Shown piece after piece: positions 1-37,770 of a stretch of DNA of 37,770 nt; positions within the stretch are counted from its first letter, which is position 1; every line of letters begins with the position of its first letter. Source of the DNA: a virus. The position numbers were made by a program, and so were the translations under genes. The notes below the pieces were generated by a model that was not told the origin of the DNA, did no database searches, and saw nothing but the letters and a program-made list of their open reading frames with translations. The DNA lies in the UHGV virus genome UHGV-1359486. The stretch is one strand, 5' to 3'.

Positions 1-1055
1 TGCACGACAAATTAAAGGCCGAACAATGGCGAATTGAGCAGGTAGGGGACTTCCCGGACTATACCTATGAGGAAGCCTGCCTGCGGTGGCTTGAGGAAAA
101 AGCAGATAAAAAATCGATAGAGGATGATAAGAACTTTATCACTTTCTGGCTTGAGTACTTCGAGGGTGTCCGGCTGAAGGATATAACCGAGAATGCCATT
201 TACAAGATCATCAGTAAGATGACAAACAAGCATGCTGAAAACTGCTGGAGAAGGAAAGCTGACACAGCAAAAAGGAAGGGAAAGGAGGTGCCGCTGTTTA
301 CATCGAAGCCTGTCACTACGGCTACAAAGGCGCGATACCTTTCTTTCATTAAGGCGCTACTCAGAGCGGCAGAAAGAGAATGGAAGTGGATAGAAAAGTC
401 ACCTGTGATAAAAATCCCATCTATTCGTGATCGGAGAGTCCGGTGGCTTGAGCCTGTCGAGGCGAAAAGACTGATTGATGAATGTCCTGAGCCATTAAAG
501 TCAGTCGTCAGGTTCGCTCTGTCAACCGGCCTGCGTCGTTCGAACATACTTAACCTTGAGTGGCAGCAGATAGACATGCAGCGGAAAGTGGCATGGATTT
601 ACCCTGAAGACAGTAAATCAGGTAAAGCGATCGGTGTAGCCCTGAACGATACCGCATGCAGGGTTTTGCGCAGCCAGATTGGTCGCCATCACAAATGGGT
701 ATTTGTCCACACTGATCCGTCATACAGGAATGACGGAACACCGGTTGCGGCAGTAAGAAAGATGAGGCCGGATTCTAATACAGCATGGAGAGCAGCATTA
801 AAAAGAGCCGGTATCGATGATTTCCGTTTCCATGACCTGAGACACACCTGGGCAAGCTGGCTGATCCAGTCTGGCGTTCCGCTTTCAGTGTTACAGGAAA
901 TGGGCGGGTGGGAGTCGATAGAAATGGTGCGCAGATATGCCCATCTGGCACCAAATCATCTTACCGAACATGCGAAGCAAATAGATGCCATTTTTGACAG
1001 TTACGTCCCAAATACGTCCCAAGGTGAAAAACTGGCATCGGGAGATAATCACTAA
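1..1055 (+). CDS. int: Tyrosine integrase, 3' part (continues from 37662..37770)
   Basis: Open from position 3 without start; C-terminal catalytic motifs HDLRHTWAS and MVRRYAHL (R...HxxR...Y); close to P22 Int as recalled. Confidence 0.9.
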
Positions 1056-1070
1056 GTCTTTGATAAGTAA

Positions 1071-1120
1071 TGGTGCCGGATACCGGATTCGAACTGGTGA
1101 CCTTTTCATTACGAAACCGA
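1071..1120 (-). other. attP core: 3' portion of a tRNA gene (anticodon-loop-like TTCGTAA, T-arm GGTTCGAATCC, acceptor 3' strand, CCA); no D-arm/5' half present
   Basis: Reverse complement reads ...TTCGTAATGAAAAGGTCACCAGTTCGAATCCGGTATCCGGCACCA, 16 nt after int stop; loop suggests anticodon CGU (tRNA-Thr), the site used by P22-family integrases. Confidence 0.6.
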
Positions 1121-1292
1121 AGATTTATTAAAATACAACACGTTACACCGCATCTTTTCTCGCTCTCACGTACCAAGATGCATAAAGTTACCCGCTGATA
1201 CGCAAGCATGCAAAATGTTCCGCGTCCCAAACTCGTCCCAATACCCCTTCTCCTGCTATACTCCCATCATCACCCACCACTCCGAATCTAAC

Positions 1293-1517
1293 ATGCACAA
1301 TATAGCCAACCTCCCACAAGACGAAAAAGACAAAATTAATGCCGATTTAGCCGCATCCGGTATCGCGTACAAAGAAAGACTCGGACTGCCGTATGATCTG
1401 TACGAAACAGAAAACCAGCAGCCCGAGCATTTACGCCCGTACTTCAGAGAGAGGCTGGAGCACTACAGGGAGATCGGGAAAAGGCTTCCGCGTGGGTTCG
1501 AGTATGAGAAGGAGTGA
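1293..1517 (+). CDS. Hypothetical small protein (74 aa) next to attP; start uncertain (track ORF 1215..1517)
   Basis: ORF only; no convincing Shine-Dalgarno. Confidence 0.3.
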   Translation: MHNIANLPQDEKDKINADLAASGIAYKERLGLPYDLYETENQQPEHLRPYFRERLEHYREIGKRLPRGFEYEKE

Positions 1518-1598
1518 TCATGTCACGTTCATGCTGACCTATCTTTACAGGAATGGTAACATGGTGTCATATATCTTGGTTTTTTTTGGACTATTTTA

Positions 1599-2663
1599 AT
1601 GATAACAAAAGAACAGAAAATTGACTGCATAAATTATGCAAAAGCAATAGGAATAATTGCGGTTGTTATTGGTCATTATAAAAATGACATGTTCGATGTA
1701 TTCAAACCTTATATGTATCATATGCCTTTATTTTTCTTTATTGGTGGCATTTTACATAACGATAAAAGAAGCATTACAAATAGCATTCTAACCACCATAA
1801 AAAAACATCATTTTTATATAGTGGTTAATTATATACTAATTGGGATATTTATAATTGCAGTAAATAACTCATTTGGAACGTCATTGAGAAACCCATTTGA
1901 TGAATCAATCATTGGAACGATAAAGTATGCGGTGACATGGAATTTCCATTCCAATACGCTGTTTTTGGTTGCATGGTTTTTGTTTGCATACTCTTTAATA
2001 TTTGTTTTATTTTCAGTGATGATTAACAAAATAACAAAAGGTAAATTACCTATATTTCTAATTTCAATTTTTCTTGGTGTTATTGGTTACTACGTGGCGG
2101 TTGAGATGTATGCTAAAAGTGAATTGTTTTATCTTAACTTATTAAGTCAGGTTTTGGTTGGGTCAATGTTTTATGGCATAGGAGTATCAATAAAGGATAG
2201 GTTTTTTTCATTGCTCAACCCATTCGCCTTTGTTGTTATATTAATGGCAATACTGACATTGGTTAAACTTGATTATATAGGAACGATAGGAATGTCGTGG
2301 AGTAATTACAATAAAGGGTTGTTTAACCTATTGTTTACACCAGTGGCATGTATTTATTGTGTATTTTTTGTTTCTTACTCATTATCAAAATCAATCGAAT
2401 TCAAGACACTATTGCTCATCGGAATGAATACAAAATCAATAATGTCATATCACTTAGCGGCATTTGTTATATTAGATATATTTTTCAGTTACATTGGGAA
2501 GTATGAAATATCTAACATAAGCGCATTGAATCATTTCAATACATACAAGGTATGGGTTATTTACGTTTTATTTTCAATATTCGCCTCAATCTATTGCGAG
2601 AAGATATTTATACATCTGAAAGATAAGTCGCTGCTAATCGCAAAAAGAAAACTATTGGATTAA
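1599..2663 (+). CDS. Acyltransferase family 3 integral membrane protein (O-antigen acetyltransferase-like; probable lysogenic conversion gene)
   Basis: 354 aa, about 10 predicted TM helices, N-terminal motif INYAKAIGIIAVVIGHY typical of acyltransferase_3; very AT-rich; same position as oac in Sf6-type phages. Confidence 0.6.
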   Translation: MITKEQKIDCINYAKAIGIIAVVIGHYKNDMFDVFKPYMYHMPLFFFIGGILHNDKRSITNSILTTIKKHHFYIVVNYILIGIFIIAVNNSFGTSLRNPFDESIIGTIKYAVTWNFHSNTLFLVAWFLFAYSLIFVLFSVMINKITKGKLPIFLISIFLGVIGYYVAVEMYAKSELFYLNLLSQVLVGSMFYGIGVSIKDRFFSLLNPFAFVVILMAILTLVKLDYIGTIGMSWSNYNKGLFNLLFTPVACIYCVFFVSYSLSKSIEFKTLLLIGMNTKSIMSYHLAAFVILDIFFSYIGKYEISNISALNHFNTYKVWVIYVLFSIFASIYCEKIFIHLKDKSLLIAKRKLLD

Positions 2664-2684
2664 GGGGCTGACGCCCCTTTTTCT
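2663..2684 (+). terminator. Rho-independent terminator between convergent acyltransferase and tailspike genes
   Basis: GGGGC-TGAC-GCCCC hairpin followed by TTTTT. Confidence 0.5.
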
Positions 2685-2689
2685 TTAAA

Positions 2690-4621
2690 TTAGATGCATA
2701 TAATTTCAATAAAAAACATCATTCCTGATGTTAATTCATTTGGTTTTACTTTATTACCACTTGTATCAATTAAGTTAAAGTAAACCTCTCCTGACCCAGC
2801 TGATGAGTTGTTGTAAAATGGAGCCAGTGAAATTCCGTTTGCGTTGTTGCAACTGGTACACATCACATATGGGCGTTGATACTTAGTGTATCCAGGCATA
2901 AATTTGACCTTAAAGGCGTATGGATCGCCAGGAACGCTTTCTGCAGAATAAACTCCTGACGCAATATAGAATGAATTATCTACAACGATACCTGACCCGC
3001 CCTGACTAACAAGGCACCCAATTCTCCTGTTTAGTGAGGCGACACTTCCCTCTGACTTGCGCCACTGGTATGAGTTATTTCTTGAAATGACTGGTGTCGC
3101 CATATTTACATATTTAAGTGGTATGTTTCCGCTAATATCATTATCGCCAGCATCAACCCCTTTTATTGTTATTATATTATCTTGCTTCTCAGGATATCCG
3201 GCATAGTCCCAACAGAAAAAATCAATTCTATTTTGCCCTGCACCATCAATAAATAGAGAGCTAACGGCATCACCTCCCCACTGCTGTACATAGTCACATT
3301 GAATTTCAGCTATTTGTGTGTTGTATGGATATGCATCCGTAGTTATAGGGACGCACTTGATGGTTATGCCATGCAAAGCCCCCTCAACCCTTATGTTTCT
3401 AAAAATACATGACGTTATCCATGATCCACCATCTGAACCCGCTGTGCCTTCCGCTGCAACATCCTCCTTTTTAGGCTGCACGGCGAGTACCTGTAATGCA
3501 TACTCACCAAACCCTAAAGTCAGGTCAGTGAACTTCCCCCAACAAATGCTATTCCATCTGCGGCGGTCGTCAACATACTGGCCTCCGTCCTTGCTTAAAT
3601 CAGCACGAAGCATGAGTGAAGTACCGGTCTTGTCTTTCGAGCAACCAACCAGGTTAAGGTTACTGATCGTTATGTTGCGGAGGTTATTTTTACCGATAAC
3701 CAATGCAACAGAATGATTCCATTCTGTTAGGTCACTATCGACGGCTATTCTCGCCTTATTACCATGCCCTTCTGTGCTGAATTCAATATTGTCATTTTCA
3801 AACACAAACCAATCGTTACGTAGTGAGCGGTTAATTAACTGAGCTCCGCCAGAAAAACGGAAGTTTTTCTTAACCTTGACCTGGCTGTTGCAATCAAATG
3901 ACATTTTAGGGATCAGGATGGTGTTTACTGCTGCAATTTCCTGAAGGCCACCCAGAATACTTCCGATATCAGTATTCTCCTGAGCGCCAACAGAAAGGAT
4001 ATCAGCGCCGTTTGTAACATCCAATGTTGCAGTCAGTCCGTTATCCAGGATGACGTTTACCAGCGTGTCTGGCTGATTATTTGTGATTGCATAAATGCCC
4101 TCACCACCATCACCAGGAGAGTAATATCCGCGAGTTTTGACCGTAGCCCCAAGTGGAAGTGATGTATCCGCTACCATTGCAGCGACATTATCGAAGACGC
4201 GGAGATAGTTTTCAGTCAGGCCACCTATCATTTTATATCCATCGTCCCCGCCTAACTCCCCCCTTATCCTTACATCAAATTGATCAGGGTCATACTTCAA
4301 AACATTAGGATAATAGAACTGCTGAGCTCCGTATGAATCATACACCGCCATAGAATGGCCTTGTATGGTAACGAACTTCGCAATCTGCCCGTTATATACC
4401 GGATAGCCAGCTTGGTTAATAATCAGAGGCTGAGTTGCGGGAATGTGCGTTCCATCTTCGTTTTCAAGATACACCTGAATTTGGTTTTCCGGTATGGTGG
4501 GATCGGTGTCAATTTTCCCGATGAAGATTTTCCCGTTACTCGCCGCCTGGAATTTGCGTGCAAGCGTGAACAACTGCGAAGGCATGCTCACTACAACATT
4601 AGGAATAATTTGTTCTGACAT
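2690..4621 (-). CDS. Tailspike protein (P22 gp9-type N-terminal head-binding domain + divergent beta-helix receptor-binding domain)
   Basis: N-terminus [13 protein letters not shown]...[12 protein letters not shown]...[10 protein letters not shown] matches P22-family tailspike head-binding domain; ATG at 4619-4621 with GGAG 6 nt upstream (track ORF starts at TTG 4633). Confidence 0.85.
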
Positions 4622-4689
4622 TGCTTTCTCCAAGCGTGAGTAGTCGCATCAGACTATGATGTGATTTTTTAATTTAATAGGAGTGTGAT

Positions 4690-4788
4690 ATGAACAATAA
4701 CAACTACGATGCAGACGAATTTGCGTCACTAATAATCAAGGTTGCTATTGCTTTTGCGGTAATAACATTTTTAATTAAATATATTTAG
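4690..4788 (+). CDS. Micro-ORF, 32-aa hydrophobic peptide (MNNNNYDADEFASLIIKVAIAFAVITFLIKYI)
   Basis: AGGAG 6 nt upstream of ATG; in the 172-bp gap between gp16 and tailspike, antisense to late genes. Confidence 0.3.
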   Translation: MNNNNYDADEFASLIIKVAIAFAVITFLIKYI

Positions 4789-4805
4789 CCATCCGTGGCT
4801 CATGT

Positions 4806-6917
4806 TCACTTGGACTTTTCTCCCTGCATCACTGCAGTGGTGGCCTGTGATATCTGAGAGATAAGGCGATCATATGCTGTGCTACCCTTTGGGGTGTTCG
4901 CCAACCTAAGCATCATGTTACGTATCGGCTTGCTTTCATATACTCTAGCAAGCCCCCCATAAGTGGCAAACGCGGCAGTTAAAGCACCGCCATTCCCCAG
5001 CACGTCAGCTGCCACTCCCGTCGGTATACCAACCTGCAAAAGCTCCTGCCCGGTAGGGGTAACCGTGCCAGCTCTGGATGCCCTTTGTGTCTGCTCAAGG
5101 TATTTTTTCAGCCCATTCAGATATTGCTTCTCGTTACCTTTAAACAGGATACCTGTCTGCGCTGAAAGCCGGTTTATTTCATTCAGGAACTTCTCCGGAC
5201 TGCCGCCTGATTTCTCATAGGCTTTGCCGATAACAGACGCTCTTGCCGCATTCCTTCCGCGGCTGTCGAGTGATCTGTATAGTTGCTGAACCTCACTTTT
5301 CTTATTACTGAAAAGGAGGTTGTTAGCAACTTCCGGCGTGAGTTCGCCTTTCTGCAGAACGGATTTCAGGCGCGTATTATTCACCACCTGAGCCTCATGA
5401 GCGTATGCCGCATTCGCCTGGCGATAACGATCTGCCACTCTGGCACCGAGGTTATCAGACACAGACTGATTGATATCTTTTGACATAGCGTCATATACAC
5501 GGTTAACCGCCCCTTGAGACTGAGAAGGCCACACCATGCGGTCACCTTTCACATCCTGTCTGAACTGCGTTCTCAGGTCTCTCATCAGGCTAAAATCAGC
5601 GCCTTTCACCAACTCATCACGATAAGTCTGTAATTTATTGATGGTTTGAGTGTCAGCCGCGCCGCCAAGCCGCGCCAGTCGACTCATTTCATTATCGATA
5701 GCTGTGATGGCTTGTGTCGGGTTTATGGTGCCTACCGACTGCATTGCGGAGTCTACTTCAGACATGCGCTTACCTGCCGCCTGTTTAACCTTGCTGGTCT
5801 GTCTCTGAAGGCTCTGAACCACTTCATCAGGTGATGGAGCGGCAAAGCTTTCTGAGTATTCCTGAATCAGTTTGCTCCTTGCTTCCTGCTGATTTCTGCG
5901 TAGTGAGCCAGTGCCGGTAACGGGTATTTTCTCAGCCAGTGCCTGAGCTGAACGACCAGAGAATGTGCCTGGCTGAACAGCATCAGTGGTCATCAGCGGT
6001 GCGTTATTAGCATCGGCAAACTTAACTGCCTCTGCCGCCTCCGGTGACATCTTTCCTTTTATTGCCCGAGCCGCAGCGCCGACAATATTTTCAAATGCCT
6101 TACCGCCGGTGCCTAGAACACCAGATAATCCAACCTGAAGCGGGTCAATATCAGTTCCGCCCATGTAACTTGTGGTGCCCTGAATTAACGCATCCGTACC
6201 GGCTGCGCGAAGACCAGCGCTGACCAATCCGCCTGCACGTCCAGCCGGTGTATATGATGCTGCCAGAGCCGCGCCAGATGCCACATCCTCGGGAGATAGG
6301 CCGGGTTTGTTAAGGGAATACCTTCTTTCAGGTAAAGAAACTATTTTTTCACCATTCTCCCCATCAATCACCACTCCGCCGCTTTCTTTTGCCACCCTTT
6401 CTGCCATTTCTGCGAGCTCTGGTATCCATCCCATTTCAACAACTCGTTTATTCGCAGGCAGGGTAACAATAGCGTTTCCTTTCACATCATAGGAAATTGT
6501 CGCCCCCATGTTTTTCAGCATGATTTCCTGATCCTGCTGATTACCCATCATCTGAGCCCAGGCAACTTTGGCGGCATCTTTTGTCATGGACTTCATTTCT
6601 GGCGCATCAGATATTGATGGAAGGTTTTCAATTTCTGGTGTCATGCGGCTCTCGCCGGTAACCATGTCTTTCACATTAGCCCAAAATCCTTCCGGCTGCT
6701 GCGCTTCCGGCTGCTGCACCGGAGCAGGCTGCTGCTCTTGCTGCACTGTCTCAACCGGATATGCAGTGTAAAACTGCTGCCTTGCCTCATTCACAGCTTC
6801 ACCCGCCCGCGGGGCAACAACGTCATTAAAGTATTGCTCCTGCGCTTCAGCTCTTTGCTGAGGTGAAAGAGCTTGATATTGCTGAGAGGCAATAACGTCT
6901 TTCCATGCCTTAGCCAT
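4806..6917 (-). CDS. Ejection (internal virion) protein, P22 gp16-like
   Basis: 703 aa; last of the 7-20-16 ejection-protein trio by synteny; start overlaps gp20 stop by 1 nt. Confidence 0.75.
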   Translation of the reverse strand: MAKAWKDVIASQQYQALSPQQRAEAQEQYFNDVVAPRAGEAVNEARQQFYTAYPVETVQQEQQPAPVQQPEAQQPEGFWANVKDMVTGESRMTPEIENLPSISDAPEMKSMTKDAAKVAWAQMMGNQQDQEIMLKNMGATISYDVKGNAIVTLPANKRVVEMGWIPELAEMAERVAKESGGVVIDGENGEKIVSLPERRYSLNKPGLSPEDVASGAALAASYTPAGRAGGLVSAGLRAAGTDALIQGTTSYMGGTDIDPLQVGLSGVLGTGGKAFENIVGAAARAIKGKMSPEAAEAVKFADANNAPLMTTDAVQPGTFSGRSAQALAEKIPVTGTGSLRRNQQEARSKLIQEYSESFAAPSPDEVVQSLQRQTSKVKQAAGKRMSEVDSAMQSVGTINPTQAITAIDNEMSRLARLGGAADTQTINKLQTYRDELVKGADFSLMRDLRTQFRQDVKGDRMVWPSQSQGAVNRVYDAMSKDINQSVSDNLGARVADRYRQANAAYAHEAQVVNNTRLKSVLQKGELTPEVANNLLFSNKKSEVQQLYRSLDSRGRNAARASVIGKAYEKSGGSPEKFLNEINRLSAQTGILFKGNEKQYLNGLKKYLEQTQRASRAGTVTPTGQELLQVGIPTGVAADVLGNGGALTAAFATYGGLARVYESKPIRNMMLRLANTPKGSTAYDRLISQISQATTAVMQGEKSK

Positions 6918-8305
6918 TAATCACCCCATAATGATGAATATCCGGATTGCTGCTGAGCCGGTTGCTGTTTTGATGACGGCTTACTACCACCGACATCCGC
7001 GTTGTATTGCTGGTTATAGTTGTTGGTGTATTCCTGAATTTCCATCAGAGACTGCTTCATGGCATCCGGGCTTGAGTAGTCCATCTGCGGCATACCCTGG
7101 AAATACATTTTTGCCTCTGCCACGGTGTTAATACCACTCGCCCCCATATCGCGAGCGGCCGCAATACCCTGGTTCTGCATTCTCCCCTGTACGCGCTGGG
7201 CGGCGGTATAAAACTGACGCTGTTCTTTGCCGTTCCACCGGCTGCGGTAATCAGCACCCACCGCCGGAGCACCAACACCGCCGGAAACGCCCGTCATGAA
7301 GTCCAGTTGTTCAGGATCAGCATTGAGAATGGCATCGATGTCTTTCTTCATGGCATAGTTGGTTGCACTCGCTGATGAGCTTGCAGGAGCTGCTATCGAG
7401 TTCGCTGGCACTCGCACGGTGTTGCCGTTATTGTCTATCCCTTCGTAATATGCGTTGGCTCCGGATCCGTGAACCTTGCCAACAATCCCGACAGTGCGGC
7501 CATCAGAGAGCTGAACAGTTCGCTCCCCCTCTCCGCCACCGGAAGACATTGACCGCTGCATAGCCATATCCTGTCCGCGGCGGGTAGTTGATGCTGATAT
7601 ATCCTGACCACGTCTCGCTGTTGCCGCGCTGATATCCTGACCACGGCGGGTGGTTTCGGCAGAAAGCCGGTTACCTTCTGCGGTAATGTCCTGCCCTCGC
7701 ATGGTTACTTTGCGATTCTCTTTATCGCCAATAACATCAAAGTATTTTTCAGGAGTGAGCGCACTCATGCCGATGGTGTCAGCCAACTCAACTGCACCTT
7801 TCGGGTCAGCCTTAGCCAGGCGCTGCGCTTCTTTCGGGTCAATACCGAGACGCATCAGTTCAGCCGCGTTTTTGGCAACAAACTGATCACCTGTTCCGGC
7901 ATTAACTGCCATGCGAAAGTTTGCGGCCACATTACCGAGTGATTCGCGGGTGTCAGCGGAGATTCCTTCCATGCCTTTCCCGATCTGCTCATTCATTTCG
8001 GGATACTCAGCAAAGAGTTGGCGCATAGATGCAGTATCACCGGCAGCGCGGGCTGTTCCATATTTCTGGAAAAACTCCTGCTGTCTCTGTGCCTGCTGGT
8101 CAGCCTGGTACATTTGAGCGACCCCATACAGTCCCTGCAATCCCTGCAATACAGGGTTATTGGCACCTGAACTCTGAATATCATTATTTTCCCGGATGAG
8201 AGACAGTGCTGTGTTTGCGTCAGTTGCGCGGGGCGCGTTGCTATTCACCCCGCCAATTCCGCCGAGAAGACTTCCGGCAATGCCGCCCTGATTCCATGTT
8301 GCCAT
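6917..8305 (-). CDS. Ejection protein, P22 gp20-like
   Basis: 462 aa, Gly/Ala/Gln-rich with internal RRGQDIS repeats; synteny. Confidence 0.75.
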   Translation of the reverse strand: MATWNQGGIAGSLLGGIGGVNSNAPRATDANTALSLIRENNDIQSSGANNPVLQGLQGLYGVAQMYQADQQAQRQQEFFQKYGTARAAGDTASMRQLFAEYPEMNEQIGKGMEGISADTRESLGNVAANFRMAVNAGTGDQFVAKNAAELMRLGIDPKEAQRLAKADPKGAVELADTIGMSALTPEKYFDVIGDKENRKVTMRGQDITAEGNRLSAETTRRGQDISAATARRGQDISASTTRRGQDMAMQRSMSSGGGEGERTVQLSDGRTVGIVGKVHGSGANAYYEGIDNNGNTVRVPANSIAAPASSSASATNYAMKKDIDAILNADPEQLDFMTGVSGGVGAPAVGADYRSRWNGKEQRQFYTAAQRVQGRMQNQGIAAARDMGASGINTVAEAKMYFQGMPQMDYSSPDAMKQSLMEIQEYTNNYNQQYNADVGGSKPSSKQQPAQQQSGYSSLWGD

Positions 8306-8314
8306 AACTCCCCC

Positions 8315-9007
8315 TTAAAACAGACTGCCGAGTAACCCAAGGCCGGCACCAATACCGGCACCCCACGGAGTCGAAGCGCCAATAGCGCTAGCAATACCGC
8401 CGCCCAACATAGCCCCTGATGCACCTCCGCTGATTGCCTGCTGGAAACCAGACGGGCGATTAGCATTCGCTGCCGCCAGTGCTGCCTGCTGCTGATAAAG
8501 AGAGCCCATATTGTTGGCGTAGTTCTGCCCGGCGTTGGCCTGCCCCTGTAATGCACCGAGGCCGATATTTGCCAGATTCTGAGCGCTGTTCATCTGATCA
8601 CCAAGCCATGACTGACCGAGAGTAGGGGCAATTGCTGCGAGTTGGTTCGCAGTTGCTGTAGACCCAAGCCCACCCGTCGCTTCAGCTGCATTCAGAGCCT
8701 GATAGCGAGACTGGTCAGCCTGCCTCTTGTACATGTCTGAGCCATAGAAACCCTGCAGCGCCTTATCCTGACCTTCAAGTGTTGACAACCCCTGCATCTG
8801 AGTAATGTACTGCTGTGCTAATGGCGTGAATGGAGCAAGGTTTGTCATAATCCGGTTGAATTGAGCGTCCTGCAAATCGGCGGAATGCCTCATTGCATCA
8901 GCCTGAGCGCCTGCGCCATTATCGCCGCCACCCTTACCGCCTTTTTCAGGGAACAGAGGTTCTTCACCGGCAATCTTTCGTGCCAGTTTAAAAATATATC
9001 CGGACAT
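8315..9007 (-). CDS. Ejection protein, P22 gp7-like
   Basis: 230 aa with Gly/Ala-rich C-terminus; synteny and size match P22 gp7. Confidence 0.75.
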   Translation of the reverse strand: MSGYIFKLARKIAGEEPLFPEKGGKGGGDNGAGAQADAMRHSADLQDAQFNRIMTNLAPFTPLAQQYITQMQGLSTLEGQDKALQGFYGSDMYKRQADQSRYQALNAAEATGGLGSTATANQLAAIAPTLGQSWLGDQMNSAQNLANIGLGALQGQANAGQNYANNMGSLYQQQAALAAANANRPSGFQQAISGGASGAMLGGGIASAIGASTPWGAGIGAGLGLLGSLF

Positions 9008-9009
9008 AA

Positions 9010-9471
9010 TTATCTCCGCTGATTACCGAGGAATTCGGTTAATTCTTCACGCGTTGCTGAGTAGAAAGTGACGTCATCAACGCCTTTGAAATACTTTCTG
9101 ATGGTGCCAACACGGCCAAGTCCGATACTTGCGCAGTACATCTGGCCGTGCCGGAATTTACGCGCTGCAAATGATGTCACGCACTGGACGTAAGTTGATG
9201 AGAGGATGAGCTGCCAGAATGCCAGGCCGATATCCTTGCTGAACCCCCTGACCTCTGGTAGGTACATAGCATGACACTCGAACGTCATCGGCTGCACTTC
9301 TTCGTAATACACGATGCCGCCGAACTGCCCGTGCACGTCAACCTCAAAATGTCTGCGTTCCGGTTTATAATCGAACCCGTCCCCGTTGTTACTCCCGGCA
9401 ATAATGTCAGGGTGGTTACCAACGGCCTCAATCAGGTCGATATTCCTCGTTGGTTTGAATGTGATCATCAT
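9010..9471 (-). CDS. P22 gp14-like virion assembly/ejection-associated protein
   Basis: 153 aa; position between tail needle and gp7; ATGA overlap with upstream gene. Confidence 0.65.
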
Positions 9472-10334
9472 TGCTCCGCAATAATTTTTATGGTCGTGGC
9501 GGTGAACGCAGCGCCATTTGCCTGAATAGTTAGCGTGCTGCCGTTTGTGGCAAGGAAGCCGCCTTTATCTACGCTGAAGAATGTCGCCAGGAGAATATTA
9601 TCCGTAGTGGTAGCTACGTTTCTGCTAGCGACCAACGTGTCAGGTACAGCGCCGGAGAAAGTTAGCTGCATAGACCGGTTTGTAGTACCTCCAGGATAAC
9701 TACCGATAAGTGCCAATTTGAAATTGAGCGTTTTGCTCTCGTTAAAAACGACCATCTTATTGTTAATGGTGTCAAAAAACGGAGCCAGAGTACCTGATGT
9801 CGGAGTAAGTGACTTAAGCATGGTAACTAGGTTAGTCGGCGTCGTTGGTATTACCTGTGATATGCCGGTATAAACAACCTCTGATTTCTTGCGTGTCGTG
9901 GCATACTCAAGAGCTGCAATCCTACCTTCATGGCTTACCAGTGCCGCTTCATTAGCGGTTATGCGCGTTTCGTGGTCATCCAATTCAGCTTCAATGTCGA
10001 TAACCTTATCCAGAAGGTAATCTACATCATCGCGCAGTATGTCGATCTTCCCTTCTGCTGTTGTCAGTCGTACATCAAGAAGCTGAATTGCATTGGTGTT
10101 AGCGGTAATCCTACCTTCATGGTCTGCGAGCACTACATCCTGCTCATCATTTTTAACCTGCGCATCATATGCCCCCTGACCTGCCTCATTTGCTTTTCCT
10201 GTCACTCTGGTGAAGTCCAGTGACTGAGACAGCACATACATCCGGTAAGCAGGAGAAAACACGACAGGGAGAGACGCAGCATTAATTCCGACCGCAGTCA
10301 CTGCGATGGGGTCTTTTAAACTTTCATCAGCCAT
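9468..10334 (-). CDS. Tail needle (P22 gp26-like) with extended C-terminal knob domain
   Basis: N-terminal [22 protein letters not shown]...ADHE..RI coiled-coil as in P22 gp26; 288 aa versus about 233 in P22. Confidence 0.85.
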
Positions 10335-11752
10335 TATTCCGCCCTTACTGTCAGGTCAGACAGTGTTACCGGCGCTTTGGTTATTACCCTGATTTTGAAC
10401 CCGACATTTTTGCGGATACGGCCAATACGCTTCCAGATAATGCGCTGGTCATAACGGAACGGTGCATTCTGAGAAATCATCTGCTCGCGGCCATAATTAA
10501 TACCGTCAGTGGTGACCGACAGGAATAACCGGTCAGCAATCTGAGCGACACCGGTCGATGCCTCAAGCTCAAGGTCAAACAGCCTGGCGTTATCGGCTTT
10601 AATCAGTGGGGTGTACAGCAGGTGCTCTGCCTGCGCGTCATACTGCGATGAGGCATTGAACACCAGGCGACCAACAACCGGCTGCTTTTTGTCACCGACG
10701 GTTATCTGATTACCTTCATACATAAAATCAACTGCCCGGTGCGGCTCATCAAACAGGCCGGTTTTCAGCACAGCCCATTGCTGGCCGTTCTGGCTTGCTG
10801 CCGCGTCGAATACCAGTACATGTCGTGGAAGGTGAATGATTAGCAGCTCGTGAGAGTCAAACCGTACCGACTCCATGATGCCGCCGGATAATTCATCTGC
10901 GGTGTAACCGCGCAGTATCTTCTCGATGGTTGCCGTGGCGATAGATTTAACCTGACCGGAGTCAACCAGATAAACAGACGGTGCACCGCTGGCCGGATGG
11001 CTGATGATAGCGAACGCATCCATGTAGTTGCATTTGCAGAATGTTCCGGCAATGCCCTTACTGACCATATATGACGGGTTAGCCATATAAAGCGCTGCGC
11101 CGACAGTGGTCGAACCGGTAAGTGTGAAATACTCAATCGTGGAAGCGCCGAAGCACACAATGAAGTCACGCCACACGCCGAGGCCGATAATGCCGTCAGG
11201 CTGCGATTCAGCGCGATACTGTCCGCTGTATTTGTCGGGATGAGATTCATCTTCAAGGTCTGAAATGAAAAAGCTGTCAGTGCCTGCTTTCGACCACACA
11301 TACCGGCCTTTAACCCTGGCAACATCACTCGCCTCACCCAACTCATACTGGATATATCCGGTATCTACAGGCCAGTTGGTGATCGTCTTCTCTCCTCCGT
11401 CATAGCGATACTGCGTTATTTTTCCGCCGGACAATACAGCCTGACTGGTTGCACTGTATGCCATTGATACGCGGGATTTGCCGGACACGCTGCCGATAAC
11501 ACTGTCACCGCGATACAGCTTGCCGCCGAGAACACGATATACAGCATTCTTCGCGGTGTTGTACTGGACGCCACGCGACACTCCGTCAGCATCACGAAGC
11601 TTTTCGACTCCGGGAAATGACCGCATATAACCGGCAGCATTCAGGACTTCTTTCGGAGTTGCCAGCATATTCACCGGCAGGGAGTCGACATAATCAGCAG
11701 TCCTGAAATCTTTCGAAAGCCCCCTAGATATCGGAACCTGAATCTTCGGCAT
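10334..11752 (-). CDS. Tail accessory factor, P22 gp10-like
   Basis: 472 aa, same length and position as P22 gp10. Confidence 0.8.
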
Positions 11753-12221
11753 TGTCTTTACTCCGGTGGAAGTATCGATACCCGTTCATCGTTGCCAGCC
11801 TGTTTCCTGAGCCAATCGGGAACCCGTTAGGGTAATGCGATCTGGCCTCTCTGGCCTTGCGCAATGAAACAGTGCGTAACAGACGCTCTTTGCCATAACG
11901 GGCAGTAGTGATGACCTTATCGAGTGGGGCAATCTGGTAATCTGGCGCAATTCGTAATGCGAGGTTGTAGATAACGGCGCTGATGGCTGCTTTGCTGATG
12001 CCGTGGTCGTCACCCTGATCAATCGGAGTGTCGTCTGGTGCAAATTTATAGCCGGTAATAATACCTTTGCCGTCCTCGTACCACTCAAACATCATTGCCT
12101 CAAGATCATTAACGCCATCCTCAAGAGACTGCGGTTCGATGTCTGTCAGTGTGGCATCAGAAGCAACTCCGATTTTACGAAGCGCCGCAACGACTAATTC
12201 ACCCTTCGTTAGTATCTGCAT
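11724..12221 (-). CDS. Tail accessory factor, P22 gp4-like
   Basis: 165 aa; position downstream of coat. Confidence 0.8.
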
Positions 12222-12429
12222 CTTTCACCGCCTTTTTTCGCTGGGTGCGCGGTTTCTTTTCTGGCTCTGGCTCTGGCTCTGGCTCTGTCAAAGTTTGAGT
12301 GTCTTCCGGGTGCATATACCATCCAGCATCGAGATAATTTTCAATTTCATCATCTTCAACCGTGATGATTTGCAGTTTCATGCCCCAGATTTTTACATTG
12401 CCATTGGCTTTATAAAGCATCGTGCTCAT
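12199..12429 (-). CDS. Small protein (76 aa) with EPEPEPEPE repeat between coat and gp4
   Basis: ATG at 12427-12429 with GGAGAT upstream; track ORF 12199..12612 extended by alternative start; contains the (GGCTCT)4 repeat. Confidence 0.45.
12261..12286. repeat. Perfect hexanucleotide tandem repeat (GGCTCT)x4
   Basis: Read directly; encodes Glu-Pro repeats on the minus strand. Confidence 0.9.
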
Positions 12430-12441
12430 TGGTATCTCCAA

Positions 12442-12464
12442 TAAAAAAGGGAGCCGAAGCTCCC
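12442..12464 (-). terminator. Rho-independent terminator/attenuator just downstream of coat gene
   Basis: Minus-strand GGGAGC-UUCG-GCUCCC hairpin followed by UUUUUU. Confidence 0.55.
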
Positions 12465-12481
12465 AATGTGACAACGAGGAT

Positions 12482-13774
12482 TTATTTCTGACCGGCCAGA
12501 CCAACACCAATCGCTTCAGGACGGACAGCGCATGCTGAATACCAGACAGCAATACGGCACAGGCCGGACAGCGTGCTGATATCACCCTGAGTGGCGAAGA
12601 TGCCGTTAACACCTACGCCCGGGATGCTGAATGACTGAGTTTTCATGCCAGCAAACAGCTCATGGGTTACCGGGATCGGCTGCGACAGAAGGCGGATTGA
12701 ATCATCAGCCCAGAACACGTTTGCCGTGGTGGTGGAAATGTTCAGAACGTTAATGGCCGCACCATCCGCGAGAGATGTGTTCACATTAGCGTATGCTTTT
12801 TCTTCCGCAGTCAGTGTGGTGTCATTCAGCGCTACAGGCTTCGGAGTGATCTCAATGTGAGTACCATCGATAACGCGGGTGATGGAGAATGTCGCATCAT
12901 CAGTCAGCACGTTTTTAGCCATCTGAGACAGGAACTTCACACCGGCGAATGAAACCTTATCTCCGCGCTTAAACCCTGTGGACGAGGACACCGTTACAGT
13001 GGCGACACGGTTATCAACGTTCTCCGGGTTACCGTCAGCATCAGTTGTGCCTGCTTCAGGCTTGAACTTCTGAGCGCCGGAAACAGTTACTCCGGTAGCA
13101 GTCGATGCGGTAACCGCCGGAAGCTTAGGTGAACGAAGGATTTCATCGAACCCCGCAATCTGGCGCTGGATAGTGCCGTTACGGTAAGCATCTTCAGGAA
13201 TGCGGCCGAAAATATCACCATCGACCAGGCTGCGCCCTGATTTGCGGTAATCATCCGGGTTCAGGAAATAACTGATCCCCATATCGCGGTTAAGCTCGCG
13301 GGAGAACATGAGGCGTTCTGCATCAGACACAAAGTCCCAGCCGCTCAGGCCGGTAGATGGGCCGATGTCGCGCTCATCATGAACAACAAGAGAGCCCATT
13401 TCAGTCGCCTGTTTGGCAATGGCCGTTTCAATGTTGTTTGCCAGCTTCTTAGCGGATGCCTGGATGCGGCGGCGGAATGACCGCTCGTCACGCAGCTCAT
13501 CAGCACGTAACTGGAAGAAATCGTTATCCGGAGTACCCATGTTGCATTTCACTGACAACTCAAGCACACCGGTCTGTTTGTTGGTTAAGTCCCAACCTGA
13601 CTGGGTAGGCGCTTCCTGCTCAACAGGCATCCACACAGTGTTTCCTGAACGCTGCATAGATTCAGCAGGTGGCGAGTACTTCGTGGTTTTCTGCGCCATC
13701 GGAGTGAGGTTTTCGACAGTTTCAATGATTTCGTCGATCGCATATGTAACTAACTGACCTTCTTTTAAAGTCAT
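12482..13774 (-). CDS. Major coat protein (P22 gp5 family)
   Basis: 430 aa; long collinear identity to P22 coat as recalled (PMAQK..., [27 protein letters not shown]). Confidence 0.95.
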
Positions 13775-14688
13775 TATTTAATTCCTTGTAATTTCGCCTT
13801 GATTTGGCGGTAAAGCGTTACGTTTCCGTCACTGGCTGCTTTCTCCATCTGCTTACGAAGTCCGGCAGCATTAGCTGCCGAAACATCTCCACTTAATGGT
13901 TCGTCAGCAGGCGGTGCGTCTGAGCGCTGTTTACCGCGTGGCGTGAGAGTTAATCGTTCAGATAAGCGTGTCAGCTCAATAAGTGCGGACTGCCCGTCCA
14001 TCGCCAGAAGCTGGCGGGTTTTCTCCGGGTTCGACCCCAGGTAATACATGACAGCTGCGGATTTCTCAGGGAACAGGCGCATGATGTCAGCGCCAACCTG
14101 CGGCGGAACCAACTGCATAAACGCATCTTCTTTATCCTGATAGTCAGGGATATTGAGCTTCTCCGCAGCGTCATAGTGTTTACGGGCAGCTTCCACATAC
14201 TGCGCTGACTGTTGGGTGTATTCCTGAGTCTTGCGCCCCTGCTCCGCTACCGCATTGCTTCGTGCGTCCATAGCCTTCATCTGCCAGTCACTGTTAGCCT
14301 GCTGGAAAGCGGCCAGTGCGCGATTCTGGTCAAAGTCATACTTGGCAAGCGATTCATCAGAGAAGAAATCGTTCGGATCAGGCTGCTTTGGTAACTCAGG
14401 ATTCACCCGTAAGTGCTCCGGCAATTCACCGCGTTTAACTGCCTCCATCTGCTGCTCAAGCTCACGCTGACGCTTGCGCTCAATGCGGCGACGGGCAAAT
14501 TCCGCGTTTGTTGCCGGGTCTTGTTTGGGTTTCCCCTCATCGTCTTTCAGTACAATGTCGAAGCCTTCATCCTGACCTGCATTGTCGTTGGCATTATCGA
14601 CAACTGAGCCATCTGCGGATGCCGCCGCCTGATCGCCGGACAGGGTTAATTCTTCAGTCTGGTTCTGAATTTCGGTGGTTGTGCTCAT
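13774..14688 (-). CDS. Scaffolding protein (P22 gp8 family)
   Basis: 304 aa; matches P22 scaffold through [29 protein letters not shown]...[15 protein letters not shown]. Confidence 0.9.
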
Positions 14689-14702
14689 GATATTTAACTC
14701 TC

Positions 14703-16790
14703 TTACATGGTTTGAGGTATCTCGGCTGGTGAGCCGGAAGGGGTGTTTTGTTGTTGCTGATCTGCAACCTTGTTCAGAAGTTCGATAGCTTTCATCACTG
14801 CGCCCTGCTGCAAGTCCTCGGCCTTAGCCAAGGTCAATGTAGTGTTTGCCTGTGATTCAAGTGCGTTATTCTGAGCAGTAAATGCTTTGATTTGTGTTTC
14901 CTGTGCCCTTGTCTGAGCGCTGACGAGCTCAGCCTCGGCTTTCTTCTGTTCTGCCATGGCTGCAACCATCATCGGGTCTTGTTTGCCCTGTTGCGCCTGC
15001 TGAGCCTCCATTAACCACTGCTGTTCTTCATCAGTCTCCGGCTTTTTCAGGCCGTTAACTATCAGCTCGCGGTTAGCGTAGTCGCGGATGTACTCAACGC
15101 CTTTACCCTCCATCATGTTGGCATAGGTCAGCATCATGACATTCCACATAGGATGCTCAGGCGGAACCTTGGTGATCAGGTCGCCTATCTCAGCGCGGGC
15201 TGCATCTTTCTGTGACTGGAAGGACGGGCCGACATCAGTGTAAGTTTCATACTTCCCACGGATATCGTTTTTAGTGACTACCTGCCCCTGCTGGAAGTCG
15301 ACAGACTGAGACATCAGCTCAACGTTGCTTTCATTACCATCTTCGGCAGTGGTGACAACGGTTCGCGTTGTGTCATAAATATCACTGGCGATTGACGCGT
15401 AAATCTCACCATCGCGACGCATGGCGATTGCCAGGTTATCCTGAAACACGTATGTCTCAAGGTCGATGCGGGAGTTAAGCTGATTGACGGTATCAAATGC
15501 CACCTGACCATTTGCGGCAGACGGGTCAACGCCGATACGAGCAACCTCTTTTGCTGCCTGTGTGGCGGCGTCAAGCATGCCGGCATCCGCGGGTGATATC
15601 TCCGGATTCTCCATATAGGAGACCGGCCCGGGTGGTAAATCATTGCCGCTCTCATCCGTTCTGTTCAGCAAATAGTAGGGGTAATCATCATCACCGCTGT
15701 ACATATGCTGATACCCATCTATCTGCTCGTCATAAAAGAACGGCTTTTTCTTCGGTGATTTTGCTACCGTATCAGCGCCCTTTGACAGGATGAAGTTACG
15801 CAGCCTCTGAGCATCTTTAGACAGGCGGACAACGCCCTCATACAACTCAGTATCATCGAAGAACGACCACTCGCCATACACAGGCACAATCGGGATATGC
15901 TCACCAGCAACCGGAATTCTGTCTTTCAGTATCGCCGTGCTGGTGATGATGGATTTGTACACCCTGCGGCGCTTAACTTTGCGTTCACCTGCCTTCTCGG
16001 CACCTTCAGCTGACAGGCGCTCAATGTGATCTTTAATCTCACTGGCGTAATAGCTCTGAAAGTCCATTACTGTCGGGTTGTAGTAGACGAATACCTTCTC
16101 GTTTTTCTCCTCAACCTCGTAGTGTTCGGCGACATAAATTGTTTTGCCGCTCGACCAGGTGAACAACCAGTCAGTGTTGGGCGACTGGAATGTCGGAACA
16201 TCGTCAGGATCTAACCCGTATTGCTCTGCGAATTCTTCCCACCCGTCAATATTGAGAGCGTGAATTATCGTGCAGCGCTTGGCATCAGATTTATCCATCT
16301 CCTTCGCGTTACAGTCCCATATCACATGAGTGCATGACTCATGGATGGGTTTGCGCCGGATAATTTGGTTATTGCTGGTCGGGTTATCGTCCTCATACTC
16401 GGTGACAATGCGCCAGGCACCGACACCGCATTCAATCTGCTCACGGACTGCCACGTTGACAGAAATCTTTGAGCTGTTATTGCGCATGTCTGTGCGGTAC
16501 ATCCCCATGAGGATGTCAGCAGCATCAGGAGAGGCTGTATCTTTCGGCCTGTACTGAACCTCTATCGGATTCTTGCGCATCTCAGCAACGAGCTTACGCA
16601 CCATAGGGCGCACGACATCAAACTGTCCGCGATACTGCAATGTGACATAGTTTTCTAACCAATCATCCCACTGTGAAACGCGACTGAAAAACAAATCATT
16701 CCTCGCCTCCGTTCGTGCTGCTTCAGACGCGGAGTAATCGAGGTCGAATTTGCGCAATATGCTATTCAGCCGCTCATTTTTATCGACCAT
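14703..16790 (-). CDS. Portal protein (P22 gp1 family)
   Basis: 695 aa; [35 protein letters not shown] as in P22 portal. Confidence 0.95.
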
Positions 16791-18289
16791 TAATGTCTCC
16801 TGATAGGCTTAATCGGGGCGGGAATTACTTTCTGTTTTGTCTTTTTGATATCGCGTAGTTGCTTGGCAAATCTGCGCATCATGTAGGCGTACCGGACAGC
16901 ATCCAGAACATCGTCGTTTGTCTTGGCGATCTTCCCGTTTTCATCGCGGTGATACAGCCTGAATTCTTCAAAGAACGGCTCGCAGGTATTAAATACGCGA
17001 AACCGGCCATCAAGCATCAGATCACGCAGCTCATTAATACCGGACTCAACCGAGTTACCGCCCTCAGCAAATGTCGCATGCTCTTTCAGCATTGCGAAAC
17101 CAGCGTCTGTATACTGCGCCTTTAACTGTTCACCACCGCCTTTTTCATGCTGATGTCCGTCATGAGGCCAAGCCACAGGTATTTTCTTCGCCCATGATTT
17201 AACAGCGCCCCATGCCTGAACAGCGGTGTTCTCTGACTTCTTCCAGACTCTGGCAAGATAAAAAACATCTTCGTCTTTATCCCACCACAGCTGAATGTGC
17301 GCCTGCGGGTGATCCCACCCGAAGTCTTGGCCGTCAATAATGTAAAAATGCTCAGGGCACTCAAACGGCTGACACTTAATTGTTTCTTCCGGAATCTGAT
17401 ATATGCGGCCGCTTCCCATTGTCGGAATACCACGAGCACGAGCCTCACGTTCATGTTCAGGGTATGAAGCGACAATCCTTTCTTTCTCATCGTCAGTGTA
17501 GTGATCGGCATCATAGATAGTCATGTTGACCACCTTCTGAGCCTTGGACGGGTTCTTCAGGAACTTTTCTACTACTGATGACATCCCCATAAGCGGGGTA
17601 AAAGTGAGGATGGAAAACTGGCCGTATTTGTTGGTACGGGTAAGCCCTTCGGCGTAAATGGAATATGGTGGCTCTTCATCGAACCAGACACCGTGTATTG
17701 TGTCCCCCTGCCATCTTGCGCGGCCTTGTGAATACGGCTTGAAGTAGCAGATAGACATGCCATCTTCAACACCATCAGCGTTGTGGTGACGGATAAGTAT
17801 GTGGTCGACAAGGTTCGGGTAAAACGGTGACTTCTTCCAGCTGATCACATCCTCTTTAGGAATAGAGCCGTACCCAATTTCGTTATTTTCTTCAACTCGA
17901 CCACAGAGAATACGCTGAGTGGTTTTTGTTACTGTCTCGTTTGTTTCGCCGCCAACCCACCACACGTTAGGCTCAAAAAACCGCTTACCGTTCCACTCGC
18001 CTTTCCATGCGCCATCTTCAGGATACCCTTTCGTGCCCGGATAACGCCCGGTAAGGTGAAATGCTACCTCTGCACCGCCTGTGTACGACTTACCAAGCTG
18101 GTTACCGGCCATAAAGCAGCGCTCAAAATACTCACTACCGGCATCAATAAACTCACGTTGCTTCGCATACGGAGAATATTCAAACAGTTGATGCGTCTTT
18201 CTGTATTCGTCTTCTTCTTCCAGCAATTCAAGCAGCTCGTATTGCTCGTCGTCGCTCAGGTTATCAAGTATCTGATCCAGATTTTCCAC
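16790..18289 (-). CDS. Terminase large subunit (P22 gp2 family)
   Basis: Walker A-like [12 protein letters not shown] at 18287-18289 with AAGGAG upstream gives 499 aa; alternative GTG at 18328 (track ORF). Confidence 0.85.
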
Positions 18290-18755
18290 GGTTGAATAAC
18301 TCCTTAATGCGAGAGCGGCGCTTGTCACGGTCTCCCTTGTCCGGAGTTACATCCTCGACCTCTTGGCGATCTTTGAGACCTAAATCACGTGCGATAATGT
18401 TTGCGTTAAGCAGGTCAGCGGCGGCACCGGAAAATTTCTGGTCATAGATGACTTTCTCTGCTCGCGTTGTGACTGCCATAAAATCTTCACGGGCGCGGTA
18501 CAATTGCCATGTGCTATCAGCTATATCCAGAAACAGGCAAAGCCCTGAGATTGTCATGGCTCTCATTTTAGCGATGGGTTCCTGTGTCACTTCGCCCTGA
18601 TAACTAAATGCTTTCATTTCCCACAGCGGGTTATCCTCTACCCACTGGAAATACTCACAGCATGCATTCCATAAATCATCAGGAGACTCGAACTTCGGGC
18701 TTCGCCCGTGACTGCTTCTAGCCTCCCAGAATCTGTTTCCTTTTGGTGCGGCCAT
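18264..18755 (-). CDS. Terminase small subunit (P22 gp3 family)
   Basis: 163 aa; [18 protein letters not shown]...[15 protein letters not shown]...[24 protein letters not shown] matches P22 gp3 as recalled. Confidence 0.9.
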
Positions 18756-18808
18756 ATATCCCCCTTAATCAATTATCCAGCCCACTCGGAAATGAGCTGT
18801 GTAATTGG

Positions 18809-19033
18809 CTATGCGAACAGGTCTAATGCTTCCTGTGCCTCTCTTGCTGCCTTTTGTGCTCTGGCAACAAACTGTGATTCGGTCTGGCATTTGTGGTAAG
18901 CATCTTTGAAGAGCTCAAACTTGAGCGCGTCGTCTTTAACAAACTCGATAGCGGCCTGAGCTGCGGCAGTGTCATTGCTCACCAGTCGCAGTAAGTCCAG
19001 ACGCATCTGATGTTGTGCTGTGATTTCTGTCAT
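18809..19033 (-). CDS. Hypothetical protein (74 aa; start uncertain, track ORF extends to 19117)
   Basis: ORF between lysis cassette and terminase; weak RBS. Confidence 0.35.
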   Translation of the reverse strand: MTEITAQHQMRLDLLRLVSNDTAAAQAAIEFVKDDALKFELFKDAYHKCQTESQFVARAQKAAREAQEALDLFA

Positions 19034-19231
19034 TTTTGCACCTGTAGTTTTTGAGATAAGTGTTCCGTCTCTCCGGTTGTCACGACCATGCCGCCAATGG
19101 TTGCCGTTCCCACACATGCGGATTACACATCCGTGGCTTCGTTGTTTTCGACTATCAGTGTGCGCTCGTCACGTGAGGATATGAGTCATTGCTAACACGC
19201 TATACCGCGACAACGCTGCGCAAAGTGCTGG

Positions 19232-19438
19232 TTATTTGGAGTCGTTTACGTAATGGGCTACCGTTTTACCGGCGCTGTTGATAATTTCGGCTTTATCGCC
19301 AGACTGCAATGTGAGGTCATCGCCGCAGTTATTATGGTCGGTGTAATTCAGCTTATACGCCCACGGTGACCACTGAATACCATAACCGGACTCAATGACT
19401 TCGTTACCTGATGCGGTGATTACTTTGATTGTGAACAT
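19232..19438 (-). CDS. Hypothetical protein (68 aa)
   Basis: ATG preceded by GGAG at 6 nt. Confidence 0.5.
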   Translation of the reverse strand: MFTIKVITASGNEVIESGYGIQWSPWAYKLNYTDHNNCGDDLTLQSGDKAEIINSAGKTVAHYVNDSK

Positions 19439-19582
19439 GATGATGCTCCGTTATTGAATTTTGTTCGCAACCATCATCACGCATCACTACGTTACTTTGG
19501 TCACTTCCGTCTGTTCCGGCATGTCAAGATAGTGATCACCTCCTATCAGAGAAGATCTATCTAACCTTGTCGGGGTTATTCG

Positions 19583-19609
19583 TAAAAAAGCCCCGCTAGT
19601 TAGCGAGGC
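19583..19609 (-). terminator. Candidate rho-independent terminator overlapping the 3' end of Rz
   Basis: Minus-strand 9-bp stem (one G-U pair) followed by UUUUUU. Confidence 0.35.
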
Positions 19610-20048
19610 ACTGAGTCTTTATGTAGTCATGGAGCCCACGAATTTGGGCATCCATTGTTTCAAGCTGCTTGCGGAGATGAAAATAATCCGGTTCAGCGTC
19701 TCTCGCCAGGGTGGCGGGTCTGCCATCATCCATGCTGGAGGTGGTATCGGTTCCGCTTTTGGGGCATTCAGCGCGGACGTACACCCGCTTGTTGCCAGAC
19801 TTAACAGCATCACGCAGGCTATCAATTTCAGTTTTGGCATTGGTTAACTCCTGCGTGTACATAGTGTCGAGTTCGTGAAGTGACTGAATGCGGGATTTGT
19901 AGCCTTTGTTGATGGCGACCTGCTCTGCAAACTGAGAGGAAAGCAGCTGATAGTTATCTTTCAAGCCACCATACAGATGCAGGAGAAGCAGCAGACTGAC
20001 AGCCAGTATTCCGCAAATGCCTAGCCATATCTTTGTTGCGGTGCTCAT
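19596..20048 (-). CDS. i-spanin (Rz-like)
   Basis: 150 aa, N-terminal TM helix then coiled-coil region; directly after endolysin. Confidence 0.8.
   Translation of the reverse strand: MSTATKIWLGICGILAVSLLLLLHLYGGLKDNYQLLSSQFAEQVAINKGYKSRIQSLHELDTMYTQELTNAKTEIDSLRDAVKSGNKRVYVRAECPKSGTDTTSSMDDGRPATLARDAEPDYFHLRKQLETMDAQIRGLHDYIKTQCLAN
19619..19840 (-). CDS. o-spanin (Rz1-like lipoprotein) embedded in the Rz gene in another frame
   Basis: Signal peptide with lipobox-like ATSGC, Pro-rich mature part; fully nested within Rz. Confidence 0.65.
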   Translation of the reverse strand: MPKLKLIACVMLLSLATSGCTSALNAPKAEPIPPPAWMMADPPPWRETLNRIIFISASSLKQWMPKFVGSMTT

Positions 20049-20049
20049 A

Positions 20050-20382
20050 TCACTTAACGCCGTTGTGTTCTAACGAGTAGTGATTGCCGTCATTGAACCT
20101 ACCGCCCCACGTACCCCCGATGGACTCCCAATATTCACCGAGTGGTTTGTGGTCACTTGATGCCGTCAGATATTTGCCATCTTTGAACAGGTTGAAATCA
20201 ACCGCCAGCCGCTGGGTATGCAGGCTGTTTTTAATTCCAGCGCCGGATTTGGCATTTAGTGCAGCCTGCTCCGGTGTTCGGTACGCCTCTGAGAACGTCA
20301 GATCATAGCCGTTGTCGTACGCGAAGATAATTAAGTCCGCAATCATGCGGGTAAACTTGCGTTGCTTTTCACCTAATGTCAT
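20050..20382 (-). CDS. Endolysin, peptidase M15-type (L-alanyl-D-glutamate/D-Ala-D-Ala peptidase family)
   Basis: 110 aa; SLHTQRLAVD (H-x6-D) and DGNHYSLEH zinc-ligand pattern; ATGA overlap with holin. Confidence 0.7.
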   Translation of the reverse strand: MTLGEKQRKFTRMIADLIIFAYDNGYDLTFSEAYRTPEQAALNAKSGAGIKNSLHTQRLAVDFNLFKDGKYLTASSDHKPLGEYWESIGGTWGGRFNDGNHYSLEHNGVK

Positions 20383-20687
20383 TTTTTACCGCCTGAGAAT
20401 TTTGACCAAAAGAAGTCCAGTGCAAAAGAACCCATAGCGCCACACATACCGGCAGCAAATACCGTGTAATAAAACGAAGCGTTGAGTTCCACAGAAAGAA
20501 GCCCACCCATCAGGCCGGAGAACCCGGAAACCATCATCTGCATGATTGCCCCCAGCCAGCTCCAGCGGTAGCCGTTGCGTTTGTTGTCAATAATGTACCG
20601 GGCTAAGCCACCGTAAAGGGATATGGCAAATATGACCCCCCATGCTGTACCGGTGACTTTCAGGTCTTTGTCATCCATCTTTGCCAT
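20379..20687 (-). CDS. Holin, three TM helices, dual-start motif MAKM
   Basis: 102 aa; three hydrophobic segments, charged C-terminus; strong RBS. Confidence 0.75.
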   Translation of the reverse strand: MAKMDDKDLKVTGTAWGVIFAISLYGGLARYIIDNKRNGYRWSWLGAIMQMMVSGFSGLMGGLLSVELNASFYYTVFAAGMCGAMGSFALDFFWSKFSGGKK

Positions 20688-20873
20688 ACCGCCCCCTTCC
20701 GGAGGATTTAGTTAATAGGGTGCCGCGCACAGTATCTCTGCGCTGATTACGTTTGTTTGTTCAGGATTCTGTGGCGGCGTGTTTGTTTATTAGTTGGATT
20801 GGATGCTGCATCGATGAATGAGTTATATTCAGCAATGCCGATTAATATCACCACCCACATAAAGCAGGTAAAA

Positions 20874-21332
20874 ATGACTGAAAATAAAGAAAGAGCGACT
20901 AAATATTATATCGAGATAGTTAAGCCAACTATCGATGAGTTTATGAATGACAAATGCAGTATTAGAAAAGGAATGCTGGCATCAATCACCATGAATCACA
21001 TAATTGATTACCTATATGACGACAGTTCAAAAAGCGATGGTTTCAGATTTTCGTCCTCTGAATGCGACGCTCTGAACACCATTAAAGATGTCTGCAATGC
21101 ATCTAAACACTGTGAGTTAACAAGAGGAAACCCATCAATAAAATCATCAGACCAAATAACACAAGATGATGTTCCAGGATTATTTTCCGCTCCGTTTGGA
21201 ACTGGTGGATTTCTTGAAGCAAGTTATGTTTTCGTTAAACTTAACGATGAAATTAATGGCGATAAATTCAAATGCTTGCCGAATATAATAAAAGAGGCCG
21301 AAGATTACTGGGATAAACGACTTCCGTCATAA
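20874..21332 (+). CDS. Moron: unknown protein antisense to the late operon (152 aa from ATG 20874; alternatives ATG 20814, TTG 20757)
   Basis: Uninterrupted ORF, AGGT 5 nt upstream of ATG, markedly AT-rich relative to flanks; no recognisable motif. Confidence 0.55.
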   Translation: MTENKERATKYYIEIVKPTIDEFMNDKCSIRKGMLASITMNHIIDYLYDDSSKSDGFRFSSSECDALNTIKDVCNASKHCELTRGNPSIKSSDQITQDDVPGLFSAPFGTGGFLEASYVFVKLNDEINGDKFKCLPNIIKEAEDYWDKRLPS

Positions 21333-21340
21333 AATCACAA

Positions 21341-21364
21341 AATAAAAAGCCCTCCGAAGAGGGC
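21341..21364 (-). terminator. tR'-like strong rho-independent terminator (hairpin shared with the end of the plus-strand moron)
   Basis: GCCCTC-CGAA-GAGGGC hairpin; minus strand followed by UUUUUAUUUU; about 165 nt downstream of PR'. Confidence 0.6.
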
Positions 21365-21509
21365 TGTTATGCATGCTTCGACACAAGGCCAGTTTCCCGC
21401 CGGTGTGCGCCGTTTACTTACTTCCTCGCTCTGCATTCTAAAAAGCCCCGCATTTGGCGAGGATTATAATTCAGGTTAAGCGACTTAAGAGTCATGTAGA
21501 TCAACTTAC

Positions 21510-21544
21510 CTGATAAGTATTGTCCATTTGGTCATTACTGTCAA
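21510..21544 (-). promoter_or_regulatory. Late promoter PR' (probable Q-utilisation region)
   Basis: Minus strand TTGACA - 17 nt - AATACT, overlapping the Q stop codon. Confidence 0.5.
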
Positions 21545-22044
21545 TAGCAAAGTTCAGTAATTTTGCGTACTTTACCCACACGTTTGCGACTGTTCATTAC
21601 ATTTCGCAGAGGTTCGTATAGCAACCACTGAGCCGCTTTGAGTTTTTCGTCAACCTCACGGCGACATGTCCGCATAGATGGAACCTTTATTTTCCCTCCT
21701 GAGCGCGTGTTCATTTTGCGTGGTTTTGCAACGCCGTGATAGTAAGATGCAATCGACAGCTTGGATGAGCCGTGAGCATAGTAACTGAGCAGTATTCCGT
21801 AAGCCTGTGTGTCAGTGGCGATAACTGAATCTACGACCTGAGAAATCAACATTCCGTCATCGTCATTGCACATTGGTCTTGTTGGGTTTTTATCCGGCTC
21901 TACAGTCTGCATGAACTTATAAATCATGTTGATCATGCGAATATCAATCCGGCCTGAATATACCCACGCACCCCACAGCTCAAGCCACTGGTTAAGCCAG
22001 TCATACTGCTCTTTGGTGAGTTCCTTTTCTCCGATATAGCTCAT
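21541..22044 (-). CDS. Late-gene antiterminator Q (P22 gp23-type)
   Basis: 167 aa; WGAW and CNDDDGMLI motifs recalled from P22-type Q; directly upstream of PR'. Confidence 0.7.
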   Translation of the reverse strand: MSYIGEKELTKEQYDWLNQWLELWGAWVYSGRIDIRMINMIYKFMQTVEPDKNPTRPMCNDDDGMLISQVVDSVIATDTQAYGILLSYYAHGSSKLSIASYYHGVAKPRKMNTRSGGKIKVPSMRTCRREVDEKLKAAQWLLYEPLRNVMNSRKRVGKVRKITELCY

Positions 22045-22244
22045 CTTACCTCCGGCAAAACAGTGTGTTTGTGGCAGTCGTACCTGGTGCTGAACGCCTT
22101 CCTCAGTAGCAACTCCCTGCTTTCGCCGACTTCCTGTCGAACCTTGAGATATCCGTCTCTTTTCTGTGTGACTACGTGGTGATGCTTTGTTTCACGCCTG
22201 AGCCACCTGGCTTCTTCGATTGCTGCCGCTATGTCTGTGAACAT
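22041..22244 (-). CDS. nin-region small protein (67 aa)
   Basis: ATGA-coupled to Q; overlaps NinG end. Confidence 0.5.
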   Translation of the reverse strand: MFTDIAAAIEEARWLRRETKHHHVVTQKRDGYLKVRQEVGESRELLLRKAFSTRYDCHKHTVLPEVR

Positions 22245-22828
22245 GATTTCAGCTCCTTCAGTTTCCGCCGGTACTCATCCCGGATCCGTTCGTAGTCCTC
22301 TCGTTTCCATTTCGGCAACTCATGCACACCCATCAGGCGGTCGAAGCGTTCCTGGCCGATTTTTTCAATCAGTGCCGGCCGGTAGTTTTCGATGTTTCCG
22401 GAGAGATGGTTATTACACGCGGAACATTGTTTATGTACGTTATCTTCATCAAATCGCAGTTCAGGCATTGCCTTTGTGGTTCGATAGTGCCCGGCGTGAT
22501 ACTGCCCTGCGTGGTGACGGCCGCAGCTGATGCACGGAAGGTCTTTATCCCGTTCACGGATGTATGCGTTGAATGCGGTCTGTGCTTGTTTTGCGAAATA
22601 TGAGAGGGGTTTTACTGCTAACTTGCGGATTTTGAGTTTGTCTTTTTCTTCACGTTTTTTCTGCTGCTGCTCCTTTTTTAGTTTGGCCTCGGCCTTTTCC
22701 CTTTCCCTGCTTCGTCGCTTTATTGCCAACTCAGCACCATGCTCCGGACAGCACCACCATTCGTTACTGAATTTCGGGTGAAACCATGCCCGGCATATCA
22801 GGCACTTTCGCCGAGATTGTTTTGCCAC
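22229..22828 (-). CDS. ninG: NinG/Rap recombination-associated nuclease
   Basis: 199 aa, GTG start; WFHP, CxxC pairs, DLPCISCG, AGHYRT, HKQCxxCN as in lambda NinG. Confidence 0.85.
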   Translation of the reverse strand: MAKQSRRKCLICRAWFHPKFSNEWWCCPEHGAELAIKRRSREREKAEAKLKKEQQQKKREEKDKLKIRKLAVKPLSYFAKQAQTAFNAYIRERDKDLPCISCGRHHAGQYHAGHYRTTKAMPELRFDEDNVHKQCSACNNHLSGNIENYRPALIEKIGQERFDRLMGVHELPKWKREDYERIRDEYRRKLKELKSCSQT

Positions 22829-22900
22829 ATTTCACCTCACGATAAACTGATGCCGATAGCCAGAACGAACAACACCCAGCACAATACGAACGGGATATAT

Positions 22901-23074
22901 TTACGCATCACCCTCTCCTTTGATTTTCTCAACCACTTCCAGATGCGGACATTCGCTGGCGCATTCTTCGCACACGCTGACCTCGTCCGGCTTCATGATT
23001 TCGTCACACATCGGGCACCTTGGGCGGAATAATTTATGTATTACGTCATTCCACTGCATCATTCTTTCACCCAT
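22901..23074 (-). CDS. Small zinc-ribbon protein (57 aa from ATG)
   Basis: CPMC...CEEC motif pairs. Confidence 0.4.
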   Translation of the reverse strand: MGERMMQWNDVIHKLFRPRCPMCDEIMKPDEVSVCEECASECPHLEVVEKIKGEGDA

Positions 23075-23084
23075 ATTGCTTTTC

Positions 23085-23510
23085 TTACCCACAGCGCACC
23101 TCCCGCAGCATTGCGTCCATTCTGGTTATGAGCGACCGTCCAAAATCCGGAGTGATGTGCGCCTTGCTGACCACCTTCCCGCAAAATTCAATGCGCTTTG
23201 GCGGCTCTTCAGGAATAACAACCTCCTGGATGACAGGCGCTTCCGGTTTGCTTCTTGATTCATTTCGGTGCTGATACAGACGGGTAACAGCATGCGGCGA
23301 TACCGCATATAACGGTGCCGGGTGTCCCTGTTTGCTGCGGATACTTCCTACTTTCACAAGGCATCCCATATTCACCATCTCCTTGGTGTATGGCCACATG
23401 TTTTCTTTTGACGAGCCGCAGCGCAGCGCTATCTCAGTGTTGGTGAGTTGGTCGATATCTCTGCATCGCCTGATGATTTCCACATATGTGCTGAATTGAT
23501 AATCTGTCAT
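23085..23510 (-). CDS. nin-region protein, possible HTH DNA-binding (141 aa)
   Basis: ATG at 23508-23510 with AGGA upstream. Confidence 0.5.
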   Translation of the reverse strand: MTDYQFSTYVEIIRRCRDIDQLTNTEIALRCGSSKENMWPYTKEMVNMGCLVKVGSIRSKQGHPAPLYAVSPHAVTRLYQHRNESRSKPEAPVIQEVVIPEEPPKRIEFCGKVVSKAHITPDFGRSLITRMDAMLREVRCG

Positions 23511-23704
23511 CGCCACATCCTGTTAACCATTGCTCGTGGTGTTGGTTTCAGATATTTGACCACCGGCAGATACACGGTGACGTCGAAATACTGAGGATTG
23601 ATATTCAGTGACTTCACCGGGTTATATCCTTTGCGCCTGTAGTGAGCACATAGGTTATCGGCTTCGTCATTGGTGAGAAGCTGGTGTATGTGCGGTTCTT
23701 TCAT
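23507..23704 (-). CDS. nin-region small protein (65 aa)
   Basis: ATGA translational coupling. Confidence 0.45.
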   Translation of the reverse strand: MKEPHIHQLLTNDEADNLCAHYRRKGYNPVKSLNINPQYFDVTVYLPVVKYLKPTPRAMVNRMWR

Positions 23705-23886
23705 GATCTCTGATTCTCCTTATCAATCACCTGCTGGCATATTGCCTGCGCCCTGTCACCAGCTATCAGCTCGCGTGTTTTTGCATGCAGCGCCCGCCTG
23801 GCCGGTAACAAAAATTCAGACCCATACCACACGCTGGCCGCAAACACCCTACTGGCGATAAATGCTATGTGTTGTGTTTCTGTCAT
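23701..23886 (-). CDS. nin-region small protein (61 aa)
   Basis: ORF with ATG; coupled to downstream gene. Confidence 0.45.
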   Translation of the reverse strand: MTETQHIAFIASRVFAASVWYGSEFLLPARRALHAKTRELIAGDRAQAICQQVIDKENQRS

Positions 23887-23897
23887 GCGTCCTGCTC

Positions 23898-24344
23898 CTA
23901 AAAAAATGACAGCAACCGGTTCTCAGTGATGTCACTGCACCCCCGGAAGATGTGCTTTAATGCGGCATTGACTATCGCGTGATAACAGCGTTCAAACTCG
24001 TCTGATTCCATATCGCCATACGCGAGGCTCTTAGCCTCTGTGCGGACACTTCCGTCCAACCTGACCGTTTGCTCATAGAAACCGGAAAGTATCGTCAGAT
24101 CCTTCCTGAAGCGGTCAAATTGGCTGTGCTCGTCCATATTCTCCAATCCGGCACGATTGCCGCACCAGTGGTCAAAGCAGAACTTGAAGAAGGCGAACAT
24201 TTTTCGGTGAAAGGATGGATTGCGGGAGAGTTTGATATTGAAGGCGTACATTTCGCCGTTCTTGAACTTTGTTAATCGCGGTAGGTCGTGCTCAAATGCC
24301 GGTACAAATACGCCGTTAGCGCCTTTGACCATGCTTATTTCCAT
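23898..24344 (-). CDS. nin-region protein of unknown function (148 aa)
   Basis: ORF with ATG. Confidence 0.5.
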   Translation of the reverse strand: MEISMVKGANGVFVPAFEHDLPRLTKFKNGEMYAFNIKLSRNPSFHRKMFAFFKFCFDHWCGNRAGLENMDEHSQFDRFRKDLTILSGFYEQTVRLDGSVRTEAKSLAYGDMESDEFERCYHAIVNAALKHIFRGCSDITENRLLSFF

Positions 24345-24352
24345 TTAGCCTC

Positions 24353-24727
24353 CTATTCCTCCGGCTCTATTCCTGTTTCAAAAAAGCTTAAACGCCCTTT
24401 CATCTGCACGAATGGCAACGTTCGGCTATCCGCCAGAACAAAACCTTTCTCGCCAAAGAACCACGGCGATTCACTTTGTTCCACGCAGTCGGTGATTGTG
24501 GTTACCCCGACAATTCCGCCGGTTTCAAACTCCCAACGGCACGGCATCTTAATCCCGAGACGGCAGGCAATAGCATGCGCAGCATTGTAGTCACTCCACT
24601 TTACTCCCTGCGATGCATGAACAAGAACCTGACCGCGATACTTCGTGCGCCAGCTGCGGTTTTCAATGTCTTTATGCCCGCTGACGATCAGCCACGCCCA
24701 CGGCTGTCTGATTGATATTGCTTTCAT
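24353..24727 (-). CDS. ASCH-domain protein
   Basis: N-terminal KAISIRQPWAWLIVSGHKDIENR typical of ASCH/PUA-like domain. Confidence 0.6.
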   Translation of the reverse strand: MKAISIRQPWAWLIVSGHKDIENRSWRTKYRGQVLVHASQGVKWSDYNAAHAIACRLGIKMPCRWEFETGGIVGVTTITDCVEQSESPWFFGEKGFVLADSRTLPFVQMKGRLSFFETGIEPEE

Positions 24728-24921
24728 CACTCCTCCGGTGGTTGTGGCAGTGGCATCCAGTGGGTTACATTGCCGATTATGTGATTAAAAAAACCAGATC
24801 GGTGAATAAATTCTGATTCAGTAAAAAAGCAATCGATCACCCACCCATCTTTATCTCTAACCATCACATTCGTGTATCGGCCAGGCATTCTTTCCGAGCA
24901 CTTAATCCATTCCATCTTCAT
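24727..24921 (-). CDS. nin-region small protein (DUF551-like C-terminus THWMPLPQPP)
   Basis: 64 aa; motif recalled from prophage DUF551 proteins. Confidence 0.45.
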   Translation of the reverse strand: MKMEWIKCSERMPGRYTNVMVRDKDGWVIDCFFTESEFIHRSGFFNHIIGNVTHWMPLPQPPEE

Positions 24922-25111
24922 CTCCTTTTGGCGGTGTCTGGTACGGCAGTCTGCTGCGAACTCCGGTCATGTAGGCGCGGTACAATCTTCTAATTTCATC
25001 GTGTGCATAAGTCCAATGACCGTCCTGCTTCTCTATCCTGAAGAACAGAATAAATTCGACCGGGCGTATCAACTCACCAGCACACCACTTTTCAAAATCC
25101 GTTGGTTTCAT
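24902..25111 (-). CDS. nin-region small protein (69 aa)
   Basis: ORF with ATG. Confidence 0.45.
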   Translation of the reverse strand: MKPTDFEKWCAGELIRPVEFILFFRIEKQDGHWTYAHDEIRRLYRAYMTGVRSRLPYQTPPKGDEDGMD

Positions 25112-25113
25112 AA

Positions 25114-25251
25114 TCAGGATTCCTCCTCGCCATTCACCGCGGCAATAAGTTTTTCAAACAAGCGGTCTTCAACTTCTCCGCCGAATCCCTCCTCGAAAAG
25201 CCGCTCCAGTAACTCGATAACGAGAGTCTGTTCTTCTTTGGTTAATTCCAT
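25114..25251 (-). CDS. Small acidic protein (45 aa)
   Basis: Hand-translated MELTKEEQTLVIELLERLFEEGFGGEVEDRLFEKLIAAVNGEEES; AAGGA upstream; below track cut-off. Confidence 0.35.
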   Translation of the reverse strand: MELTKEEQTLVIELLERLFEEGFGGEVEDRLFEKLIAAVNGEEES

Positions 25252-25338
25252 AATCAAAAGTCCTTCTGTCTTGGGTTATGCCGCGCCGGTGGTTCGGCAC
25301 GCTGATAAATCCCAGGACACTTCCCCCGCAGGAAGCAT

Positions 25339-25605
25339 CTACCGGATATTAATGTTTGATTTTTTACTTGCTACCTGTATGAAATAACGCAATAAATCGA
25401 CTGTCATCCATTGCTTTTCTGTGAGGTGGTATACCCATGAAATCAGTTTCTCTGCTGTATTGCAGACCTCAATATTGATTTCATAATTATTAATTTCGTC
25501 GTCACTTAGACGAAAAACGAAGTAGTTACCTTCAACTGTTAAAATCTTGCTCAATTCTTCGTATTTGGCTTTAACTTCACCGGTATCCATTTGTTTTAAA
25601 CTCAT
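25339..25605 (-). CDS. Hypothetical protein (88 aa) downstream of helicase
   Basis: ATGA overlap with helicase stop. Confidence 0.5.
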
Positions 25606-26969
25606 ACATCTGCTCCTTTAAATCTGCGTTGTGCTGGCTGGCTGCTCTGCTGACAGATATTTGCGGCCATAGCCTGGTCCGTATCGAGAAAGTGCCCGTC
25701 TTTGAATAGCTGATACACGGTCCCTAATTTCCCGAATCGGTTCTTTGTTACGATAATTTCAGCATAGTTCGCTGCGGGGGAGTTCTCATTATACACGCCG
25801 TCCCGGTACAGCATGATGATGGCATCCGCATCCTGCTCAACGCTTCCTGAATCGCGAAGGTCAGCATTCGTCGGGCGCTTGTTTGGGCGTTTTTCCACAT
25901 CACGGGATAACTGGCTGAGAGAGATAACCGGGGTCCGCAGGTCCTTAGCCATTGCTTTCAGGCTTGCTGAAATGTGACCAATAGCCAGGTCATTACGCTC
26001 TGCCTTTGGTTTTTCAATCAGGCCGAGGTAGTCGACAAGGATAAGAGATAAATTCGGATTGGCCCGCTTGTGCCGACCTGATATCGCACGGATTTGTTCG
26101 ACCGTTAATTTACTGGCATCGACAACCCAAACATCGAGATCCACTATGCGGCCCATGCCGACGGTAACCTTTGTCCAGTCTTCCTGGTCCATCTTCGCCG
26201 GATTACGCAGGGATGAAACCGGCATGCTTGCGGCCCCTGCAATCTGACGCTCGATAATCTGCTGAGAGTCCATTTCCATTGAGAAAATCAAAACGCCTTT
26301 CTTCTGGCTGGTCCCGCGAATGGTCTGTGAAGCAACGCCTTTGGTTATTCTCAGCGCCAGCTCTGTCTTACCCATGCCGGGCCGGGCCGCAACAATAACC
26401 AGGTCAACAGGGTTTATCCCGCCAGTAATATCATCAAGGTCCGGGATGCCGGTTTTCAGCGTGTCAGATTCATAGCCATTCTGGACCCGCTTTTCAAGCA
26501 TCTGCGCGTAGTCTTCGGCTATTTCCTTCAGGTGAACGGGCCGGATCTCATCCTGCGGGGCCCGGATTTCAGATGCCTTTGCCAGAAACTGGTCCATTGC
26601 TTCAGTCGCTGCGTCGACGGTCCCGTGTTCGATTTGTCCGCGCACAGAGTCCATCAGCTCAATCATCTTCCGGCGGCAGTGAAGGTCCACAACCATCTTC
26701 GCGTAGCCTTTCAGGTTGGCGGCGCTCGGACAGTTTTTCGCGGCCTCCATCACGTTGCTGAACTGATCACCCATTTCCTCGGCAACCATCAGAACGTCAA
26801 TCAGGCCACGGGCCTTCGCCTGCTTCCTGATAACCTCATAGGTCCTGCGGCAAAATCCGGACCCGAAGAATTCAGGCTCCATCGTGGCGAGAACATCACT
26901 GGCATCCTGTGTTAACCCGCTAATCAGCAGGCCACCGATAACACTCGATTCAACTTCAAAATTAATCAC
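25602..26969 (-). CDS. Replicative DNA helicase, DnaB family (P22 gene 12 analogue)
   Basis: GTG 2 nt after O stop with GGGAGG RBS; Walker A ARPGMGKT; DnaB N-terminal motif; track ORF 25602..27125 extends upstream in frame. Confidence 0.85.
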
Positions 26970-26971
26970 GA

Positions 26972-27808
26972 CTACCTCCCTGTGAGACTTGGTTTTCCTT
27001 CGCGGACCGCTGTGAGCGTGTCTTCCTTCAGCAGATATTCGATGTCGGCCGTCCATCCGCGATCGCCTTCCCCGAAGTAAAATGGCTTGGCCATCCTGAC
27101 GAAAGCCCTGACATAGGCCCGCCATCCGTCGACGTTTGGAGTTGCCAGTTTCGGTATTATTTTCTTCAGGTCACGCTTTCGCTTCTCAGTGACATCGATG
27201 GCGTGAGGCAGGCGATCACCAACTTCCTCGTTGTAGGCAATGAGATATTCGTCGTAATTGATTTTCACTGCCCGGCGCTTTTTAGGTTTAACCAACCCTT
27301 CCGTTTCACCCCCAACGGGGGTATGGGGGTTAGTTTCTTTCTTTTCTTTTGTAATAGTTTCTTTTGTGTGACTCTGTTTTGGTGACAACGCTGTCACCGT
27401 TTTGGTGACACTTTTTGTCACTGTTTTGGTGACATTGTCACCAGAGTAGTTACACCCCGTTATTTCCCACTCACTCACGTTCTTGTTTGGCCCGATTCTC
27501 GGTCCATCCATAACGACTACACGCATTGCTATCAGCTCGTTTTTCGCCTTGTTAACTTTCTGACGTGGCAGGTTGGTCAGTTCGCTTAACTGGCTGTCAG
27601 CAATGCGGTCCGACTTCTTGCCAAAGCCGTAAGTTTTCCGGCAAATGGCGTGTGCTACCTTGGCCTGATTTTTTGTTAAGTCGGCGCCTATCAGGGCCTC
27701 ATACAGAGCATTTGCAAGTCTGGTGTACCCATCATCAAGATCTGCCACCGTTGGCCTCTCTTGCCGTCGTGCGGCTCCAAAGTGAGCGTATGCAACGTTA
27801 CTGTTCAT
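26972..27808 (-). CDS. Replication initiator O (lambda O / P22 gp18 family)
   Basis: N-terminal domain [30 protein letters not shown]...[11 protein letters not shown] matches lambda O; ATG at 27806-27808 with GGAGG. Confidence 0.85.
27331..27442. repeat. Replication origin: AT-rich tract plus three dyad-symmetric iterons (GGTGACA..TGTCAC) at 27381, 27404, 27428
   Basis: Read directly: GGTGACAACGCTGTCACC, GGTGACACTTTTTGTCAC, GGTGACATTGTCACC each preceded by TGTTTT/CGTTTT, about 23-bp period, inside the O gene. Confidence 0.7.
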
Positions 27809-27968
27809 GCCGTTTACCTCCGGTGATTTCCTGTCGGTGTTCAAGGCGTAATTTCGCATCATCAAATGCCGCCCTGAGTGCCTTTGCTCCCTGCTCCGTT
27901 ACGGCTCTCGCCTCACGTTCCCGCATGATGTTTTTGTGCACAGCGCTGTAATTAAACCGTTGTTTCAT
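27798..27968 (-). CDS. Possible small basic protein (56 aa) between cII and O
   Basis: Hand-translated ORF, weak RBS; stop overlaps O start. Confidence 0.25.
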   Translation of the reverse strand: MKQRFNYSAVHKNIMREREARAVTEQGAKALRAAFDDAKLRLEHRQEITGGKRHEQ

Positions 27969-27994
27969 GTATAATTACTCCAGTGTGTGATTTA

Positions 27995-28321
27995 CTAATG
28001 CGCCTCTGCTGCTCCAACAGCCGGGGCGTTTTCTTTTGTTCTCATCAGAGAGAGTTCGCCGATCTGCTTCCACAGAAACCGGTACTCTTCCTCGCTGATT
28101 TTCTTCTCGCCTGGCAAAACAAAATCTGTGATACCGGCTGCGGCCAATGTCTCGCATATCTCCGGTAACTTTTCTGTTCTGCGTAAGACTGTTGAATCGT
28201 GTACACCGAGCAGTTTTGCAACCACTGTCTGTGTGGTACTTCTCAGTGCCTGATGAGCAGTTGCCATCAGATGATTTGACACAAACCGGTTAAACGATTT
28301 GCGTGGATTTGCATTTTCCAT
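27995..28321 (-). CDS. CII-like transcriptional activator
   Basis: 108 aa with HTH (TQTVVAKLLGVHDSTVLRR); between cro and O. Confidence 0.65.
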   Translation of the reverse strand: MENANPRKSFNRFVSNHLMATAHQALRSTTQTVVAKLLGVHDSTVLRRTEKLPEICETLAAAGITDFVLPGEKKISEEEYRFLWKQIGELSLMRTKENAPAVGAAEAH

Positions 28322-28391
28322 TTGTTAAATTCCTTTTGACGTAGTTAATCCGTTGCTCACTTCCTGTGAGGTGCTTGCTGTGTTGAAAAAT

Positions 28392-28434
28392 GTTCCAGCA
28401 CATATCCGGAACGGGCTAAATTGTGTAAAGAGCG
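28392..28434 (-). promoter_or_regulatory. nutR-like site: boxA CGCTCTTTACACAA + hairpin with loop AUAUGUG and U-run
   Basis: Read on minus strand between cro and cII. Confidence 0.45.
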
Positions 28435-28443
28435 GTGCTGATT

Positions 28444-28644
28444 TTATTTTTTGCCTTGTTGTAGCCACGCCGCGCTACATTTCAGGGCTTTTGATAATTC
28501 AAAAATGAATCGTGGGCGCTTAGTTGAACCAGACTCAATCGCCTGGATAGATTGCTGCTTAATGCCAACAAGCTCAGCGAGTTGAGACTGAGTCAGATTC
28601 AACTCACAACGCCGAGCTTTTACACGTTGAGAGATGGTTTCCAT
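28444..28644 (-). CDS. cro: Cro-like repressor
   Basis: 66 aa XRE-type HTH (LTQSQLAELVGIKQQSIQAIESG); divergent from cI across operator region. Confidence 0.8.
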   Translation of the reverse strand: METISQRVKARRCELNLTQSQLAELVGIKQQSIQAIESGSTKRPRFIFELSKALKCSAAWLQQGKK

Positions 28645-28661
28645 ACTTTCTTATCTCCTTT

Positions 28662-28724
28662 ATACAGTTTTATCTGTATTTAATAACAGATACACCTGTT
28701 TGTCAAATACAGTTTTTATTGTGA
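28662..28724. promoter_or_regulatory. OR operator region: three 18-bp sites (28662-28679 ATACAGTTTTATCTGTAT; 28684-28701; 28707-28724) with PR (-35 TTGACA, -10 TTAAAT on minus strand)
   Basis: Inverted-repeat half-sites ACAG/CTGT read directly between cro and cI. Confidence 0.7.
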
Positions 28725-28752
28725 AAATCCCTTTATTACAGGGGGTGGAAAA

Positions 28753-29385
28753 ATGAGTCTTGCCAGCAGAGTAAAAAGTCGTCGCCTTGCGCTCGAAATG
28801 ACACAAACAGAGGCAGCAGAAAAAGCAGGAATTAAACAGCAGTCGTGGGCGTCTATTGAAGATGGTAAGACTGTTAAACCTCGTAATATAATTGCGATTG
28901 GCGCTGCATTGCAGTGCGACCCAGGGTGGCTGATGACGGGAGATAATATTCAGCCAATCAGCGAGGTAAATACACGGAAGATACCTCTAATTAGTTACGT
29001 ACAGGCGGGAAACTTGGCTGAAAGCATACCGATCAGTGATTGTGACGGGTCTTTTGAGTACGTTCTTACCGATCAGGACTTATCTCATAATGCGTTCGCC
29101 CTTCGTATTGAAGGTGATTCAATGGAGCCTGATTTTAAAACCGGCGATGTAGTGATTATCGATCCTGAGATAGAGCCGCATCCAGGTGAGTTTGTTGTCG
29201 CGTCTAATGGCGAGCAAGAGGCAACATTCAAGAAATACAGGCCTACCCATGTCATGATTAATGGTGACCAGCACTACGAGTTAGTCCCACTCAATGACGA
29301 CTATCCAGTGCTCGATAGCGAGAAAATCAATCTCCGGATAATCGGTACAATGGTAGAGCACCGAATTTACCGAAGAAAAAGGTAA
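28753..29385 (+). CDS. cI: CI-type repressor (HTH + S24 LexA-like autopeptidase domain)
   Basis: 210 aa; N-terminal HTH; GDSMEP (Ser) and FKKY (Lys) catalytic dyad context. Confidence 0.9.
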   Translation: MSLASRVKSRRLALEMTQTEAAEKAGIKQQSWASIEDGKTVKPRNIIAIGAALQCDPGWLMTGDNIQPISEVNTRKIPLISYVQAGNLAESIPISDCDGSFEYVLTDQDLSHNAFALRIEGDSMEPDFKTGDVVIIDPEIEPHPGEFVVASNGEQEATFKKYRPTHVMINGDQHYELVPLNDDYPVLDSEKINLRIIGTMVEHRIYRRKR

Positions 29386-29398
29386 CACGCATTTAAAC

Positions 29399-29422
29399 CA
29401 ACCCGCTTCGGCGGGTTTTTTT
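29399..29422 (+). terminator. Rho-independent terminator after cI
   Basis: CCCGC-TTCG-GCGGG followed by TTTTTTT. Confidence 0.65.
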
Positions 29423-29471
29423 GTATCTAAATTCCAATGAAAATCACCCGATTACAGTTTCATCGATAAAA

Positions 29472-29515
29472 ATACAGTTTTACCTGTTGACCAAATACAG
29501 TTTTACCTGTATCTT
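29472..29515 (+). promoter_or_regulatory. OL/PL: two operator sites (29472-29489, 29495-29512) overlapping -35 TTGACC and -10 TATCTT
   Basis: Same 18-bp operator family as OR (ATACAGTTTTACCTGT). Confidence 0.65.
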
Positions 29516-29555
29516 TTAATCATCAACGGCACGGAGCCAAAGATAAAACGGACTT

Positions 29556-29600
29556 AGCTCTTTTACAATCGGGAACCTGATCTGAATAAGAGTCAGATCA
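29556..29600 (+). promoter_or_regulatory. nutL-like site: boxA-like AGCTCTTTTACAA + 8-bp stem hairpin with loop AUAAGAG
   Basis: Read directly downstream of PL; loop resembles nutR hairpin loop. Confidence 0.45.
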
Positions 29601-29842
29601 CCACTGAGTGGTTTTTGGGATTGGTGAATGCCGGGTGCTGACCGGCAAGTGTAAGACCTAATGGGTGGTAGATATCGCTGGCTGTAGTCGGTTGAGTAAG
29701 CGCGTTGCAAGCCAGCACCGACCCAATAAACGACATGCGAAACCTTCGCCCCGGTGAAACTCCGGTGTCAACTAGCATGGCGCATAGACAAGCAGGAAAT
29801 CAGCACCTGCCACCAATCACCAAAAATTACTCAGGAGGCAAT

Positions 29843-30142
29843 ATGGCAACAATTACTGTTATTCCAAAGAAAGACAACGCGAAGAGCCGCCGGCTAGCAA
29901 AGCAAATGGCGTTCTGGGACAGAAAGCGTGAGGAGTATGCAGCGATGCCTAAAAGCCGCTCAGTGGAGGAGATTTTTGATTCAGTATTTGCGCCAGCGAA
30001 AGAAGAACGTCCGGCGCTGACACTGAAACCAACACAGTATTACCCGTCCGGTGATAACTGCTGCCTGCCTAAAGTGGCAATTTTCAGCGGGGTTAAGGTC
30101 AAGCAGCCGAAAGGTGATTTCGGGATTACAGTGCGAGCATAA
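29843..30142 (+). CDS. N-like antiterminator (99 aa)
   Basis: AGGAGG RBS; N-terminal Arg-rich motif KSRRLAKQMAFWDRKRE resembling lambda N ARM; first gene after PL/nutL. Confidence 0.6.
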   Translation: MATITVIPKKDNAKSRRLAKQMAFWDRKREEYAAMPKSRSVEEIFDSVFAPAKEERPALTLKPTQYYPSGDNCCLPKVAIFSGVKVKQPKGDFGITVRA

Positions 30143-30536
30143 CCTGATGGGCTGTGTGAGCGCAGATATTTTTATGTACCAACACCAGAACAGGCGCTAA
30201 ATCGGTCGCGTCAGGAATTAATAAAGTACCGTCAGCACCGGAGGATTTATGTAGAAGAAAAAGCGGGCAGACCGCAGCTGCATAGCGACAATGGTTAGGT
30301 AGTGACTACCCCCTGAGTAGCCTGATGGCTAGCCTGTGTAGCGACGGGTCAAGGTTTTTTATATCAAAAATAGCTCTGGTAAAGCAGCGGGAGCGCCAAG
30401 CCCGCACCAGTCATTAGCTGCCGATGGGCATGCAACCTCAAGGGCATGAGCGAGGCCACTGCGAGAGTGTGGCAACTAATCACAGCCCATTCGGTGAGTG
30501 GGCTATGGTGAGTTGATTAATAGATAGGAGATAGAG

Positions 30537-30725
30537 ATGGATATTACGATTTTGTGCTCATCTGCTGATTGCAGTTCAGGGGTTGGAATAATGGAGGTAA
30601 AGGTCATCGATGTGGCTGATATTTCAATTCCAGAAGAATACCAAAATGAAGTGCTCAGAACCGCTATTAGTGAAGAAAATATAATTAAATACCTTAAAAG
30701 TCAGGGTTATTTAGTTACTTGTTAA
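30537..30725 (+). CDS. Hypothetical protein (62 aa)
   Basis: AGGAG RBS. Confidence 0.5.
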   Translation: MDITILCSSADCSSGVGIMEVKVIDVADISIPEEYQNEVLRTAISEENIIKYLKSQGYLVTC

Positions 30726-30738
30726 TAACGGAGGGAGT

Positions 30739-30948
30739 ATGACAGATAAAACAGGTGGAGCCGCGTTTCCGGCAAGTGGTCACCCAGGGAAACAGCACTT
30801 ATCGCAGGAAGGAATGACGCTGCGGGATTATTTCGCAGCAAAGGCTATGGCATCAGTCCCGTTAGCTTTAGATAGTAATGAGCAACAATTAATAGCCAAT
30901 GCTGCTTATGCACAGGCAGACGCAATGCTCAGAGCAATGGAGAAATAA
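30739..30948 (+). CDS. Hypothetical protein (69 aa)
   Basis: GGAGGGA RBS. Confidence 0.5.
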   Translation: MTDKTGGAAFPASGHPGKQHLSQEGMTLRDYFAAKAMASVPLALDSNEQQLIANAAYAQADAMLRAMEK

Positions 30949-30950
30949 CA

Positions 30951-31337
30951 ATGTCAGGACACCCACACGCTGACCTTATGGCTAAGGCAGCAGAGATAGC
31001 GAAGACGGATCAGTATTGGCAGCGGCACTTTGAGGAAAAATTTCACAGTACGGATAAGTGGAATCCAATGTCAGATGTGTTCTTTCAAACACACAGAGAA
31101 TATCGGCTAAAGCCCAGCTTCATAGACATTAACGGGCATCAGGTTCCGGAGCCGGTGCGGGAGCCTCTGGAAGACGACCAAGAGTACTGGATAGCGGACA
31201 TTCGATATGCGGTATCTGTTTTTAATTGGGAGAATAATGACGCTGACAATCGCTGGCTTGAACGCGGCATCATTCATCTAACCAAAGAAGCCGCAGAAGC
31301 CCACTCAGCCGCCCTGCTCTCTTTCACACAGAAGTAA
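30951..31337 (+). CDS. Hypothetical protein (128 aa)
   Basis: GGAGAA RBS. Confidence 0.5.
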   Translation: MSGHPHADLMAKAAEIAKTDQYWQRHFEEKFHSTDKWNPMSDVFFQTHREYRLKPSFIDINGHQVPEPVREPLEDDQEYWIADIRYAVSVFNWENNDADNRWLERGIIHLTKEAAEAHSAALLSFTQK

Positions 31338-31377
31338 CCCACCCTATCCAACCTCGGGATATCAGCAGGTAAACAAC

Positions 31378-31509
31378 ATGAACATGCTTAAACAGCAGGA
31401 GCATCGCTACAAGCTTTGTAGTGAGAGTTTCGCACGTAAAAAATCAGGCTTAAAGCCGGTGTTAATTACATTTCTGGCGCTGACAGTTGTTCTGTTGTTC
31501 GCCAGATGA
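31378..31509 (+). CDS. Small C-terminally anchored membrane peptide (43 aa)
   Basis: Hand-translated MNMLKQQEHRYKLCSESFARKKSGLKPVLITFLALTVVLLFAR; below track cut-off. Confidence 0.35.
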   Translation: MNMLKQQEHRYKLCSESFARKKSGLKPVLITFLALTVVLLFAR

Positions 31510-31518
31510 GGGGGATTT

Positions 31519-31764
31519 ATGCAGATAACTTGCGACCACTTCAGCGTTTCCGGAAGAACCGGTGAGCCGGTAATCACTACCCACGGACGGGTATTTATCA
31601 ACGGACTTGATTCTGAGGCTATAAGAAATAGCGATGCCGATATACAGGAGTTAGTCGGCAACTGGCTGCGGAGTATGGATGAGCAATCAGCGGTTGAGAC
31701 GCTACGGAAAGCAGGGTTCGACATGGACGTTATCGCACAACTTGCAAGGAGGAGCGCAGCATGA
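31519..31764 (+). CDS. Hypothetical protein (81 aa)
   Basis: GAGGGGG RBS; ATGA-coupled to next gene. Confidence 0.5.
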   Translation: MQITCDHFSVSGRTGEPVITTHGRVFINGLDSEAIRNSDADIQELVGNWLRSMDEQSAVETLRKAGFDMDVIAQLARRSAA

Positions 31765-31991
31765 ACGCATACGCAGCACAGGATGCTCAGGAAGAGCGAC
31801 GGCTGGAGCATGCAGCATGGCAGGATGCCGTGGACATGGAAGTTAGCGAACTGGCAACGGATGCTTTTAATAAACTCCCTCAGCGCCTTCTGGATGAAGT
31901 AAGCGAGGACCTGCAAGAGGCGATATGGAAATCACTTTTTGACGTTATTGGCAATATCAGGAGTTCGTATGCAGCCAGGTATCTACGATGA
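31761..31991 (+). CDS. Acidic helical protein (76 aa) immediately upstream of the recombination nuclease
   Basis: AGGAGG RBS; acidic composition. Confidence 0.5.
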   Translation: MNAYAAQDAQEERRLEHAAWQDAVDMEVSELATDAFNKLPQRLLDEVSEDLQEAIWKSLFDVIGNIRSSYAARYLR

Positions 31992-32787
31992 CATCAGCAA
32001 TGATGACTATCACAACGGCCCCGGGATAAGTAAATCGCAGCTGGACCTTATCGAACAATCACCGGCTGACTTTATCTGGCAACGGAATGCCCCGGTGGAT
32101 GAGGAAAAAATAAAGGCTCTGGATTTCGGGACCGCTGTTCACTGCCTTTTGCTTGAGCCTGATGAGTTCAATAACCGGTACAGGATAGGGCCGGAAGTAA
32201 ACAGACGCACATCCGCAGGGAAGCAGGAAGAAAAGGAATTCTTCGAAATGTGCGAAAAAGAAGGAATCACGCCAATCACCCATGACGACAACAGGAAGTT
32301 GATGATCATGCGGGATAGTGCCATGGCCCACCCTATCGCCAAATGGTGCCTTGAAGCTGAAGGAAAAGCCGAGAGCAGCATTTACTGGAATGACAAGGAA
32401 ACGGACATTCTTTGCCGGTGCAGGCCGGACAAACTGATAGGACAACACGGATGGATTGTCGATGTGAAAAGCACCGCGGACATGTCCCGCTTCGAACGCG
32501 CTTTTTACGATATGCGCTATCACGTTCAGGACGCGTTTTACTCAGACGGATATAAGGACCTGTCCGGAGAGTTACCGGTGTTCGTATTTCTCGCGGTCAG
32601 CACAACAATCGACTGCGGAAGATATCCGGTCCGTGTATTCATTATGGATGATGTGGCAAAGGATGCCGGACGGTCCGCATACAAACAAAATCTCAGAACA
32701 TACACCGAGTGCATTAAAACGGATGAATGGCCCGGTCTGAGAACACTATCACTGCCACGCTACGCAAAGGAACTGAGAAATGAGTAA
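31969..32787 (+). CDS. RecE-type exonuclease (nuclease domain only; PD-(D/E)XK)
   Basis: GIYDDISNDDYHNGPGISKSQL, SSIYWND, CRCRPDKL, GWIVDVKSTAD, YHVQDAFYSDGY match the C-terminal nuclease domain of E. coli RecE as recalled. Confidence 0.8.
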   Translation: MQPGIYDDISNDDYHNGPGISKSQLDLIEQSPADFIWQRNAPVDEEKIKALDFGTAVHCLLLEPDEFNNRYRIGPEVNRRTSAGKQEEKEFFEMCEKEGITPITHDDNRKLMIMRDSAMAHPIAKWCLEAEGKAESSIYWNDKETDILCRCRPDKLIGQHGWIVDVKSTADMSRFERAFYDMRYHVQDAFYSDGYKDLSGELPVFVFLAVSTTIDCGRYPVRVFIMDDVAKDAGRSAYKQNLRTYTECIKTDEWPGLRTLSLPRYAKELRNE

Positions 32788-33589
32788 CCCACCAATCGCA
32801 CAGGCGGACCTGCAAAAAGCACAAGGGACCGCGGTTAAAGAAAAAACAAAAGACCAGCAGCTAATCCAGTTCATAAACCAGCCAGGCATGAAAGCTCAAC
32901 TAGCAGCCGCCCTGCCGAGGCATATAACACCGGACCGCATGATCAGGATTGTCACCACCGAGATACGGAAAACTCCATCACTGGCAACCTGTGACATGCA
33001 AAGCTTTATCGGCGCTGTTGTTCAGTGCTCGCAACTTGGCCTTGAGCCAGGTAACGCATTGGGCCACGCCTACCTCCTTCCGTTCGGCAATGGTAAAGCG
33101 GCATCAGGGCAATCAAATATTCAGTTAATTATCGGATATCGCGGCATGATCGACCTCGCCCGCCGATCCGGTCAAATTATCAGTATATCGGCCCGCACTG
33201 TGCGCGAAGGTGACAGTTTTCATTTTGAATATGGCTTAAACGAGGACCTTACACACGTACCCGGCGAAAATGACTCGGGCCCAATCACCCACGTTTATGC
33301 AGTGGCCCGCCTGAAAGAAGGTGGTGTTCAGTTTGAGGTTATGTCTTTCTCTCAGATTGAGAAGGTCCGCGATTCAAGCAAGGCCGGTAAAAATGGTCCA
33401 TGGGTATCTCACTGGGAAGAAATGGCGAAAAAGACCGTCATCCGCCGCCTGTTCAAATATCTGCCGGTATCTATCGAGATGCAGAGGGCCGTCATTCTGG
33501 ATGAAAAAGCAGAGGCCAACGTGGACCAGGAGCATGCATCTATTTTTGAAGGTGAGTACGAAACTGTATCGCCGGAATCCGCGGGGTAA
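32780..33589 (+). CDS. recT: RecT-family single-strand annealing protein
   Basis: 269 aa; LLPFG, IGYRGMIDLARRSG motifs; coupled downstream of the nuclease. Confidence 0.85.
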   Translation: MSNPPIAQADLQKAQGTAVKEKTKDQQLIQFINQPGMKAQLAAALPRHITPDRMIRIVTTEIRKTPSLATCDMQSFIGAVVQCSQLGLEPGNALGHAYLLPFGNGKAASGQSNIQLIIGYRGMIDLARRSGQIISISARTVREGDSFHFEYGLNEDLTHVPGENDSGPITHVYAVARLKEGGVQFEVMSFSQIEKVRDSSKAGKNGPWVSHWEEMAKKTVIRRLFKYLPVSIEMQRAVILDEKAEANVDQEHASIFEGEYETVSPESAG

Positions 33590-33591
33590 TT

Positions 33592-33852
33592 ATGGGCGAC
33601 ATGGGCGATATATTCCGCGCAATGCGTGAAGATGCCAAAGAACGTAAGCAGCAGCGATTAAAAGAAAATACAGGGAAGTTATCAGGAATTGATATTCCGT
33701 TTACAAAGGATGGAAGCGGAACAATTCATTTTTCAACACCAGCCGGAAAAGTTCTGTTTTACCCCACCACAAATAAAATTCAGCACAAGCAAAAGGTCAC
33801 ACGCGGCAATCTGGAAAAGGCTGTCTCGCTGGCTAAAAGTCTTGGTGCATAA
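33592..33852 (+). CDS. Hypothetical protein (86 aa)
   Basis: ORF with ATG. Confidence 0.5.
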   Translation: MGDMGDIFRAMREDAKERKQQRLKENTGKLSGIDIPFTKDGSGTIHFSTPAGKVLFYPTTNKIQHKQKVTRGNLEKAVSLAKSLGA

Positions 33853-33859
33853 CCCCACC

Positions 33860-33878
33860 GTTTCAGGATGAAGCGTAA
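33860..33878. repeat. 19-bp direct repeat GTTTCAGGATGAAGCGTAA, copy 1
   Basis: Identical copy at 34129-34147. Confidence 0.9.
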
Positions 33879-34140
33879 GCCAGAGGAAACAATCATGTGC
33901 ATACAGGAAATGAATGTACGGGTTTACTTTGCCCCTACCAGAAACCGCCGGTATTTCAGCAAGGATGCTGCGATAAAGGCAGAGGTAAAGGCGCGAATAT
34001 TCATGAAATACCCGTTTGAGAGGCCCGAATCCGATACGGGATATCCGGGATATTACATATCAGAAGACAGGCCTGAATTTTATCGCAGAGCGGTGAGATA
34101 TCTGACCTATCTGATTAAAAAGCAAATGGTTTCAGGATGA
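33868..34140 (+). CDS. Hypothetical protein (90 aa; alternative start ATG 33896) flanked by 19-bp direct repeats
   Basis: ORF begins and ends inside the two repeat copies. Confidence 0.45.
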   Translation: MKRKPEETIMCIQEMNVRVYFAPTRNRRYFSKDAAIKAEVKARIFMKYPFERPESDTGYPGYYISEDRPEFYRRAVRYLTYLIKKQMVSG

Positions 34141-34147
34141 AGCGTAA
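34129..34147. repeat. 19-bp direct repeat GTTTCAGGATGAAGCGTAA, copy 2
   Basis: Identical to 33860-33878. Confidence 0.9.
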
Positions 34148-34171
34148 TGCAGGGATGCTGAGGAAATAACA

Positions 34172-34963
34172 ATGACTGCTTACTATAACGAAATCGACCC
34201 GTTCGCTGCTCAGTGGTTACGGAATCTCATTGCTGCCGGCCATATAGCGCCGGGTGTAGTGGACGAAAGGAGTATTGAAGATGTCACACCAGATGATTTA
34301 CGCGGATTCACACAATGCCACTTCTTCGCCGGTATCGGGGTGTGGTCACTCGCACTGCGCCGTGCAGGATGGCCGGATGATAAACAAGTCTGGTCAGGAA
34401 GTTGTCCGTGCCAGCCTTTCAGCGCGGCAGGCAAAGGAAATGGGTTTGCTGACGAGCGGCACCTTTGGCCTGCATTCTTCCACCTCATCAGCGAGTGCAA
34501 ACCTGGCGTTATCTTTGGTGAACAGGTTGCAAGCAAAGACGGCCTCGGGTGGCTCGACCTTGTTCAAACTGACTTGGAAGCAACGAACTACGCCGTCGCC
34601 GCGGTCGATTTATGCGCTGCGGGCTTCGGTGCGCCGCATATCAGACAGCGATTGTTCTGGGTGGGCAACGCCAACAACCAGGGAATGGAAGGAATGCGGG
34701 GATGTGAGTCAGTCATTCTTCCGGAAGGACGGGAAGATGCGAAACGACACGCTATACCGCCAGCTATGGCTGCACATGTTTGGGATGGATGGCAGGCCGT
34801 CACGGGAGCAGATAAAAAATCTCGAATGCTGCCACCTGACTTTGGCGAGAGAACTGATGATGCTGCCGGTAGAGTTGGAAAACTCCGCGCCTACGGAAAT
34901 GCCATCGTCGCGCCGGTCGCGGAAGAATTTATAAGGGCTTATATGCTGATAACAGAGGAATGA
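34172..34963 (+). CDS. DNA (cytosine-5)-methyltransferase-like protein, orphan, short target-recognition region
   Basis: 263 aa; motif I FFAGIGV, motif IV SCPCQPFSAAGK, ENV-like FGEQV, QRL, motif X YGNAIV; no adjacent nuclease gene. Confidence 0.6.
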   Translation: MTAYYNEIDPFAAQWLRNLIAAGHIAPGVVDERSIEDVTPDDLRGFTQCHFFAGIGVWSLALRRAGWPDDKQVWSGSCPCQPFSAAGKGNGFADERHLWPAFFHLISECKPGVIFGEQVASKDGLGWLDLVQTDLEATNYAVAAVDLCAAGFGAPHIRQRLFWVGNANNQGMEGMRGCESVILPEGREDAKRHAIPPAMAAHVWDGWQAVTGADKKSRMLPPDFGERTDDAAGRVGKLRAYGNAIVAPVAEEFIRAYMLITEE

Positions 34964-34968
34964 ATATG
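34953..34968. repeat. 16-bp direct repeat CAGAGGAATGAATATG, copy 1 (second copy 35240-35255)
   Basis: Read directly; each copy supplies RBS and MNM start of the following gene. Confidence 0.9.
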
Positions 34969-35232
34969 TCGCGGCCAATCGACTTAATAGCAGATATCAC
35001 GGATGAGTATATCGCTAGGCATTTTGAAGGGACGAACTACGGGCACACCAACTATCGGGACATCGTTGGCAAAGGATGTCTGAATGCTATGGCCGGATAT
35101 CACAACGGATATACCACACAGTGCATATTGATAAAAATGGGGCTGACCACAGAGAAATTACGGCTGACAAAGCGCGGTCGTGAATTTCTGTTCTGGCATT
35201 TTAACTATCAACCGGTTAATGGGCGGAAATAA
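34960..35232 (+). CDS. Hypothetical protein (90 aa)
   Basis: ATGA-coupled to methyltransferase. Confidence 0.5.
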   Translation: MNMSRPIDLIADITDEYIARHFEGTNYGHTNYRDIVGKGCLNAMAGYHNGYTTQCILIKMGLTTEKLRLTKRGREFLFWHFNYQPVNGRK

Positions 35233-35239
35233 TTCATCG

Positions 35240-35255
35240 CAGAGGAATGAATATG
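35240..35255. repeat. 16-bp direct repeat CAGAGGAATGAATATG, copy 2
   Basis: Identical to 34953-34968. Confidence 0.9.
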
Positions 35256-35537
35256 GCAATAGTTCAGTATTACGTTGCGTGTAAAAAAGATGAAGACCCG
35301 GCATCCGTCACTGAGATTTTTCGCTGTGAATTATCAGACGACCATAATTTCAGTGCTGATGATGACGACTTCGAATTTTGTATAGAAACATGCGCAGAAG
35401 ATTTTCACGACAGATGCGACGGGTGGGAGCGTCATTGGCCTTTATTATTCATGCTGTGGATTGATGGGAAATATATCGGCATGTTTGAAGTTGAACGCGA
35501 ATATGAGCCAACATTTTCAGCCAACAAAGTTAATTAA
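35247..35537 (+). CDS. Acidic hypothetical protein (96 aa)
   Basis: D/E-rich (SDDHNFSADDDDFEF). Confidence 0.5.
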   Translation: MNMAIVQYYVACKKDEDPASVTEIFRCELSDDHNFSADDDDFEFCIETCAEDFHDRCDGWERHWPLLFMLWIDGKYIGMFEVEREYEPTFSANKVN

Positions 35538-35555
35538 GCAGATTCAGGAGGGGTG

Positions 35556-35849
35556 ATGGATAGTAATAATATAGAATTTTTACAGCCAGATGATTTAAAT
35601 AATCTGAAACGGTTCAATGAAAATTGCGAAGATAGTCAAGATTACGACGTACCAAAAGAAAAAATGCACCGCATGGCTAAATTGGGAGTTGTGCGTCGTC
35701 ACAGTAGAAACTATTACAGCATAACATCATTCGGAATGTATTTACTTAATCAAGGTGACGAACTATATAAATTGCCACTTAAAACGCAGTCTGATTACGA
35801 TGCAGAATTCCGATTTAATTTAGCCAATAAAATTCGAGGCTCATCATGA
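35556..35849 (+). CDS. Hypothetical protein (97 aa from ATG; track starts at GTG 35553)
   Basis: AGGAGG RBS; AT-rich. Confidence 0.5.
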   Translation: MDSNNIEFLQPDDLNNLKRFNENCEDSQDYDVPKEKMHRMAKLGVVRRHSRNYYSITSFGMYLLNQGDELYKLPLKTQSDYDAEFRFNLANKIRGSS

Positions 35850-36139
35850 TGGGTATATCACGACAGCAGTTTGAGGAATACATTAAATTGCATACCGACT
35901 CAGCAGGGCTGGAGCTGAAATTAAAAAAAGCAAATAACGGATTAAATTACGCTAACCGGGATGTCGATTTAATGTGGATTGGCTGGCAGGCATCGCGTGA
36001 AATCTTAACTGTTGAATTGCCTTTATCTCTTCACGTAAGAGCCTATGACTATTACACGGACGGCTATAACAGTGGCGTGGATTACTGTGAAGTTATATTG
36101 GAATCTGCGGGAATAAAAGTAATAAGAACCGACCAATAA
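35846..36139 (+). CDS. Hypothetical protein (97 aa)
   Basis: ATGA coupling. Confidence 0.5.
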   Translation: MMGISRQQFEEYIKLHTDSAGLELKLKKANNGLNYANRDVDLMWIGWQASREILTVELPLSLHVRAYDYYTDGYNSGVDYCEVILESAGIKVIRTDQ

Positions 36140-36306
36140 AATCATCGGGGAATAACAATGACAATCGGATTTGTATTACTACTGGTAATGCACGGTGCTG
36201 CTGTGCCTGTTACCGATGATATTTATACGCTCGAGGAATGTGAGAGCCGCGCAGTGCAGGTAATGGCTGTGCGGAATGTTGAATTAGTGTGTGCGGAGGT
36301 TTTCAG

Positions 36307-36675
36307 ATGAGACAAATTAAAATAAGCTCTGGCGCGTGGCAAAAAGATTTAGAAATGGTTGTCACTGTTATCGATGAAGATAAATTTAAAACTCAGTGTG
36401 AGCAAGTTAATAAATTTTATTGTGACGCAGAGTATAGAGCTAAGAAACACGGAAGCCATGAAAAAGCGGGGTTCGCCATGTTCTGCGCTGAGTGTTTTCA
36501 ACAAATGGCATTCAATAACTTTAAAGACGAAGAATGGCTGACTGAGCAATTCGACTGGTCTAAAGATAAAGGAATTGAAGGGTATCCTTCGTTAGATGAT
36601 ATGGGCATTCGAATCGATGAAATTGAGCCATGGTTTATTGATTACGACGAAATGGAAATTACAGGATGGTGTTAA
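36307..36675 (+). CDS. Hypothetical protein (122 aa from ATG; track 36289)
   Basis: GGAGG RBS 8 nt upstream. Confidence 0.5.
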   Translation: MRQIKISSGAWQKDLEMVVTVIDEDKFKTQCEQVNKFYCDAEYRAKKHGSHEKAGFAMFCAECFQQMAFNNFKDEEWLTEQFDWSKDKGIEGYPSLDDMGIRIDEIEPWFIDYDEMEITGWC

Positions 36676-37056
36676 ATGAACAAATATAGTGACAAATCAG
36701 ACTTTGAGATTAATAAGGCTGTGGCTGTTAATATTAATGGCACTGACTCTGTTTTAGAAAAGTTCGGTAGAATATATATCAGTGATGGCGATAGAGGTGC
36801 GATGGTGAGCTTCTCCCCATGCAACAACCCAGCGGACGCATGGCCTATTATTTTAAAAAACAGAATCAGCATTATCATTCCAGGGAATGAATATAGTGAT
36901 GGTTACAGCACTCCATTTGCTGCAAGTGGATTTGATGATGTTTCTCATATAACCAGAAATACATATTATACAGATGAGGAATCATTCAATCAAAACCCAC
37001 TACGCGCAGCAATGGAAGTATTCCTGATGATGAAAGAGGCGGAGAATGGTAAATAG
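36676..37056 (+). CDS. Hypothetical protein (126 aa)
   Basis: ORF with ATG. Confidence 0.5.
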   Translation: MNKYSDKSDFEINKAVAVNINGTDSVLEKFGRIYISDGDRGAMVSFSPCNNPADAWPIILKNRISIIIPGNEYSDGYSTPFAASGFDDVSHITRNTYYTDEESFNQNPLRAAMEVFLMMKEAENGK

Positions 37057-37228
37057 TTACCACTGCGAAGCATGCAACAAGCCACTTAATGAGGATGAGC
37101 TGCTTTATTATGGATTCACCTGTGAAAAATGTGAACGTCATTTCATTACTGAGCATGAAGGAAATAAATTCAAAACCGCAATATCGCTCATCAGGCTCTA
37201 TTTCAGAAAGGTAATTTACTCAGCGTAG
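37046..37228 (+). CDS. Small zinc-ribbon protein (60 aa)
   Basis: CEAC...CEKC motif pairs. Confidence 0.45.
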   Translation: MVNSYHCEACNKPLNEDELLYYGFTCEKCERHFITEHEGNKFKTAISLIRLYFRKVIYSA

Positions 37229-37235
37229 GTGACCA

Positions 37236-37445
37236 ATGACACCACAGGAAGCAGAGAACGGACGCAGACGAATAGCAAGGGAATGCCTGAAGGAATTAAT
37301 GCAGTACACATCAGACGAACAACACACCGCAATACTCGACAAATACACACCGAAATTCAAACCACTTAATCACCTGCGCTTTCCGGCAAAGAGAGTGCTC
37401 GGGTATTACGTGCGTACGTTACAGAAGGAGATGAAGGATGGATAA
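37236..37445 (+). CDS. Hypothetical protein (69 aa)
   Basis: ORF ends overlapping xis start. Confidence 0.45.
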   Translation: MTPQEAENGRRRIARECLKELMQYTSDEQHTAILDKYTPKFKPLNHLRFPAKRVLGYYVRTLQKEMKDG

Positions 37446-37770
37446 AGTCACGATGACACGCGACGAGGCTGCTAAATTTATCGGCGTAAGCCCTGATACG
37501 CTTACGTCATGGTGCCGCGCCGGACGCATTTCGTATCAGCGGAAAGACCCGTTCAAAAAGAAGTCACCCTATCTGTTTACAGAGTCAGCCTGCCTTGCGG
37601 CACTGAGCAATCCGATCAACACTATCGCCGAGAGCGAGATTGATGTGAAAGGAGATCACAAATGTCAATCTTCAAACGTGGTAACTCTTGGTATTGCGAC
37701 TTCGCGACACCTGGCGGCAAGAGAATTAAAAAGTCGCTTGGTACGTCCGACCGGAAGCAAGCCCAGGAGC
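37438..37770 (+). CDS. xis: Excisionase, 5' 111 codons (frame closes at window positions 13-15)
   Basis: GAAGGAG RBS; HTH-like [41 protein letters not shown] resembles P22 Xis; overlaps int start. Confidence 0.7.
37662..37770 (+). CDS. int: Tyrosine integrase, 5' part (continues at 1..1055)
   Basis: [48 protein letters not shown] continues in frame into window position 1. Confidence 0.9.

What the first reader, a model, noticed from the sequence alone, without database searches (positions are those of the whole stretch)
33860..35255. Accessory genes are bracketed by perfect direct repeats of their own junction sequence
GTTTCAGGATGAAGCGTAA occurs at 33860-33878 and 34129-34147, bracketing the 90-aa gene 33868-34140. 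CAGAGGAATGAATATG occurs at 34953-34968 and 35240-35255, bracketing gene 34960-35232; both following genes start MNM. Such duplicated linker sequences are footprints of cassette insertion or swap by short-homology recombination.
Basis: seen in the sequence. Interest (0 to 1): 0.55.

Follow-up and report, generated by a model that had tools for sequence, protein, structure and literature searches.

The report
Conserved linker brackets swappable prophage genes
The two perfect repeats are split copies of one 62-base linker shared by Morganella prophages, and related prophages gain, lose and swap small accessory genes exactly at it, which is a clean natural example of a long-proposed route to mosaic phage genomes.

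Summary

**The repeats.** Both exact repeats exist at the stated coordinates: the 19-mer at 33860 and 34129, the 16-mer at 34953 and 35240. None of 200 simulated windows had any exact direct repeat of 16 nt or more within 500 nt.

**What they are.** They are pieces of one 62-nt intergenic linker: TAACCCCACC-GTTTCAGGATGAAGCGTAA-TGCAGGG-ATGCTGA-TAA-CAGAGGAATGAATATG. It lies in the early-left operon of a P22-like Morganella prophage, just downstream of RecE-like exonuclease and RecT genes.

**How the window is built.** Three cassettes sit inside this linker, bracketed by direct repeats:
- ORF90a, 19 nt
- a C5 DNA methyltransferase, 7 nt
- ORF90b, 16 nt

Deleting each cassette plus one repeat copy in silico rebuilds the linker exactly. 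That exact 62-mer occurs in 8 related contigs.

**Comparative evidence.** Relatives lack ORF90a or ORF90b precisely at the repeats. The ORF90a cassette, with both brackets, sits between three different pairs of neighbours. The 44-nt linker core joins at least 9 upstream and at least 13 downstream gene types.

**Function.** The linker has stop codons in all three frames plus a ribosome-binding site and start codon. It shows no promoter, terminator or RNA fold.

**Mechanism.** The most likely mechanism is short-homology recombination between linker copies, possibly RecT-assisted. This step is inferred.

It is a new member of a known kind, namely conserved boundary sequences.

The parts
31939..32787 (+). 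RecE-like exonuclease (PD-(D/E)XK, exonuclease VIII type), a candidate catalyst of the exchanges.
   Evidence: Pfam DUF3799 4.8e-27 and PDDEXK_1; phrog_412 exonuclease VIII 3e-108.
32780..33589 (+). RecT single-strand annealing protein, a candidate catalyst. In some relatives the linker follows it directly.
   Evidence: Pfam RecT 1.8e-54. Upstream class 'RecT(ETVSPE)' occurs in 5 loci.
33592..33852 (+). gp86, the last gene before the linker in this window. It is one of at least 9 alternative upstream neighbours.
   Evidence: ORF list; upstream classes; no family hit.
33850..33878 (+). Left part of linker A: TAA stop, CCCCACC, then the 19-mer repeat copy 1 (33860-33878).
33879..34128 (+). The ORF90a cassette proper. 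It has its own leader with a ribosome-binding site (gccagaGGAAacaatc). The coding sequence probably starts at 33895, and the protein's last residues (VSG, stop at 34138-34140) are read from the linker.
   Evidence: phrog_21496 1.7e-19 aligns residues 10-87. The cassette with both brackets also occurs in L086 and L095, between different neighbours.
34129..34161 (+). Right part of linker A: 19-mer repeat copy 2 (34129-34147), then TGCAGGGATGCTGA. ATGCTGA at 34155-34161 is the left bracket of the methyltransferase cassette.
34162..34949 (+). C5 cytosine DNA methyltransferase cassette (CDS 34172-34963). Its right bracket ATGCTGA lies at 34943-34949, and its last codons LITEE plus the stop lie in the linker.
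   Evidence: Pfam DNA_methylase 1.2e-16 and phrog_363 4e-86. The joints are the same in all methyltransferase-bearing loci while the downstream genes differ. Homologues outside this group have other C-termini.
34950..34968 (+). Linker B: TAA, then 16-mer repeat copy 1 (34953-34968). It holds the TGA stop of the methyltransferase, GAGG as ribosome-binding site, and the ATG at 34966.
34966..35239 (+). ORF90b cassette: probable CDS 34966-35232, followed by the spacer ttcatcg.
   Evidence: phrog_18088 1.6e-17. It is absent exactly here in L101, L011 and L097. Its 3' junction varies among relatives.
35240..35255 (+). 16-mer repeat copy 2, the ribosome-binding site and start region of gp96.
35253..35537 (+). 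gp96, the downstream neighbour. Adjacency of the methyltransferase, a B-type linker and gp96 looks ancestral.
   Evidence: phrog_20438. L101, L097 and the distant L019 have the methyltransferase, a B-like linker, then a gp96 homologue. Proteus phage Pm34 has a B-like linker before a gp96 homologue.
35532..35562 (+). A third shared linker, 'C' (AATTAAGCAGATTCAGGAGGGGTGATGGATA), at the next gene junction.
   Evidence: An unbiased k-mer screen found 17 occurrences between about 10 upstream and 10 downstream context classes. It precedes ORF90b in L093.

Best explanation
**What the repeats are.** The repeats are duplicated fragments of a single conserved 62-nt intergenic linker (a 'boundary sequence'). 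It marks the border between the recombination module (RecE-like exonuclease, RecT, SSB and others) and the variable accessory region. This is in the N-antiterminated early-left operon of lambdoid and P22-like prophages of Morganella.

**What the linker does.** It acts as a translational adaptor. It has stop codons in all three frames, so any gene reading into it terminates. It has a GAGG ribosome-binding site 7 nt before an ATG, so the next gene is translated. It also holds a 12-codon mini-ORF (MKRNAGMLITEE*) whose stop overlaps that start region.

**How the cassettes behave.** Accessory genes sit as cassettes inside the linker. Each carries linker sequence on both sides, so a cassette in one phage is flanked by homology to the linker of any other phage of the group. 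Recombination between linker copies then inserts, deletes or swaps cassettes. The partners could be co-infecting phages or co-resident prophages. The result is the bracketing direct repeats: 19, 7 and 16 nt in this window.

**Shown.**
- The linker exists and its boundaries are sharp.
- Presence/absence falls exactly at the repeats.
- Cassettes move with fixed joints between different neighbours.
- No promoter, terminator, RNA fold or inverted repeat is present.

**Inferred.**
- The exchanges are homologous, using 44 nt of linker A and about 27-35 nt around linker B.
- The phage's own RecE/RecT pair promotes them.
- The linker is retained for its translational function.
- Each cassette's first joints arose by a rare illegitimate or microhomology event.
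For: **The linker is real and shared.**
- The 19-mer is found in 39 IMG/VR contigs. It is single in 38 and double only in L086.
- Conservation is a sharp block from -11 to +32 around the 19-mer, falling to background on both sides across 41 unique contexts.
- Linker identity is 92% between loci whose upstream 90 nt are 24% identical.
- There are at least 9 upstream classes and many downstream genes.

**Cassettes sit inside it.**
- Every cassette between A and B ends in a 7-13-nt duplicate of ...GCAGGGATGCTGA.
- In-silico excision of the three window cassettes gives the exact 62-mer, which is present in 8 loci.
- Gaps fall precisely at the repeats.
- The ORF90a cassette, with both brackets, occurs in 3 different contexts.
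- Each window segment has a different best-matching locus.

**Opportunity for exchange.**
- The exact 19-mer is found only in Morganella genomes, up to 3 copies per genome.
- Nine IMG genomes carry two linker-bearing prophage contigs.
- RecE-like and RecT genes lie immediately upstream.

**Linker features.** It has stops in all frames. It has no significant fold (z = -0.3), promoter, terminator or Rfam hit.

**Literature.** Rad52-type phage recombinases drive mosaic formation on short or diverged homology. The minimal efficient pairing segment is 23-27 bp for Redbeta and 31-34 bp for RecA (PMC3945230).
Against: - No experiment or direct trace shows that crossovers occur inside the linker. The pattern could partly reflect ancient events plus vertical descent.
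- The bracketing repeats in the window (19, 16 and 7 nt) are shorter than the published minimal pairing lengths. They are footprints rather than efficient substrates; only the full linker (44 nt) is long enough.
- Repeat lengths differ between cassettes. Each cassette's joints must therefore have originated by a non-homologous or microhomology event that homologous recombination does not explain.
- Loci were gathered by exact-match searches, so counts are biased towards conserved copies, and some contigs are near-duplicates.
- The mini-ORF has a poor ribosome-binding-site spacing, and its translation is untested.
Confidence: 0.7

Rival explanations
1. Illegitimate recombination plus selection only. 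Junctions form at random, without homology, and only those in harmless intergenic DNA survive. The linker is shared merely by descent and kept for its translation signals, not used as a recombination substrate.
For: - Bracket lengths vary (7, 8, 10, 13, 16 and 19 nt) and each cassette joins the linker at its own position, as expected for one-off non-homologous joints.
- Some loci break out of the linker at odd points. Examples are L107 at GGGATG|ggcacg and Morganella phage IME1369_01, where the SSB stop is fused into the linker.
Against: - The same cassette, with identical joints, appears between different neighbours: ORF90a in 3 contexts and the methyltransferase before at least 6 downstream genes.
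- The linker is 92% identical between contexts that are otherwise unrelated.
- Independent random events would not recreate identical joints. This model probably explains how cassettes are born, not how they spread.
Confidence: 0.15
2. Deletion only. A long cassette array like the window's is ancestral, and relatives lost genes by slippage or recombination between the direct repeats. The repeats are then causes of loss rather than footprints of gain.
For: Direct repeats of 16-19 nt can mediate deletion. Relatives differ from the window by exactly one cassette plus one repeat copy.
Against: - It does not explain where the repeats came from, since parts of them encode the C-termini of unrelated proteins.
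- It does not explain the combinatorial mix of at least 9 upstream and at least 13 downstream partners.
- It does not explain reversed cassette order: ORF90b before the MKITDED gene in L102 and L109, after it in L093.
- Distant relatives already have the short arrangement. L019 has the methyltransferase, a B-like linker, then gp96. Proteus phage Pm34 has a B-like linker before a gp96 homologue.
Confidence: 0.07
3. The linker is a cis-acting regulatory or recognition site, for example a protein-binding site, an RNA processing site, or the target of a dedicated nuclease or recombinase. Its copies are kept or duplicated for that function.
For: The conserved block is long (44 nt) for a mere ribosome-binding-site region. 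It contains an internal near-repeat, CAGGATG / CAGGGATG (read directly from the sequence). An HNH endonuclease gene occurs in this region in one relative, L118.
Against: - There is no fold beyond shuffled controls (z = -0.3 and -1.5 on the two strands).
- There is no promoter or terminator match, no Rfam hit and no inverted repeats.
- Within a gene class the linker is no better conserved than the neighbouring gene: 92.6% against 92.3%.
- No recombinase or nuclease is consistently linked to it.
Confidence: 0.06
4. The cassettes are small transposable or site-specifically integrating elements, and the repeats are target-site duplications.
For: Each cassette is flanked by direct repeats of the sequence at its insertion point.
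Against: - Repeat length is not fixed (7-19 nt).
- There are no terminal inverted repeats.
- The cassettes encode only small proteins of unknown function or a methyltransferase, with no transposase or integrase.
Confidence: 0.02
5. Chance, or convergence of ribosome-binding-site regions.
For: Part of the 16-mer (AGAGGA ... ATG) is constrained by translation signals. Similar sites (CCAGAGGAAACAATCATG, GCTGAGGAAATAACAATG) occur nearby.
Against: - None of 200 simulations had any exact repeat of 16 nt or more within 500 nt.
- The same sequences recur verbatim in dozens of related contigs.
- The repeats fit into one 62-mer.
Confidence: 0.01

Closest known systems
Short conserved boundary ('linker') sequences between modules of lambdoid phages. 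These were proposed by Susskind & Botstein 1978 and reported for the HK620/nin region by Clark et al. 2001, both as cited in PMC3029335. My recollection of the details in Clark et al. is from memory.
   Same: A short sequence sits at gene boundaries and is conserved between otherwise unrelated flanks. Mosaic breakpoints fall in it. The proposed mechanism is homologous recombination between copies. The setting is an early operon of temperate enterobacterial phages.
   Different: The sequence is specific to a different phage group (Morganella, with a diverged form in Proteus phages). One linker hosts three nested cassettes, each with partial duplications that reassemble into the intact linker. 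Its content is explicit: stops in three frames, a ribosome-binding site and start codon, and a mini-ORF.
PeSLs (promoter-early stem-loops) of T4-type phages (PMC2839356, PMC4122927).
   Same: Small repeated motifs flank non-essential ORFs of unknown function in hyperplastic regions. Recombination between them is held responsible for insertions, deletions and replacements.
   Different: PeSLs are transcription units, a sigma-70 promoter plus a terminator hairpin. This linker has neither. It carries only translation signals, which fits a location inside a long antiterminated polycistronic operon. Mini-circles were not tested.
Morons of lambdoid phages (Hendrix and colleagues; from my own knowledge).
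   Same: An extra, dispensable gene is present or absent between two genes that are adjacent in relatives.
   Different: Morons bring their own promoter and terminator and have no shared flanking linker. These cassettes have neither and rely on the operon's transcript.
Relaxed homologous recombination by Rad52-like phage recombinases (Redbeta, RecT, Erf) as a driver of mosaicism (PMC3945230, PMC2327257).
   Same: A RecE/RecT pair is encoded right next to the hotspot, and exchanges need only short homology.
   Different: Those experiments used hundreds of base pairs of diverged homology. Here the homology would be 27-44 bp of near-identity. No activity was measured here.
Integron gene cassettes.
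   Same: Promoter-less single-gene cassettes are stacked in an array and expressed from an upstream promoter.
   Different: There are no attC-type inverted repeats, no integrase association and variable bracket length. The resemblance is in architecture only.

Membership tests
Conserved boundary/linker sequences mediating modular exchange (Susskind-Botstein, Clark et al.) | A short sequence conserved between genomes whose flanking sequences are unrelated. | tested here: met
   Linker identity is 92% against 24% for the upstream flank, in 598 between-class pairs. The conservation block is sharp, from -11 to +32.
Conserved boundary/linker sequences mediating modular exchange (Susskind-Botstein, Clark et al.) | Located at gene or module boundaries. 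| tested here: met
   It starts at the stop codon of the upstream gene and ends at the start codon of the next gene. It lies between the recombination module and the accessory region.
Conserved boundary/linker sequences mediating modular exchange (Susskind-Botstein, Clark et al.) | Mosaic breakpoints and presence/absence differences coincide with it. | tested here: met
   Alignments A1 and A2. Each window segment has a different best-matching locus. Excision restores the 62-mer.
Conserved boundary/linker sequences mediating modular exchange (Susskind-Botstein, Clark et al.) | Recombination actually occurs within the linker. | not testable with these tools
   This needs crosses or deep sequencing of lysates. 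The only indirect support is cassettes with fixed joints in several contexts.
PeSL (T4-type promoter-early stem-loop) | A strong sigma-70-like early promoter in the motif. | tested here: not met
   No promoter-like site lies in or next to the linker copies. The count for the region is at the shuffled expectation.
PeSL (T4-type promoter-early stem-loop) | A stem-loop acting as a terminator. | tested here: not met
   The minimum free energy is -10 kcal/mol with z = -0.3. No terminator-like site lies at the linker.
PeSL (T4-type promoter-early stem-loop) | It flanks variable non-essential ORFs, and indels between relatives map to it. | tested here: met
Moron | The gene is flanked by its own promoter and terminator. 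| tested here: not met
   The only terminator-like hit nearby (35158-35183) lies inside ORF90b and is weak.
Transposable element with target-site duplication | Fixed-length duplication, terminal inverted repeats and a transposase. | tested here: not met
   Bracket lengths are 7-19 nt. There are no inverted repeats in 33000-36500. No transposase domains were found.
Integron cassette | An attC recombination site (imperfect inverted repeats) at the cassette end. | tested here: not met
   No inverted repeats and no significant fold.

The most novel reading that the evidence does not exclude
The linker may be more than a passive remnant. On this reading it is a selected gene-capture platform: a universal translational adaptor that makes any ORF landing in it expressible from the PL transcript. 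It has stops in all three frames, a relay mini-ORF ending 4 nt before the next start, and a ribosome-binding site with ATG. It would also be the preferred substrate of the adjacent RecE/RecT pair. Together these would work as a recombinase-light, integron-like cassette system in phage early operons. The three-fold nested insertion in this window would be its signature.
Probability: 0.15. Interest if true: 0.7.

Novelty: new member of a known kind. Interest (0 to 1): 0.45.

Why it matters
How phage genomes become mosaic is an old and unresolved argument. One side favours homologous exchange at short conserved linkers. The other favours random illegitimate joining followed by selection.

Reviews note that linker sequences cannot be found at most mosaic boundaries (PMC3029335). 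Here a linker is unambiguous and sharply bounded. It is shared by dozens of prophages, and its cassettes are caught in present, absent and swapped states. A RecE/RecT pair lies next door, and many strains carry two or three linker-bearing prophages.

That makes the question directly testable in a culturable host, Morganella morganii.

It also has a practical use for annotation. Start codons in this region are easily mis-called (the 'MNM' starts), and the linker marks where accessory genes of unknown function are exchanged.

Tried and rejected
- **Annotated collections.** Near-identity searches of the region against annotated phages and E. coli genomes found only the methyltransferase, with no close relative. 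Relatives had to be found by exact-pattern and protein-anchored scans of IMG/VR.
- **Structured RNA or regulatory element.** Rejected: folding is no better than shuffles, no promoter or terminator lies at the linker, and there is no Rfam hit.
- **Transposon or target-site duplication.** Rejected: no inverted repeats, variable bracket length and no transposase.
- **Chance.** Rejected by simulation.
- **Hyper-conservation of the linker.** Not found. Within a gene class the linker is as conserved as the neighbouring gene. What is unusual is sharing across unrelated contexts.
- **Origin of the methyltransferase C-terminus (LITEE).** I tried to decide whether it comes from the linker or the reverse. 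Outgroup C-termini differ, but some resemble it (for example ...MEITE*), so this is unresolved.
- **Literature.** I found no paper describing this linker in Morganella phages. The library is incomplete, and Clark et al. 2001 could only be cited second-hand.
Full report
**1. The observation**

Both repeats are real and exact. GTTTCAGGATGAAGCGTAA lies at 33860-33878 and 34129-34147. CAGAGGAATGAATATG lies at 34953-34968 and 35240-35255.

Apart from a hexanucleotide microsatellite, they are the longest and joint third-longest exact direct repeats in the window. In 200 first-order Markov simulations of the window, none contained any non-overlapping exact direct repeat of 16 nt or more within 500 nt; the real window has four. 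Shuffle expectations at up to 3 mismatches are 0.02 for the 19-mer and 0.40 for the 16-mer.

**2. Genomic setting**

The window is a P22-like prophage. Its structural genes are 74-78% identical to those of Salmonella, E. coli and Proteus P22-like phages.

The region of interest lies in the early-left operon:
- CI-type repressor at 28753-29385
- 18-nt operator-like repeats at 29470 and 29493
- N-like antiterminator at 29843-30142 (a weak, sub-threshold Pfam match)
- RecE-like PD-(D/E)XK exonuclease at 31939-32787
- RecT at 32780-33589
- then a run of small genes

The bracketed genes are members of phage protein families of unknown function: phrog_21496 for ORF90a and phrog_18088 for ORF90b. A C5 cytosine methyltransferase lies between them.

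Annotated phage and E. coli collections hold no close relative of this stretch. Only the methyltransferase matches.

**3. The repeats are pieces of one conserved linker**

An exact-match scan of IMG/VR found the 19-mer in 39 viral contigs. It occurs once in 38 of them and twice, 269 nt apart, only in L086.

Aligned on the 19-mer, 41 distinct contexts show a sharply bounded conserved block: ATAACCCCACC, the 19-mer, then TGCAGGGATGCTGA. It runs from offset -11 to +32. Column identity is 0.8-1.0 inside the block and drops to 0.25-0.45 immediately outside.

Between loci with different upstream genes, the upstream 90 nt are 24% identical, which is the random level. The 25 linker positions not fixed by the search are 92% identical.

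At least nine unrelated upstream genes end at the linker:
- RecT itself
- two SSB-type tails
- gp86
- ORF90a
- four others

Many different genes follow it.

This gives a canonical 62-nt linker:

TAACCCCACC GTTTCAGGATGAAGCGTAA TGCAGGG ATGCTGA TAA CAGAGGAATGAATATG

**4. Anatomy in the window**

Read against the canonical linker, the window is:

linker[1-29] | ORF90a cassette | linker[11-43] | methyltransferase cassette | linker[37-62] | ORF90b cassette | linker[47-62] | gp96

Three cassettes are therefore nested in one linker:

| Cassette | Bracketing direct repeat | Repeat copies |
|---|---|---|
| ORF90a | 19 nt | 33860-33878 and 34129-34147 |
| C5 methyltransferase | 7 nt (ATGCTGA) | 34155-34161 and 34943-34949 |
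| ORF90b | 16 nt | 34953-34968 and 35240-35255 |

Joining 33850-33878, 34148-34161 and 34950-34968 reproduces the canonical 62-mer exactly. That 62-mer is present verbatim in 8 related loci with several different upstream genes.

**5. Presence and absence at the repeats**

- L094 and L087 carry the window's upstream gene gp86 (95% identical). It is followed by a single linker with no ORF90a, a clean 269-bp gap.
- L101, L011 and L097 carry the methyltransferase, the 16-mer, then gp96, with no ORF90b. This is a clean 287-bp gap. The in-silico excised window junction matches L101 at 111 of 114 positions.
- More distant relatives show related short arrangements, so the short arrangement is probably the older one.
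  - L019, whose methyltransferase is 57% identical, has the methyltransferase, a B-like linker, then a gp96 homologue.
  - The cultured Proteus phage vB_PvuS_Pm34 has a B-like linker before a gp96 homologue.

**6. Cassettes move with fixed joints**

- The ORF90a cassette, with both bracket copies, occurs between three different pairs of neighbours, in the window, L086 and L095. The left copy in L095 has one mismatch.
- The methyltransferase cassette always has the same left joint (...GATGCTGA|ggaaataacaATG) and right joint (tatATGCTGA|TAA...). It precedes at least six different downstream genes.
- Ten other small cassettes lie between linker halves A and B. Each ends in its own 7-13-nt duplicate of ...GCAGGGATGCTGA.
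- Cassette order can be reversed. ORF90b lies before the MKITDED gene in L102 and L109, and after it in L093.
- Each window segment has a different best-matching locus: gp86 with L087, ORF90a with L086, the methyltransferase with L002/L118, ORF90b with L082/L035, and gp96 with L011/L101.
- An unbiased k-mer screen for short sequences shared between diverse flanks ranks linkers A and B top: 50 occurrences at 10 x 13 context classes, and 38 occurrences at 12 x 10. It also reveals a third linker, C, at window 35532-35562.

**7. What the linker contains**

- It has stop codons in all three frames, at linker positions 1 and 55; 20, 41 and 44; and 27.
- GAGG lies 7 nt before the last ATG.
- A 12-codon mini-ORF (MKRNAGMLITEE*) has a TGA stop that overlaps the start region.
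- Several cassette proteins borrow their last residues from it: ORF90a ...VSG*, the methyltransferase ...LITEE*, and the L111 and L116 proteins ...AGMLITEE*.
- It has no fold beyond shuffled controls (z = -0.3; -1.5 on the reverse strand), no promoter- or terminator-like site and no Rfam match. The region has no inverted repeats.

This suits a site inside a long antiterminated polycistronic transcript, where only translation signals are needed between genes.

The likely start codons are 33895, 34966 and 35253.

**8. Distribution**

Among one genome per species, the exact 19-mer occurs only in Morganella morganii and M. psychrotolerans, with up to three copies in one genome. Nine IMG genomes contribute two linker-bearing viral contigs each, so co-resident prophages can meet.

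The 16-mer B also occurs in a second set of contigs with a different upstream gene. These are closest to Proteus phages. Proteus phage Pm34 has diverged A-like and B-like linkers after its RecT. Morganella phage IME1369_01 has the linker fused to its SSB stop codon and lacks the whole accessory block.

**9. Mechanism**

The best-supported reading is exchange by recombination between linker copies in different phage genomes.
- A cassette flanked by 44 nt of A and about 27-35 nt around B can be moved by two crossovers.
- A single out-of-register crossover gives the bracketing repeats.

Published minimal efficient pairing lengths are 23-27 bp for Redbeta and 31-34 bp for RecA. RecT-type recombinases outperform RecA on short or diverged homology (PMC3945230). 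A RecE/RecT pair is encoded immediately upstream. Its involvement is an inference.

The variable bracket lengths show that each cassette's own joints were created once, by a non-homologous or microhomology event. 'Illegitimate birth, homologous spread' therefore fits best.

The other explanations considered fit less well. These are pure illegitimate recombination, deletion only, a regulatory site, a transposon, and chance. The reasons are given in the rivals section.

**10. Comparison with what is known**

This is the 'short conserved boundary sequence' idea of Susskind and Botstein and of Clark et al. (cited in PMC3029335). It is functionally parallel to the PeSL motifs of T4-type phages (PMC2839356, PMC4122927).

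It fails the PeSL and moron definitions, because it has no promoter and no terminator. It also fails the transposon and integron definitions.

I found no description of this particular linker, but the library is incomplete.

**11. Verdict**

This is a new, unusually clean member of a known kind.

Interest is moderate. It is not surprising in principle, but it is a rare case where the linker is explicit. It offers a tractable system for the argument between homologous and illegitimate recombination.

**Caveats**
- Relatives were gathered by exact matching, so diverged copies are missed.
- Some contigs are near-duplicates.
- Host names for IMG/VR contigs were not available.
- No step of the recombination was observed directly.

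Noticed in passing
window 35532-35562: A third shared linker, AATTAAGCAGATTCAGGAGGGGTGATGGATA, sits at the gp96/next-gene junction. It occurs 17 times in related loci, between about 10 upstream and 10 downstream context classes. In L093 it precedes the ORF90b homologue in place of linker B.
   Followed up: partly
window 29470-29510: An exact 18-nt direct repeat, AAATACAGTTTTACCTGT, is spaced 23 nt apart, with a partial third copy at 28704. It lies between the CI-like repressor (28753-29385) and the N-like gene (29843-30142). These are probably operator sites at PL.
   Followed up: partly
L118 2288-2716 (- strand): In one relative a 143-aa HNH endonuclease ORF (Pfam HNH_3, 1.3e-16) is inserted just after the fourth codon of the methyltransferase gene. 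This looks like a homing-endonuclease insertion.
   Followed up: partly
L001 7816-7846 (Morganella phage IME1369_01, KY653118.1 46201-46231): The SSB gene's stop codon is fused into linker A (ccgttttagGATGAAGCGTAATGCAGGGATG). The linker then joins directly to a homologue of the window's gene at about 37236-37445, so the whole accessory block is absent from this cultured phage.
   Followed up: partly
L169 1480-1560 and 1730-1760 (Proteus phage vB_PvuS_Pm34, KY420199.1): Diverged versions of linker A follow RecT (TAACCCCCTACCCGTTTAAC...GCAAGGATGCAAACAGGAGG). A diverged linker B (GCAGGGATGCAATGAAGAGGAATGAATAATG) precedes a gp96 homologue. The linker system is therefore older than the Morganella phage group and also occurs in a phage classified in Hendrixvirinae.
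   Followed up: partly
window 29800-29823: The start of a 54-nt sequence (TCAGCACCTGCCACCAATCACC...) is shared by 15 related loci between about 12 upstream and 7 downstream context classes. In the relatives it continues into a GC hairpin (CACCCCGCAGCGGGGATAAC) that the window lacks. It lies just upstream of the N-like gene and may be a nut or terminator region.
   Followed up: no
window 12260-12281: A hexanucleotide tandem repeat (TCTGGC, about 3.7 copies) lies inside coding sequence on the minus strand.
   Followed up: no
window 9918-9933 and 10107-10122: An exact 16-nt direct repeat, AATCCTACCTTCATGG, occurs 189 nt apart inside the ORF at 9468-10334 (minus strand). It may reflect an internal protein repeat.
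   Followed up: no
L082, L084, L089, L097, L101, L117 (methyltransferase ORFs): The methyltransferase between linkers A and B comes in length variants of 263, 296, 326 and 333 aa with identical ends. This implies internal insertions or deletions, perhaps in the target-recognition region.
   Followed up: no

What the first reader, a model, noticed from the sequence alone, without database searches (positions are those of the whole stretch)
34172..34963. Orphan C5-methyltransferase-like gene with atypical motifs
Motif order is C5-MTase-like (PCQ catalytic Cys, QRL, GN), but motif I is FAGIGV rather than FxGxGG and ENV is replaced by EQV, and the region between motifs VIII and X is short. No nuclease partner is adjacent, so it is probably an anti-restriction methylase of unknown target; its activity is uncertain.
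Basis: partly seen in the sequence, partly recalled or inferred. Interest (0 to 1): 0.5.

Follow-up and report, generated by a model that had tools for sequence, protein, structure and literature searches.

The report
Two-in-one phage DNA methylase gene
The phage cytosine-methylase gene is real, but what appears to be its missing DNA-recognition half is encoded by a second 217-codon gene nested inside it in another reading frame, conserved in every relative examined and skipped by standard annotation.

Summary
It lies in a Morganella prophage with no nuclease partner. It is not a self-contained methylase with a short target-recognition domain (TRD).

A second ORF, "beta", runs from 34281 to 34934 in the +1 frame. 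It has its own AAGGAG-N8-ATG start and lies entirely inside the gene.
- In all 84 related loci, the +1 frame is open for about 62-98% of the gene in full-length genes (54% in one outlier). The +2 frame has about 15 stops per gene.
- Synonymous sites of the methylase frame are nearly frozen where beta is conserved.
- Between motifs VIII and X, substitutions follow beta's codon phase, not the methylase's.

[quoted passage not shown] Its motif I also sits after a motif II/III-like segment. Beta carries a conserved helix-hairpin, a variable W-x-T-P module and a motif-IX-like end.

The best reading is a two-subunit C5 methylase split at the domain boundary. This matches the layout published for M.EcoHK31I, here as an orphan phage enzyme. 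Expression, complex formation, activity and target are untested. This allele's beta has Leu at a near-invariant Trp.

The parts
34172..34963 (+). alpha gene (frame 0), 263 aa: large catalytic domain of a C5 cytosine methyltransferase (motifs II/III-like, I, IV, VI, VIII, linker, X)
34160..34164 (+). Shine-Dalgarno-like GAGGA, 7 nt upstream of the alpha ATG
   Evidence: Read directly from the sequence.
34178..34264 (+). alpha aa 3-31 (AYYNEIDPFAAQWLRNL...VVD): motif II/III-like strand-helix-strand placed before motif I (segmental permutation)
   Evidence: hhalign of a 34-sequence N-terminal profile against M.HhaI 36-60, E=0.003. Model secondary structure E3-6, H10-22, E28-31. Y5, E7 and D31 are invariant.
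34319..34342 (+). alpha motif I (HFFAGIGV, aa 50-57)
   Evidence: Aligned to the HhaI motif I LFAGLGG.
34397..34423 (+). alpha motif IV (GSCPCQPFS, aa 76-84) with catalytic Cys80
   Evidence: invariant P79 C80 Q81.
34514..34528 (+). alpha motif VI (FGEQV, aa 115-119)
   Evidence: invariant G116 E117 Q118 V119.
34634..34663 (+). alpha motif VIII (PHIRQRLFWV, aa 155-164)
   Evidence: R158 and R160 align to HhaI R163 and R165.
   Evidence: pLDDT 38-47. For codons 166-215, substitutions are highest at alpha codon position 1 (0.42-0.56) and lowest at position 3 (0.12-0.24). Nonsynonymous-alpha/synonymous-beta changes outnumber the reverse class 10:2, 23:11 and 21:5.
34886..34921 (+). alpha motif X (RAYGNAIVAPVA, aa 239-250)
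   Evidence: Invariant Y241 G242 N243. Helices H234-243 and H247-262 with pLDDT 86-95.
34267..34272 (+). Shine-Dalgarno AAGGAG for beta, 8 nt upstream of its ATG, built from alpha codons GAA-AGG-AGT (E32 R33 S34)
   Evidence: 37 of 76 relatives use AGG-AGY at these codons. 68 of 77 genes have an SD-like 4-6-mer before a +1-frame ATG at nt 85-130 of alpha.
34281..34934 (+). beta gene (+1 frame), 217 aa plus stop, wholly nested in alpha
   Evidence: Open +1 frame. phrog_1008 E=3e-18. Open in all 84 related loci. 0 of 300 synonymous shuffles reach its length. 2452 database clusters are similar and none of the 120 listed has a Pfam domain. A gene caller begins a 91%-identical relative at the same MSHQM start (P0271).
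34281..34412 (+). beta N-terminal tail (aa 1-44): open but weakly constrained
   Evidence: Normalised synonymous entropy of the alpha frame is still 0.77-0.89 over these codons. Synonymous-alpha/nonsynonymous-beta changes dominate. Low pLDDT.
34413..34643 (+). beta conserved helix plus beta-hairpin (aa 45-121: ...ANLALSLVNRLQAKTASGGSTLFKLTWKQRTTPSPRSIYALRAS...), overprinted on alpha motifs IV-VIII
   Evidence: Synonymous entropy of alpha drops to 0.26-0.52, with single codons fixed in 58-76 of 77 genes. pLDDT 81-93. The TWK motif is present in 76 of 77 betas.
34644..34823 (+). beta variable module (aa 122-181: SDSDCSGWATPTTREWKECGDVSQSFFRKDGKMRNDTLYRQLW...), the presumed target-recognition region; one W-x-T-P unit here, 0-5 in relatives
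   Evidence: Codon-phase flip. Purifying selection on beta. Cassette-like length variation between otherwise 92-94% identical Morganella genes. Module counts.
34824..34886 (+). beta motif-IX-like end (aa 182-202: ECCHLTLARELMMLPVELENS; family consensus GQLNPAHSRWLMGLPxEWDxC), overprinted on the run-up to alpha motif X
   Evidence: The only hhalign match of the beta profile to M.HhaI is at residues 272-292, RKLHPRECARVMGYPDSYKVH, and it is weak (E=0.088). An LMGxPxxW-like pattern is present in 74 of 77 betas. Alpha synonymous entropy is 0.22-0.33 here. The window has Leu199 (TTG, 34875-34877) where at least 90% of 35 relatives have Trp.

Best explanation
The locus encodes a two-subunit DNA (cytosine-5) methyltransferase from one stretch of DNA read in two frames.

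Frame 0 (34172-34963) gives alpha. Alpha is the large AdoMet-binding and catalytic domain, with motifs I, IV, VI, VIII and X. Its motif I unit is transposed behind a motif II/III-like unit. A disordered linker sits where single-chain enzymes have the small domain.

Frame +1 (34281-34934) gives beta, which starts from its own SD and ATG inside alpha. Beta has four parts: a dispensable-looking tail, a conserved helix-hairpin that probably anchors it on alpha, a variable W-x-T-P module that probably reads the target sequence, and a motif-IX-like end.

Alpha and beta would assemble into the usual two-lobed enzyme and methylate an unknown sequence. The likely role is an orphan, early-expressed function that shields phage or prophage DNA from restriction.

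Shown here: both frames are under purifying selection, alpha is a C5-methyltransferase catalytic domain without a folded TRD, and beta has a conserved start signal.

Inferred: translation of beta, the alpha-beta complex, beta's role in target recognition, activity and biological role.
For: 1. Open frame. In 84 of 84 loci the +1 frame is open for about 62-98% of alpha in full-length genes (54% in the 547-aa outlier L025). The longest open +2 run is 27-104 codons. The observed run equals or exceeds all or nearly all of 300 synonymous shuffles per gene in most genes. Total +1 stops are 312 against 523 expected; +2 stops are 1236 against 1133.
2. Synonymous constraint. Across 77 genes of 49-66% GC, normalised synonymous-codon entropy is 0.77-0.90 in alpha codons 1-80, 0.26-0.52 in codons 101-150 and 0.22-0.33 in codons 221-240. 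Examples of fixed codons: P111 CCT 76/77, F115 TTT 69/69, E136 GAA 75/75 (raw entropies).
3. Codon-phase flip. In alpha codons 166-215, differences peak at alpha position 1, which is beta position 3. Against the closest relative L004, 10 changes are nonsynonymous in alpha but synonymous in beta, and 2 are the reverse. The two classes are about equally frequent among possible mutations.
4. Start signal. A +1 ATG lies at nt 85-130 in nearly all 77 genes, and 68 of 77 have an SD-like element. In the window it is AAGGAG-N8-ATG.
5. Alpha lacks a small domain. The linker has pLDDT 38-47, while the beta core has 74-93 and the paired alpha+beta model has pTM 0.81.
7. Motif IX. Beta's end matches HhaI motif IX weakly, but at the correct place, and the pattern is present in 74 of 77 betas.
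8. Precedent. In M.EcoHK31I, alpha holds motifs I-VIII and X, beta holds motif IX and is encoded entirely in another frame inside alpha, both are needed for activity, and the first ~41 residues of beta are dispensable in vitro (PMC2836561; PMC3404938). That matches the ~44 weakly constrained residues here.
9. Earlier annotation. The annotators of phage K1G listed both nested CDS.
Against: - No expression, proteomic or methylation data exist for this or any relative I could find.
- Beta has no significant sequence match to any solved structure, Pfam or NCBIfam family. The motif IX match is weak: E=0.088, probability below 1%.
- The alpha-beta model used a covalent linker, and no inter-chain error estimate was available.
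- The canonical-order chimera modelled the variable module poorly, pLDDT 27-46.
- Homology to M.EcoHK31I itself could not be tested, because the sequence and the 1995 paper are not held.
- This allele's beta deviates at two near-invariant motif-IX positions, Gly194 to Met and Trp199 to Leu. It may be weakened.
Confidence: 0.72

Rival explanations
1. Single-polypeptide orphan methylase. Only frame 0 is a gene, the short VIII-X region is a minimal TRD, and the +1 ORF is an untranslated by-product of composition.
For: Frame 0 alone passes the Pfam threshold and is what PGAP annotates. Short orphan phage C5 methylases with almost no TRD exist (my own knowledge, not tested here).
Against: A by-product would not stay open in 84 of 84 loci at alpha identity as low as about 47%. 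It would not freeze alpha's synonymous sites across GC 49-66%. It would not impose its own codon phase on the VIII-X region. That region is predicted disordered.
Confidence: 0.04
2. Programmed +1 ribosomal frameshifting. Ribosomes start at the alpha ATG and slip into the +1 frame, giving an alpha-N-terminus/beta fusion alongside full-length alpha.
For: Database proteins P0155 and P0117 read alpha's catalytic core and beta's variable-module/motif-IX part in one frame. An internal SD-like element can stimulate frameshifting (general knowledge; review PMC5009743).
Against: The DNA behind P0155 carries one indel that shifts alpha and beta at the same point, so that fusion is an artefact or a mutant. 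The +1 frame is kept open from nt ~55-120, far upstream of where a useful fusion could form. An ATG at initiation-type spacing from the SD is nearly universal. Synonymous sites around motif VIII are free, 0.78-0.95, so there is no conserved slippery site there.
Confidence: 0.08
3. Beta is a real overprinted protein, but it is not part of the methylase. It could be a regulator, an anti-defence factor or a DNA-binding accessory. Alpha would then work alone or with a host factor.
For: Beta has no significant similarity to known TRDs or to any curated family. Overprinted viral genes often have accessory functions (PMC6188560).
Against: Alpha has no folded recognition domain. Beta lengths track alpha lengths, r=0.82, as expected of a cassette inside one enzyme. 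The motif-IX-like end sits at the right relative place. Structural correspondence to single-chain enzymes improves when beta is inserted. The EcoHK31I precedent also applies.
Confidence: 0.13
4. The family works as alpha/beta, but this particular allele is inactive or weakened because of the Trp199-to-Leu change in beta's motif-IX-like segment.
For: Trp is present at this position in at least 90% of 35 betas and in 14 of 15 aligned short-type betas. A 91%-identical relative has Trp. The change is a single base, TTG against TGG, and is synonymous in alpha.
Against: Both frames are intact. Recent substitutions against L004 still show purifying selection on beta. The first Trp of the motif is already variable in this TRD subfamily.
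Confidence: 0.2

Closest known systems
M.EcoHK31I (YGGCCR), the two-polypeptide C5 methyltransferase of E. coli HK31 (Lee, Kam & Shaw 1995, as described in PMC2836561 and PMC3404938)
   Same: The beta ORF lies entirely inside the alpha gene in another reading frame. [quoted passage not shown] The first ~41 residues of beta are dispensable in vitro, which matches the ~44 weakly constrained residues here. Internal Met codons can start beta.
   Different: EcoHK31I belongs to a restriction-modification system, whereas this gene is an orphan in a prophage early region. The literature places the EcoHK31I TRD in alpha. Here the alpha 'TRD' is a disordered passenger and selection acts on beta's frame. 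Sequence homology to EcoHK31I was not testable here. The displacement of motif I is not reported for EcoHK31I, as far as I could read.
M.AquI (CYCGRG), a two-subunit C5 methyltransferase encoded by two separate genes
   Same: It is a C5 methyltransferase assembled from two polypeptides, with the split near or within the variable region (PMC3404938).
   Different: AquI alpha holds motifs I-VIII and beta holds IX-X, from non-overlapping genes. Here motif X stays with alpha and the two genes overlap completely.
Single-chain bacterial C5 methyltransferases (M.HhaI, M.HaeIII, M.MpeI; Pfam PF00145)
   Different: In this family the order is II/III-like, then I, then IV. There is no TRD or motif IX in the same chain. 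The TIGR00675 score is below its cutoff.
Rz/Rz1 of phage lambda (nested +1-frame gene pair; my own knowledge)
   Same: A same-strand gene is fully embedded in another in the +1 frame, and the two products work together.
   Different: Rz1 is about 60 codons and is a lysis lipoprotein. Here the embedded gene is 217 codons in the window (206-423 in full-length relatives) and overlaps a conserved enzyme core.
Circularly permuted C5 methyltransferases (M.BssHII, plant DRM; engineered M.SssI/M.MpeI permutants, PMC5944983)
   Same: The conserved motifs appear in a non-canonical order without loss of the fold.
   Different: Those are circular permutations (IX-X before I, or VI-X before I-V). Here only the motif I strand-helix unit appears to have moved behind the motif II/III-like unit.

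Membership tests
DNA (cytosine-5) methyltransferase catalytic domain (PF00145) | Significant profile match above the curated threshold | tested here: met
DNA (cytosine-5) methyltransferase catalytic domain (PF00145) | Motif IV Pro-Cys nucleophile, motif VI Glu, motif VIII Arg-x-Arg, motif X Gly-Asn | tested here: met
   P79-C80-Q81, E117, R158/R160 and G242-N243 are all invariant in relatives.
DNA (cytosine-5) methyltransferase catalytic domain (PF00145) | Canonical motif order I-II-III-IV | tested here: not met
   Motif I is followed directly by motif IV. HhaI 33-70 has no counterpart between them. The motif II/III-like segment precedes motif I (E=0.003).
DNA (cytosine-5) methyltransferase catalytic domain (PF00145) | TRD and motif IX between motifs VIII and X in the same polypeptide | tested here: not met
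   Alpha aa 174-203 have pLDDT below 50. The region evolves in beta's codon phase.
NCBIfam TIGR00675 (dcm superfamily) | Score at or above the curated cutoff | tested here: not met
   50.7 bits against 100.65.
M.EcoHK31I-type overlapping two-polypeptide methyltransferase | Second ORF wholly inside the methylase gene in an alternative frame | tested here: met
   34281-34934 lies inside 34172-34963 in the +1 frame. This is conserved in 84 of 84 loci.
M.EcoHK31I-type overlapping two-polypeptide methyltransferase | The second frame is a real coding sequence under selection | tested here: met
M.EcoHK31I-type overlapping two-polypeptide methyltransferase | Large subunit has motifs I-VIII and X; small subunit has motif IX | tested here: inconclusive
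   The alpha part is met. Beta's motif IX rests on a weak hhalign hit at the right HhaI residues (E=0.088) and on a conserved LMGxPxxW pattern in 74 of 77 betas.
M.EcoHK31I-type overlapping two-polypeptide methyltransferase | Both polypeptides required for methylation | not testable with these tools
   This needs expression of alpha, beta and both together.
M.EcoHK31I-type overlapping two-polypeptide methyltransferase | Sequence homology to M.EcoHK31I alpha and beta | not tested
The 1995 paper is not held, and PMC2836561 has no supplement held.
M.EcoHK31I-type overlapping two-polypeptide methyltransferase | Cognate restriction endonuclease gene adjacent | tested here: not met
   The neighbours are recombination genes and small unknown ORFs. 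E. coli relatives lie in prophage nin or early regions.
Orphan phage (anti-restriction) methyltransferase | Phage or prophage context without a nuclease partner | tested here: met
Orphan phage (anti-restriction) methyltransferase | Methylation protects phage DNA from restriction | not testable with these tools
   No methylome or restriction data were found for any relative.

The most novel reading that the evidence does not exclude
A whole, very large family of phage and prophage 'orphan Dcm-like' methylases would be obligate alpha/beta enzymes encoded by fully nested dual-coding genes. Evidence of scale: 84 of 84 loci examined, over 8000 alpha clusters and 2452 beta-like clusters in the protein database.

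The specificity-determining small domain would be read in the +1 frame and exchanged as a cassette. The catalytic subunit's own reading of that cassette would be a disordered passenger linker.

That would make this one of the longest and most widespread same-strand nested gene pairs in prokaryotic viruses. It is invisible to standard annotation. It could also mean that the published assignment of the TRD to the alpha chain of M.EcoHK31I needs revisiting.
Probability: 0.55. Interest if true: 0.75.

Novelty: new variant of a known kind. Interest (0 to 1): 0.66.

Why it matters
**Annotation.** Pipelines name only alpha, or sometimes only a fragment of beta. A recurrent phage enzyme is therefore described as a complete single protein when half of it is missing from the catalogue.

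**Experiments.** Codon-optimised or recoded alpha genes would silently delete beta. This could explain inactive 'orphan methylases', and it matters for methylome and phage-host restriction studies.

**Evolution.** This is a natural case of 200-400 codons of same-strand dual coding over a conserved enzyme core. The regions where each frame is 'master' or 'passenger' are clearly separated, which makes it a clean system for studying overprinting and how specificity cassettes can be swapped inside an overlapping gene.

**Engineering.** Naturally split C5 methylases have been used as scaffolds for targeted methylation (PMC2836561). A large family with many beta cassettes would widen that toolbox.

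Tried and rejected
- **Beta against curated libraries.** Pfam, NCBIfam and a PDB sequence profile all returned nothing.
- **Single-chain methylases with a beta-type TRD.** A query of the variable module plus motif IX from a typical beta returned only small ORFs without Pfam domains. The one whose DNA I read (L085) was a partial call of a nested beta; a second (L086) sits at a contig end, and I could not read its DNA. My recollection of single-chain 'WPTP' methylases could therefore not be substantiated here.
- **Apparent in-frame alpha-beta fusions (P0155, P0117).** I rejected P0155 as evidence of frameshifting, because one indel shifts both frames together in its DNA. For P0117 I compared protein sequences only; its DNA was not examined.
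- **M.EcoHK31I sequence.** The 1995 paper is not held and no supplement is held, so homology is untested.
- **Literature searches.** Searches for a description of the nested gene in phage methylases found only the phrase 'Mte8-like protein' in annotation-derived text and no analysis.
- **N-terminal profile against all PDB sequences.** The segment was too short to reach significance. Only the pairwise comparison with HhaI was informative.
- **First shuffling script.** It timed out and was rerun successfully.
Full report
**Observation.** It runs from 34172 to 34963 on the + strand, is 263 codons long, and its ATG is preceded by GAGGA. It contains FFAGIGV (aa 51-57), PCQ (79-81), EQV (117-119), RQRL (158-161) and YGNAIV (241-246). 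Pfam PF00145 matches at E=1e-16, but only over aa 74-173. NCBIfam TIGR00675 stays below its cutoff. The phage family phrog_363 'DNA methyltransferase' matches end to end at E=4e-86. M.HhaI aligns over motifs IV-VIII.

The closest proteins, 90-96% identical, are 'DNA cytosine methyltransferase' of Morganella morganii. Related genes occur in Edwardsiella, Salmonella (epsilon15), Klebsiella, Vibrio and other phages and in E. coli prophages. The neighbours are an exonuclease VIII-like gene, RecT and small ORFs of unknown function. There is no nuclease partner. The observation therefore stands.

**First anomaly: motif order.** Against M.HhaI, the family aligns motif I (query 41-66 to HhaI 7-32) and then runs straight into motif IV. 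HhaI 33-70, which holds motifs II and III, has no counterpart between them. The 40 residues that precede motif I (AYYNEIDPFAAQWLRNL...VVD) align to HhaI 36-60 (VYSNEWDKYAQEVYEMNFGEKPEGD) at hhalign E=0.003.

In the model these residues form strand-helix-strand (E3-6, H10-22, E28-31). Then come strand E48-51, the FAGIG loop, helix H57-64 and the motif IV strand. The simplest reading is a segmental permutation in which the motif I unit sits behind the motif II/III-like unit. This is an inference from sequence and secondary-structure order. I could not inspect coordinates.

**Second anomaly: a nested ORF.** The ORF list shows a 219-codon ORF in the +1 frame (34275-34934) nested in the gene. Its translation matches phrog_1008, which is also labelled 'DNA methyltransferase', at E=3e-18. 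tblastn finds it open and similar in 148 phage records, 58 of them over at least 80% of its length at 33-57% identity. In phage K1G the depositors annotated both nested CDS, gp34 and gp35.

I fetched 80 related loci from IMG/VR and three phage records.
- In all 84 loci the +1 frame is open for about 62-98% of the methylase ORF in full-length genes. The window has 224 of 263 codons open; the 547-aa outlier L025 has 54%. The longest open run in the +2 frame is 27-104 codons.
- With 300 synonymous-codon shuffles per gene, the observed run equals or exceeds all or nearly all shuffles in most genes. For the window it is 0 of 300.
- Total +1 stops are 312 against 523 expected. The +2 frame shows 1236 against 1133.

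**Selection on the second frame.** Three independent measurements were made on ungapped or main-frame-anchored codon alignments.
1. *Entropy by codon position.* Third-position entropy of the methylase frame is 1.2-1.6 bits in codons 1-72. It falls to 0.65-0.97 in codons 109-156 and to 0.59-0.72 in codons 217-240. In codons 133-144 and 217-240 it is lower than first-position entropy.
2. *Synonymous entropy at conserved residues.* Normalised synonymous-codon entropy is 0.77-0.90 up to codon 80 and 0.26-0.52 in codons 101-150. Single codons are fixed in genomes spanning 49-66% GC: P111 CCT 76/77, F115 TTT 69/69, V119 GTT 76/77, L128 CTC 64/64, E136 GAA 75/75, D146 GAT 66/66.
3. *Codon phase between motifs VIII and X.* In codons 166-215 the phase of substitution flips. 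Differences are most frequent at methylase position 1, which is position 3 of the +1 frame (0.42-0.56). They are least frequent at methylase position 3 (0.12-0.24). Codons 1-80 show the ordinary pattern.

The closest relative gives the same answer. Against L004, 10 changes in that region are nonsynonymous for the methylase frame but synonymous for the +1 frame, and 2 are the reverse. The two classes are equally likely a priori (0.21 against 0.23). For L005 and L002 the counts are 23:11 and 21:5. The +1 frame is therefore a protein-coding gene under purifying selection, including in the window's own lineage. The methylase frame is a passenger between motifs VIII and X.

**Anatomy of the two products.** I call the frame-0 product alpha and the +1 product beta.

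Beta most likely starts at ATG 34281, which follows AAGGAG (34267-34272) at 8 nt.
- This SD is built from alpha codons GAA-AGG-AGT.
- 37 of 76 relatives use AGG-AGY at these codons.
- Nearly all of 77 genes have a +1 ATG at nt 85-130, and 68 have an SD-like element.
- A gene caller begins a 91%-identical relative at the same MSHQM (P0271).

Beta is 217 aa and has four parts:
- a weakly constrained tail (aa 1-44);
- a conserved helix plus hairpin (…LxSSLxSRLQAxTAxxGSTLYKLTWKxRxTPxGRxIxALRAS…), overprinted on alpha motifs IV-VIII;
- a variable module that begins with GW(P/A)TP;
- an end with consensus GQLNPAHSRWLMGLPxEWDxCAPTE, overprinted on the run-up to alpha's motif X.

Relatives differ mainly in the variable module, with 0-5 W-x-T-P-like units, and alpha length tracks beta length at r=0.82. 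Morganella alleles of 263, 294-304 and 326-337 aa share 92-94% identity over the first two thirds and near-identical ends. This is what cassette exchange would produce.

[quoted passage not shown] Alpha contains exactly the large-domain motifs.

In an AlphaFold model of alpha plus a Gly-Ser linker plus trimmed beta, built on a locus-paired alignment, the confidence values are:
- alpha 1-173: pLDDT 88-97;
- alpha 174-203: pLDDT 38-47;
- alpha 204-263: pLDDT 66-95;
- beta core: pLDDT 74-93;
- whole model: pTM 0.81.

The beta profile's only match to M.HhaI is residues 272-292 (RKLHPRECARVMGYPDSYKVH). This is motif IX, but the match is weak at E=0.088. Together these results point to beta being the small, target-recognising domain. 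They do not prove it. Beta has no significant match in Pfam, NCBIfam or PDB sequences.

**Comparison with what is known.** M.EcoHK31I has the same layout. [quoted passage not shown] Alpha holds motifs I-VIII and X, beta holds motif IX, both chains must associate for activity, internal Met codons of beta can initiate, and the first ~41 residues of beta are dispensable in vitro (PMC2836561). The last point parallels the ~44 weakly constrained residues here.

The differences are as follows.
- EcoHK31I is part of a restriction-modification system. This gene and its E. coli relatives are orphans in prophage early or nin regions.
- The literature places the EcoHK31I TRD in alpha. Here the corresponding alpha segment is a disordered passenger.
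- The motif I displacement is not mentioned for EcoHK31I in what I could read.

I could not obtain the EcoHK31I sequence, so membership in one family is untested. M.AquI is split differently, I-VIII against IX-X, on separate genes.

I found no paper in the held library that describes the nested gene in phage methylases. The eiAU and BASEL papers treat such genes as ordinary single methylases.

**Rivals.**
- *By-product ORF.* Excluded by the codon-phase data.
- *Programmed +1 frameshifting.* This is unlikely. The one 'fusion' protein whose DNA I checked carries a single indel that shifts both frames together. The frame is kept open far upstream of any useful junction. An ATG with initiation-type SD spacing is nearly universal. 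No synonymous-site conservation marks a slippery site near motif VIII.
- *Beta functional but unrelated to methylation.* This remains possible, at about 0.13.
- *Window allele weakened.* The window's beta has Met for the near-invariant Gly194 and Leu (TTG, 34875-34877) for the near-invariant Trp199. A 91%-identical relative keeps Trp, and the change is silent in alpha. This allele may be weakened.

**Verdict.** The atypical features are family-wide, and the 'short TRD' is not the enzyme's TRD. The locus is best described as a nested, dual-coding alpha/beta methyltransferase of the kind known from M.EcoHK31I. It belongs to a very large phage and prophage family in which annotation records only half of the enzyme. 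The dual coding is shown. Translation of beta, the complex, the activity, the target and the biological role are inferred.

Noticed in passing
L085 (Comamonas koreensis GCA_021026195.1, JAJNCT010000005.1) 1445-2600: The deposited annotation does not call the intact alpha gene at all. It calls a 174-aa fragment of the nested beta as 'hypothetical protein'. Many of the 80-177 aa 'hypothetical proteins' found with a beta query may be such partial calls, but only this one was checked at the DNA level.
   Followed up: partly
L084 (Logan SRR25428670_4253) 1501-2700; proteins P0155 and P0117: Database proteins that look like single-chain alpha-core plus beta-TRD fusions appear to arise from one indel that shifts alpha and beta together. 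They are artefacts or pseudogenes, not a third architecture. This was shown at the DNA level for P0155. For P0117 it was inferred from protein sequence only.
   Followed up: partly
window 34875-34877 (beta codon 199) and 34860-34862 (beta codon 194): The window's beta has Leu (TTG) where at least 90% of relatives have Trp, and Met where they have Gly, both in the motif-IX-like segment. The Trp-to-Leu difference is one base and is synonymous in alpha.
   Followed up: partly
window 34667-34830, compared with P0023/P0026/P0027/P0036 (Morganella): Morganella prophages carry alleles of 263, 294-304 and 326-337 aa that are 92-94% identical over the first two thirds and near-identical at the end, but have unrelated middles. 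This looks like exchange of the beta variable cassette by recombination.
   Followed up: partly
window 34960-34963: The next ORF (34960-35232, phrog_18088, unknown function) starts with an ATG that overlaps alpha's TGA stop (ATGA). This suggests translational coupling. The beta stop lies 29 nt upstream of alpha's stop (34932-34934 versus 34961-34963).
   Followed up: no
window 31939-33589: An exonuclease VIII/RecE-like gene (phrog_412, TTG start) and RecT (phrog_148) overlap by 8 nt and lie just upstream on the same strand. The methylase therefore sits in the early recombination operon of the prophage.
   Followed up: partly
L087 (E. coli K56-43-un, NZ_CP053079.1) 3501-4484: In E. coli lambdoid prophages a 327-aa relative sits between ninE and ninF in the nin region, and its end overlaps ninF by 47 nt. 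PGAP annotates alpha only.
   Followed up: no
window 34210-34536 (-), 34588-34803 (-), 34709-34978 (-): Three antisense ORFs of 71-108 codons also lie within the gene. I did not test whether their openness exceeds what the dual-coding constraint on the + strand would give.
   Followed up: no
PHROGs phrog_1008 versus phrog_363: PHROGs holds the alpha and beta products as two separate families, both labelled 'DNA methyltransferase', with nothing to show that they are encoded by the same nucleotides.
   Followed up: partly
window 1-37770: The window resembles most of a ~38-kb Morganella prophage. Long minus-strand ORFs, probably structural genes, lie at 2690-20687. The best phage match is Morganella phage IME1369_01, at 90% identity over only 7% of the 28000-37770 segment.
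   Followed up: no
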